The notes under the pieces are model-generated. The model was given only the letters and a program-made list of their open reading frames with translations, searched no databases and was not told where the DNA came from. Below, piece after piece: positions 1 through 64,000 of a DNA stretch of 64,000 bases; the stretch's first letter is position 1; each line of letters begins with the position of its first letter. The stretch covers positions 1 through 64,000 of the forward strand of contig NIVC01003802.1 of assembly GCA_002269645.1 (NCBI GenBank), written 5' to 3'. Origin of the DNA: Macrostomum lignano. Its lineage: Eukaryota. The position numbers and the translations under genes were made by a program.

Positions 1-2114
1 TGTTTCGGGTAGAGTCGATGCCGCTTCTAAAAGAGCTGCAACCGATACAGCATAGAAATAGCATGGAGCTAAGAATTTCTTCTTTGTTTTCTGCTTGTCG
101 AAGCATGCAAGCGTACCCTCTCGCCTGCCGGGTGTAGCCACTAGACGTAGAATTTGGTGTTTTAAGCCGGTCCTAAGCCCGGCTTTGTCTGCGTCGAGAC
201 TAGCCACAATAATACGAATATACTGTATTGCCAGGTAGAAAAGTACTCAAAATTGTCCGAATAACTCCGTCAGTGCACCATGATCAGCTAACGGGTCCTA
301 CCCGATTGCAGATTTCTCTCGATATTGTAGATTTAACTTGGTAGCGATATACGCACTTAATTATTTCGTGAAGAAAAAGACGTACACAAATCAGTTAATT
401 CATCGCTTGACAAGGTTAAAAGAACTGCAGACGTCTATTTTCTCTATTGCACTATTACCACATGCGTAGAACGTATCTTTGGTTTATGAAACTTTTTCAG
501 TTGAGCTTTCGAACTTTGTCCTATCTTGAAAAATAACGAAAATTAGGGTCACGAACCCGGTTTTACGCAATTAGAAAGCAAAACTTTTAGAGATTTTGCG
601 GGGGTTGGGGTTGTGCTTTTTAACTGCCGCTTTTTAGGTGAATAACCAACAATGCGGAAAGCCGTTTTTGCCGAGCCAAACTGGCTCTCCATAGATATTT
701 TTCTAGTCAAGTGAATTGCGCAACGAGAATAAACTGGGCAAAGCAATTAGGCTGGAAAGAGGTGACAAGGACTGTGCAGTCGGAGCTCTGCGGAATTCCT
801 GGGCCAGCTGTTGCTAAAGACTCTCACAAGCAGGTCTGTGGGATATCCAGCATTCTTCATTTCTTCTTCGAGCTACTGGTATTAGGCAGTGAATTGCCGG
901 GCAAAGAATATGGCCGCGATAAAAATTTACGTGACAAGCTTCGGATTTTTCTGTCGGGTTACCCATACACATGGCTTGTTACTAGCTCGGTCCAGTTTTA
1001 GTACCGCGCTTTTCGACAAAAAAGAGACCATATTTTGAAAGCCCAAGGAACCTGAAACGGGAAGGAATGGCTTCTTTAAGTTTTCCCACTTGCAGCCAGA
1101 TATCTACCAGACATATTACCGACATAACCGATGAAAAATGTTGCCCTAGTAGCTAAACCGAGATATATCCTACAGTAGAGTAACTCTAACTACATACATT
1201 CGGTTTGTTCCACATTCGACGAAATCTCGCAATTCATCAAGGAATTTTTCTTGCCCAGTGATAGTTATGAGATACAGTAGCAGTAGTTTTACAACCAGCA
1301 CATCGTTAGGGCACCATTAATTTAGAATGACTTTCCTTTTCGTAGGCCGTATTATATAGCCGCTTCTAACACGCACCTAGCTTTATATGTATGGGCTACA
1401 GCATGCACAAATTCCCAATCTGTGGGCCTGCAAGTCGAAGGAAAATCCCGCGCATATCTCTCCACGCGGCAGAATATTTTTTCTTTCCCTCAAAGATAGA
1501 AACGGCAGCAAGGCCTGCACCTGATGCTGAAACTGACCCAGGCATGCGACGGCACCCCTACTGGGGGGGGGGGGGGGTAACACGCGGACGAGTTGCTGGT
1601 TCAATACAATGGGAGGCTGCTAGGCTGTTCAGTCCGCAGCCAGTTTGACCTCCTCTGTCCAGTTCTAAGACGGCGGGCGCCGCAAGATGAAGTGTCTGCG
1701 TGGGAAGCCAAGGCAGCCTAAGGTCGGCCGGCAATACGAGATCCTGCATCTAAGAAATAAGGCCTTTCAAAGCGGAAGCGCATAAGGAACCAGCAAGCCT
1801 GATGTTCTGCACAAAACCGTTTCTAACTCCTCTGCCCAATTAAGCTTCTGATCCTGCTGGCCTTTTGCATTCGCGCGAAGGCCTGCTGGAGCTAAATCAA
1901 AGGCACAAGAAAGTTATTGGTCCTTCAGCTGCAGCCAACAGTTTCCGCTTGGAGAGAGAAAAGTGCAACGAGCGGCGGTTCGCCCGTCGTCACTTCCAAC
2001 CCAAGAGATATCTATTCCACTCGATTGAATATTGGCAAACCGCTGATATCCCATCAAAACCTCATCCCCTGGTCTTACCTCATATTATAAGACGGGCCGG
2101 TTGATATTTGGCCG

Positions 2115-3488
2115 ATGAATGAGAAAGAAATGACCAAGCCCAGCTTCCTTACAGGAGCGATGAAGCCCACTGACTGGCTACTACCAATTGCGTTAGTCTG
2201 GCTAGTGCGGTTTTCCACTGCGCTTACAGACACAGCGATCAACTTTACAATTCCATTCGAGACCTCAACAGCTCCGCCAAAGGACAGCATTTGCATCTGC
2301 AGTATCAATGTGTCTCAAGGTCGTCGCTGCCTGGACTGCCGACAATATCAACTCGACTCACCGGACCTTGTGTTTCTGAGCTCTCGCAACATCTTGCTGA
2401 GGGCTCCGGTATGCAGTGGAGTCACCAGCATTAGAGCTGAACAGCCGGTGCGAATTCATCAGCTCCGCCCAGGTCGCCTGTTGCAGATGACGGGCCTGAT
2501 CAGCATCCGGTTGCGCCAAGTTGACTTGAGATTCAGCTTTCATCCGGACGCATTGAGAGGGCTCAAGAATCTTACTGACCTGGAGATAATTGGGCCGCAC
2601 AGCCTTGACAGGCTGGAGGCGCACAGTTTTCAGCACACTCCCAGACTTAGGCGATTGGTGCTCAGAGACAACGGCATTAAGTACATCGATCGCTTTGCTT
2701 TCTGTGAGGCGGAGAATTTAGAGTACTTGGACCTGAGCAGGAATCGAATAGTTGCGTATTCGTGCGACTGGTTCCCGGGCCTGTCTGCTCTGAAGTTTCT
2801 TAACGTCACTCTGCTCACTGGCACAGAGGTATTTGCTAGCGTGGGGACTAAGCCACCAAGTTGCCTGTTCTGCCCGTTGACGGGTCTGGCAATATTGTCT
2901 TTTAATGATATAAACTACGCCGGACCAAGCATTCAGCTGCTGAGGCATGCAATTATTAAGCACTACCGCTTGCAGTTGCTTGAGCCGCTGTTGTACAATG
3001 TTACTGGCTTGCGAGATCCTCAAACTTGCGGAGGCCTCGACGGAGAAGCGGCCATCGCCTGGCAGCAGTGCCAAAGATGGCGTGACGGCAAACCTGTGGT
3101 GGCCCAGTACGTGACTATGGGGCCGAGCACAGCTGCCGTTAGCAGCACCGCTAGCCCAGCAGAGGAAGTCTCCGACTCGAACGGTGTGATTCAAAGCCCG
3201 AACGAATACTTCAACAACAGCTCATCTCGACAAATTCCTGACACGAGTTCCGGCGATGGGCTTCAAGTGTTTTTAAGCAGTCAATTGTTTCTCGTGGTGC
3301 TTGTCGTGTGCATCGTCCTTGTGGCCTTGTCGCTGATCATCTGCTGCATAGCCTGCTGCTTTGCCCGATCGCGCAGACACCGCGGCGCTCGCTACAGTGT
3401 CAAAGCTGCCAACGAAGCCGCCGCTGCCGCCGCTGCCGCCGCTGCAGCTGGCAACGGGAAAGCCGCAAATGGTAGAGCAAATGCTTGA
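2115..3488 (+). CDS. Single-exon leucine-rich-repeat type I membrane protein
   Basis: 457-aa ORF with a signal-like N-terminus (MKPTDWLLPIALVWLVRFSTA) and Cys-rich cap. LxxLxLxxN repeats (LRRLVLRDNGI, LEYLDLSRNRI), one TM helix (LFLVVLVVCIVLVALSLIICCIACC) and a short tail with poly-Ala. The true start may be the third Met. Confidence 0.85.
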   Translation: MNEKEMTKPSFLTGAMKPTDWLLPIALVWLVRFSTALTDTAINFTIPFETSTAPPKDSICICSINVSQGRRCLDCRQYQLDSPDLVFLSSRNILLRAPVCSGVTSIRAEQPVRIHQLRPGRLLQMTGLISIRLRQVDLRFSFHPDALRGLKNLTDLEIIGPHSLDRLEAHSFQHTPRLRRLVLRDNGIKYIDRFAFCEAENLEYLDLSRNRIVAYSCDWFPGLSALKFLNVTLLTGTEVFASVGTKPPSCLFCPLTGLAILSFNDINYAGPSIQLLRHAIIKHYRLQLLEPLLYNVTGLRDPQTCGGLDGEAAIAWQQCQRWRDGKPVVAQYVTMGPSTAAVSSTASPAEEVSDSNGVIQSPNEYFNNSSSRQIPDTSSGDGLQVFLSSQLFLVVLVVCIVLVALSLIICCIACCFARSRRHRGARYSVKAANEAAAAAAAAAAAGNGKAANGRANA

Positions 3489-5276
3489 TTTTTGTTCCCT
3501 GGGCAAACTTTTAACTAAGGATTTCATCCTTTACTTTGGTACTAGTTAAGTGTTTTTTCTTTATGAAGTACGAGTATATTCAAACAAAAAGTTATTGTGC
3601 AGATGTTGGTGATTGCAGTTGCTCAACGTAATTTTTCATGATATTTCGTTGAGCCAACTACCGATTGGCTACTGAGTATAAGCATCTGTACGCCTGCAGG
3701 TTGCAATTTGTGTTCTTTCCTAAGTTTTATTCTAGACATATTTGCTTCATCATTTTGTACGGCTCATTAGCATATTTTGAGAAGTTACGAGCAGTTGGGA
3801 CAGGTTTTAGCTGGAAGCCATTACTGTTTGGCTGTCTCTGCAAATTAATGTCTTAGTTAGACTACTGTTTGTGTTTTCGTGAGACGCCTGATAAGCGTTA
3901 TTGTGGTGTTAGAAAATCCTGAAGCTGGAATCTCCGATTGAATATTCAGTCTATGCGCTAACTTCACTTCTGATCCATGCTCTACCGAGAGAGTGACTTT
4001 GCAAGCCCGCTTACCCCAAAAACTATTTTGACGTTTTCTCATTAAATCTGTGGTCCACACTGAAGCGTTTTCAAGTTTTAATTTTACTTTTTCTTGCCCG
4101 CTTTTCTCCTGACTGCAGACAGTCATTGTTTTAAATTTAGAAGAACAGAGCAAGTTCCAGACAGTCCTACAGCCTGGCTAGAAGTTCGCGAACCAAAGGA
4201 ATGCATAAAAAGCCTCATAGTTAAGCCGCTGTTTTACTGACAAGAAGCAAAGCAGGCAAAATATAGGAGTGAAATTCTATCAGCCAAAGACGTTGACGAA
4301 CAGCTGAGGATCCCAGCTTAGCTGGTAAGAAGGCTTGTGATGCCAGGCTGGATTTTATTCCCTTTTCACTTTAAGTTAAACTCTTGTCATTTCATTGACG
4401 GAGACTTACCTGACGTAACTCTTTACTAATGAATTGAAATGTTTTAAGTGTACATTATCGTCTAATTTTGATTGCTGAATGCTTAAACTAGCTTAAGTTG
4501 TTTTGAATTTTAACCCGAATGTACAAATGTTCATTCAGTGAATTTTTAGGCTAGCATGCAGACAGTGAGTTCCAAAGTTTCATTTTAACATTCGTAACAT
4601 TAGTGCGTGTTATTCTTGAGCAACTATTAGCCAGCATCAATTTCCGCGACTAACATCAGAGGTAATAATCAATAATACTACTGAAAGTACCCTGCAAAAT
4701 GCTAATGTTTATTGTGAAAGCAAAATTGTATAAATAATATAGTTTCGATTATACTAAAAATTCAAACAAACAGAACGTTGTAAAGAAACTTTTAAGTTAA
4801 AATCATTGGATGGATTGTACAAAACAGCTGAATAAAACTTACATGAAAGTAAAAGTTTCACAAACTCTGATGGTTATCAATCATGCAAGCGTGCACTTTA
4901 CAAGAAGCGGTAAATATCTCACGGAACCATCTGACCGGAAAAACAACTGTCGCTTTGCGCTGTGTTGCTACGGTGACAAAAATACTGCTGTAATCAAATG
5001 GCTGCCATAAAAGTACAGAAAAATTACATCTTCAATACGTAACTCTATTTAATGTGCAAACTTGGTCTGTCAATACACTAAAACTTCATTCGGGGCTTAA
5101 CTATAGCGAGGCGAAGAAAGATAAGAAACGGGGCCACAAGGAGGTACTAAAGGCAAATACAGATAAGGCTGCTCTATAAGTAGAAAAATCTACGCAAACG
5201 TCGTAAGTCTTCGATCCTCCCTGAGTGCGACGATATTCTCTAATTATTCAGATTTATTAAAAAAAACTCGAACCAG

Positions 5277-6733
5277 ATGACGCTCGAGCGCTACTGGAAT
5301 GACACCTACCTCGACACCCTGTTAGATCTGCGCATAGATTGTCTGCAGCAACCGCATGGTGCAACATGTGCAACTGCAACAGCTCTCGGCCTTTTAGCTA
5401 GCGTTGCAGTGCCAATCATTGTGGCTGTAGGCTGCTTCGGAAATCTAATCACGGCGCATATACTGCTAATCCGAATGCGTACTAAACGGTTAGCTGCAGG
5501 TCGCCAGTTCCGTGTCAGAGGCTTCACTAGGCAGCACATGTATCTTGGCTGGATATCACTGTCCGATGTGGGAAATCTCGTCAGCTGGGGCATTGCTTGG
5601 CAGTTTCTAGCCAGAGGACTGCCCTGGATCAGCGGCGGAACGGTTGGCTACATCTTGCCAAACGTGTCAGACGCGGCTTGTCGCTCGTTCCGGTTTGTTC
5701 ACAATTTCTTTCACACTCTGTCAGCTAATTGGTTTCTGTTGATGACGGTTGACCGGCTCGCCGCGTTGTACCTGCCGTTGCGAGCTCGTTCGCTAACTAC
5801 CCGAGATGCAGGACGAGCTTTATTGGTAGCAGCTGCAACCACTCTGGCCATGGTGTGTCCCGTCCCAGTCTTCATCGGCTGGCACTACTGGAAGGGTCGA
5901 ATCGCATGCCTGGCGGTGCCATCATTCGGTCGAGCTGTGCAGGTGTGAGCTGTTTCTTTTGCTACTTATAGTAGAAACAGTATTCTCGCTAACCAAAATG
6001 TGGGTAAAAATCCGAGCAATACCATAGTACGAGCTATTTCATTAATTGATTACTAGTCGAGTTCATCTCTGATCAGTGCCGTAGACCTATTCCAGAGACT
6101 TTTCAAAAGACTATTCCTGCTGCTTTCTCCCGTTGGCAGGTGTGGACAATAATTAGCAACGCTCTATTTATGCTGCCGCCAACTGTTCAGTTGCTGCTTA
6201 TCGCTGTGCTGAACCTGCTGCTTCTAGCGCGGATAAGACATCGAATTCGTCGTGCAGTAGACCCCGATGCTCGACCAACAGACGCGTCATTGACGACAAA
6301 AACTAGAATTGCCCCACTCGCCCCAACTTTGCAAGTAATTCTCCTGTCAGCCATATTCCTCGCATCGAGTTTGCCAACCTGTGTAGTTGCCATGATGGTA
6401 TTGCATAGAACAGTGTTCGCAAACGACGGTAACGCTCAGATGCTCCGTTCGGTGCTCAACATTGGCGACATCGGCCAGATTCTACTGTTGGCTAACCAGG
6501 CGGCCAACTGGCTTGTTTTGGTCTGGAAAGATCACCGATTTCGGGGTCATCTGTTGGAAATGTTTGGCCGATACAATCGGTCTCAAGTTAGCGTTGCAAT
6601 CGGTCTAGGCGTTGCAGAGAATTGCAACCTCAGAGGATGCAGCAGTTCGGCTGCTGGAGTTGGCTCAATCTGGAATAGGCAAACCCGAGTCATAGTTAGA
6701 AAAGTTGCTTCCTCAACGGATTTCCGTTCTTAA
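5277..6733 (+). CDS. Class A (rhodopsin-like) peptide-receptor-like GPCR, 2 exons (5277-5942, 6140-6733), about 419 aa
   Basis: TM1 GCFGNLIT, TM2 ISLSD, TM3 C...LMTVDR, seven hydrophobic segments. A phase-0 intron 5943-6139 (CAG|gtgtga...ggcag|GTG) gives GRAVQ|VWTIISNALF, colinear with the paralog GQGVRIWTIIRNALF. Confidence 0.85.
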
Positions 6734-7997
6734 TGTTGAGTATCGACTACTTGAAATGCGACGAAAGCTAAATACGTATCGTTGTCAGATCGATAAGGTT
6801 TAATATAAGCCAGCTAAATATTTTTCTTCAATCTACTATCGCCAGTGCGTACTGTCACAAACGGACTCTGAGCTCAATGTGCTATCAATCTCAGTTTTGG
6901 CTCCACAAGATAAGCAAGTCTTAAAGACCCGTCCATTTGTAGCAAATGAAGGCTACAAAGGCTCTTTTTCACCGTAATCAATTACAAGCCATCAAATCAC
7001 ACAGCAGAAGAGTATGACTTCGATTGAGGGATGGCGTAGTAGTTGCTAATGTACATTCTGTTTGGTAACTATGGAATCTCGAGTAAATAGAGAATGGTCT
7101 GTTTTCGGTTTTGTATATACATTTTGTACAGTTATAGTTTGGAATCGATCAGTACGGAAAGAAGAACAGATGGTTTTTTACTTTAAGTACAGTATGGTAA
7201 GCTTGTTACATTATGTGCCTGTTGACATAGCTGAATAAAAACTGATATCAATCAATATCGCGCGTATCGTCAGAAAGTAAAAATATATATCCTTGAAGAT
7301 CGAGTTACGGATTTATTGAATATTTAAACGCCGGCGAACTCAAATCGTAAAATAAATATTTGATTTACGGCGTTCTACTAACCAACGCAGAGCAAATTTA
7401 TGCTATATAGTTAGCGAACTCGCTTTGAAATTTTTTCTCAAGCAACTTTAGATCAGTGATTGCTTTGTTTTACTAGGCTAAAAGCTTTTAAGAAGCTCAG
7501 CCTTTATTTAGGGTTCCAGGACATTTCGTCAACTGGTATTTTGTCAACCAGACATTACAGCAACCGGACATTTGGCTCAAGCCAAAATTATTCGTCCGTC
7601 ATGTTAGCCGTTAACGTTAACATATTTAAGTTTAAGTTCTTATTTTATGTGTTATCATAGAAAATATTGAAACCATGTGCATGGTGTTCAGGTACCATGC
7701 ATGGTACGAGTATTGCGACACCATTGAGGAAAATTTACTTCCAAGAAGTGTTAAACAAATTTGAAATCGCATTACCTACTTCTCAAATTCTCTGGCTGGT
7801 GCTTAGAACTGGCTTAGTGGCTCCAGAAAGTAAATAAGAAAAAACTCACATTTTACGACAGAACTAATTCAATAAAAACTCTACGAACTGTCTATGGCGA
7901 GATCGTGTTTAGGAGCAATCGCTTGTGTAAATTCTAATGAAACAAACAACCAATAGGACAGGTTCAATATGAACTTCAATAACAAGTTGGCTAATCA

Positions 7998-8761
7998 TCT
8001 ATATATCATTCTTCTATATATCTAAATCTAAGCTGTCTCTGTCTGTCTGTCTGTCTGTCTGTGCGATAGATAATAGAAAAAAATGGCTTAACTGATTTCC
8101 ACCAAACTTGCACCATTCGATCAGAAATTTCTCCATGACGGTACATGGGTCGTGGCTAAGAAATTGCTCAATGCTAAAGGGATTAAATATTCGAAAAACT
8201 GTATTTTCCCTATCTAATTAGTGAATTTTTCTTGCAGTGAGAGCTCAATACGTCTATGGCCATAGACTAAACTTCAATTCTTGAGCTGATGCTATGAGTT
8301 TTAGATAACTATACATAGCTTATTAAATTGTAAAATTTATGAATATCTTTGTCTTCAACTTGAATTGTTTGAATCCGGAACTGATTGTTTGAATTAAAGT
8401 CGGGGGTTACTAAAGTGCATAATCACTTGAACAGAAATGCCTCAACGACATTGTGCTAGGTTTAAGAGGCAATTGCTGAGATGTCAAGGCTTAATGGGGA
8501 ATTGCTAAGATGTCAAGGCTTATGGGGCATTGCTGGGATGTCAAGGCTTATGGGGAATTTCTAAGATGTCAAGGCTTGTGGGATTGTTGAGATGTCAAGG
8601 CTTACTGGGAGCATTGCTAAGATGTTATTGTCAAGGCTTACAGCTGGTGGAGTCGCTGAGATGCCAAGGCTTACTGGAAGCATCGCATGGGTCTATTCTT
8701 TAATATATTAGCAATATTTTCATTTTCCTTTTTGCACTCCCCGAACGGGCTGGATTGCTAG
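7998..8761 (+). mobile_element. Non-autonomous Helitron/HINE-type element with internal (GTCT)n and a ~30-bp minisatellite
   Basis: Begins A|TCTATATAT, followed by a (TCTG)n tract and CCAAACTT. Ends with hairpin CCCGAACGGG then CTAG|T at 8758-8762. A homologous fragment lies at about 54945-55075. Confidence 0.55.
8466..8680 (+). repeat. Degenerate minisatellite, unit about 30 bp (ggggaattgctaagatgtcaaggcttat)
   Basis: About 7 visible copies of the gatgtcaaggctt core. Confidence 0.85.
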
Positions 8762-10014
8762 TCTATAGCTAAATCACCTATTGAATCGGTTAATATGAAG
8801 ACAGGAAGAAGATAAAAAACTAGCAAACTATCAATTGAATTTCGAAAATTTCAAGAGAAGCCCTTCAGGATACTCGAATGTTTCTCAGTGCCTTCATACT
8901 CCCATTATTGTACGTAGTTTCATTATTCATAAAGCAATCGGCAACAGAGCTGGGTTGATTTAATTCAAACTATTCCAACAGAATGACACAATTACTTCCT
9001 CCTATTTACTTTCAATTGCTATGTTATTGTACTCCCTTAATCTATTGATAAATTGCATTCAGGACAGAAGTTTTCAGTGTATCCAAAACCCCTATTAACT
9101 CTATCCGTATTATCTCGAAAAATCGGTAAAAATGAGGTCAACACACTTAAATAATCAGAAAAACATCAGCCTTCGGCTTCAGCTTCAGCATCAGTGATTT
9201 TCTGTTATCACCGAAATTAACAAGCAGGTGTAGGAGTCAATCTTTATCTTCGTGTCGTTTTTGTTGGTAGATAAAACACATTGTAACAATTGATCCTAAT
9301 GGGCAAGCTAGTAGACACAAAAAACTGAATAAAGTACATGCAAAAGCCTTTTATAAACGCTGGCTTTGGGTAATGTTTATTCTACCAGACTACAGTGTGC
9401 CACAAATCAATAATACAAGCTATGTTAAATTTGCTGACAATGGAATGCATGTACGAGCGATATATGCTGATGTGTGCGAAAAAGCTATTGTTAAAAGAAA
9501 GTGTGGAAATATTATCATTGGAAAAAATAATTTACGTCGAAAAGGTGCACTGTGACTATTTAATCAAGTAAATACTTGTATTACCATTAAGTATAGCGAC
9601 CTAATTTTCTACAGTGCGAAATTATCGTTTAAATTTTAATTTAACGAAATCAGCGATTTCAGTAACGATTGTTTTGAGGAAAACAACTCCGACACATCTA
9701 CCTGTAGCTACGAATAAGTTTAGTTATTCCGAAGTCTAAATATAATGGTCAGGATAAATATGTTATAAGTTTCGCATTTTTCATTTTCGCAATCACGCAG
9801 ATGCAATATGTAAGTGTGTGACGACGTAAGTCTAAGTTCAGTGGCGCAACCTGGGGGCGCTCTCGGCAGACCCTCGATCTTCACCGAATTTCTGGAGCCG
9901 CAATTGCTTATCTGTTTACGTTGGATTACTTCCGATCTTCTTGTAATTACTTCTTTTTTCAGTGATAGTTGACAGTCTTTGCAGGCTTACAGAGCGTGTC
10001 ATGGACCGCCATGA

Positions 10015-11709
10015 TTACACTGCATTCTCGCTATTCGCCGGAGCACCAGCTGGACCGCCGTCCCCGCTCCCGGCTGGACCCCGATGCCTGACGGTCGAGG
10101 CCGCAGACTGCAGGCTAGTCCCGCTGCCGTAGATGCTAGTTGGCAGGCGAGCTTTGACCAGACCGCACGTCAGCGCTCGAACAAATCGCGCCCTGAACAG
10201 CTTATTTTTCCAAACAAGAATTATCCAGTTGATTGACTGGTTAAACAGAAGCATGATTTGACCAACATCGCCAAGGTTAAGCACCGTGCGCAGCATGTTC
10301 TGGTCAGTGGTTGGGGAGAACACGGTCAGCTGCAGCACAATGTACTGGGCTATGCAGGGCGGCATGCCCGACAGAAAGTAGACCAAGGACAGGAACAAGA
10401 CCACTATTGACGGCCCTATCTCGTCGGATTCTTTATCTTTCTCTCCGCTGTTGGCCATGCTTTTTCGGTTGCGCAATATTTTTAACACTTTGCGCAACAG
10501 AAACAGGTTGACAATGCTGATGGCCAGCAGTTGCACCATCGGAGGTATCATGAACAGGGCATTGCGAATTATCGTCCAGATGCGTACACCTTGACCGAAA
10601 AATGGAACTGCCAGACAGGCAATCTTGTTGTCAAGGATGTACCAGCCGGTGAAGACAGGGACCGGAGCCACTAGTATTAGCGATATCAGCAGCACTACTA
10701 TTAAGGCCTTCCAGGCGGAACGGTTTGTTAAAGTTCGAAATCTGAAGTCAAAATTAGACGGTTACTGCACACAGGCCTCTATAGAGATTAGGACAAACGA
10801 AATGCTTTGCAAGTCAAAGTGTTTTAGGGAAGCTTGTACATTAATTACTACAGTACTTGATGCACGATATTACACGCAGACGTAGAACTATTCATATAAG
10901 TCAATAAAAAACTTAACTATGCAACTTACATTAGAGGCTGTTGGTATATATTTATTATTTCATCGTTTAAATATTTTAAACGAGGGTCGACCCACAGCTA
11001 GTTAGGGGCTATATAAGTACACACACGCACACACACACACACACACAGGTCGAATGCATATTCAGGTTAATTTAAGCTCGTTACAGTAATTGCATACACT
11101 CTGTGTCTCTATGACTGGCCCCTGACGAGTTGACTATTTCGGCAGGTGCCTGATCAATCCTAATTTAATGTGGCAGCTCTCTTACTTGAACGGATAATGG
11201 AGGGTGAGCACACGGTCCAGTGTCATCAGCAAGAACCAGTTCGCCGACAGTACGTGGAAGAAGTTGTGCACAAAACGAAACAATCGGCAGGCGAGATCAG
11301 ACACGTTGACCATGAAGAAACCGACAGTACCGCCGCTGATCCAGGGCAGGCCTTTGGCAACTATCTGCCAGCCCAGGCCCCAAGAGATGAGATTGCCACT
11401 ATCTGACACAGCAATCAGTGCCAGGTAAAGATTCTGGCGACATTTAAGCCTCTGCTCGGACAGCATCACATAAGTTGTCAGCGTGTTGCCAATAACGCCA
11501 AAGAAGACAATAACGGGCACAAAGAAGATGCCCAGAGCGCCGAGAACAGTGGCGCCGATGCAGAACGGTCGCTTGGTTGGGTCGCCGCTGCGACAGTCGC
11601 GAAGCAGATCGTCCAGAGCGTCGAGATAGCCGATGGTGGCAGTGTCTTGAAGAGAATCGTTCGCCGACATTTTCGATGCTGGAATGAGATGAAGCTCTGC
11701 AGGCTCCAT
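10015..11709 (-). CDS. Class A peptide-receptor-like GPCR, paralog of the 5277 gene, 2 exons (11709-11186, 10741-10015), about 416 aa
   Basis: Shares blocks with the 5277 gene (GLPWISGGTVG, FRFVHNFFH, LSANWFLLMT.DR, IACLAVP.FG). A phase-2 intron 11185-10742 (TTCAA|gtaaga...ttcag|A) gives HYPFK-FRTLTNRSAW. CDS length is 1251, a multiple of 3. Confidence 0.88.
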
Positions 11710-14700
11710 CTATTAAATAATGCTTGAGAGGGCCAGGCTTAGCTAATCCTTGTTCAAGCGTTCAGCGTTTCCGTTTTCGGAGCATTTGACTGTGTTTGAG
11801 CTCAATGAGAATTGCTAATTAGCTTTTCTCATGTTCAGAAGATTTAATCAAATTTTAATCAAAAGTAAAAAGGGTGTGAAGTTTGGAATCAAAAGAAATT
11901 CTTGAAATTCTTGAATTGGTGTGCAAAAGAGGCTCTGGTTCTTTAAGCATTACTTTGATGTTTTTGCTGTGATGAAGCAGTTGGAGGGTTTCGAAGCAGT
12001 TTCTTTCTGCTTTCTTTTTCAAAGCAGCTCACTTTTTCAGCTGATCTGTGATTGGCATGATTGAAAGCAGTGTCTGTATTCATTGGACTAGTAGCTAATA
12101 AGGAGGCTGGCAGACTTCAACTGAAAATATAAATTTTAATTGTCAAATTTACGTGTGACTTCATTAGTTAAAAGAGTTTTAAAAAGAGAATAATGCCAGT
12201 GAAGCATTAAAAAGCAAATTGAAAAAATCTGATTAAAATTAACAAACCGTTAACAGTAAAATTCACTGAGAATTATTGCGCTTCACTCTACTTTAAGTAG
12301 GATCTGTAAGTCATTTACCGTTTTATATAAGACGCATCTTTTTCCACGCATCTTATAAACGAAGAACTGAACACACTCTACTTAGAAGTAACAAGCAATA
12401 TGAATACAGGAATCCAAAATGAATGACATCAGGTTATACTAACGAAAATGTTGCAATCCAAGTTTTTTTCACAAAAATATTGTATTCACTATATTAACTT
12501 CGCACTGCATTAGCGACTGACTTTTTGGTCAGAAAACACTGCAAACAAAACTGCTACAGATTCAAAGCTCGTTTTTTATCCAGGATTTTCCGAGCTAGAT
12601 AGAGTACGGAAAAAAATTAACGAACTCCCCATTAGTTAATTGCAAAATAAACACACAGAGTTGTCCAAATTATCCGAGTTGAAGGCGTCACCCTAAGTAC
12701 ATGCCACTCATCTATAGATGCAAATGCAGCAGTACTATTTAAATATAAATTTACTCTAACGGAAAGATCTCTGTAAATAAAATTCTGAATTTTAACGTGC
12801 ATTATTGGAGAATAAGTTTAATCAAGCCTTCTAAAATCTGCGGGAAACATTTTAAATTGTATCATTGAATATCAATAAAAAAATTTCCCTGGCTACTAAG
12901 AGCACTATATTGAAGCAGACAGACTATTGAGCCAAATGGGATTTAAATCTAAAGTCCTGAATCTTTAGGCTTTCCGGAGTGCAGAAAAACAAAACAAAAC
13001 AAAAATTATCGGCTGAATTTTACTCGATGAATCAACTTGAGATGGCCAGACACGCTATTTGGTTACTTGAACGAAGCGCAGTTTCACTTCTAGGTTAAGA
13101 ACACAATTAACAGTATTAAGCGCTTATACATTCAACTTAAAAAGTAACTTAACAGACTCAAGCACACAAATTACAAGCACACCTTAACTTAAATAAACCT
13201 TCAATTAAAACTCCCAAATAAGGATTGCATCAATATCTTGATTCCTTCGAGGTTCTTACAGTGCATGGCTTATTATGAAGTCAGTAAGGAAATTGAGGAT
13301 TTAGAGGGAGAGATCTGTTGACTTAACTAAGGGATCTTGGTCTGTGTAGAACATAGGAACGTGTCAATACGCTCGTAGGCTCTGATGAAATTCAGAATCA
13401 CCCACATGTCGTCACACTGCTATTCGATCGAGGGTTTCGAATTGAGCAGCGGTCGGAAACCGGGGTCTGGGGCCGGAGAATGTCGAAAAGCTTCGCAGTC
13501 CTAAAAATAATCCATGCTCGTACTGCCGCATTAGCGCGCACGCACTAAAACAAATTATTATATTAAATCAAATTAAGAGTTCTTAAATATATTCAATGCA
13601 CTTTATGCATATATACCAATTGGAGTTATTAGTAAAACAAATATTACTGGTTAATAAATTTTGGTCTACTACATACAATACGAGCTTTCTAAGTCGCAAG
13701 CACGGAGAAAAGAAGTCCCACCGAGCAGAACGGTGAGACTTAAATTAAGCCTACTCTGTTTCAGCTCAATTTCGTTTCTTTTTTTAGTTGAGACTCCGGC
13801 AATCAATTAGGAAAATTGTCTTGCGCGGTCCTGCTTGAACGAAGAAAATCCAAGTTGTAGACCGTCTTTAATTAGTTGATCAAGTTACAGGGCCCTTGTT
13901 TCCAAAAACGCTTTCTCTAATTGTTCTCTTTGTCAGCCATTCGAGGTGAAATCTGATATCACACAGTCTTTTGTTCAAACTGCATTCGGTTTGGCCAGAT
14001 AACTTTCCTTTGTCAGCTAGAAGCAATTATCAGCAATTATGTAATTTTATACGCAGCGACCGAACTTCGCATTAGTTGACGTTAGCAACTGCAATTTAGC
14101 ACAAATGTTTTCCAGAAATGCAGATGCATCAGATGACAGTGTCGTTATTTTTCTCATTTTGATGACGAGAAATAGCCTTTTTCTTACTTTGGAATTAGCT
14201 ATATGGTTTAACTCTATCGATGTGACTCATGTTTCCACCGCGAAACCAGGGGCGTTCCATAGCGGAATGGGCGCCCGCGCCTTCCCGCTGTGTCCCCTCC
14301 GGGACAGCCCTGCAGCTAAGTCAGGGGCGTTCCACATTGAGGCCTCTGGTTGCTACGTCGCATCTGTTTGTCCCTGTTTTAATAGAGCTTTGATGAATCA
14401 ACAAGACAGATTAAGCACAAGTGAAAAGACCTTCATTTTATGCTGATGCCATTTGCTAAGCTTACGAGTATTCTGCGCTTTCTCGTATATTATAAATTTT
14501 CGAGAATATATCGAACTGGAGAGCTAAACAGTCATTGTATTTTTGTACGAGTATTTTTGTCTTTTACTCGAAGTTTTGTCTGTTTGCGGCGCTGTAAACC
14601 GAAATAGTGTGGTAATAGAGTCTCTAAGTGAAGCAACGACAAGCTACTACGTGTGCTGAAACTAAATTACTACAATAAATTAAATGAGAAGTCGCTAACG

Positions 14701-14854
14701 TAACTAGACTAAACAACTAAATTACTAAAACTACTGAATTACTAAAGTAAAGACTAATTCTACTACACTTAACTAGTTAATATAAAATAGGTTTCTTCTG
14801 TTTTTACTGCTAGATTGCATCCGTTGCGGTCACTGCCAACAAAATTCAGAAACA

Positions 14855-15929
14855 TCAGCCACTGGTTGATGACCTACTAGACTTAAAGGCCGTGAATTTG
14901 ATCACTCGCAAGTAAGATGCTCGGAACTCAGCATTTAATAGACCATAAACTATGGCGTTCATGCTGCTATTAAAAAATGACATCCACACCGAGTACTTGT
15001 GAAACATATTGGACAGGTGGATATCCATCTTTTCAGTGATCACTTGAACCAAATACGGCACCCAGCAGGCGTTAAACACCAGGAAAGCCACCATGATCGT
15101 AAAAATGGCCCTCCTCTCGTCCCTGCTCAATGTTGTATCGGCCGATTCACCCAAGTTAGCCTTGATCCGATAGAGTTTCCAGAAAATTGCTCCGTAAGCA
15201 AAGCAGGAGATGCACAGTGGCAGAAACACTCCGAATGCAGCTAGCATGAAGGTAGCCGAGAACACATACTTCTCGTCGTAGTTGAAGCACGCGAAGGCAT
15301 CGGCAAGGTAGGTAAAGTTATCCGTAGCTCCTTCTACGCCACTGTAGATAAACCAAATCACCCAAATCAGTAAAATTATTAGCAGCGTCGATCGACCCGT
15401 GAAAATTCTGTCATAAAGGTGACGCTTGATAACGAAGCAATATCTGAAAGGGAGATTTTTTGGAGTTTAGAAAGTCTACAGAGATAAAAGAATATTTTTG
15501 AAACAAATTTTCATCTAACCTATTCAGAGCAATCGCACAGAAGTTGCTGTTCGATATGCCAGTGCAAGCGAATGATACGAAAGCATTAAATATGCATTGC
15601 GCATCAGTGAATATGTTCTTATTAGAGATGCGAGCAGAGAGCACACACGGCAGGACATATCCGCTAACGAGCAGGTCGGCAGAGGCAATGCTCAGTATAA
15701 AATAGTATTGCGGCTTCTGCATTCGTTTTGTTGTCAGAATGCTAATGATCAGCAGCAGGTTTCCAATAACGCCAATAGCGATAAAGATCGATAAAACTAC
15801 GCAGTCGCCAATCTTGTCAGCTAAGACGTCCGGCATTGGACAGGCGAACTCATCTCTGTGGTGATCGTCCTCCTCCTCAATGCAGTCCCTTGGCGCCACC
15901 GTAGTGGAGGTTTCGTTGTCAGCCTCCAT
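14855..15929 (-). CDS. Melatonin-receptor-like class A GPCR, copy A, 2 exons (15929-15520, 15443-14855), 332 aa
   Basis: GNLL in TM1, ASADLLV in TM2, AIALNR|YCF (NRY motif) across a 76-bp phase-2 intron, CWVPY in TM6, and FNSSMNAIVYGLLNAEFR in TM7 (NAxxY). Family assignment rests on motifs only. Confidence 0.85.
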
Positions 15930-16505
15930 AGCCTGTCGATCTGATGCCGGATCTTTGGGTCTGCCAATCGCGTTATTATTATTTTATATGACTTCAGCAC
16001 AGCTCAGACACAGTGCTGCTATCCAATAAGACCATAGCTCAGTCGTTGGGGTAGACAAACTCAGACAGTAAATATGAACCAATGGCAAATATAGTGTTTG
16101 ATTTGTTTTACAGAGATGAGGAAGAGATTCTGACAGTGAAAAACAACAGTTTAAACTAATTTACTTAGGCAAAGCGGATGTACCATATGCATGAACGCGA
16201 TGCCTTTATTTTTGTGCTTTTACGGGTCTGTCTAAGGTAAATCTACATCCGGAACTGTCCTGCAAGCGTCAAATCATAGCGCTATACAGCTGGTTCGTAT
16301 ATACTCATATTAGGCTTAAGTCAAAATGGCTGCTTTCTACAGCTTGAGTGAGCTAAACTATAAAAAACTACATGCAGAAGCAAGCAGCTACGAGCTAAAA
16401 CGAATGACTATAGTTGCTTTAGTCAAAAAAATATGCGGTTTTTGCAGTCCCAAGCTGCATAAAGATTGGTTTCATTCACTGTAGGTAATGTCAGTGAATC
16501 AAAAC

Positions 16506-17578
16506 TCAGGCTCTTGTCGACGATGGTCTAGCCTTGAAGGCCTTGAATTTGATCACTCGCATGTAAGACGCGCGAAAGTCGGCATTTAGCAAACCATAAA
16601 CTATGGTGTTCATGCTGCTGTTAAAAAATGACATCCAGACCGAGTACTTGTGAAACATTTCTGTGAGATCGACTTCCATCTTTTCAGCTATAGCCTGAAC
16701 CAAATACGGCACCCAGCAGGAGTTAAACACCAGGAAAGCCACCATGATCGTAAAAATGGCCCTCCTTTCGTCTCTGCTCAATGTGGTTTCGATTGATTCA
16801 CCCAGGCTCGTCTTGATCCGATAGAGTTTCCAGAAAATTGCTCCGTAAGCAAAGCAGGAGATGCACAGCGGCAGAAGCACTCCGAATACAGCCAGCATGA
16901 AGGTAGCAGAGAACACGCTTTTCTCGTGGAAGTTGAAGCATACGAAGGCGTCAGTAAGGTAAATGTAGTTACCTGTTGCACCTTTCACAGCACTGTAGAT
17001 AAACCAAATTACCCAAATCAGTAAAGTTATAAGCAGCGTTGATCGGCCCGTAAAGATTCTGTTATAAATGTGACGCTTTATAACAAAGCAGCATCTGCGG
17101 GTAAGAAGCTTATGAATCTTAGAAACTCTAGGAATTAGAAAAAATACTGTGAAACAAAATTTTCACCTAACCTGTTCAGAGCAATCGCACAGAAGTTGCT
17201 GTTCGATACGCCAGTGCAAGCAATTGACACGAAAGCATTGAATATGCATTGCGCATCAGTGAATATGTTCTTATTAGAGATGCGAGCACAGAGCACACAC
17301 GGCAGGACATATCCGCTAACGAGCAGGTCGGCAGAAGCAATGCTCAGTATAAAATAGTATTGCGGCTTCTGCATTCGTTTTGTTGTCAGAATGCTAATGA
17401 TCAGCAGCAGGTTTCCAATAACGCCAATAGCGATAAAGATCGATAAAACTACGCAGTCGCCAATCTTGTCAGCTAAGACGTCCGGCATTGGACAGGCGAA
17501 CTCATCTCTGCTGTGCTCGTTCTCCCCGGTGCAGTCCCTCTGCGTCACCGTAGTGGAGGTTTCGTTGTCAGCCTCCAT
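16506..17578 (-). CDS. Melatonin-receptor-like class A GPCR, copy B, 2 exons (17578-17172, 17094-16506), 331 aa
   Basis: Tandem paralog of copy A with the same intron position (77 bp). Motifs read NRC and NTIVY. An in-frame upstream ATG at 17599 is possible. Confidence 0.85.
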
Positions 17579-17771
17579 GGTCTGCCGTTCTAATCTCATA
17601 AGTCTGATTTATGTGAGGACGGCAGTTTGCAATATTTATATGTTCTAAGCACAACAAACAGGCCGCAAGCCAATAGGGCCGTAGTTAAGGCGTTGGGGAC
17701 AGGCACAGCCGCAAATTATCGACCAATGGTAGAGTGCGTTGTTCCTATTATTCCTATCAATCCTATCAACT

Positions 17772-18141
17772 AACCAATCAACCAACCAACCAACCAACCA
17801 ACCAACCAACCAACCAACCAACCAACCAACCAACCAACCAACCAACCAACCAACCAACCAACCAACCAACCAACCAACCAACCAACCAAACAACCAACCA
17901 AACAACCAACCAAACAACCAACCAACCAACCAACCAACCAACCAACCAACCAACCAACCAACCAACCAACCAACCAACCAACCAACCAACCAACCAACCA
18001 ACCAACCAACCAACCAACCAACCAACCAAACAACCAACCAACCAACCAACCAACCAACCAACCAACCAAACAACCAACCAACCAACCAACCAAACAACCA
18101 ACCAACCAACCAACCAACCAACCAACCAACCAACCAACCAA
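17772..18141 (+). repeat. (ACCA)n microsatellite with AACA variants
   Basis: About 370 bp of nearly pure tetranucleotide repeat. Confidence 0.97.
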
Positions 18142-19395
18142 TCTCTACTTTTTTCTTATCTCATATATTATCTCGTCTTTTCTCTTCTCCTCTCTCCTCC
18201 TTGCTCTCTTATCTCATCTCTCCTCTCCACTTTTCTCTCTCATCTTTCCTCTATCCTCTCCTCTCTTTATTATCTCCTCTCTATTCTCTCTCCCCTCCTT
18301 TCACTCCCATCTCTCCTCGCTTCACTATTCTCTCCTCTTTTCTCTCTACTCTCTTCTCTCTCTACTCTCTTCTCTCTCTTCCCTTTCCTCTCTTCTCTTT
18401 CCTCCCTTTTCCCTCTCCCCTCTCTCCCTCTGCTCCCGCTTCTCTCTCCCTATTCTCTGGCCTATCTCTCCTCTCCTCTGTACTCATCTCTAAGTTGGTC
18501 TCTCCTTCCTCTTCTCCTCTTATTTTTCCTATCTTTTCTTTTCGCTCTCCTATCTTCTCTCTTCTCTACTCTCTTATATATCCTCTCTCCTTTCTACTCT
18601 CTTATCTATCGTCTCACCTCTCCCCCCTCTCCCCTCTTCTCCTATCTTATCTCTTCTTTCTCATTTCTCCTCTCCTCTCACCTCTCTCTCCTCTTCTCTC
18701 CTTTCTTCTCTCCTCTGTTCTCTCTCCCTTTTCTCTTCTATCTTCCATTTTCTCTCTTCTCTCCTTCTCCCTCCCCTCTTTCGCCCTTCTCCCCTCTCCT
18801 CTCGTTTCTCTCGCCCATCTTCTCTCTTTCTATCATCTCTCCCCTCTTCTTTCCCGTCTCTCACCTCGCTCAACTCTGCTCTCTTCTCTCTACTCTTTTC
18901 TTTCCTCTCCTCTCTCCTTCCTCTTCTCCTCTTCTTTTTCCCATCTTTTCTCTTCGCTCTCCTATCTTCTCTCTTACTCATTTCTCATCTCTCTCCTCTT
19001 CTCTCTATCTCTCCTCACTTCTATCTTCTCTCCCCTTCTATCTTTTCTCGCTTCGCATTTCTTGTCTCTCCTCTCCTCTGTTTGCTTATCTCTAATCTTT
19101 TGTTCCATCTTCTTTGAGGTAAGACATTCGCCAAAATTTTTGGCTGAAGATTAAAAGGAGAGAAGAGGGGAAAGAAGAGCTAGGGGAGATAGTTGAGAGA
19201 GGAGGGAAGAGTGGAGAGAGGAGAGAAAGGTGGGAGAGGAGGCGAAGAAGTGGGGAGAGAGGAGAGATGGGAAGAGTGTGAAGAGGAAAGAGGAGGGGGA
19301 AAGGAGAGGAGAGAGAGGAAACTGGGATAGAGGAGTGGGGACAGAAAGAGAAAAGAGTTGAGAGAAGAAGGGAGGGAGGAAGGTAGAGGAGGGGA
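18142..19395. repeat. Low-complexity polypyrimidine tract (18142-19100) followed by a polypurine tract (19153-19395)
   Basis: CT-rich on the + strand, then GA-rich. This explains the spurious Leu/Ser/Pro ORFs here. Confidence 0.93.
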
Positions 19396-20310
19396 TGCAC
19401 AATTGCGTTGAAGAGGTACTACTAACTTTGCTAAAAGTTTCAAAGGACCCGCGGGGCGAGGCGAGGGCCGGGCCGGATAGAGGGGCTTAGCGGTATTTTG
19501 CCGACTCCTGCTCCAGAGTTTAAGAAATCAATGGGAAACTGTTGGCGCCTATTGAAATCTGTTTGACTGATGTCAATGATCTTGTCTGTGGTTGAAGGAT
19601 TCTATTCTGGGTTTGCTGCATTGCACTTGCACTCGATCTGCAGGTCTATGCAAAGCTAGGATTTTTCTCTTTTTCAAACCATGGCAGTCTTATTGAATGC
19701 TGTCTGGCTCATCGTACACTATTAAACTGTTTAACTGTTAGGCCTATAGGATAGGACAGTCAGGCAGCTTAAGAACAGTTTGGTTGAGAAATTCTACTGG
19801 GGCGCAAATAAAGTTGAACTTGAACTTATTCCAAAGTAATGTACATTTGCTATGTACATTGAGCCCTATCGCCTGACCCTTAGTCTGGGGGGAATGAGTT
19901 TGGTGAGCCGCACGAACAACAGAAAAAGCAAACTTCACATGCTTACAGTTTCTGTTCTGATTTAGTTATACAGAGTTGACACTTTTAACAGACAGTATTT
20001 AGACAGATCGAGTAAGTCAATGAAAAATTGTCAAGTTTGAAGTCAACCGCATCAAAGTTAGTCAGTTTTTAAACTCATTTAAACTCATTTTTTCTTATTT
20101 TAAACTCATTTTAAACTCATACCCCCTCTGGGCCAGATCAGGAGAGGCAGGCGGAGGCTGGGGTGGCTGTTTCGCTGACAAAAACAGCCTTAATTTAAAA
20201 GTGCACAGCGCCGTTCAGGATTAATGTTGAGACTCGAAATCTTACACGATCACGATTGTGTCAAAATAGTTGAAGATTGTATGTATTGAATTTGAAGAGG
20301 ATTGGTGAAA

Positions 20311-20560
20311 CTAGAGCGGCGGGCGCTATCGTCGTGTATCATTAGTGAAAAAATCGCGCGTTTTGAGCAGTTTTTTGCACTTTTAGGTAGGAGGAAGACT
20401 TGGATTTAGAAAATTTTAAGGGAGCCTGATGACACTTTCCGTAGTAAGTCTAGGGCGGATGCAAAATTTGGTGTAGTTTGGTTGAGCGGTTTGGGAATCC
20501 ATAGCGGAAGTAATTTGTACAGACACACAGATACACAGTTTTGATTTTTATCGTTTAAGA
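20311..20560 (-). mobile_element. Short Helitron/HINE-like element
   Basis: On the minus strand: A|TCTTAAACGATAAAAATC...CTGTGTGTCTGT...AAACCGCTCAACCAAACT...AAATTT, ending AGCG-CCCGC-CGCT hairpin plus CTAG|T. Confidence 0.4.
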
Positions 20561-21422
20561 TTGAGTTTTTGATTTACAGTATAGTAGAAAGCGTTATGAA
20601 CAAAAACTTGAGCAACTTGACCTGAAAATTTTGTTCGTTCGGTTATAAAGAATTCAGACTATATAGCAGCTGACAGTGAATGGAGAGCTAAAAAACTGAC
20701 AATTACTGACTTATCTAACCGGAATCCATTAATGAACCGAAAAATCACTGATCGTTGCTGCAAGCTACATTATAAATTGCTGCATCTCTATCGATTACCG
20801 TTGGGATTATAGCTCGGGAAACCATTCCGCTCCCATTTTTACAAAGACTAGCCAAGAGCTAGAATCAGTCCTGTGGACAAAAAATCGTTTCTATTTCTAC
20901 ATCTAAAACGATGTAGTAAAATGGGATAGGCAAATTCAATGCAAGTTCTAGTTAATTGTAAGACTTTTGACGCTTTGTGAATCAGATTTGAGCAACAAAT
21001 CGTTTACTCAGTGTTCCCGTAAAACAATTCTGAGAACGTCGCTGCAGAAATACGAATAAATATCCGTACTACAAACTGCAGTCAATAAAATAGATCGTAT
21101 TTGGAGAGTGCATTTCCATTTAGCATTTGGCTGTCTAGTCTATAAAAGCCTTATCTTCTAATTGATTGAAGGCCTACGCACCAATAAAGTACTTTCTGTA
21201 GACTGCGAGCAAAGCAAATAGATAAGCTCGTATTTTAGTTCTTTTTATTTTCTGCTATGGCTTTATTGGTGACAAAAGACTTTAATAGAATTTCTTGAAG
21301 TAGACAGAACCCTGCAACTAAACTAATAAATTAGTTACTATTATAATTACTAGTAGAAAGTTCCCATGCAAACATATGATAAGTTTGATAGTAGGAGAAT
21401 AATCTAACTTAGCATAGCAGTC

Positions 21423-23604
21423 TCAATCGCAGGTGACATTGGCGTTACGCGCCTGAGGCTGTGACTGCGGACGCTGAGCCATCGCCTCATGCAGCGCTGG
21501 CAGCGTCTGCCAGTCAATGAGCAGAGACAGATTGGCACCACCTGGCCACAGAGCGTCGAGCTGCAGCACCAACCTATTGTACAGCTCGGCCGCTAGCAGC
21601 TGGTCAGGCTCGGGATGCAATTCAAACAGCCATTCGTCTGCTGTGCTTAGCAAAAGCATTGCGGCAGTAGCGCAGTCCAGGCACCCTGAACTAGCATTGT
21701 CACAATTCTCGTCAGATGGAAATCCGTCCAGCGATCGGTGAAGAAGGCAGCGAAATTCTGCGAGTACATCGTCGCACGGACGACTGACGTAGCGCCAACA
21801 ACGTCTGGACCTGTCGTGACGAGTTGGTAGTACAATCTATAAACTATTTATAAGCCAGGGACTACTCAATACTCGGGACGGGAAACGACAATATTTGGAG
21901 GCCGATCTATTAATAACTTAGTCCTCGAAAAGCATCGTTTGGATTAGGTTTTTACCACAGCCACTAACCCGCTGACTGCAAGGTAGAACATATCGAAGTA
22001 ATGCTTTTCGAGGACTAAGTTATTAATCGAGCGGCCTCCAAATATTGTCCTTTCCGGTCCCGATCGTATTGAGTAGTCCCTGTTATAAGCATTATGCTAG
22101 TCAGGCTGAGTGAAGCTGACTAGATCATTTTACGGTCTAATAATAAAGCTACATGTAGAAAGCAAGGCTACCATTTTTTCCGCTACAGAAATTCATATAC
22201 AATAAATAAAAATGTACTACTGACGGGAAACGAAGCGATTTAAGCAGAAAAATCTTAAAGAGGACTACTTAAAAGTTAGATCTTGCTACCAGTATTGAAA
22301 GTAGGCTATTCTTTTGTCAAACTAGTCAACATGGATGCTGTAAGGTATGAATTCAAGAAAGGAGCCGTTCTACCTGTGTCTGAGCACAAATACACCGGCA
22401 GTCTGCAGCTGGGAATAGTTGCTCATGTCATTACAACCGCTTTCCGACTTGCTCATTTCCGACTGTAGAATTCTCGCCAGGGTATTGGCCAGGCAATCCA
22501 AGTTTGCTACAGAGTCGTCAAAAAATTCCAGCCCACCCGTCTCCGAGCGCCACCAGCCACTATGTTGTCGCACGTCTCGTCGGTACTTCAGTCTCTCTTT
22601 GGTTTGCGGCTTTGCGGCCAACTCAGCGGCCATGGCATGGAGGCGATGGCAAGCGTCGTAGTCAGCCTGATGTAACTCGCTGCTACGCTGTCGCAGCTGC
22701 TGGCAAAGCCGGCTAAACTCGCGAACGGCCTCATCGCACCGGTACAACAGGCCTGACTCGTCCGCCTCAAAGGCAATCCGACGCACGTCGTCAAACTGCA
22801 GATCGGCAAGACCCAATCGTCTAGCTTCCATCGCCGTTGCAGCCTCCTCGACAACAGCTAAGTGACTTCGACTCGCGCCGTTCTCTGTGGATCGGCACCA
22901 GTCAAGCTCCCGTAGCTCCTTCAAACAGACAAGGCTCTGATTCAGACTCGAGTTCAGACCACGAGGCCATAGGCAACCTAGACGAAGCATCAGTTCATTT
23001 TGCAAAGTCTGTCGCTCCGCCTCAGAGTCGTCAGCTGCCACGAGGGTCAGCTGCCAGTCGGTCTGACGAGTCAACAGAATCGCTGCACTGACCACTGCAT
23101 CAGATTCGTCAAGGCGGCTTTGATCGCTAGTCGAGCTGTCAAGTCCGTCGAAAGCCAGCCAGAGGAGACGCCGCAGCGCCCCAATAAGTTGGTTCTCGTC
23201 GCGACCGACGTAGGCAAATGCCGGCAGCCGAGCATGACGCAAAGCGAAAACACCCGGCCCGTGAAGGCGTCGCTTTGCCTCCGTAGCCGCTTCTGATAGC
23301 CCGGCCGAAACGTGCGCTCCAGATTGGCATCGGCTATCTTGGCCTCGGACGGACGGCCCCACCAGCCCGAGCGCTGGCGAATCACCTTGGCGAACGCACG
23401 TCTTTCGTCAGTCGGCGTCTGATTTAGCGCTGACGTGTGTAGCTGCGCCACCCGGACGAGATTGCGCCAATCGTCCTGCTGGAATTGCTGCAAAGGTTTG
23501 CCGCTTTGGATTCGCTTCTCCAGCTGGTTGTAGACCTCCTGAATGCCCGGTTCCAGGGCTGCCGTGCCTGGAATCAATAGTGCCTTGTTCGTTGATTCGT
23601 TCAT
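21423..23604 (-). CDS. Orphan protein with two ~270-aa internal repeats, each with a degenerate GIY-YIG-like module; exons 23604-22374 (apparent frameshift near 23261-23316) and 21810-21423
   Basis: Repeat motifs: RQRSGWW/RQHSGWW; GVFALRH-x7-YVGR/GVFVLRH-x7-YVSR; LWPRGLNSSL/LWPGGANLSL. The phase-2 intron 22373-21811 (CACAG|gtagaa...gacag|G) restores exact colinearity of the repeats. It could be a pseudogene or an assembly error. Confidence 0.65.
21856..22082. mobile_element. hAT-type MITE, 227 bp, with ~80-bp imperfect TIRs and 8-bp TSD TTATAAGC
   Basis: Left end CAGGGACTACTCAATAC and right end GTATTGAGTAGTCCCTG. TTATAAGC occurs at both 21848-21855 and 22083-22090. Confidence 0.9.
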
Positions 23605-25618
23605 AGTCTCCGTAGCTATAAGTAAGTAACGAGTAAAATTGAAGCTCTAGAGCAAAGCTAAGTCAAATGGAACAGGTCTGAGAAATCTTAATTAATAAAC
23701 TCTGTGAGTTTGGGCTTTAAAGCCAATTCTCTCTTTTCATTTAGCGAACCTAATGCTCCTCTTATGCTGGTCTATTGTGCCTTGCTTACTAAAGACTTTT
23801 CTCTCCTACCTTTGCCTCCACTCCTCATCTCTCTCTCCGACAGCTTTCTCTCCATTATAGTGTCTGCTTTCATCGATTTGCTCTGACGCACAGACGGTTT
23901 CTGTCAGCAGCAAGATGTGCGGAATAATATAGTACCTGTCTTTCCTATACCAGTCTCCGGCCCAGGTTCTTATAATAGCCGACTGGCAAAACAAGTTAAA
24001 GTTAGCATACGAGCGTAGAGTATAACAGACTAGTTGGAACACTATTATGCACTGGCATGAAAACATTCTTTACTCGGAAGCGCAACGTCGCCCAGTCGCC
24101 GTTACTTTAAATACAGCAGAACGAAAACAAAAACTCCAAATAAAAGTACTCTAAAGACTCAATTTCAACTGTAATGCAAAGTTTTTCCTAAAACTATAAT
24201 TTATAAATACGCGAATAGATGAATGTTATAGTAAAGGTACTTAATGCTAAACGGCAACATTCTACAAATAAATAACTGGCTACTGTTGAAGATAAAAGTA
24301 AAACTGATGGGTCGGCTCACAAATGCGGTTTCATCATTTCATTATGAAGGCTCAACATTTTTATTGCATCAGAGATGCATCGGAGTCAGTTGTTTGTCGA
24401 TTAGTTGTCAGTAAATTTTGTGGTCGAGTTGCAGTTTGAGCTGATCTGATTGTGCTTGTCGAGCGCCGATCGTCACCATTGCCTTTTATTTGTGGAATTA
24501 TTAGTTAGTAGTTTAGTAATTATTAATACTGTGCCTCTGCCAAATTATTGTATAGCTTTTATTGTAACTAGTAGTAGTCGTTAGTTTTAATTAGTCGGTC
24601 TCGAAAGAGGCCGTTCGGGTAACAAATTATACTACCATTGCAACCTAATTTAACCGATGAATCCCACCGTGATGGCTAGTAGGGATACAAGGCTAGAAAT
24701 TCTGCCCCAGTGGATTAGGAACTGGTAGCCTAAAAAAGCCTTCAAAGTTTTACACTCCATCTAGTTCTCGCTGTACTCTACCGGTACCTGAAAGTTAATC
24801 GCAAGCCTAAGATCCCCGATCCCATAAATATACTGCTAGATACTGGCCAGCAAGTAAATTCAAAGCCAAATTTAAACAGCGCTTTCTATTTGAACTTCAG
24901 CGTATTTTGGAAGCGACAAGTCAAAGAACAGAACCATCGCAAAAAGATGCTGTGAAAATTTAAAAAGGAAAAGAAAAGACTTTATTTGAGGGAATAACCT
25001 GGGAAATGACGATTTCATAACTCGTACAAACTTAATGCTCTCATATGGAAGCGCGGTAGCCGATTAAACGATTTGAAGACACGTTATTGAAAACATACAG
25101 TCAAGTTATTATGCCCTGTTGCTGGTCTTTCAATGTTCAAGCGATTAGCACGTAGTGGCTCTTTTTAGTACTAATAGTAATCTTTCAAGAGTAATCGCTT
25201 GGCCACTGTTGGGTCAGGCAATCATGGAATTTTTTTTTTAGTTCGGTAGCTCTTTTTGCTTTAAAGTCGGCGCCCTCTGCTGCAGAAACTGCTTCTGTCA
25301 ATATTGGCAATTGCCTATCAGCTGTTGAATCATTAATGCACAGATTTCTTTTTAAGCTGTTGGCTGCCTACTAAAAGCTGCAATCTTGAGGCTGCATGCA
25401 GAATACCGGAGCAAACTGTTGTTGCGTTTCTCTATTAATAGGAGTTATAAGTAGATGCACTTTGATCCAACGCGGCGCAGGGAGGTGCGATAAAAGTCAG
25501 CCCTGATAGTCGATATGGTTAGTCGAACGGCCCAGTATGTGAGTTGGGTTTTACCGTTTCTTAATGCTCAAAACTTTTTGGTCTATTCAGTAGGTTTAAT
25601 CAATCAATTTTCGCAGGA

Positions 25619-25778
25619 GGGCTGTTCAGTCCAAGGACTGGGGGGAGGGGGGTCGCCACACACACCCTTAATTACCCCAGCTAATGCTGACACACATTTT
25701 ACAATGCTGACACCAGTGGAATCAGGAATCGAACCCTCAACCTTCAAGTCATGAATCCGATGCTCTAACCACTAGGTT
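25619..25778 (-). mobile_element. tRNA-derived SINE (family 2), internally deleted copy
   Basis: The minus strand has A box TAGTGGTTAG and B box GGTTCGATTCC. It shares ggctgttcagtccaaggactggg and cccagctaatgctg with the copy at 42764. Confidence 0.7.
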
Positions 25779-26657
25779 ACAACACTAGGAAAAATGCGAA
25801 AACGTGTTAAAAAGCTTTCCAGAGCATTTACCCTGCCCACTGTAAATCATCTTGATAGCACTTTCTACGCTGATACCGGGGTAAATGTCATTAATGAAAA
25901 TAATCAAGTCACCTACGCTTTGGAGCTCTTAGAGCGTTTTTTACACGTTCAGGCAGAAAATAGTATTGCGCAGATTGAGCAACCGTTTATCGGAGCTTTC
26001 TGCATTCACTGCAGGTTAATACGCAAAGCTCATAAATTCACCTGATTATTTGAGGCATAGAAAAGTGCAGTAACTTATATGTATAAAAAATGGCAGAATA
26101 TGTTTAAAATTGTCATTAGTTATTATCGAAACATACGCCGCTCCGATCAAAATTTAAGAACAAATTTAGCTATGGAAAATCAGTATACAGGTATCCGTGC
26201 AGCATGGTACACAGAGTCTCCATTGGTTTGCGCTGACTAGCGCAGCTCCTGTCGTCCCATTTAACGGACAGATGCTTCAATTTACGGGGCGAATGGTTGG
26301 GATTGCAGGGCTTTCCGAGAAGCTCGATAGCCCAAATAAGTTTGGCCGTCTCCGCTGAAATTTGATCCTGACAGAAAGAAAATTTATGGCGAAACCAACA
26401 CGGCGCACTGGAGAAGCTCAGAAGCAGCCATTTGCACTAAAAATACTGAAACCTTTGAGTAGAAATCGAGCAGGCTGGAATCAGCACCAACTTGGTAAAT
26501 TATTTATTTGAATTTCGGCTACTGGCTGCCAGACTTTTTGAAAATTCCGCGACCATAAATTCATAGTTTAAAAAGCACTCACTTCTATTTCAAGCTTTTT
26601 TTGTCAAAAATTTATTGCACTTTGATAATTCTATTCTGATTTAAGACAGGGTCCTTT

Positions 26658-26889
<232 letters not shown>

Positions 26890-27504
26890 AACTTTAAAGT
26901 TCAGTATGTGACACTGTTTATTTATCTTTAAGTACAGAAAAATCGAGCAACGTTGTTCTTCTAGTAGAGCCATCGGTCACTGAACAAGAACTAACCATTA
27001 GCAAGCAGCTCAATGCCTATTTAACTGCTTACTGTCCTTAATCCCTTTGCTGAAGCAGTATTTTAGATTGTACTTTTTTATATTGGTTTAATAAATTCTG
27101 TTAGAATAAAAAATTAAGCAATTCTTCCCTCACATTTTGTTCTAAAAGTATAAATTTGCTTCCATATTTTACAGATAACTTACGGGCACTTTCCAAAAAC
27201 TAAAAAATGACATTACCTTCTTTAAAATAATCGTAACCTATTTTTTAACCCGTAAAAATCGTTGTGCCTATCCATGAAATAGTTGATTTTGCATCGATTT
27301 AAAACCTACATCTATTATCGATTTTATTCAACCTACGACGCAATTTCCTATTCAGTTTATTGCCATTCCTTTAAATAAAACAATTCGAGGGTTGAATATT
27401 TTGCCAAAAATAGTTTCACAGCGATTGCAAACGCTTTAATTTCCAACGTCCAATCAAAAGCGACGAGACAGACATGGCGCAATAGGCTTCGTACCGAGGC
27501 TATT

Positions 27505-28809
27505 ATGTGGGTATCTGTATTTATAAGAGTTGCCAGCAGCATCTCAAGAGCGCACTCCAAGTTAGGCGGAAAATTGAAGGAAAGGAATTTCTTAGAAATG
27601 TCACTGAAAGTCGCGAACGACTCTGAGTCGGAATCGTCCGTTTGCGAGGCCTATTGTCAGGCGAATACAATTTTGTGGAGCGTTCTGCTTCCGCCACTCT
27701 TAGCCGTTGGCCTGATAGGCAACTTGCTCATTGTGCTTGTGTTCAGTACTAGTACCAAACGACGGCGAAGGAAGCCGGTCCTCTGCATCACCATGGTGAC
27801 GCTGGCCTGCGCCGATCTGCTCGTGTTCCTGTTCCCCATCACGCGGCACTGGCTGAGACACGCCAAGCTCTACATCAGCTTTGACGTGCAAACTTTGGGC
27901 ACAGGTGTCTGCAAGACGCACGAGTTTCTCGTCTACTTCTCGTTGATGTTCAGCATCTGGATGGTGGTGCTGGTGTCCGGAGAGAGATTCACCATCATCT
28001 GTTTCCCCTTGCGTCGATCGCGACTCCTGACGCCGCGTCGAATCGTCGCTGTGATTGTTGCTATCATAACTGTCTCTGCACTGCTCAATGTGCATTTCTT
28101 TTGGACTCGCGAATTCGTCTGGAACCACCAACTGAACCGAATGAGCTGTCAGAATGCGCGTTCGGGTCTGGACGCGTTCATTTCTAAATCGGTTCACCCC
28201 TTCGTAGATATGACCTTCACCGCTGGGCTGCCGCTCCTGCTATTGGTCATCTTCACTGGGGCGATCGCGCACAGACTTTACCAAAGAAGTCGCCAGCTTA
28301 AAACTCTGACAGCCGGGCTCAGCAACTGCTCGCCAGCTGGACGGCAGCATCGCCTGCTCACGCCAACCACGCGAATGGTGCTGCCTGTGCCGCTGTTGTT
28401 CATCCCGCTGGCGATGCCCGTGAAGTTCTGGCTAGTTGTGCACCACGGCAAAGGCATTCCGGGCTCCGTCCAGCCGGGCACGCCCGAGTACCACAGTGTC
28501 CGGCTGGGCTGGTCCGGCCTTCTGTTCTTGCAGTTCTGCAACTTCGCCTGCAACTTCTTTATTTACAGTCTGATGTCCGCCGACTTTCGCGCCGACTTGG
28601 CCAGACTTTTGTGCGGCCGGTGCCGTCGCCGGGTCTGGTGTCGCGGGGGTGAGCAGTCGGCCTCGACCAGATCGGCGCCGCCAACCGCAGCCGCAGCAGT
28701 AGACGCCGCCGATGTCGTTGTGAACGACAGGAAGATGGTGCTAGCAAGCAACTTTGATGACGCGAGCTCGGTCTACCAGATGCAGCTCCGGTCTTGCAGA
28801 CGATGTTAA
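27505..28809 (+). CDS. Intronless class A neuropeptide-receptor-like GPCR (likely start ATG 27598)
   Basis: GLIGNLL, LACADL, C in ECL1, SGERF (DRY variant), seven TM segments, and NFACNFFIYSLMSADFR in TM7/H8. Confidence 0.9.
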   Translation: MWVSVFIRVASSISRAHSKLGGKLKERNFLEMSLKVANDSESESSVCEAYCQANTILWSVLLPPLLAVGLIGNLLIVLVFSTSTKRRRRKPVLCITMVTLACADLLVFLFPITRHWLRHAKLYISFDVQTLGTGVCKTHEFLVYFSLMFSIWMVVLVSGERFTIICFPLRRSRLLTPRRIVAVIVAIITVSALLNVHFFWTREFVWNHQLNRMSCQNARSGLDAFISKSVHPFVDMTFTAGLPLLLLVIFTGAIAHRLYQRSRQLKTLTAGLSNCSPAGRQHRLLTPTTRMVLPVPLLFIPLAMPVKFWLVVHHGKGIPGSVQPGTPEYHSVRLGWSGLLFLQFCNFACNFFIYSLMSADFRADLARLLCGRCRRRVWCRGGEQSASTRSAPPTAAAAVDAADVVVNDRKMVLASNFDDASSVYQMQLRSCRRC

Positions 28810-30754
28810 ACTTCAGTAAAAAGAATTGAGAGACATTACGAAAGTCAAATATTTTTTATAAATAATATTTACCTGTACAATAAGATTTGTTTTCGTCTAG
28901 TCGGATTATGAACTCAAGTATGATTGGATCTTATTTACTGTTACATGTAATGTCTTATACATTTGTTGAATTATATTATCCGGAGTTAATCTAAAACACC
29001 ATCAGATCCACAAGCTAATTTTAACATAAATTTTGCCCCATCCTGCACACCTTTCTACGCAGTAGAGATTAATTACCAGAAAATTCACTAGATATTTGTG
29101 TTGCCATATACCAGTGCAAATACGAGCAGCGAATAAATTACAAAAAAAAATTAATTCCATTCTGAGTGTGATATTAAAATTTCGTTCCGTAGACACACAA
29201 AATTGTTAAAGCATGCAGTTTGGGTGCATGCAGTTCACTGTACTGACTGAATTTATATGCGTTTCCATGTGCACAACACTGCCGCATGTTTGAATATTAA
29301 AGCTCTCCCTCTGATTCATAGAACTTACTCCGTTGTCTTGTTCAGGTGCAAATGTTCCTGCCGGAGTCTCACGGAGAGCTGCTAAGCTCAACAATTATAC
29401 AATTATTAATGCTGAATTAGCGTACTTTGTGTTGTCTAATTCACTAATAAAGTGGTATTTCTCCCGCTATCTAACCTATGCCCCGTTTAACTGAGTCCGG
29501 TGAGATGAAGAGAAACTGCTGGATGCCAGTTTTATTCACACTGAATTTGTCTATGGCAAAACCAAGGACTACCCAAGTAAAAGGACGGAAAAGTACGGTT
29601 CTTGGAAAATTTTAAAAGGCAGGTTTTACCAAAGAAATACATTACGGAGATTGGACTTGGAGCTGGTTTTCATTTTTCCAGCAAAAAAATGTTATTGCTT
29701 TTGATAGAAGGGAGACACAATTTTCATCTTTTGATATGCCTTGCCTTTATTATATACTTATTGATATTCATAAAGTTTTTCGTTACGTTTTTTAAATTTT
29801 CCAAGAATTCAGTTTCTCCTCCTTCTACTCGAGTAGCCCTTGAGTGAAACTCCATCCAGCGCCAGGTATCAAAGGATCGAGATTAGGAGTTAGGGTTAAG
29901 TCGTGGCTTAAAGAGAGGCTTTAATACCAAAGCTTCAAGCTGGACTACTGATATCCTAGGCTAGATAACTGGCTTTCGAGGTGAATGCTTTTTGCTTTAA
30001 ACACATCAGGTTCTTTCAGAAACTAACAATATTGATTGTACAAGGTCAAAATATGGATTTAGTTTATTCTAGCAAGTTGCTTCTCTCTTTGTTGCCTCCC
30101 ATCGGGGGGCGCAGATCGCTAGTTCAATGACAACAAACTGAAAACTTTCTAGCTCGCCAAGAACAGTCTCAAGCAAATATTTTAGCACGGATTGCACGCC
30201 TAGCGTACTTCTACTTTAGTTGACCACGAAAACAGAAATGTTGTGAGGTTTACTAAAACTACAACTGCACTCAGGGGTATTGTGAACTTATTCGCATTGA
30301 GCTCTCCAACTAATAGTAATCGTAGGTTACGCAATCGGCAGCTTGAGTGTGGAGCAAAATGCCAGTTGCGAGCGTGCAAACTGATACAAACAATTTTGGC
30401 GTCAGTGGTATACTATTTGTTCGATAAAACTTCTGCAAAAGTAATAAAAAAAGTGTTGCAACCGTACACTATCTATAATCGCTATTATCAGTAGTCATGT
30501 TTTGCTGACCAGATATTTCTGTAAAGTTTGATGGCGGTGTATAGAGGCTTGTTCCCGAGAAATGCTGCGACTGTACGAAAAAGAATATGTACAATGATGG
30601 CAGTGTGAAGGAGTGCAAAAGTTGTGCCGCGCGAAAGGGAATGGTTAATCAGTAATTTCTAAAAGCACTACTTACAGTAATGTTCAGAATGCGTCGTCGT
30701 ACGCAAATGAAAAATTTGTATAAGCAGTAGCTTTTTATTATTACTCGTAGAATC

Positions 30755-31089
30755 AGGGGTTTGTGTGCACTCTGGTACACTTTAAACGACATTGTTATTA
30801 CCAATTCCGCCGACTCCCCTGAGCAGGCGCACAAGCGCGCGGATACGTACGCAGTCATACGCACAGGCACACACTCACACAGGAGTGTACAGCGGCCCTA
30901 ACTTTATTTATCGTTAGGCATGTACACTTCACTGTGCCTTGGGGCTCGGCCCTCAATCGCATTAATCCCACGAGCAGAGCCAAGCCGAGATTCCAATTCA
31001 GCCCCAAATTAATGTGGACTGCACTTGGAATCGAGCCTGGGCCGCTGGTACATCAGAGCGTCGCGCCAGACCACTGAGTCCCTGCCCCT
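30755..31089 (-). mobile_element. tRNA-derived SINE (family 1), copy 1
   Basis: Reverse complement of the 37261 and 43826 copies, with CAGTGG A box, GCTCGATTCC B box and a shared ~330-bp body. Confidence 0.85.
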
Positions 31090-31915
31090 GATAAACATTA
31101 GTTTTATCAGTCTAAGAAATATTCAACAACAACTCTTCTTTCATTTACAAGAGTTCTGCAGAGTATTTAGATTAGCTGAGCTACCTGTAGTCCTCTAGAG
31201 CCTATTATTAGCTGCAAAACGGGTGGAGCCAAGAGTGTATGCATTTTCCACCTTGCCTCTCTGCCTTCCAGGTCGCTCCTCCTTTCTAACGCTTACCTCT
31301 GATCCTCCCAATACACTCCCTAAGCTCAGCGTTTCTCTCTCCCCTCTGTCCGTTGTTGCCATGACAACAAAACTGTACCACAAACCCCGCCCTGTGAGCC
31401 AGGCAGGATGCTTGACAAGCGCGGATGGGTACTTTTTCCTTTCTATCTTTGCCCGGCAGTTCAGCTCTTCCCGATCCAGAGAGTGCTTATAGGTCGCAGT
31501 TTCACTCTCTCCCCCTCTCTCACCCTCTCCGTCTCTCCGTCTCCCAAATTCTCGTCCCGCTCATTCCTATTTTTTTCATTCTTTAAGGCTGAGCAAACGC
31601 TGATCCGCACAGATACGGGAAAGGTGTGTACACTGTAGTTGGGGCCTCACAGTGCCTCTACCCTAGCCCATTGTCACCGCACTTTGAATTCAAAATCCAA
31701 TATTAAAAAGATAGAAATTAAGGCTCTGAGCGGCATCATCAGCTTAAGTACAGGAGAAGCACAGACAGTGGCTAGCTAAAGGTACAGCCACAGTTGGACA
31801 TTGCTAGGGAGCAGGAATCAAATTACTTAATACGGCCCCGGTCCCGCCCAGTTTTATTGCTAAGGGGAAGATAATAAAAACAGAGTGAGCACAGCGGAGC
31901 ATCTGCACAGCGTGC

Positions 31916-34900
31916 ATGAGCTCTGGTAACAACAGGGTGTCACCGGCGATGGCAGCTGTGAACCAGGCGTTGGTGCCAGACAATGACAACGAGCTGGTGG
32001 CGTCGGCGCGGCCCCAGCCGGGACGTGCGATACCCAACGCGCCGGAGTACGGATCGCCCGAGCACTTGAGACGTGTCCCCGAGCCGTTGAAACAGCAGCA
32101 GCAGCAGCAGCAGGTCACCCTGTCGGAGAACCTGCCAGTTCAGATGGTGCGATTCCTGCGCTCAACCGAAGACGGCGGCGCGGACGATCAAGGCGTCGGC
32201 GTCAACATTGGGAAGTCGCGAGTTAACCAGGTGGTCACCTTCCAGGAGATGATTGAGGTAAAAACACTTTTTTCAAATTAATGTCTTCATGCACAGACAG
32301 TTTAATTTTGACGAACGAAAACTATAAAAAGTTGCAATAAAGGCACAATCCCGCGAACTTTCTGTTAGAGAGCGTCAAAGATGACCGAGTTAAAAGCATA
32401 GGTAAAAAATTAAACTCCTCTAAAAACTAAATGAAGAGGCAACCAAACTCGATGAATGACAACAGAGGTCAAATTCTGCTACGTCTTGGACGTCACATCG
32501 ATCGGCCTAGAAGATGATTTGGGGAATCCACCAAAACGCATCTTGCCCTCCAAGTTGTTTTATATCTGAGGGTCCTGACGTTTTCTTCTGATACAAAACT
32601 CTTGTCTTTATTAGAGAAAAAAGATGTGACAGCTGCCTTTATTAAGCTACGTTTACATCCATATATTCTCATGGGTCGGTGTTCTGGCTTAGAATGTTTG
32701 CTAAGTAAGGCGCAGCAAAACAATACCAGCTCATGACGAACCACACAGGCAGCGAAAGAAGGCCGAACCAAAGACCTGGACGAACTGATGGGTCCGTCAG
32801 TTCCAACGGGCCCAACCGGCGTGATCAAGGTGCGCAAGAACATCCCAATCGACAAGCGCGACTCCGAAGGCTACAGCATGCTGCACTATGCGGCCAGGAA
32901 CAACCACAGCGATGTTTGCGAGCTTCTTATCAAACGAGGCGCTGACGTGAACGTAGAAGGGCCGGATCAGATGACGCCGCTGCACCTGGCTGCCAAATAT
33001 CGAAGGTCGCGGTCCAAAGCGGCGATTACTGTGAGTTTGGTGAAGGCCAACTGATAAATAGACCATTCTGGATCTTTGCTCTTGTTTTTTATTCATTTTA
33101 GAGGTCTATGAATTGCATTGACGCTTTTATCTACCAGGCGATTAAAACAATCTACCCAGGAGCTACCACTATCGACCCTCATATATTTATCAACGTTTAC
33201 TCTCATGTAATTACCAATTTCCTACCCTAGAGTTAACACTGTCTACCCTAGAGTTAACACTGTCTACCCTAGAGTTACCACTGCACTGTCTACCCTAGAG
33301 TTACCACTGCACTGTCTACCCTAGAGTTACCACTGCACTGTCTACCCTAGAGTTACCACTGCACTGTCTACCCTAGAGTTACCACTGCACTGTCTACCCT
33401 AGAGTTACCACTGCACTGTCTACCCTAGAGTTACCACTGCACTGTCTACCCTAGAGTTACCACTGTCTACCCTAGAGTTACCACTGCACTGTCTACCCCA
33501 GAGTTACCACTGTCTACCCCAGAGTTACCACTGTCTACCCTAGAGTTACGACTGTCTATCCTAGAGTTATCACTGACTGTCCACAATAGAGTTACGTTCA
33601 CCACTGTCTACTCAAGGTTGCTACTTTCCTTGAGTCTCGCCTGCTCCCTGGAACTTTTATTGACTTCGCAGACTACTTCTGGTGACCTGCTGGTTTTATA
33701 TAGCTGTCATTGTTATTGTAAATGGTGATTTACAACTACAAGTACAACAAGGACCCGCCAAAAGCATTAAAGTTTGCAAGATTTGAGCAGCATTTAGATG
33801 CACACTAAAGCACTGGCTGTCTAAACAATGAAATGCCAAACCTCCGGAAACCTGGCCCCAGCAGCAAGCATGTCCACCGTTTGGCATTTTCTATTCCCAA
33901 TTCCAGCTGTGTGTACCTTGCTGTTTCCATAGCAACCCTCGTGAGGTTTTAGAGCCTGCAGCAGCAGAAGCTTAATAATATTGCAAACTGTCTCCCCCCT
34001 CTCGCTCTCGCTCTCGCCCTCACCCTCGCTCAACTGCCCCTGTCTCTTCTCCATTTGCTTACTGAGAAAACATTGACATTAGCAGAGAATATTGGCAATA
34101 AAAAAATCAGTCTGTTCACGCTAGGAGCGCTGCTACTGAGTAGGACTAGCTATGCCAACCAGTAGTGAACTTTTTGACAGTAAAGAATATGCACTAATAG
34201 GCGCATAAGTGTCTCGTTGAATCCAAACGCAATCGGCCTTTCATTCACCTAGAAACTAACAAAGAAGGCGCGGTGTATTTTGTTGCCTTTGATGTCAACT
34301 AACTAGCTTGGGATGCTGACTGTGTGGGTAGGGCGTATGATGGAGAGTTAGAGCGAACAGATATCTCAAGTCCCAGCCAATCACTACACGGCACACTTGA
34401 CAAGGTGGAGGGTACAGTGGACATGTGTCAGCCAATCAGCGGTCACTTCAATATTGTACTACAGAATTGTACGTTCTGTAGGTGGGTGGGTGTCCGAAGT
34501 GGAACTTTCTCATTGGCTGGCAGATCTCACTACTTCTCAGTCTCTCCATGGATGCCCGACAGATCTTGTGTCACTTTTCTCGATTCTAGCTATAACGCGT
34601 CACGGGAGATCAATATAACTAGGGAAAGACTACCAAATGACATTAAATTTACTTAAATTATTTCGCCTAATAAAATAAATAGAAACTGAAGCAATCTGGA
34701 AGTGCAGACGCTGTGACAGCCGCCGCTGACATTGGCACCGCCGGCAAAGGCGGAGCTTTTACAAATTTGCCGCCCATTCATAACGTGTCACTGCGAGGCA
34801 GAGCTCGCACAGCTGTGAGAAATGCTTGGATGAAATTGAAGCTTTTTTCCTCTCCTACTGACCTGTTTTTGAGTCGGATTTCATCTTGGATTTCTTTTCT

Positions 34901-37900
34901 CTATCTAGATTTGAATTTTCAACAATTAAAAAATGATATCGAGAATTTCAACTAGAGGCCTTGATATTCGTTGAAAGACCCGATGAGAGACCCGATGATG
35001 GATCCCATGATGGACCCGATGATGGAACCAATGAGAGACCCGATGAGAGATCCCATGATGGACCCGATGATGGAACCAATGAGAGACCCGATGAGAGATC
35101 CCATGATGGACCCGATGATGGAACCAATGAGAGACCCGATGAGAGACCCGATGATGGATCCCATGATGGACCCGATGATGGAACCAATGAGAGACCCGAT
35201 GAGAGATCCCATGATGGACCCGATGATGGAACCAATGAGAGACCCGATGAGAGATCCCATGATGGACCCGATGATGGAACCAATGAGAGACCCGATGAGA
35301 GACCGATGAGAGACCCATGAGAGACCGATGAGAGACCCGATGAGAGACCGATGAGAGACCCGATGAGAGACCGATGAGAGACCCGATGAGAGACCCGGTG
35401 AGAGACCCGATGAGAGACCCGATGAGAGACCGATGAGAGACCGATGAGAGAACCGATGAGAGACCGATGAGAGACCCGATGAGAGACCCGATGAGAGACC
35501 GATGAGAGACCGATGAGAGAACCGATGAGAGACCCGATGAGAGACCGATGAGAGACCCGATGAGGGACCCGATGAGAGAACCGATGAGAGACCCGATGAG
35601 AGACCCGATGAGAGACCCGATGAGAGACCGATGAGAGACCCGATGAGAGACCCGATGAGAGACCCGATGAGAGAACCGATGATGCACCCGATGATGGACC
35701 CTTGGGAAATGGACCCGATTACGAGTATGGACCCGATGAGAGACCCGATGACAGACCCGATGAGGGAAATGATGACAGACCCCAGAAAAATACTAAAAGC
35801 CAGCAATTGGCCTATATACATGAATGGGTTTGGGTCATCGTTATATAAAATTTGTCGGATAAATTTCCACAGTCAATAGAAGGATATTTAGCTCGTAATA
35901 AATTTGTTGCCTTTTCTTGGGTGCTTTTCACTATCTATTCATTCATTCTTCGACTTTTTTACGTATCTATAACAATTTGAAAGTTTTTTTGGACACGAGA
36001 AAACTGTACAAAACTTTAACAGACGTCAATTGACAGGGATGATGAGGTATCTGAATCAAATTTGAATTATCTTGCAGTATAAAAATTAATAACTCTGTTA
36101 ACTCTACATACTAAGGTGTAACTATATTCGATGTGCTTCTCTTAATGTACTGTTGTGAAAACTGTCAATCAACCTTCAAATTTTAATTACTGTGCTTCAA
36201 CTCTAAGAAAACGTACAACCTACAGGCAAATGCACAGAAAGAACTTTACTTTAACTATTTTACTTGTTAATTGAAGGTTAAATATTTGGTTCATCATTAA
36301 AACAAAAACTTCACACTCAACAGCGTACGAGACAGGCTGAGGCATCGACCAATGCAAAACTGGTATAAAGTCAATTTACAATTTTATGCTATGTCTACCT
36401 GTAAGCTTTTGTTGTAGTTGTTTGGACGTTTTTTGTTATACCGCGATGACCTTTTGTGACGATCAACTAAAATGTAACCGGCTTTTGACTGGCTCTGCTG
36501 CAATGTATTGATACTAAAATAACTAAATTGATTCTTTATTTAGCCCATCCTAACTATTTGAATCCGTGAGCAGAACAAGGTCCAATGTTCAGCAGTTGAA
36601 AAAAATACAAGCAATACAAAATACAGTCCAGTTTAGACCTAAAATACCGTTTTATAAAGTTTTTGTTGTTGTTTGTATGATTAACAATTATTGTTGCTTA
36701 CGAATCCCTTGAGTTGTAAACTTTAATGCGTTCGACTTGTGCCCCCGCTTTGCTGATAGGCAAAGTACTTGCAGTTTATCACATATTTTTAATTCTATAG
36801 TTTTTTGTTCACGCAGTCGCTTTGTACAATGTTGAACTGCTGCTTTTTAAAGCTTACAAAGCCTACTCTCCTTACCTTGTCGTTTTAGAAGAATGAAGAC
36901 GAGTCGGAGAGTCTTGCGTTGAAGCCGCAGGTAAGCTGAGTCGATGTCTTCTGTTTTGGTTGAACCCGATTTCACTGCTTGATGTCTTTTGTTTCCTCAA
37001 AAGTCGATACGATGCACTTATAATCCATCGTTAATTGACTTGATCTGAACGTGAATTATATTCTTTACCGATTTTCCTTTAAAGTTTTTCCTAGATGTTA
37101 CTTTATGTAATAGCTGTCGTTAATTTACTGATATACAGGCATATGGCAGAGAGACACTAAGATAATAAAGCAGAGCGACCGACAGACTTAAAGACACACA
37201 GACAGACAGACACTTTAAGATAATAAGACAGAGAGACCGACAGATCCAAACCTAAGACGAGGGCCGTAGTACAGTGGTCCAGCGCGGCGCTCTGGTGTGC
37301 CAGCAGCCCAGGTTCGATTCCAAGTGCAGTCACATTAATTTGAGGCTAAATTGGAATCTTGGCTTGGCTCTTCTCGTGCAATTAATAGCCTTGAGAGCCA
37401 ACCCCCCAAGGCACAGTGAGGTGTACATGCCTAACGATTAATCAAGTTAGGGCCGCTGTACACTCCTGTGTGAGTGTGTGCCTGTGCGTATGACTGCGTA
37501 CGTATCCGCGCGCTTGTGTGCCTGCTCAGGGGAGTCGGCAGAATGGGCAGCAATGCCTCTCGCCGGTTATGTGACAATGTCGCTTAAAGTGCACCTGAGT
37601 GCACACAGCCCCTGTCTCTAATCGAAAAGATTCAAAGACAGACAGACAGACATAAGACACGTAGACAGAAAGACAAGACCGATAGATACAATATATGTGA
37701 ATGGATGTATAACGCATAACGCATAACGCATATATACATCAACATGTTGCCTGATTACAATGCCCGATGACCTGCTACTACATGTAAAAAGCTTCTTTGC
37801 TAGCTTCTCTTCCACACTATCCATAATATTCAATTACCTTTGCAAACATCTACTGTTCCATTTGCCAGTATTTAGCAGTTTTGGAATCGAACGCCGAATA

Positions 37901-40900
37901 CGATTCCGATAGCGATGTAAGTGCTCCGATCCCAGTGTAGCGAATTTTTAATAACTCTTTGAGGTCATTCATGCGCTATTTCGAGCCGTAGTGATGCTCA
38001 TCCTCCGGCTTCTATGTTTCGTGTGTATTCGAAACATGGAAGTAAAGTAAACAAAAATTCGCCTGACGCATGGTAACTGCAGTAATACATAATCACACTG
38101 CCTCGAGCAACTTTGTTTAAATATGCTTATCTTAAATTTGCGGTATTGAAATGAATAAACTATCTATTGTCTTGATATTGCATGGTATCTCTCAACATGA
38201 TAACACTAACGGCTATGGCTACTTTTAGGATATTGCACTCTTAGTTGCAAAGGAACGCGTTAAAAATTAGTGGAAAAGTTTAACAGCATTATGATTAGGT
38301 GCACGATAAAATCCAAAAAATGGTGCTTTTCATGATCAAAAACTGATTTTGCTGTTTAAGCTTCGGTGTCAGCCTTTGATAAAGTCGGTAATAAAGTTAA
38401 TGCACGGATCATTTTTAAGTTAATGTGAAACTTTGCCAAACTGTTGCTGTATCTAGCTGGGCCCTACTTTTCATCGTAGGACGAACGGGACGCGGTCTAC
38501 ATCCTGCTGAGACATGGAGCCGATTTTACTCAAAAAGATTTCTACGGTTGCACACCTTTGCACTACGCCGCTATGAAGGGCAACCTCGTGGCCAGCAGGT
38601 GCCTACTGCACTTTGAGTCGATGCGACAGAAAGGACGAGTGATCAGCGCCGACAGGGTGGAATGCGTCTACAGCACTCGAGTGCCCATCTGGAGGGTGAG
38701 CGCGTTTCAAATGCGACCAAATCTTCCCATAGTTTTTTTCCGGAGTTTCCCCCAGGAACTGTAAAAATTACCTAGCACACTGAGTACAATGACAAAATCT
38801 TAGTTGACTATAAGATCTCATCGACCTTTTCCACGGCGTCAAATAAAGCGACGATGAAATCGAACCCGGGGGTAAAGCTTCGGACTGCATTCGGGTCCCT
38901 CTCTCGGGCTCCCTCCCTGGCTTCTGGTCGACAGTTCTAAGTAGCGGTTTGGTCGGGTCGGTTGTTAACATCTCAAAATGCCCAAAAGTGAATTATACTT
39001 TCGTTTTTACTGCTTGTCAAACAGGTTTTTTCTACTTAGCTTGGACCACACCTGTGACCTTGGACGTCACACGTTTAATGCTTTAGAACGTAGATATTAT
39101 TGTACGAACCACATCCTAATCTTGATAATATTTTGCAGGCAATCTCCTATAGACTTTTTCTCATATGTGACTTGAACTTTTATATTTCCCTCGCGTCACA
39201 GATAACCGACAACGAAGACATGACAGCTCTTCATTTAGCCTGCGCACACAGCGAAGTTCTCATTGTGAAGATGCTCCTCGAGATGGAGACGAACGACAAA
39301 GACTACCTAGACATGGTGGAGAACAGCGGCTGCACCGCTCTTCACCTGGCCAGTGCCGAAGGTAACGAAGAAATCTGCAGCTACTTGCTGCACTCCGCCG
39401 AGCTCGAAGGCGAAGGCTTCCTGAAGCGGTACATCAACCGCAAGGATATGGAAAACAACACCTGTCTGCACAGCGCGGTGCAGAATGAATGCATCGACGT
39501 TGCGGAGGTCCTGCTCAAGAAGGGTAAGCATTGAAAAAGCAAAACCTCTACTGTTCAGCATAAAATCGAAAAATGAAATCTCATCACTACAAAAATGACA
39601 TTCAGGTGCCTTCGTGAACGCTTGCAACACGGGTCATGAGACGCCGCTGCATCTCGCTGCTCGCACTGGCAGCACGGCCATGGTTGAGCTGCTCATCCGT
39701 CACGGCGCCAGCCTAAACGCTTTGGACACCGATCGACAGACGGCGTTGCACAAGGCGGCGAACTTCAATCAGAATGACCTGCTGAAGTACCTGCTGGAAA
39801 TTGACAGCTCCGTGATCGACGCCAAAGACAGGGAGGAGAACACACCCCTCCTTCTGGCCAGCTGCCAGCAGGACGATCCCGGATGCGTCCAGATTCTGCT
39901 GGAGAAAGGAGCCAATCCGCTGTGCACGGACGGCCAGGATCGATCCGCCCTGTACCTGGCAGCCCAGTGGCACAACACCAAAGTGCTTAAAGCTCTATTG
40001 GACAATCCGGTGGTCACTGAGAATCGCGTCATTGACGAAGCGGATGTCAACAACAATACGCCGTTGCATGTTGCCTGCGAGAATGGTATGCCGCTGCAAT
40101 TGCCTTACTATGCTTCATTTTATTTAACGCCATCGACCTGCTAATAAGATAGTTGTTTAACACTTTATGTACTTTTGGATTGACTAAGTAGCCATTAATG
40201 AATCAATGCGCAATGCGAGCTACATTGATAGGAGCTTTATACGAGTGTATATTGTCTTCGTATCTTTCTTCACTAGCACAATCAATTAGAGAACCTGAAA
40301 CCGATGGAGGTCCATTCCCTTCTTCATGGTTAATTTGAAAGCAGCTTGCTCCATACGTGATGATCGAAGCACTGTTTTTAGAAATTAGTGTTTGATTGGT
40401 TTGTTTTTTTACAGTCAACAATCGCTCTAGTATTTGAGCTTTGCGCCCAATAGTTGAAAAGCTACGAGTGTTACTAAACAATCGCAGGCTATCTTGACGT
40501 AGTCGAGCTGTTACTGCGCTACAAGGCCAAATACGATGACAAAAACGAGGACGAAGAGACGCCAATTCATCTGGCCGCCAAAGCCGGCCACGTGCCCATC
40601 GTCCGTCACCTGCTACGCCTCAGCCGCAACCTGGCGCACGACGAGGACGAAGATTCGAACACGCCGCTGCACCTGGCGGCACTGGCTGGCCACTCCAAGA
40701 TCTGCCAAGTGCTCATCGAAGAGGGCAAAGCCGACGTTGAGGCCAGGAACTCGCGCGGCTGGACTGCGATGGACTGCGCCGCGTCCAAGGGCTTCACCAA
40801 GGTGGCCCAGGTGCTGTTGGAGAACGACTCGCCAATCGATCCGGCGGACAAGTCGAACGTCACCCCGCTTTTCCTCGCCTGTCAGGGTGGGCACCAGGAG

Positions 40901-43900
40901 ATGGTTGAGCTGCTGCTGAAAATCGGTGCCAGGGTGAGGCTCTCTACGCATTGGATGCCAACTTTAGGTCTAGCAAATAAGACTTCTTCCCAGGCCGTCT
41001 GCAGTCATCAGAGTGTAAAAAACAAATATACGACACATTCATTGCTAGCAGATATACGAGCGTAATAGCCATTCACCTAGCTCATAGCCATGATTCTCTT
41101 TCATTTTATATCAATATTCCAGAACAAACACCAACTTTAGAATCTTAAATTCGTCTTTATTCTTCATTAACAAAATAAAGTCAAAACTAAACCACCAGGT
41201 GGACAACCGCATCAAGTACTCCAACATCAACAGTCCGCTGCACAACTGCAACTGCTTGGACGCCGCGATCGATCACGGGCACAAGAAGGTCGCCCTGACG
41301 CTGATCAACTCCAACCAATGGAAGGAGGCTCTGCGCAACGAGACAATCGGCGAGAAGGGCGAGAAGGACACGCCGCTCAGGAAGCTCATCCGCAAGATGC
41401 CAGCAGTGGCCGAGAAGGTCTTTAACCGCTGCGTTGAGAACAACAAGCAGCGCCGACCGCCGGACGACCCTAACTACAAAGTTGTGTTCTACTACGAGTT
41501 CCTGGACGACATGTACAGCACCTGGGCTCCGCTGCGCAGCAAAGATGCCGCAGCTCTCGGATTTGACCAGATGGAAGGGGGCAGCAACGGCGGAGGCAGT
41601 GTCGGTAGTGGCGGCGGTGGAGGCTCCGACAGCGCCTCAACGGTCGGCGATGCACTGAGTCAGAATATAGACATCTACGACACAGAGGGCTACCTGCGCA
41701 AGGATCTGAAGTTTCGTTCGGTTAAAGGCTCGTTGAAGAAGAACCATCCACTGATGCTGATGGTCAAGTGAGAAACATAGAGAAGTCTTGCAAGCTTTCA
41801 GTGACCATATATTTAGTGACCACATCGTATTTTTCTTTTGTAATCAACAGGAAGAAGCGCGAGACTCTGTTGAAGCACCCGCTAGTATCGGCTCTGCTGC
41901 GTCACAAGTGGACCTCCTACGGTCGCTGGGTGTACTACATCAACCTGTCACTGTACGCCATCTTTCTCGCCGCTTTCACCGCCTACATGCTGGTGCTGAA
42001 GCCGACTTACATGTACTACGGACCGTTCTATTCGGCCTACAACGTCAGTCCGTGGAGCGGGAACGAATGCGACCAGGTGTTGAAGGCAATGTCCAGCTGT
42101 TCGAAGCCAGCAGTGGCTTTTGTGGCTATGTGGCTTGTGATCGGATTGGGAGGCTTGTTTCTGCTCAAAGAGGTTCGTACACCAATGGTAGACCAAGGAC
42201 CAAATCTAGGATTCGAGTTTCCGTATGAATTTTAGCATTGAATCGAAATTAACAATTAAAACATTAAACAGGTGAGCCAGGTATTTATAAGCCGGCTGAA
42301 GTACATAAACATGGAGAATCTGATGGACTGGAGCATCTTCAGTTTGGCCATTGTCACGGTGATTGATCTGAGCGATTGTCAGAGGACCTGCGGCGTTCGA
42401 ACTGTAAGTTACAGCATGCATACACTGAACATAGTTTTTGAGTGGTGTTATTGAAATTGGACAATATAGAGTTACCAAGTTCACCAGAAAGGAGTTTTCC
42501 TCTTTCCAAATAGAGTCAAAGAACGTGAAACTCGGTCTAAGTCTTCCCGTTAAGTATTAGAACAAAATTCCAAATTAGATTGTTGAACGTTACGAAGGCT
42601 ATTCACACACATGATTAAAAAAGTCGCTAATCAGGCTCAGCCGATGCAAATATTTAAACGCTTGGTATTTTTGCCACCTCTTTATTACACCTGCCCTAAT
42701 ACCGTAATGGGCAGATGTGCAACCGTGCAACGACCAGCTCAGTCATATCTGAAGGCTGCGTACGGCTGTTCAGTCCAAGGACTGGGAGGGGGGGTCGCCA
42801 TACCCTCAATTATCCCAGCTAATGCTGGCACCCATTTTACAGCTGGGTGAACTGAAGCAATGCAGAGTTAAGCAGCTCAGGGACAGATTTTCCGAGTGGG
42901 TCGAGAATCGAACCCTCAACTTTGAGTCGTGAGAGTCCGACGCTCTAACTGCGAGTACTAGGCTACAACCTGATATGCCACCTTGAAAAGGTTGAAACGG
43001 GTGGAAAAAGCAGACGCGCGCTCTTGGCTTGATTTTTTTTGGTTACAAAAAACTTTAAATGTAACTCTATACTAAACATATTAGTATTTAGTGGAAAAAT
43101 GTGCAGTTTTCCTATCAAACATTAAAATCTTTTCTACTTCTGCAGGACTGGCAATGGAACACGGGAGCCCTGGGCATCCTGATTGCTTGGCTCAACCTGG
43201 TCCTGTACATCCGCAAGATGCCTCGCTTCGGCATCTACGTTGTCATGTTCACGGACATCTTCTTTACCTTTTCTCGATTCTTTTTGGTCTTTTTCCTGTT
43301 CATATTATCGTTCAGCATTGCATTCTACCTGCTGATGCAGAACCAGATTGGGTTCGACAATTTGGGGAAGACAATTCTCAAGACCACCGTCATGATGATC
43401 GGCGAATTCGAGTACGCGGACACGTTCGACAACCAGTACGAGCCTGACAACAAGCTGAACGCGAGCCAGCAAATATTTTACAATGCCGCTACTTACGCCG
43501 TGTTTGTTTTTTTCCTGGCCATCATGAGCATCATCATCATGAACCTGCTGGTCGGTCTCGCAGTCGACGACATCAAAGCGGTGCAGGAGCAGGCTTCGCT
43601 TAACCGGATGGCAATGCAGGTGAGCGATCGTTAGTATTCGGTGAAGATTTAAAATGTGCATCAAATACAGTAGCAAGTAGCGACGTCAAACCGTACATTA
43701 CAAAAGTGCTCACACACAAAGATTTGCACAGGCCTGTAAAGTGCAAACCAAGAAATTGCACGTGAGCATTTTCTTGCGAGGATTTTATTCCTCTAGAGCA
43801 AATGCGAGCTACTCCGAGGCAGGGGGGGGGGCGAAGCCCAGTGGTCTGGGGCGGCGCTCTGATGCGCCAGCGGCCCAGGCTCGATTCCAAGTGCAGTCGC

Positions 43901-45259
43901 AATAATCTGGAGCTAAATTGGAGTCTCGGCTTCGCTCTGCTCGTGCAATTAAACGCTCTTGAAGGTCAACCCCCAAGGCACAGTGAAGTGTACATGCCTA
44001 ACGATCAATCAAGTTAGGGCCGCTGTACACTCTTGTGTGAGTGTGTGCCTGTGTGTATGACTGCGTACGTATCCGCGCGCTTGTGTGCCTGCTCAGGGGA
44101 GTCGGCGGAATGGGCAGTAATGCCTCTCGCCGGTTGTGTGACAATGTCGCCTCAAGTGCACCAGGGTGCCCACAACCCTTTGCTTCTACAAATAATAGCT
44201 CTCCAAGGCTGAGCAGATACTCCGATCAGTAAGAACCACTGCCTCTACCATAGAAATGACAGCTGCTCGGAAAATTCTGATTGTATGAAATATGAAATAT
44301 GAAAAAACTGATTTCGTGGAAAGATGAGCAGTATGATTTGTAACGTACGTAAATTGCAAAGCATAACGGCAGAGAAAATTTATATAGAAAATAATTTTCA
44401 AGTGACTAAAAGAGCATCCATGCCAATAACAGGTCGAGTTGGCCCTTGATGTGGAAGCTATCCTACCGATGGTGCTGACCAGGAAGTTCGTCATCAAATC
44501 CGAAATATATTATCCAAATCCGGATCGAAGCAAGAAAACCTACTTCATATCCAAGATGTTCGACAATATTTGGATCACACGAGACCAGCTTAACAGAGCT
44601 CTCGATCCCGAGCTGGATCAATGGGATAAAATCTACAAGAAACAGGAAGACACCGACGTCTCCATGGTGACGGTGAAAACCAAGCTGAAAGAGTTGAAGT
44701 CAAAAACTGTGAAGATCGAAGCTATGCTAGGGGTAAGTTTGGGAATGTTCTTTCACAAAACTAAGGGTATAGTCTAAGCTTCCGCCACCCAAAAAACACA
44801 CACAAGTCACCCACCCCTCAGCACCCGCTTCCCATTGAAGTCACCTACCCCTCAGCACCCACTGCCCATAGAAGTCACCCACCCAGCCCACAGCACCCAC
44901 TGCCCATAGAAGTCACCCACCCCACAGCACCCACTGCCCATAGAAGTCACCCACACAGCCCACAGCACCCACTGCCCATAGAAGTCAATCACCCCACAGC
45001 ACCCACTCCCTATAGAAGTCACCCACCCAACAGCACCAATGCCCATAGAAATTGCCCAACTAGAAAGCTTTATCTATGGAAATAATTTACGCATGTAATC
45101 TCCAAGAAATTCCAATCCCAACAAACTCCGACCTTTATGCAGGCGATAATGCGCAAGCTCCAGATAGACCAGGACGAGTCCTCTCTAAACTACGTGGACG
45201 CTGAGGATAATTGCACGGATGAACACGTCCCCGATGTCGGGGATGAGATCGCAACCTAA
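31916..45259 (+). CDS. TRPA1: TRPA1-family ankyrin-repeat cation channel, about 14 exons, about 1390 aa
   Basis: Predicted exons: 31916-32257, 32749-33030, 34683-34814 (tentative), 36889-36930 (tentative), 38480-38695, 39202-39523, 39606-40085, 40488-40933, 41199-41767, 41851-42172, 42272-42403, 43146-43619, 44433-44732, 45143-45259. All have GT-AG sites with consistent phase. Many TPLHLAA ankyrin repeats, HPL...KW pre-S1, pore KTTVMMIGEFEY, and TRP-like NLLVGLAVDDIKAVQEQASLNRMAMQVEL. Confidence 0.93.
33222..33600 (+). repeat. Minisatellite with 26-bp and 21-bp variants (ctaccctagagttaccact[gcact]gt) in a TRPA1 intron
   Basis: Visible tandem copies. Confidence 0.93.
34976..35780 (+). repeat. 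12-bp-based tandem array (gagagacccgat) with a 48/60-bp higher-order zone, in a TRPA1 intron
   Basis: gatggaacca recurs at 35021, 35069, 35117 and 35177. The later zone uses 11/12-bp monomers. Confidence 0.93.
37261..37613 (+). mobile_element. tRNA-derived SINE (family 1), copy 2, intronic
   Basis: GGGCCGTAGTACAGTGG (A box) and GGTTCGATTCC (B box). The body is shared with two other copies and the flanks are AGAC-rich. Confidence 0.88.
42764..42965 (-). mobile_element. tRNA-derived SINE (family 2) with a CORE-like central domain, intronic
   Basis: The minus strand has B box GGTTCGATTC. The plus strand reads cccattttacagctgggtgaactgaagcaatgcagagttaag, resembling the MIR/CORE consensus as recalled. 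Confidence 0.65.
43826..44179 (+). mobile_element. tRNA-derived SINE (family 1), copy 3, intronic
   Basis: Aligns by eye along its whole length to 37261-37613. Confidence 0.85.
44808..45050 (+). repeat. 34-38-bp minisatellite (cagcacccactgcccatagaagtcacccacc) in the last TRPA1 intron
   Basis: About 7 copies. Confidence 0.9.
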
Positions 45260-45740
45260 AGACTAAGCTTTGTTATGACAATGGTTATTTTGTGAAACAT
45301 ATTTTAACCAACTGTATAACTTTGGATGCATATTGACTTGACAACACTTATAAACAGATATATACATATATTTTGCCACTACTACAACACAACACATGTG
45401 AAAGTTTAACAAAACAGTCAATGCCAATGACTAATCAATATTTATTCGGAATTCTATTATCTCTTTTTGCTATCCTATTTAGATTTAATCCTCTCTGTTT
45501 GGTGTAATTTTGATTTCATTAAGAATTATCGCTGTTAATTAGTCTGGTAACCAACTGCCCCTACATGCAATTGTTCCCCCCTCTGTATGATTACTTTACC
45601 CAAATATTTAATTTAACATCATTCTGGAAATAAAAAAAAGAAAAATATTTTTGCTTTTCTACTTAAAGTAATCAATAAGTGTTTGAATTGCATTGAATTC
45701 TGTCCAGTTGAAAATCGAATCAAACTGCCACAAACTGCCC

Positions 45741-46568
45741 CAGAGAGCCACAAAACAGTGCCCCAGAGTGTCACTAATCACCCCCAGAGGGTCACTAACC
45801 AGTGCCCCAGAGTGTCACTAATCACCCCTAGAGAGTCACTAATCAGTGCCCCAGAGAGCCACAAAACAGTGCATCACCCCAGAGAGCCACAAAACAGTGC
45901 CCTAGAGAGCCACAAAACAGTGCATCACCCTAGAGAGCCACAAAACAGTGCATCACTCTAGAGAGCCACAAAACAGTGCATCACTCTAGAGAGCCACAAA
46001 ACAGTGCATCACTCTAGAGAGCCACAAAACAGTGCCCTAGAGAGCCACAAAACAGTGCCCTAGAGAGCCACAAAACAGTGCATCACCCTAGAGAGCCACA
46101 AAACAGTGCATCACCCTAGAGAGCCACAAAACAGTGCATCACCCTAGAGAGCCACAAAACAGTGCATCACCCTAGAGAGCCACAAAACAGTGCATCACTC
46201 TAGAGAGCCACAAAACAGTGCATCACTCTAGAGAGCCACAAAACAGTGCCCTAGAGAGCCACAAAACAGTGCCCTAGAGAGCCACAAAACAGTGCATCAC
46301 CCTAGAGAGCCACAAAACAGTGCATCACCCTAGAGAGCCACAAAACAGTGCATCACCCTAGAGAGCCACAAAACAGTGCATCACCCTAGAGAGCCACAAA
46401 ACAGTGCCCCAGAGAGCCACAAAACAGTGCATCACCCTAGAGAGCCACAAAACAGTGCCCCAGAGAGCCACAAAACAGTGCCCCAGAGAGCCACAAAACA
46501 GTGCCCCAGAGAGCCACAAAACAGTGCATCACCCTAGAGAGCCACAAAACAGTGCATCACCCTAGAGA
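45741..46568 (+). repeat. Minisatellite with interspersed 28-bp and 23-bp variants (ccctagagagccacaaaacagtgc[atcac])
   Basis: About 30 copies downstream of the TRPA1 stop codon. Confidence 0.95.
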
Positions 46569-48482
46569 CAGAACAACATTTTGTAATTAACTCTCGTATT
46601 ATATTGAATCTTTAACGACAATATTATTCAGTCTGCAGATGTAACCCCATCGTGATATAAGCAAGGCATATACAATATATAATAAAACTGTCCAAGTGCA
46701 TTAGAGGTCATAAAAAACTTCACGACACATACCATACGGTCGTATCTCTTAGCTAGAAACTGCATATGATACTAGCGGGTCCCTTGGAGCAAAAACCATG
46801 AACCAGAAAAAAATGAACTGATAAAGACACTGCCGCACGCTCAGCATAAAACGGCATTTGGCTGCATATAATGGCCAGGTGTTTCCCAGAGTTCTGTAGG
46901 ACTTGAACCCGCAGCAATGCGCGTATAAAGTTCAGAGTGCGCGGTCGCAGTTCAAACACACGCACACACAATGCAACAGGGTAAAGTGCTTTGCCCTCTT
47001 CGCTGCTTGCTTCTAAAAAAGTGGCGCCACGCACATACGTACTAGCTACACACTGGGTGCGGTAGCGTACAAAGTGCGAAGCCCGCTGCTGCTAGCACGG
47101 CCATTGGCCAAATGGCATTCAGAATCAACTTTATACAAATTTACCCTCTCTCTCAGTTGCCAAGGCATCTAAAAATAAATGCACAAGTGAATAACGCCTG
47201 CCCCCTGGCCGTATTGAGAAGAAAAAGTCTTAAGCGTCTCTTCATAAAAAACGGTCGAGCAATTTCTGTGGTTGCATTCAAGCTCTTTATCAGCAGGAGA
47301 GGGGCTGCTGGACGCGAACTTAGGTCTTTTGTACAACTAAGATAAGACTAATCATGCGATTTCTTGCAGTTCGGCGCAAGTGCGACGACAACTCTCCTGA
47401 CACGATTCCGCAGCCGACGCAATCTTTATAGAGAATTTAATAAAGTCCGACTGAAAAAGGCAGTTATATATTTATGTTTAGAATAAAATTATAACTGATA
47501 TTTAGCGTGGTTATTTCAACTTCTAAGTTTATATTTCAAAAAAACTTCAGGCATTTGAAGGGAGATTTTAATAACATACAAATATTATATGATTACTATT
47601 ATTATCTTTACGCGACCAAACTGGCAGTGCACACGTGATGACTTCGGTAAAAAAATCAAATTCAGTGTCATTTTTATACTCGAGTTTTGGCGCCACAGAA
47701 CCTGCATACGCGTGTGTTGGAAAAATTAACTTGGTAAAAAAAGAATGATTTTTTATAGAGAAAAAAATTAAATTTAAGAAGTTATACACTATAACTGGTT
47801 TGGTTGAGCACAGCACAGAATGAGTAATCTCTATTGAAACTTCATCAAGTTCTTTATTATTTTTAGTTCGTAAAAAACTAAAACAAACAACATTTAAAGA
47901 GAAATAGCTTCAAATAAAAAATGCGGCCTCCGTAACATTGGGTGGCGTTTAAACAAAACGTCCGCAAAAAAAAGCGCTGGAGCAGGTATTTGAATTTAAG
48001 AAACTTAATATAGATAAACAAAAGAAATTAAAGAAGACTGAAGCGGTGCAAACTAATTAATAAAATATTGTTACTATCGATAGAGACCTTTCAAACATCG
48101 TTAGAAAATATAACAAAATAGTCTATTTCACTAGGAAATAATATTGTAATTTGTTAATTTGCGCAAGCATTTTCAATTGCCAAGTTGTCTGTCCTCTTTA
48201 ATTAGCTGGTAATAATCTTGTTACCAGCCTGACGGACAGACAACATGCAATTCAGAACAGAAAAGATCGGTGTTAGGAACAGAGAGGAAAGTAAGATTAC
48301 TGAGTTGTTAAAATTCAAACAGAAAATAACAGCAATAGCAATAATATAAATAATAAAAGACCGCTTTACAAAAATCAAATGAACAATTCTCAGTTCTTAG
48401 AAAATTTATTAATTGCCAAAAACATTTTATCCCAGTTTTTTTCGCTAAACCCAGCATAATTCCTGCACTCGAGTATTTGACT

Positions 48483-50514
48483 TTATTTCTCCTTCTTAGC
48501 AACAAAACCGTGGCGTTCCATGCTGGCTACCGACTTCAGCACAGCGGCTACATCCGGCTGTTTTGTGTGCTGCTCGCTTGAATTGGAACCGCTTCCACCA
48601 CTACCAGCAGCAGCAGCGGTGGTGGCGGTCGACCTGCGAGCCGACGGCTTCATATAAGAGTGATAGAAGAAGTTGGCGAACAGCAGGAAGTAAGACAGGT
48701 ACATGATGCTGCCAGATAGGGCGTTCGCGTCCGACACTTGGCAGGGCAGGCCGGCCTGGGTGAGTTCGATGGTGCACAGCGGTCCTTGTGGCTTTCTCCA
48801 CAAATCACCAAATCAATCAAATCACAACACCCCCCCCCCAAACACCTCTCCAAATGCTTACCCGCTTAGTCCACTGCACGTAGGCAAAAACCAGACAGCC
48901 GATGATCATCTGCACAATCTGCATGCTGGTGATGCACATGCTGGTCCAACGGGGCGGACGGAATTGCATCGCGCGCAGGGCATAGTAGGAGTACATAAAC
49001 GCGTGCACAGTGTAGTTCATAGCGAAGAACCATCTGAGAAATTGCATAACAAAACTTATGCTAATCATCCCGATTTAAATCGTACTAGTTAGATTAAAGA
49101 GTCTCACCTGCCAGGAGCCGTGTGCTCAGAGTAGCTCTGGAACACGTACATGAGAACGGTGATGTGATGGTACCAGTGCAAGAACATTAAATTCTGCTTG
49201 CGCAGCACAATAAAGGCTGTGTCGCCAAGTTCGTAGGCTTTGCTAAGTACAAAGCAGATTGACCAGAAACCTGTGACGCCATAGAAATAGTTTGGATGGC
49301 AGATCGTGTGATGGAACGAATAGTTTTGCCAGGTGTGAATTAGTTCAGGCAGTGTCCTGGAAATTATCATGGTTTTTTGCGAATTGATTGAGCCTAATTT
49401 TGGCATAAATTACTGCATTAGCTGTTGAGACAATGCCATACCGATAAGCTCCCATGATGCTAAAGATAGCCAAGATGCCGCTCCATGCAGCCAGCATTGG
49501 TCGCAAGTTGAATGGTGGACGATTCTTCATGTAGTGCTGGCCATAGAACACCATGGCAACATAGATGGCCGAGATATACACTGTGTAGTGCCAGTTTCTC
49601 TAAAACAAATAAATGAGTATGATAATTAAAATTTATACACAGTAGTAAGAAAATAAATGCCAACAGAAACATAAAAGTCCAAAGATAGGTCAAAAAAGTC
49701 CAGTAAAATTTTAAAATGAGCCTAAGTACAAAATGGAACAAGAGCAAAAAAAGATAGCATACTTCATAGTCTGAGCTTACATTCCACCCCATTGCTAGAT
49801 AGCTATGCATTTAAGTTGGGCTTGTGCATTGTGATATACCAAGCTTCAATAATCTTAAGCTTATGGTCAAATTTGCACCTATCTAACACTTTGAAAAACT
49901 TAATTGGTTTATTGTTTTTATGGTAACACTTTTTGCACAAAAGTAAAAACTTAATATAAAGGGCAAACACTTTTAAAAACTCAATTAACAAAAAGAATCA
50001 ACCTCTACAGAGAATTATTAGAAGCAAAAATTTCAATGTGTTGTGGATGGCCAGCTATTCATTGTTTGACTAGTGCACTACTATAGTTTGCATCATGTAT
50101 TAATATAATTATAATTAAAATATAAATACATTTGAAAAAATGGCGAAACTAGACAAAATCACATAAAAATATTTTAAACTATAAAACCCAAAACATAAAA
50201 TCATTTACTATTAAGTTTGCTAATTACTTTGACATTTGGCACAAAGATAAATTTAGGTTTAAAATTTAGTTACATAGAGATTGAAATATTGCGAATTGTG
50301 ATTTAATTATGCAAAAGCATTAAAATTTAAAAGCTGCCAAAAATGAAGTAAAAAAGTTAAGTAAACGTCTTACCTCAGTCCACGCACGAAAGTCCTCCTC
50401 TAGACCAGTTGACAATTTCTCAAAGTCGTACACAAAAGTAAAATTAGGAGAATCCATCTGCCCTAGTGCCCCACTATTGACAACATCGTCCACTGGAGAA
50501 TACCGAATGGCCAT
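48483..50514 (-). CDS. ELOVL6: GNS1/SUR4 fatty-acid elongase, ELOVL3/6-like, 5 exons (50514-50374, 49599-49442, 49356-49108, 49033-48862, 48755-48483), about 330 aa
   Basis: [27 protein letters not shown] histidine box, [33 protein letters not shown] and C-terminal KKEK ER-retrieval signal. Splice phases are consistent (993 nt). The symbol is a subfamily-level call. Confidence 0.92.
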
Positions 50515-51589
50515 ATCAACTAGTGAATTCGGACTACAGAAGATTCGATTATTGATTGATTAAAACCCTAAACATAGACCAGACCAGAGAGAAGCACATT
50601 TACATTCGTGATTCGTCAAGTGCCAGTGTCGAATATATAAATTGCTGCAAGTTAAAAGCAACAGCGTAATTATTTTATAACTTGTGTTAACAAATTTTTA
50701 TTAAGCTACTTGTTTTTAAAAAAATATATAAACCAATTTCTATAGTTCAATCGTTTGTATCTTAAAAATAAAACTATTTTGTTTTAGCAAACAAAATAAA
50801 CCGTAAAGATCATTTATAATTTAAGCTCACTTCGCGGTCAACTCCAGCACCCGAATTTTTAATCAAGCCAGCTGTGTCAGTTGCAAAAAACTGAAAAAAT
50901 AGAATAGATATAAATTGCTTTTGGAATTGGTTCAGAGTTTTCAGAAGTGTGACGATTAAATGGCAGACTCAGGATCAAATGACGAAGGCGAATACACGGA
51001 GGCAAACTGTGTAGCGCGGTAGCACTCGATGATATTGACGAATGATGCGGCAATGGCCGCAATTCTTATTTATGTATTATTTATTACTTATTTATGTACC
51101 CGTATGTTTGGATAGTTAAGGCTCGTTTGTTATCAATTCCGTCTGGGTAGTTAATAGAGATGGACCTGCGCGTATTTGCTGAATCCGTATTAATTTAATT
51201 AGGAATGCACTAGGCGGCTGCGCAACAATAAGATAGATGATAGAGCGAGTTGATGAGTCTGAGGCAATGTATAGTTGAGTATGTGGTTTGAGAGATTGAC
51301 AATGATTAAGTGTCTTGGTCTAGCAATTCCTAATCAATCATTTGCAATTAATTTGACGATCATTTATTCACATTTTTTATGCAGAACAATACATTAAATA
51401 CAAACAATGCGTTGTTTTTAGGATCGTCAAGCAGCATAACAATGCAAAGAATCAGCAGTCGTCGCAGCCCGTGACAACGATTTGTCTATTTCTTTCTATT
51501 TTTATTATTATCTATTTACTGTCTATTTTTATTTCTTTGTTCGCCGATGGCTCAGATAAGTAGCTAAGCTAGTAGGCGCCGGTCACAGT

Positions 51590-51625
51590 GGACCAATGGC
51601 AAGGCAGTTCTCAGTCGACCAATCT
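51590..51625. promoter_or_regulatory. Two CCAAT boxes in the CpG-retaining region between the divergent ELOVL and PTB genes
   Basis: CCAAT at 51593 and 51619. Function is inferred from position only. Confidence 0.2.
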
Positions 51626-54600
51626 ATCAAATCAGTGAGCAAAACTGCCAAAAGTGCAGAATCGGCGCCAGAGATGTACTTTGTGCACTCTAGGGTAGCC
51701 AAGCGGCTCGGGTAAATGAATCATGCGGTCTCTGAAGTTCGAGTTAGTCTATCATCAGCGCTATGAGAGGCTAGTTGGCGCGTTGAAGGCCAAAAGTACA
51801 TATCTTCGTATTTAGCAATGTAATAGTACATGTAGCTACCCCATAGACTCGCCACCGCAAGAATCCCCTGCACAAGTCCCCTCTGTACCTGCATGGCCAA
51901 CGCGATCTAGTCCCAGCAGTGTCCCTTATCATCGGCTATGACTTCGAGATTGACAGCAAAAAGACACTAGTTGGCAGGTAAGTGCAAAGCCCCTTCTAGT
52001 CGGAAGCCCGATTTCGAGAGTCCCGGTGTGGTGAGCCAGGGCGCACGGGCTGGTGGCAGCAAGTTAGTTGATCTGCGGATTAGCTAATTTCTACTTTCAA
52101 AATTCTCCCTGCTCGTCTCTCGCTGCCCCTCTCTTAGCTATAGGACCTAGACTGCTCGCCACACGATCAAGCTACCATGGGGCTGACCATCTGACAGGAG
52201 TGGGGGGGCAGGTCTCTAATTGATTTATTTCTGAGCCTGAGGCCCGAAGGCTTCCCTAACAAGGAGCCCGAAGGTCGAAACCCATCAGAGGCGTGGCTTA
52301 AGAACTGTGGCGGAGCGAGAGAGAGAGAGGCTTTTCATATTACCAATTCCAGAATCAGAATCGGTTCGGATCTTCCAAGAAAAACAGCAGTATAACTATT
52401 TAATTCTGTTGAATGTTTGACTGCCTTAACAACCTCACTTAGCACAATTTTTCACTTTCTTCTTGGCGATTGTCATTCAATAATAAAAACTTTATAGCAC
52501 GTATCTCCCTCTAGTTATGGAGACAAAAAGTTATACTTCACAAATTGGTTCTGGTTCTGGAACCAGAACAAGCAATATGAAAAGGCCAAGAGAGAGAGAG
52601 AGAGACGAAGAAGCAGCCGGAGTAGAAAAGAAAAAGCCTAACCCCGGGCGCCCCAGCCAGACAGGACTGATAACGAGCGGGCTGGGGTGGGTGCACGACA
52701 AAAGCTTAATTTCAGGCTAGCATAATATATGCGCGGCTTTCCTATTGGCCGGTGCGAAAACCAACTAAATTAAAAACAGAAAATTGTCGATCGCATTGTC
52801 ATACATGTAGGCTTACGAACGTCACGCAAATGTTGTTAAAATTTCTTGGGAATTACTATAAGCAGACGTTAGAGTACGAGACCATCAAATTAACAACATT
52901 ATAGAATGGCACTGCTTTCGCTAAAGCGGCCCTTGTCGGCGCCACCTCAACTGACAAACGTCACAGAAGTAAAATTTTTGAAAAACTGCTGCATGTCACA
53001 TTGTAGCTGCTCTTTCACATTTAATTGTTACATATAGTAACTAACATAGAAATGGATAAATAGATAGAAAAAATATATTCATAAAGCCAATGATTCAAGC
53101 TGTAAGTGATATTTGTATGATTTTAAGGCAATTGCAGTACATACATGTCATACATACTATCGTAACGAATTATGTTGATAGGATATAAAATTAAGATATA
53201 ACTGTAAAATCATAATTTTATAAACGAAAAGATATATTACTATCAATTGAGCTATAAGAAAGGCAAGTCATATCAAAGTATGAAAGACTAGGTCTCAAAT
53301 ATTCCGGAACCGCTAAGATATACGCTACAGGGTCTAAAGCAAGTTTATAAATTTTTGTATTTTTTAGTTTTATTTTATTGTCAAAAATAAAAATAAAACT
53401 ATAGAAATAACCTTTTTAGATTTTTTTAAACTTTAAATATAGCAAATTTTGTTAAAAGTACTTAAGGTTATATTTTGAGCTGGCTATTTTATAGGAAATG
53501 CTTTACGCTCAAATAAACTAACGTCAGTCGTCAAGTCAAGTCAAAAAATATATCAATCGATTGTGTAGTTACTTGGTGAAGCAAATGATTCAAGCAAGAA
53601 AGAAAAGTATGTTGCTTTTATTTCCGTTTTAATTATAAATTGTATTTTTTACTATTTTTATTTTTTACCGATCGAAACATGTATACTATATATCTAGGAG
53701 TATCCAAGTCTAGATGTAGGCCTAGCACATTTAATTTAATAAAAAATGTTTTTAAATTTACAAAATCATTGCAGAAGGCAGACTTAATAGTAGAAATTTC
53801 AGTAGGATTGCTGAATAGCTATAATTTGAGCTTTATTAGTTACTTAAAAACTCGCAGGTGGGAAGACAATAAACAATATTTTTACCTTTAAGTTAGGTCT
53901 ATACTATAAAAATAAGACAAGTAATATCAACCATTAATCTCTAATTTATGTTGTGATTGTTTTTAAAACAAAACGAATTTTTTTTGTCCCTTAAAAGAAA
54001 GAAAATCATTTTACTAAAAGCATTTATTGGACTTCTCCAAGTTTAGATAAAGGACTATAAAAACTGCTACTAATTTATTAACCTTAACTTGCCATAGTCC
54101 AGATCACGGCAGGTGTATGCCAGAATAAAGATTCTAGTTTTTAAAATTCAATGCCAAAGTTCTATATAAATAAAAAAATTATGACAAGCATGAAGTTGCT
54201 TATATGCCAACTTTATTTAGAAAGTATCTTTTTTATAAATAAGAGTTTTTCTAAACTAAAAAACATTTGTTCTTTGCTAGAACCTGGTATTCTTTGTTTT
54301 ACTATTGTTTTCCTTCTAAGTTTTGTTATTATTTTCCATTTTTTTCTGATTATTTAAAAAACCTCTTTGATTGATTTTAACTATATTATAGATACTTAGC
54401 CTAACAATGAACAAATTGCCTATTTTTGTATGCAAAATATATAAACTAATGTTGAATCTGAAAATTATATATGCAAATGTACACCAAGATTGTCAGCAAG
54501 GATAAAACATGCTGGAAAATTCCAGCATAAAGGCTACCTTCTGGACTATGGTCTCTAACTAGATCTTTAGTTGGGAAAATAGCCTTCTTCATAGAAAATT

Positions 54601-54944
54601 CTGGCACAAAAAGGGTTAACCATATGTTGCACCAGTGCATTCTAATGCAACAGCAAGCAGGGAGAAAAAATCTGGCACAATATAGCACAAAAATGGTACA
54701 ATTTGGTACAAAACAAAGAAAAATGATTTGACAATATTTTTACTAACAAAGTTAGTGCCTTTTTGTTTGCTAGTATATTGATAGCTTTTTTAATTAAACT
54801 AAGTCAACATTGTAGTTTCTATGAAACATATTTAAATAAAATCTATCAATATTTTTTATTTGAAAAATATTGATGACTTTAGGCTTCTATATAATAAAAA
54901 TGATTTGTTAGTAGGTAGGGCCTATCTAGATATATGATCAATTT

Positions 54945-55075
54945 AAAAAAAATGGCTCAAACCAATTTTCTTCAAACTTGCACCATTCAATTAGACATTT
55001 TTCTATGACGGTATATGCCTCGTGGCTAAGAAATTGCTTGATGCTAAAGGAATTATATATTTGAAAAACATGCTT
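54945..55075 (+). mobile_element. Decayed fragment of the Helitron-type element at 7998-8761
   Basis: Shares caaacttgcaccattc, atgacggta and cgtggctaagaaattgct...atgctaaagg with 8080-8210. Confidence 0.75.
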
Positions 55076-55499
55076 TTTTGCTAAGGTCAAGCAAAGTTTT
55101 CAACTTGAAATGCATTGTAAGAATGCTAGAGAAAAACCTAACTGGTTGAATTCTGATTCTAAAATAGATTGTAGCACACTAGGCTTTTTATTTATCCAGT
55201 CTTTGTGTACTAGCTATGTTGAAAATGCAGCATGAAAGCATAGCACAAGACTTGATTTATAGTGTGTAACCCTATTTTGCTAACTTTAATAGCAACTAGT
55301 TTTGACTTGCCTGAATAATTGATTATGTCATCATTGCTCTGTGTGACATTAACTGATTTGGTGTGAGTATTACATTATATAAGGCTACAAATTCATTTTA
55401 TAAATTTGATGAGAGTTAGCCTAGAGGTGAACAGACTAAACTTCTAATGCAGAAACCTAGGTTCAAGTCTTAGTGGTATAAAATAATTTTTTATTGAAA

Positions 55500-55730
55500 G
55501 ATAAATCAAGGATTTTTGCACTTATTAAGCCAAGGATTATTGTACTTGATAAACCAAGGATTATTGCATTTGATAAGCCAGGGATTATTGCACTTGATAA
55601 ACCAAGGATTACTGCATTTGATAAACCCATGATTATTGAACTTGATAAACCAAGGATTATTGCATTTGATAAACCAAAGATCATTGCACTTGATAAACCA
55701 AGGATCATTGCACTTAATAAACCAAGGATT
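55500..55730 (+). repeat. 24-bp minisatellite (ttattgcacttgataaaccaagga), array 1
   Basis: About 9-10 copies. Confidence 0.92.
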
Positions 55731-56596
55731 ATGTTATGCTCCTTCCCAAGTTCTATTAGTTGTACCTAAAATAAACTTGCTGCTCCAGAAGTTGTTAGAT
55801 TGTACCTCTGTACTACCTATCAATTTGCCTAAAAGAAACCTTAAACATTAGCCTTAGACTTGGTAGGGTTGCTGCCACCTTGGTTTGTACACTAAACTTG
55901 TCAGATGAGTTATCTATCTATAACCTAAAATAAAATATTAAAGTTTCTCAAAGCAAAGCAAATCTGAAAATGTCTCAACAGTTAATTGGCAAAGTTCCTA
56001 AAATTGTTGCTCAAACCTGAAAACTTGTAAGCCTGAAATGAGAGAAGGGGAGCTCCTTGCAAGTGGAGGCAGAGAGGAGATTCTGGTCTTCTAAGGAACA
56101 CCTCTGAGGAAAAATAGCTCCCAGGTGCTCCATATTTATAGCCAAGCAGACCCCCAAAAGTCACATGAGTTTCATGCAGTGAGCACATGAACTTCCTTAT
56201 TTGGGCCTCAGAGTCATGTTAAAAAGGTATGCTTCAAGGCCAACTTCCAAATAAGGTAATCATGCCAGGCAACATTGGCGTGACTCAAGGTCAGATGCCA
56301 CACACCATACTGTATGTGTATGCAGTCACATGCTTTAGTGTGCTAAAAATATATTTGGGGGGATGAGTCTTCTGTTTACTCCCTTCAAGCAACTATTACA
56401 CTCCATGCATCGGTGGGAAAAACATTGTGTGTAGCTACCTGCATACCAGCTTAGGCGATGAGTCATTAGGCAATAAACACTTAGGCCTAGCACAAGGTAT
56501 CTCTCCTTAGATCAGGCAGACTAAACTGCTGTGCAGCAGAACACAGAGCACCTAGGAAAAGCTAGTGAATGCTGCTAAAAAGCCTGTTTGTAGCCA

Positions 56597-56820
56597 GTCA
56601 GTACAATTATTGCACTTGATAAAACAATGATCATTGAACTTTGTAAAACAAAGATTATTGCACTTGACAAGCCAAAGATTATTGCACTTGATAAGCCAAG
56701 GATTATTGCACTTGATAAGCCAAGGATTATTGCACTTGATAAACCAAGAATTATTGTACTTGATAAGCCAAGGAATATTGCACTTGATAAACCAGGGATC
56801 ATTCCACATTAAACCAAAGA
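56597..56820 (+). repeat. 24-bp minisatellite, array 2 (same unit and orientation as array 1)
   Basis: About 9 copies. Confidence 0.92.
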
Positions 56821-57883
56821 ATTATTGCAATGGCTTTGAAAGGGACTTTTGAACTAGCTGAGATATCAATTTTTGCAATCTTTGCAATCTAGTGAAAGTT
56901 TAAAAAATAATTTAAGTATTTTATTTTATCCTGTCTAAACTTGAAGAAGTCATTTGAAAAGTTTTTGGTAAAAAAGACTTAGGGCCTAAAAAGTTTTATA
57001 TATAATAAATAGAAGAATATTTTATTTAATAGGTCCAACTTAGGTCCAACAAGTATTCAAAAAATGAAATATTAATTTTATAATTATACTTTTATATTAA
57101 CAGCTATTTCCTATTGTAGACTCAATACTTTTTTAATATAATAAGTAAGTCCATGATCTATAGCCATTAGCCCATTTTTCCCACTTTTTATATCATATTT
57201 AGGTTTAATAATTTATTAAGCTATTGCAATTTTCTATACCTATCCTATTTAGATATGCCTAAAACTTTATTAGACCTATCTTAGCCTTAAGCCTATTTTT
57301 TTAGCCTAGCTAAACCATATTTATAACCAGTAAGTATGTGCTTAAATAATTTTTATTATATTTTATGTGATGATTTTAAATGCATTACATCAAAAAACAT
57401 AGCATGTGCCAAATTGTTGCTAGTCAATGTCATATATTAGGCTTATATTGAATTTAGACTTACTGCTAAACTATGGCTTATCATAAATTACATATATCTA
57501 GTATTTTAAAATATTGTTTTATTTTATTATTGATAACTAATAAAACTATAAGAGACTATTTATATCGAGATAAGATAGGATATGCTATAAAATTATCAAT
57601 ATAAATTTAGTTTGGCAATTTAAGTTGGCAAAGTTGTTATAATATTTTTATTGACAGTATAATTTTTATAAGAAATCATTAAAATACTTTGTGTAAATTG
57701 ATATTAATTTTTTGAATCATCCATTTTTTGTTTTGGCATATCTGGGCTTTGGCTGCTAATTCCTAGGTCTTGTTTGTCAATAATCAGATTAATTTAGCAT
57801 TTGCTATTTTTATAGTACTTGAATATTTTTAATTGAAAGTTGTGCCTTCGAATAATGCATAAACTATTTTCTATTTCGCACAG

Positions 57884-60397
57884 AGCTCACTGAAAATGGC
57901 CCAATTCACGAGCAGCACTTGCAGTCAGGTATTCAATTCTTAGTGAAGTACAGTGGCTCCCAGCTTATTGAAGATATTCGCCCTGGTCAGCAGTTCTCCG
58001 CCACTGCTGTGTCAGCTGCCATTCAAACTCTGCTGGACTTTGTAAGCTGTGTTCATAACAGTAGTTTGTACTTTATACTTTATAACTCTTATTACCATTT
58101 ATCTCCCATATCTTCTCCCATCCCATCTCCCATACCATTTCCCATCCCATCTCCCATATCTTCTCCGATACCATCTCCCATCCCATCTCGCATCCCATCT
58201 CCTATCCCATCTCGCATACCATCTCCCATCCCATATCCCATATCTTCTCCCATACCATCTCCCATCCCATCTCCCATCCCATCTCGCATTCCATCTCCTA
58301 TCCCATCTCCTATCCCATCTCCTATCCCATCTCGCATACCATCTCCTATCCCATCTTCCATCCCTCCTCCCATTCATTCTCCCACCCTCTTTATCCCTTC
58401 CCATCCCTTCTCCTACTCCTTCATCAATATAAAATTGCACCGCTAGCAGCCCTCAACCCCACCTGGACCAATCAGAATCGCAAAGCTCGTCACCGGTCTA
58501 CGCCGGCCGTCCTGACCCTGTCCATCCGGGGCATCGAGCTACGGAGCGTCGCTCCCCAGCCGGACCCCGCGGCCACAGACTCTCACTCTGTGTTAGTGAA
58601 GTCCGGCATCGAGCGGATTGCCTACTGCACAGCCGATAAGCGAAATAATCGAGTGTTTGGCTTTGTTGCAAGAAATCAGATCAACGAAACTGTGGAACTG
58701 CATGTCTGCAAATGCGCCAACCAGAAAGAGGTTCGACGATTTTACATGGCTTGTTATAGGCGGGTAGATGGATCCCGGCCCCGGTAGATTGTAGATAAAG
58801 GCGGTAGATTGTAAATAGAGACTGTAGATTGTAGATAGATATGGTAGATTGTAGATAGAGACGGTAGATTGTAGATAGGGACGGTAGATTATAGATAGAG
58901 GTGGTAGATTGTAGATAGAGGTGGTAGATTGTAGATAGATAGAGACGGTAGATTGTAGATAGAGATGGTAGATTGTAGATAGAGATGGAAGATTGTAGAT
59001 AGAGGTGCTAGATTGTAGATAGGGACAATAGATTATAGATAGAGATGGTAGATTATAGATAGAGATGGTAGATTGTAGATAGAGATGCTAGATTATAGAT
59101 AGAGATGGTAGATTATAGATAGAGATGGTAGATTGTAGATAGAGATGCTAGATTATAGATAGAGATGGAAGATTGTAGATAGAGGTGCTAGATTGTAGAT
59201 AGGGACAATAGATTGTAGATAGAGATGCTAGATTGTAGATAGAGATGCTAGATTGTAGATAGAGGTGCTAGATTGTAGATAGAGATGATAGATTCTAGAT
59301 AGAGACGGTAGATTGTAGATAGAGATTGTAGATTGTAGATAGAGATGGTAGATTGTAGATAGAGATGGTAGATTGTAGATAGAGATGGTAGATTGTAGAT
59401 AGAGATGGTAGATTGTAGATAGAGATGGTAGATTGTAGATAGAGATGCTAGATTGTAGATAGAGATGCTAGATTGTAGATAGAGATGCTAGATTGTAGAT
59501 AGAGATGCTAGATTGTAGATAGAGATGCTAGATTGTAGATAGAGATGCTAGATTGTAGATAGAGATGATAGATTCTAGATAGAGACGGTAGATTGTAGAT
59601 AGAGATTGTAGATTGTAGATAGAGATGGTAGATTGTAGATAGAGATGGTAGATTGTAGATAGAGATGGTAGATTGTAGATAGAGATGGTAGATTGTAGAT
59701 AGAGATGGTAGATTGTAGATAGAGATGGTAGATTGTAGATAGGGACGGTAGATTGTATTGTAGATAGGGACGGTAGATTGTAGATAGGGACGGTAGATTG
59801 TAGATAGGGACGGTAGATTGTAGATAGAGATTGTAGATTGTAGATAGAGATGGTAGATTGTAGATAGAGATGGTAGATTGTAGATAGAGATGGTAGATTG
59901 TAGATAGAGATGGTAGATTGTAGATAGGGACGGTAGATTGTATTGTAGATAGGGACGGTAGATTGTAGATAGGGACGGTAGATTGTAGATAGGGACGGTA
60001 GATTGTAGATAGGGACGGTAGATTGTAGATAGGGACGGCAGATTGTAGATAGGGACGGCAGATTGTAGATAGGGACGGCAGATTGTAGATAGGGACGGCA
60101 GATTGTAGGCAGAGATGCAGAGTAGATCATACAGATGGCATAGTGGAGTCACCAGCCGCAGAATCTCCGACGCCCCCGCAGCCAGTTCAGCTGGCCTATT
60201 CACTGAACGAAGCGTTCAAAGTTGCCGCAAGAAATCTAGCGGAGCAGCAACGGCAGCAACCGCACGGCCTCGCGGCTGCGAGCATAGATGAGCAGCCGTT
60301 GGTTTGGTGCGAGGCCCAGGCTCGAACCCTGTCCGCTTCACGGGCCGACTCTTCAGCCTCGGAGCTTCAGAGCGGTTGGGTTCAGTTTTCAGCTTGA
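57884..60397 (+). CDS. LDLRAP1: Partial PTB-domain adaptor, ARH/LDLRAP1-like; exons 57884-58041, 58476-58730, 60182-(60397 or an earlier donor); first coding exon not found
   Basis: [45 protein letters not shown] and CANQKE|[15 protein letters not shown] match the recalled ARH PTB pattern (FSLKYLG, RISYCTADK, AQAFKVA). Orthology is uncertain. Confidence 0.75.
58100..58400 (+). repeat. (CCCATC)-based 6/12-bp repeat filling a PTB-gene intron
   Basis: Visible cccatc/cctatc periodicity. Confidence 0.9.
58787..60110 (+). repeat. 20-bp minisatellite (gtagattgtagatagagatg), about 1.3 kb, filling a PTB-gene intron
   Basis: About 65 copies with variant blocks. Confidence 0.97.
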
Positions 60398-60454
60398 CTT
60401 TTTATTAAAATGTAAATGGGATTTTGTTTTGTTTGTTGGCATGTAATTGGAATT

Positions 60455-61345
60455 ACACAGTGGTCATAGATGGTCAAACGAATTCCACAGTGGTCATAGA
60501 TGGTCAGACGAATTCCACATTGGTCATAGATGGTCAAACGAATTCCACATTGGTCATAGATGGTCAGACGAATTCCACATTGGTCATAGATGGTCAGACG
60601 AATTCCACATTGGTCATAGATGGTCAAACGAATTCCACATTGGTCATAGATGGTCAAACGAATTCCACATTGGTCATAGATGGTCAAACGAATTCCACAT
60701 TGGTCATAGATGATTAAACGAAATCGAAATTGGTCATAGATGGTCAAATGAATTCGAAATTGGTCATTGATGATCAAACGAATTCCATATTAGTCATAGT
60801 TGGTCAAAAAAGTTCCATTGGTCATAGATAGTTGGTCAAACGAATTCCACATTGGTCATAGATAGTTGGTCAAACGAATTCCACATTGGCAATAGATAGT
60901 TGGTCAAACGAATTCCACATTGGTCATAGATAGTTGGTCAAACGAATTCCACATTGGCAATAGATAGTTGGTCAAACGAATTCCACATTGGTCATAGATA
61001 GTTGGTCAAACGAATTCCACATTGGTCATAGATAGTTGGTCAAACGAATTCCACATTGGTCATAGATAGTTGGTCAAACGAATTCCACATTGGTCATAGA
61101 TAGTTGGTCAAACGAATTCCACATTGGTCATAGATAGTTGGTCAAACGAATTCCACATTGGTCATAGATAGTTGGTCAAACGAATTCCACATTGGCAATA
61201 GATAGTTGGTCAAACGAATTCCACATTGGTCATAGATAGTTGGTCAAACGAATTCCACATTGGTCATAGATAGTTGGTCAAACGAATTCCACATTGGTCA
61301 TAGATAGTTGGTCAAACGAATTCAAAATTGGTCATAGATGATCAA
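60455..61345 (+). repeat. Minisatellite whose unit switches from 30 bp to 34 bp (ggtcataga[tagt]tggtcaaacgaattccacatt)
   Basis: 30-bp copies to about 60800, then 34-bp copies. Confidence 0.96.
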
Positions 61346-62789
61346 ACGAATTCGAAATTTGGTTATAAATTGTCAAACTGGCGAATATTTACTCGGCCTT
61401 AATTTAAAAATTCATTGAAATGTTTAATCGGTCATATGAGAATTTAATTTTTATTGAAATTTGCAACATTTGATTTGCCTTCTTATTCTTTGTCGACAAA
61501 ACTTGGCCTTTTTTGTTTTAAACGCAGCTGCTCGTTTGCTTTTGAGGGCATTGTTGAGAATGCGAAATATTTGTTAAACAAAGCAGATCAATATAAAGTT
61601 CCCTCCCTGCTAATTAGTTTACTCTTTTGTATAAGCTTTTTATTATTATTTAGCTTTTTTATCTGCTCTGCCTTTGCAGATAGTTCACACATTTAATTTA
61701 TTTGTTACTTGCACCTGTAAGGCCATTTTTACTGAGCATCCTGTCAGATGCTCGTCTCGAGCTGTCTTAATCTCTGTGCTATTTGGTTAGTTGAGTGCTA
61801 ATTAATAAAACACGCACTATGTAAATTTCAAGATAAATTCCGTAAATTACGATGGAAACCTTTATCGTTGTTTTCGCAATTCTTCTTTTTTGTTTTATTC
61901 GTAGAATTATCTTAAAAAACATTTTAAGAACTACTTTTGGTATGTAGTAGTATAGTGAAAATTGTGTTGTAGTTGACGGGTGAAATTTTGCGCTTTGATT
62001 TGCATCTGTATCAAAAGATCCCTGCGAACTTTTTATTTCTAGTGTAGCTGGGTGGACTAAGGCTTCAGATAGCTGAATTAAATTCCTTTTAAAAAGTTTC
62101 TTAGGCTTCTTGCTGCCCGATTTCGAGTTCGAGTTAGGAAAAATATGATTAAAGCTGCTACTTGATCTGTGCTTCAGTGATGATAGCGTCTAAGAACTTT
62201 CTGCCAAGCTCTACGAACGCTCGTAATGACGCACTACAATGATCATCTGGCACATCTGGGTAATCTGAAACTGTACAGTAATTATCTGACGCATCTATCA
62301 GTGACCTTCAGTGATATTATTGGCTGCAGGAGGGCTATGGGCACCCTGACACAGCGCCTTCATGGGTCAGGGTGGAAGAGTTGTAAAATTCCATTTCGTC
62401 TCTTGAGCAATCTCATATAATGTATACTGCAGGTGATGCGTTTACCTTTAATTACATGTAACCCTTATCCGCCGTGTCGTCGGATCCTTTTTACAAAGAA
62501 TTTCGATTTGCTTCCACATGTATTTGATGCAATTTATTAATTCCAGCATCACCGATGAATGACCTGTTTGATAAGCCGAGTTCTCAATTATCAAAGTTTA
62601 TAATTTATGCTTGCTCACGGCTTCTTTGTGGCAGTTTAATTAATGCATACTGGAAAATCCATGCCGCATACAAACTTTGTCAGAGTAGTCAAGGGTAGGG
62701 ATTCATGTCACGGGATTAATTACTCCCTTTACTCGATTAGCTAATTAATCTCCCACAAGGGCCGGTTCCGATAAAAGAATGTCCTTTTG

Positions 62790-63420
62790 TGTCGTGTTCA
62801 GCATGATTATGGTCGATCAGCTGGTGTGGAACCCGACCGGCCCGCGGGCGAATGACAACAAAGCGCGAAGCACAGGGCCACTGTACCGTACGTTGCGGCC
62901 AGAACCTGTATTGGGAAGGAAGGTACGGGTCCAACTGCACCGACTGCAGACGGTCGAGAAGCAGCCAATTAAAAAGGTTCGCGGTACAGGACATCAGCGA
63001 GACCCCCCGGTTGTCTTCTTTCCTCGTCGTCCTGGTCTTCTTTAGAATTGGCAAGATTCGCTGTGTGCAGCTCGTGAGCGCGCCGTTCGTCATCACGCTT
63101 GCAATTTGGGAAGCCAAATAGCCAAGCTGCAAAACTTCGACCGGGACTTCGTTCGGCCATAGCGCCTTGCCGCCAGGTGTTTTACGAGCGAAAAACCCCG
63201 CGTCTTTTGTGGTAATTGGGCTGGTGCAGAACTTCTCAGCAGGCGCGTTTAAGATGTCGCGCAATTTCATTCCTGCGCTCCTCCGGAGTGTCGCCGGCCA
63301 AGTATCAGGGCCACGCGCTTTTTGCGTCCAGTCAAGGTCGGCTGCAGTGATGGATCGGATGGCGTCCTCGACAGCAGCCTTCGATCTGCAGCTCATCCAG
63401 TAGACGCGTAAAAAGCCTCA
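62790..63420 (-). mobile_element. Degenerate non-LTR retrotransposon reverse-transcriptase fragment (RTE/CR1-like)
   Basis: KARGPD, ILPILKK, NRGVSLMSCTANLFNWLLLDRL and LDPYLPSQYRFWPQRT resemble the pre-RT and RT domain 1-2 consensus (PIPKK, YRGISL, Q.GFRP.RST). The frames are disrupted. Confidence 0.75.
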
Positions 63421-64000
63421 GTTTCTCTTAAGGCGTTCGATTTGAGCTGCGCGTCTATCTGATGGTTGGGTCGCTCCTCTGTCAGTTGCTCACGACGATG
63501 CTGGTGTCTGCATACTCCGCCTCTCACCAAGCGCACCAGCAAAGGCATCCGCAAACTGCCGTTTTGTGCAGGAGTCCAGCAGAATGCGGTACTACCGCCG
63601 TGGTCGCTGCTTAAGTTAGTGGAGCTGGTCGTTGAGTCGACATTCCAAGAATTCCAACATTCCATCGGCGTACCTCTTTTAGCGCTATCGACTTTTCACT
63701 TCAAAAAACAAGCCTTCCATGATTTTGTATTTCGACTCTGGATTTTCTTATTATTAAATCTATTTTTGTCACCAATGTGTTTCTGCCGAGTCCAAAAGCG
63801 CCATGCCAGAATAAAGCCGACCAAAAAATGTCCACGTAAATGTCCACTTAAGCCATTTTTCATGGCTTAAGCCGCAGAGAATCGGCACGAATTTGGAATT
63901 TCTCACAAGTCGCTATTGTGAGAATGATTGCGTCAAGTTGTTGCGTTAGCACTGAATTGACCAACGAAATTCTCTTGGGTGCACCAAGAAAATACGCTAG

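What the first reader, a model, noticed from the sequence alone, without database searches (positions are those of the whole stretch)
21423..23604. Orphan gene with two tandem, apparently catalytically dead GIY-YIG-like modules: possible domesticated Penelope-type endonuclease
Seen: joining three ORF pieces gives a ~540-aa protein of two ~270-aa repeats. Each has a helical region ending P...ER..(F/Y)...RQxSGWW, then GVF(A/V)LRH-x7-YV(G/S)R, (R/C)LL....DG, AA(I/M)LL, W and L.N.L.L.L..LWPxGxNxSL. Established: GIY-YIG nucleases have G(I/V)Y-x9-11-Y(I/V)G, a catalytic Arg, and an E...P.G.N end; LxxLxPxGLN is typical of Penelope-like element endonucleases. Inference: both repeats keep the spacing and PxGxN, but have Phe for the first Tyr and lack Arg and Glu at the expected positions (Q or Y at the Glu site). 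No RT is adjacent, and the gene has a spliceosomal intron and an upstream acceptor-like site. This fits a host-co-opted nucleic-acid-binding pseudo-nuclease with an unnamed SGWW domain.
Basis: partly seen in the sequence, partly recalled or inferred. Interest (0 to 1): 0.8.

Follow-up and report, generated by a model that had tools for sequence, protein, structure and literature searches.

The report
Disrupted copy of tandem GIY-YIG-fold gene
This flatworm (Macrostomum lignano) locus is a transcribed but frameshifted duplicate of a host gene whose protein carries two GIY-YIG nuclease-fold modules with an altered active site; the family has not been described and was found only in flatworms, ribbon worms and annelids.

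Summary

- **Organism:** the window is Macrostomum lignano contig NIVC01003802.1.
- **Junctions:** pieces 2 and 3 are joined by a real GT-AG intron (22373-21811), which the GenBank model PAA49730.1 also uses. Pieces 1 and 2 are separated by a frameshift, a 19-nt deletion relative to the syntenic homeolog, so this copy is disrupted.
- **Not an orphan:** an exhaustive HMMER search of 1.84 billion proteins found 7 relatives. The named ones are from Tubulanus, Owenia and Helobdella; all five examined in their contigs are intronless, and three have two units.
- **Fold:** an AlphaFold model of the C-terminal half of a unit (pLDDT 88) matches GIY-YIG nucleases. I-TevI gives TM 0.71, UvrC also matches, and there are hundreds of phage GIY-YIG hits. 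No Pfam or PDB sequence match exists.
- **Active site:** profile alignment puts non-conserved residues at the catalytic Arg and Glu columns. His, Asn-Asp/Glu and WPxGxN are conserved instead.
- **Penelope origin is not supported:** there is no RT, CCHH motif or hammerhead ribozyme, and the gene is not multicopy.

Verdict: a new, divergent GIY-YIG-fold family, probably not a canonical nuclease. Its function is unknown.

The parts
23310..23604 (-). Exon 1, part before the frameshift. It runs from start codon ATG 23604-23602 through the unit-1 helical domain, ending ...RQRSGWWG (23379-23356) ...ANLERT (23328-23311).
   Evidence: Translation; motif coordinates; 98-99% identical to the homeolog L004.
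23309..23310 (-). Site of a 19-nt deletion relative to the homeolog (L004 has TGATTCGATCGGCTCTTGA here, encoding ..LIRSALDS..). The deletion shifts the frame between the SGWW helix and the first GIY-like domain.
   Evidence: Pairwise DNA alignment. The same out-of-frame read-through appears in the UniRef model P0009. The assembly was Pilon-polished with Illumina and RNA-seq data (PMC5730564).
22374..23309 (-). Exon 1, part after the frameshift (the frame of ORF 23362-22370). It holds the unit-1 GIY-YIG-fold domain: GPGVFALRH 23260-23234, YVG 23218-23198, LWPRGLNSSL 22975-22943. It also holds the unit-2 helical domain (from 22897; RQHSGWW 22570-22547) and the first strand of the unit-2 GIY-like domain (TAGVFVLRH 22402-22376). 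The annotated protein PAA49730.1 starts at Met 22990.
   Evidence: AlphaFold model of residues from this stretch, pLDDT 88.2; Foldseek results.
21811..22373 (-). Spliceosomal intron, 563 nt, with donor CAG|GTAGAA and acceptor CACGACAG|G. It splits the unit-2 GIY-like domain between strand 1 and strand 2. The five homolog genes examined in their contigs lack an intron.
   Evidence: Splice sites read. The junction reproduces the deposited protein exactly. Homolog genes (Tubulanus, Owenia and three unidentified) are single ORFs.
21848..22090 (.). MITE-like hairpin element inside the intron. It spans 21856-22082 with perfect 17-bp terminal inverted repeats (CAGGGACTACTCAATAC), flanked by an 8-bp target-site duplication TTATAAGC (21848-21855 and 22083-22090).
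   Evidence: It is present at the same site in the homeolog. The 8-bp duplication suggests a hAT-type origin; that is inference.
21423..21810 (-). Exon 2, the rest of the unit-2 GIY-YIG-fold domain: SRRCWRYVSR 21809-21780, EFRCLLHRSLDG 21758-21723, LYNRLVL 21584-21564, LWPGGANLSL 21554-21522. Stop codon TGA is at 21425-21423.
   Evidence: unit-2 AlphaFold model.
23605..23619 (-). Acceptor-like site TTACTTACTTATAG|CTACGGAGACT, with its AG 11 nt upstream of the ATG. It is a candidate spliced-leader trans-splice or 5'-UTR intron acceptor.
   Evidence: Sequence; identical in the homeolog. 38.8% of M. lignano genes are trans-spliced (PMC5730564). Its use is inferred, not shown.
21244..21267 (-). 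Two AATAAA polyadenylation-signal hexamers (21267-21262 and 21249-21244), 156-181 nt downstream of the stop codon.
   Evidence: Read from the sequence. Function inferred.

Best explanation
**Shown**
- The locus is one of two syntenic homeologous copies, about 98% identical, of a transcribed Macrostomum lignano host gene.
- The gene belongs to an unnamed protein family found here only in Spiralia: a flatworm, a nemertean and annelids.
- The family protein is built from one or two tandem units. Each unit is a ~110-130-aa helical domain ending in an invariant SGWW, followed by a ~125-aa domain that AlphaFold predicts, with high confidence, to have the GIY-YIG nuclease fold.
- The two-unit architecture predates the annelid-nemertean split.
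- The window copy carries a 19-nt frameshifting deletion in unit 1. It can therefore only make truncated products, for example the annotated 334-aa protein containing unit 2.

**Inferred**
- The GIY-YIG active site is remodelled across the whole family. The first Tyr is mostly Phe, and the canonical Arg and Glu columns are not conserved.
- A His on strand 1, an Asn-Asp/Glu pair on helix 3 and WPxGxN are invariant or nearly so.
- Canonical one-metal GIY-YIG catalysis is therefore unlikely.
- The most likely role is a two-lobed, single-chain binding or scaffold module (a pseudo-nuclease). It uses the conserved remodelled pocket to hold a nucleic-acid or other phosphate-bearing ligand.
- The SGWW helical domain probably packs on the nuclease fold as a family-specific accessory.
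For: - **Identity of the window and the annotated product:**
- **Internal repeat:** E=1e-14.
- **Family size:** only 8 proteins in 1.84 billion representatives. They include Tubulanus XP_074643470.1, Owenia CAH1783701.1 and Helobdella XP_009020121.1.
- **Host context of homologs:** single-copy and intronless, next to ordinary host genes such as fasciclin, a zinc-finger gene, GrpE and TOP3B.
- **Age of the duplication:** unit-1 sequences cluster with unit-1 and unit-2 with unit-2 across species.
- **Structure models:** unit model pLDDT 76.6, pTM 0.79; domain model pLDDT 88.2.
- **Fold matches:** the PDB top 10 are all GIY-YIG, with I-TevI 1ln0_A at TM 0.71, rmsd 3.2 A, probability 0.99, plus UvrC; Slx1, HIGLE and PD-T4-3 come lower. 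BFVD gives 553 hits, and the named ones among the 50 listed are almost all GIY-YIG or intron homing endonucleases, down to E=5.8e-4.
- **Profile alignment:** hhalign against 13 real phage I-TevI-like domains covers the whole domain, 89 columns, E=6.4e-5, probability 64%.
- **Column table of catalytic positions:**
- **Invariant residues:**
- **Frameshift:**
- **Selection:** dN/dS between homeologs is 0.24 (11 non-synonymous, 14 synonymous changes; binomial P=6e-4).
- **Transcription:** the GenBank annotation derives from RNA-seq-guided transcripts and excludes repeat-overlapping ones (PMC5730564).
- **Charge:** the family's GIY-like domains are neutral to acidic (net -6 to +1), against a median of +4 for bona fide domains.
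Against: - No sequence-level match to Pfam GIY-YIG, PHROGs or PDB sequences. The fold assignment therefore rests on a prediction made from a 13-row alignment.
- The residue mapping comes from a 64%-probability profile alignment and could be off by 1-2 residues. In that case the family Arg (present in both window repeats) and the Asn-Asp/Glu pair would sit at the catalytic positions, and the protein could be an active nuclease.
- No binding or activity data exist.
- The homeolog also carries a lesion in the assembly: it has lost the GVFVLRH strand of unit 2. The gene may therefore be decaying in M. lignano altogether.
Confidence: 0.6

Rival explanations
1. The family is an active nuclease with a variant GIY-YIG site. 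The invariant strand-1 His replaces the GIY tyrosine as general base. The helix-3 Asn-Asp/Glu pair binds the metal. The Arg two residues after the canonical column stabilises the transition state. Two modules in one chain would give a pseudo-dimer able to cut both strands, or a nickase with one active and one inactive lobe.
For: - His, Asn, Asp/Glu (10 of 13 modules), Pro-x-Gly-x-Asn are conserved across phyla.
- Unit-2 modules of the three two-unit homologs all keep Tyr2, Arg, Asp and Asn, while their unit-1 modules have Gln for Arg.
- Some modules have fully canonical Y...Y...R-x3-Y/H patterns, for example unit 2 of P0002.
- On a beta strand, the His lies on the same face as the GIY aromatic residue (i, i+4 spacing in strand 11-17).
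Against: - The leech single-unit proteins lack Tyr2 and Arg altogether (L/I and S/A) yet keep the family motifs.
- The first Tyr is Phe in 8 of 12 modules.
- The domains are not basic.
- Window unit 2 has Arg in place of the Asp/Glu.
Confidence: 0.25
2. One reading: the gene is a host-co-opted endonuclease domain of a Penelope-like retroelement.
For: - PLE endonucleases are GIY-YIG and occur in invertebrates.
- The published clustering places PLE endonucleases near I-TevI-like and chlorovirus homing endonucleases (PMC1564403; PMC8557442). These are also the best structural matches here.
Against: - The CCHH motif with two Cys inside the GIY-YIG core is universal in canonical EN+ PLEs and Naiads (PMC8557442). 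It is absent here: at most one non-conserved Cys lies between GVF and YVG.
- The R, H and E residues are not conserved.
- There is no RT ORF within about 8 kb on one side and 4 kb on the other.
- There is no hammerhead ribozyme or any other Rfam match in the window.
- The gene is single-copy and syntenic in all the genomes examined.
- The helical SGWW domain has no counterpart described in PLEs.
Confidence: 0.06
3. The frameshift is an assembly artefact, and the window copy is an intact 545-aa gene equivalent to its homeolog.
For: - The assembly is PacBio-based and highly redundant (PMC5730564).
- The two published assemblies used the same PacBio data, so their agreement is not independent.
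Against: - A clean 19-nt gap is not a typical PacBio homopolymer error.
- The assembly was polished with Illumina and RNA-seq reads.
- Both deposited gene models avoid or jump the site.
Confidence: 0.1
4. The GIY-YIG resemblance is a chance or over-fitted prediction, and the domain has an unrelated alpha/beta fold.
For: - No sequence-database profile recognises it.
- PDB Foldseek E-values are only 0.03-0.1.
- The alignment used for prediction is shallow, with 13 rows.
Against: - The secondary-structure order beta-beta-alpha-alpha-beta-alpha matches GIY-YIG.
- All ten top PDB hits, and nearly all the named hits among the 50 BFVD hits listed, belong to one superfamily.
- An independent sequence-profile alignment spans the whole domain in register with GIY, YIG and the terminal Asn.
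Confidence: 0.05

Closest known systems
I-TevI-type GIY-YIG homing endonuclease catalytic domain (PDB 1LN0/1MK0; phage Seg and intron endonucleases; chlorovirus PBCV-1-like group)
   Same: - Best structural match: TM 0.67-0.71, rmsd 3.2-4.8 A, plus hundreds of BFVD hits.
- Same beta-beta-alpha-alpha-beta-alpha order.
- G-[VI]-[YF] and [YF]-V-G strands at canonical spacing.
- Terminal G-x-N aligned with GYN.
   Different: - No significant sequence similarity by HMMER.
- The R27 and E75 columns are not conserved, and the first Tyr is usually Phe.
- There is no NUMOD or helix-turn-helix DNA-binding tail.
- A family-specific N-terminal helical SGWW domain is present.
- Two modules sit in one chain.
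- It is a nuclear host gene of animals, not an intron or intergenic selfish gene.
UvrC N-terminal GIY-YIG domain (PDB 1YCZ, 1YD6)
   Same: Second-best structural match, TM 0.57-0.59, probability 0.92-0.98. It shares the 'xxPxxN' ending after helix 3 (RPKYN versus WPxGLN).
   Different: UvrC keeps Y19, Y29, R39, Y43, E76 and N88 (positions verified). The family keeps only the Asn and, partly, the second Tyr. The domain context is different.
Penelope-like element GIY-YIG endonuclease (cd10442)
   Same: GIY-YIG superfamily, present in invertebrate genomes.
   Different: The locus lacks the RT, the CCHH and CX2-5CxxC motifs, the R/H/E residues, hammerhead ribozymes and multiple copies (definition from PMC8557442).
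Eukaryotic host GIY-YIG proteins (SLX1; ANKLE1/LEM-3, COG3680 group)
   Same: Host-encoded GIY-YIG fold proteins of animals. Slx1 appears among weaker Foldseek hits (probability 0.06-0.18).
   Different: SLX1 lacks the terminal Asn and has a RING finger; ANKLE1 has ankyrin and LEM domains (PMC1564403). Neither has tandem modules or the SGWW domain. Both are catalytically canonical.

Membership tests
GIY-YIG nuclease superfamily | ~100-aa alpha/beta fold with three-stranded sheet, order beta1-beta2-alpha1-alpha2-beta3-alpha3 | tested here: met
   AlphaFold domain model, pLDDT 88.2, has strands 11-17, 24-29 and 77-83 and helices 33-46, 60-70 and 88-102. Foldseek top hits are I-TevI and UvrC, TM 0.57-0.71. 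BFVD GIY-YIG endonucleases score probability 1.00. This is a prediction, not an experimental structure.
GIY-YIG nuclease superfamily | 'GIY' and 'YIG' motifs on strands 1 and 2, 10-11 residues apart | tested here: met
   The window has GVF-x11-YVG (unit 1) and GVF-x11-YVS (unit 2). Across the family it is G[VIMA][FY] ... [YFLIV]V. The motifs align with I-TevI Y6 and Y17. The first Tyr is Phe in both window units.
GIY-YIG nuclease superfamily | Catalytic Arg on helix 1 (I-TevI R27, UvrC R39) | tested here: inconclusive
   The hhalign column for R27 holds Ala (unit 1) and Glu (unit 2) and is not conserved in the family. An Arg/Gln column lies 2 residues later and is Arg in both window units. An alignment shift cannot be excluded without coordinates.
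GIY-YIG nuclease superfamily | Metal-binding Glu on helix 3 (I-TevI E75, UvrC E76) | tested here: not met
   The E75 column holds Gln (unit 1) and Tyr (unit 2) and is variable in the family. An invariant Asn at +1 and Asp/Glu at +2 (Glu in unit 1, Arg in unit 2) might substitute. That alignment region has only moderate confidence.
GIY-YIG nuclease superfamily | Conserved C-terminal Asn (I-TevI N90) | tested here: met
   The Asn of WPxGxN is invariant in all 13 modules and aligns with N90.
GIY-YIG nuclease superfamily | Significant match to a curated sequence model (Pfam PF01541 and relatives) | tested here: not met
   No GIY-YIG Pfam hit at E<=10 for the window protein, any unit or the full-length homologs scanned. 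No PDB sequence or PHROGs hit.
GIY-YIG nuclease superfamily | Metal-dependent phosphodiester cleavage | not testable with these tools
   Needs a biochemical assay.
Penelope-like element endonuclease | Encoded in one ORF with, or next to, a PLE reverse transcriptase | tested here: not met
   No ORF of 130 aa or more other than this gene lies between 19154 and 27505. The neighbours are a rhodopsin-type GPCR and an ankyrin/TRP channel gene. The same holds at the homeolog and in Tubulanus and Owenia.
Penelope-like element endonuclease | [quoted passage not shown] | tested here: not met
   Between GVF and YVG there is no Cys in unit 1 and one in unit 2, and none is conserved in the family.
Penelope-like element endonuclease | Conserved R, H, E, N catalytic residues | tested here: not met
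   Only N is conserved.
Penelope-like element endonuclease | Repetitive, dispersed copies with terminal repeats and hammerhead ribozyme motifs | tested here: not met
   There are two copies in collinear homeologous contigs, 97-98% identical over 22 kb. Each homolog was seen on one genomic contig. No Rfam hit, including hammerheads, occurs in the window.
SGWW + GIY-YIG-fold family of Spiralia (defined here) | Helical domain ending in SGWW(G), then G[VI][FY]xxxH, DW, N[DE], LWPxGxN | tested here: met
   Both window units carry all of these motifs, except that unit 2 has NR instead of N[DE]. phmmer E-values to the homologs range from 4e-28 to 3e-6.

The most novel reading that the evidence does not exclude
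The family could be a spiralian-specific, single-chain pseudo-dimeric nuclease. In this reading an ancient homing-endonuclease-like GIY-YIG domain, possibly of viral origin, was captured by the host before annelids, nemerteans and flatworms diverged and was fused to a new helical SGWW domain. It was then duplicated in tandem and rewired to a His/Asn/Asp catalytic site, giving a new catalytic variant of the GIY-YIG fold with a host function such as defence or genome maintenance.
Probability: 0.2. Interest if true: 0.7.

Novelty: new variant of a known kind. Interest (0 to 1): 0.45.

Why it matters
GIY-YIG is a small, well-studied nuclease superfamily with few host-encoded animal members (SLX1, ANKLE1). 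This finding adds a family that sequence profiles do not see. Its features are:
- restricted, as far as found here, to a flatworm, a nemertean and annelids (all Spiralia)
- built as two tandem modules, each with a new accessory domain
- canonical catalytic residues replaced by a different conserved set

If the family is inactive, it is a clear example of a pseudo-nuclease kept for hundreds of millions of years. If it is active, it is a new catalytic solution on an old fold.

For M. lignano genomics, the locus also illustrates copy-specific decay of homeologs in the hidden-polyploid DV1 line. It shows that the deposited models for this gene (a 334-aa truncated protein, and a 537-aa model that jumps the frameshift) are misleading.

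Tried and rejected
- **The search for homologous proteins:** it timed out with the joined protein and with alignments A1 and A2. Only the P0001 query ran, which found the homeolog.
- **The search for related loci:** A degenerate DNA pattern for LWPxGLN or SGWWG was considered but not run, because about 24 bits of information would give mostly chance hits in the metagenome collection.
- **Sequence searches against Pfam, PDB sequences and PHROGs:** nothing relevant. The weak Terminase_7, volvatoxin and DUF1351 hits are chance.
- **Foldseek with the whole 264-aa unit:** diluted by the helical half. UvrC was the only coherent family, at E about 1, so the search was repeated with the domain alone.
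- **hhalign against single I-TevI or UvrC sequences:** not significant, probability 0.4-3.8%. The MAFFT alignment of I-TevI with UvrC misaligned E75/E76 and was discarded. It was replaced by a 13-sequence alignment of real phage domains.
- **Expression data:** a search for the gene IDs in papers and in the supplements of PMC5730564 found nothing.
- **Literature searches for a prior description:** the terms GIY-YIG + flatworm and GIY-YIG + pseudonuclease found none.
- **The UniRef name 'CHAT domain-containing protein':** tested against Pfam and not supported.
- **Helix-start counting:** I first placed the family Arg on R27 by counting from helix starts. I dropped this as unverifiable in favour of the hhalign mapping, and left the point open.
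Full report
**Where the window comes from.** An exact look-up places the annotated product on Macrostomum lignano contig NIVC01003802.1 (assembly GCA_002269645.1, Mlig_3_7), and the record coordinates equal the window coordinates. The rest of the window carries ordinary animal genes: an LRR protein, several rhodopsin-type GPCRs, and an ankyrin-repeat/ion-transport (TRPA-like) channel gene. It also carries many simple tandem repeats.

**Checking the observation.**
- On the minus strand, frame 1 runs from ATG 23604. A second frame holds the 330-aa ORF 23362-22370. A third holds the last 130 aa, ending at TGA 21425-21423.
- Joined, these give about 539 aa. The two halves align by BLASTP over ~199 residues at 26% identity, E=1e-14.
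- The join between pieces 2 and 3 is a GT-AG intron of 563 nt (22373-21811; donor CAG|GTAGAA, acceptor CACGACAG|G).
- Splicing restores GVFVLRH-RSRRCWR-YVSR, which has the same seven-residue spacing as GVFALRH-ARLPAFA-YVGR in unit 1. The deposited protein PAA49730.1 (P0001, 334 aa) is 100% identical to residues 206-539 of my model across this junction.
- According to Wudarski et al. 2017, the GenBank annotation of this assembly comes from a genome-guided RNA-seq transcriptome from which repeat-overlapping transcripts were removed (PMC5730564). The model therefore implies transcription and use of this intron. This is inference from the method; I could not see the reads.

**The frameshift.**
- The join between pieces 1 and 2 is not an intron. 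A second M. lignano protein, BOX15_Mlig022171g1 (P0010, 538 aa, 97% identical), lies on contig NIVC01003318.1.
- The two contigs are collinear over about 22 kb, mostly at 95-98% identity, with the same GPCR neighbour. This fits the duplicated large chromosomes of the DV1 line (PMC5730564).
- DNA alignment shows that the window copy lacks 19 nt present in the homeolog (TGATTCGATCGGCTCTTGA, encoding ...LIRSALDS...) between window 23310 and 23309. This shifts the frame in the linker between SGWW and the first GIY-like domain.
- The UniRef model A0A1I8GAS5 (P0009) reads straight through in the wrong frame and then jumps back. The deletion is therefore also in the older assembly, although both assemblies used the same PacBio data.
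- A clean 19-nt gap in a Pilon-polished assembly is unlikely to be an error. I rate an artefact at about 0.1.

**The homeolog is not perfect either.**
- In the homeolog, the end of exon 1 (GVFVLRH) and the 5' half of the intron are replaced by a 108-nt inverted copy (94% identical) of the start of exon 2. The inversion is centred on the intron's hairpin element.
- Its YVS tyrosine is Cys.
- Between the two copies there are 14 synonymous and 11 non-synonymous changes. This gives dN/dS = 0.24, with binomial P = 6e-4 against neutrality. The protein was therefore under constraint for most of the time since the duplication, and the lesions are recent or copy-specific.

**Relatives.**
- An exhaustive phmmer search of 1.84 billion cluster representatives found only eight proteins.
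- Besides the window's own product, these are Tubulanus polymorphus XP_074643470.1 (Nemertea, 550 aa), Owenia fusiformis CAH1783701.1 (Annelida, 831 aa), Helobdella robusta XP_009020121.1 (leech, 471 aa), and four unnamed sequences from a JGI metagenome, Logan assemblies and ENA.
- Three homologs have two units, with the same ~272-275-aa period (270-286 aa in the window protein).
- In a neighbour-joining tree of units, the unit-1 sequences of these three cluster together, as do the unit-2 sequences. The tandem duplication therefore predates the annelid-nemertean split. The two fast-evolving M. lignano units are not resolved.
- The homolog genes are single ORFs without introns. Those on longer contigs or chromosomes sit next to ordinary host genes.
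- The gene is therefore neither an orphan nor a multicopy element.
- The unit alignment gives these invariant residues: S, W, W of SGWW; G of GVF; a His four residues later; the W of 'DW'; an Asn on the last long helix; and W, P, G, N of LWPxGxN.

**Fold.**
- No sequence method recognises the protein. Pfam, PDB sequences (single sequence and profile) and PHROGs give nothing relevant.
- AlphaFold2 on the 12-row unit alignment gives a compact unit (pLDDT 76.6, pTM 0.79). It has a helical N-terminal half and a confident (>90) C-terminal alpha/beta domain.
- Modelling the unit-1 domain alone from 13 rows gives pLDDT 88.2 and the order beta-beta-alpha-alpha-beta-alpha.
- Foldseek against the PDB returns, as its ten best hits, only GIY-YIG nuclease domains. 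These are I-TevI (1ln0_A: TM 0.71 on the target, rmsd 3.2 A, probability 0.99) and UvrC (TM 0.57-0.59). Slx1, HIGLE and the GIY-YIG enzyme PD-T4-3 appear further down.
- Against BFVD there are 553 hits, and the named ones among the 50 listed are almost all GIY-YIG, Seg or group I intron endonucleases of phages and chloroviruses (E down to 5.8e-4, probability 1.00).
- I then fetched twelve real I-TevI-like domains from phage genomes. I also verified my I-TevI and UvrC sequences against PDB entries, whose point mutants confirm the numbering of R27, E75, Y19, Y29, Y43 and N88.
- hhalign of the family profile against this alignment covers the whole domain: 89 columns, E=6.4e-5, probability 64%.
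The fold is GIY-YIG, with about 0.9 confidence.

**Active site.** In the hhalign mapping:

| I-TevI position | What the family has | Window unit 1 / unit 2 |
|---|---|---|
| Y6 | Phe in 8 of 12 modules, Tyr in 4 | Phe / Phe |
| N10 | invariant His | His / His |
| Y17 | Y/F, or L/I/V in the three single-unit proteins (P0006, P0007, P0008) | Tyr / Tyr |
| R27 | not conserved (A/E/S/T/Q...) | Ala / Glu |
| N90 | invariant Asn | Asn / Asn |

- Two residues after the R27 column there is an Arg. It is present in both window units and in the unit-2 modules of all two-unit homologs. It is Gln in their unit-1 modules and Ser/Ala in the two proteins P0006 and P0007 (the latter from the leech Helobdella).
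- One and two residues after the E75 column there is an Asn (12 of 13 modules, and all complete ones) and an Asp/Glu (10 of 13 modules). Window unit 1 has Glu there and unit 2 has Arg.
- At 13% identity a one- or two-residue register error is possible, and I had no access to the model coordinates. 'Catalytically dead' is therefore plausible but not shown.
- Points favouring a non-canonical, probably non-catalytic role: the residues essential in I-TevI and UvrC are not the conserved ones; the two related single-unit proteins (Helobdella and P0006) lack Arg and Tyr2 but keep the family motifs; and the domains are neutral to acidic (net -6 to +1), against a median of +4 in the real nuclease domains.
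- Points favouring a rewired active enzyme: a polar His/Asn/Asp set is conserved across phyla, and unit-2-type modules are consistently more canonical than unit-1-type modules.

**Penelope hypothesis.**
- Craig et al. [quoted passage not shown] They also keep R, H, E and N, and the endonuclease is fused to the RT (PMC8557442).
- Here there is no conserved Cys between the two strands, and only N is kept. No RT-sized ORF lies nearby, Rfam finds no hammerhead or other RNA, and the copies are syntenic homeologs.
- The best structural neighbours are homing endonucleases and UvrC. Dunin-Horkawicz et al. 2006 and Craig et al. 2021 note that PLE endonucleases are themselves nearest to homing endonucleases. 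A remote common origin cannot be excluded, but nothing specific points to PLEs (PMC1564403).

**Best reading.** This is a host gene family of Spiralia with one or two [helical SGWW domain + GIY-YIG-fold domain] units.
- The nuclease fold is retained but its canonical catalytic set has been replaced.
- I consider a two-lobed binding or scaffold pseudo-nuclease the most likely function (about 0.55-0.6) and a variant active nuclease the main rival (about 0.25).
- The window copy itself is disrupted. At most it encodes the unit-1 helical domain plus an out-of-frame tail, or the annotated Met206 protein containing unit 2.
- I found no earlier description of the family in the searchable literature.

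Noticed in passing
window 21848-22090 (inside the intron): A 227-bp hairpin element with perfect 17-bp terminal inverted repeats (CAGGGACTACTCAATAC). The inner arms are 89% complementary over 72 nt, and an 8-bp target-site duplication TTATAAGC flanks the element, so it looks like a hAT-type MITE. It is present at the same site in the homeolog, so the insertion predates the duplication. No other copy is in the window.
   Followed up: partly
L004 (NIVC01003318.1) 11233-11340 versus 11556-11663: In the homeolog, the end of exon 1 and the 5' half of the intron are replaced by a 108-nt inverted copy (94% identical; several of the differences are A-to-G) of the start of exon 2. This forms a large palindrome centred on the MITE hairpin. 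It could be a real template-switch rearrangement or an assembly artefact. The deposited gene model crosses it with a non-GT-AG junction.
   Followed up: partly
P0009 = UniRef100_A0A1I8GAS5: UniRef names this M. lignano protein 'CHAT domain-containing protein', but no CHAT or other Pfam domain is detectable even at E<=10. The model also reads about 75 residues in the wrong frame across the 19-nt deletion and then jumps back.
   Followed up: yes
window 14855-15929 and 16506-17599 (minus); 5277-6733 (plus) and 10015-11709 (minus); 27505-28809 (plus): A cluster of rhodopsin-type GPCR genes. It includes a recent tandem pair (about 88% identical at the DNA level) and an inverted pair, each gene split by one intron.
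   Followed up: no
window 39100-43634 (plus): A multi-exon ankyrin-repeat plus ion-transport gene, resembling a TRPA-type channel. It is annotated as a 1404-aa Ank protein in the record.
   Followed up: no
window 17767-18141, 26658-26888, 34972-35782, 45821-46568, 58101-58413, 58783-60117, 60466-61339: Long simple and minisatellite arrays: (CAAC)n, (TCTG)n, and 12-, 20-, 28- and 34-nt units. They create long spurious ORFs (for example 17734-19154 and 34926-35821), which are not genes.
   Followed up: partly
window 62737-63396 (minus): A 219-aa ORF whose sequence (…NRGVSLMSCTANLFNWLLLDRL…) looks to me like a degraded non-LTR retrotransposon RT fragment. It has no Pfam hit at E<=0.001 and lies 40 kb from the finding, so it is irrelevant to it.
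   Followed up: no
P0008 (ENA, 203 aa): This homolog begins with MCIRDR, which is the translation of the Nextera adapter sequence. Its N-terminus is therefore an adapter artefact and the protein is a fragment (the adapter identification is from my own knowledge).
   Followed up: no
homolog genes L002 8001-9653, L003 8001-10496, L005 5001-5987: The five homologs examined in their contigs (Tubulanus, Owenia and three unidentified sequences) are intronless single-exon genes inside intron-rich animal genomes. Only the M. lignano gene has an intron, and it lies inside the second GIY-like domain. Intronless status may hint at origin by retroposition or horizontal acquisition.
   Followed up: partly
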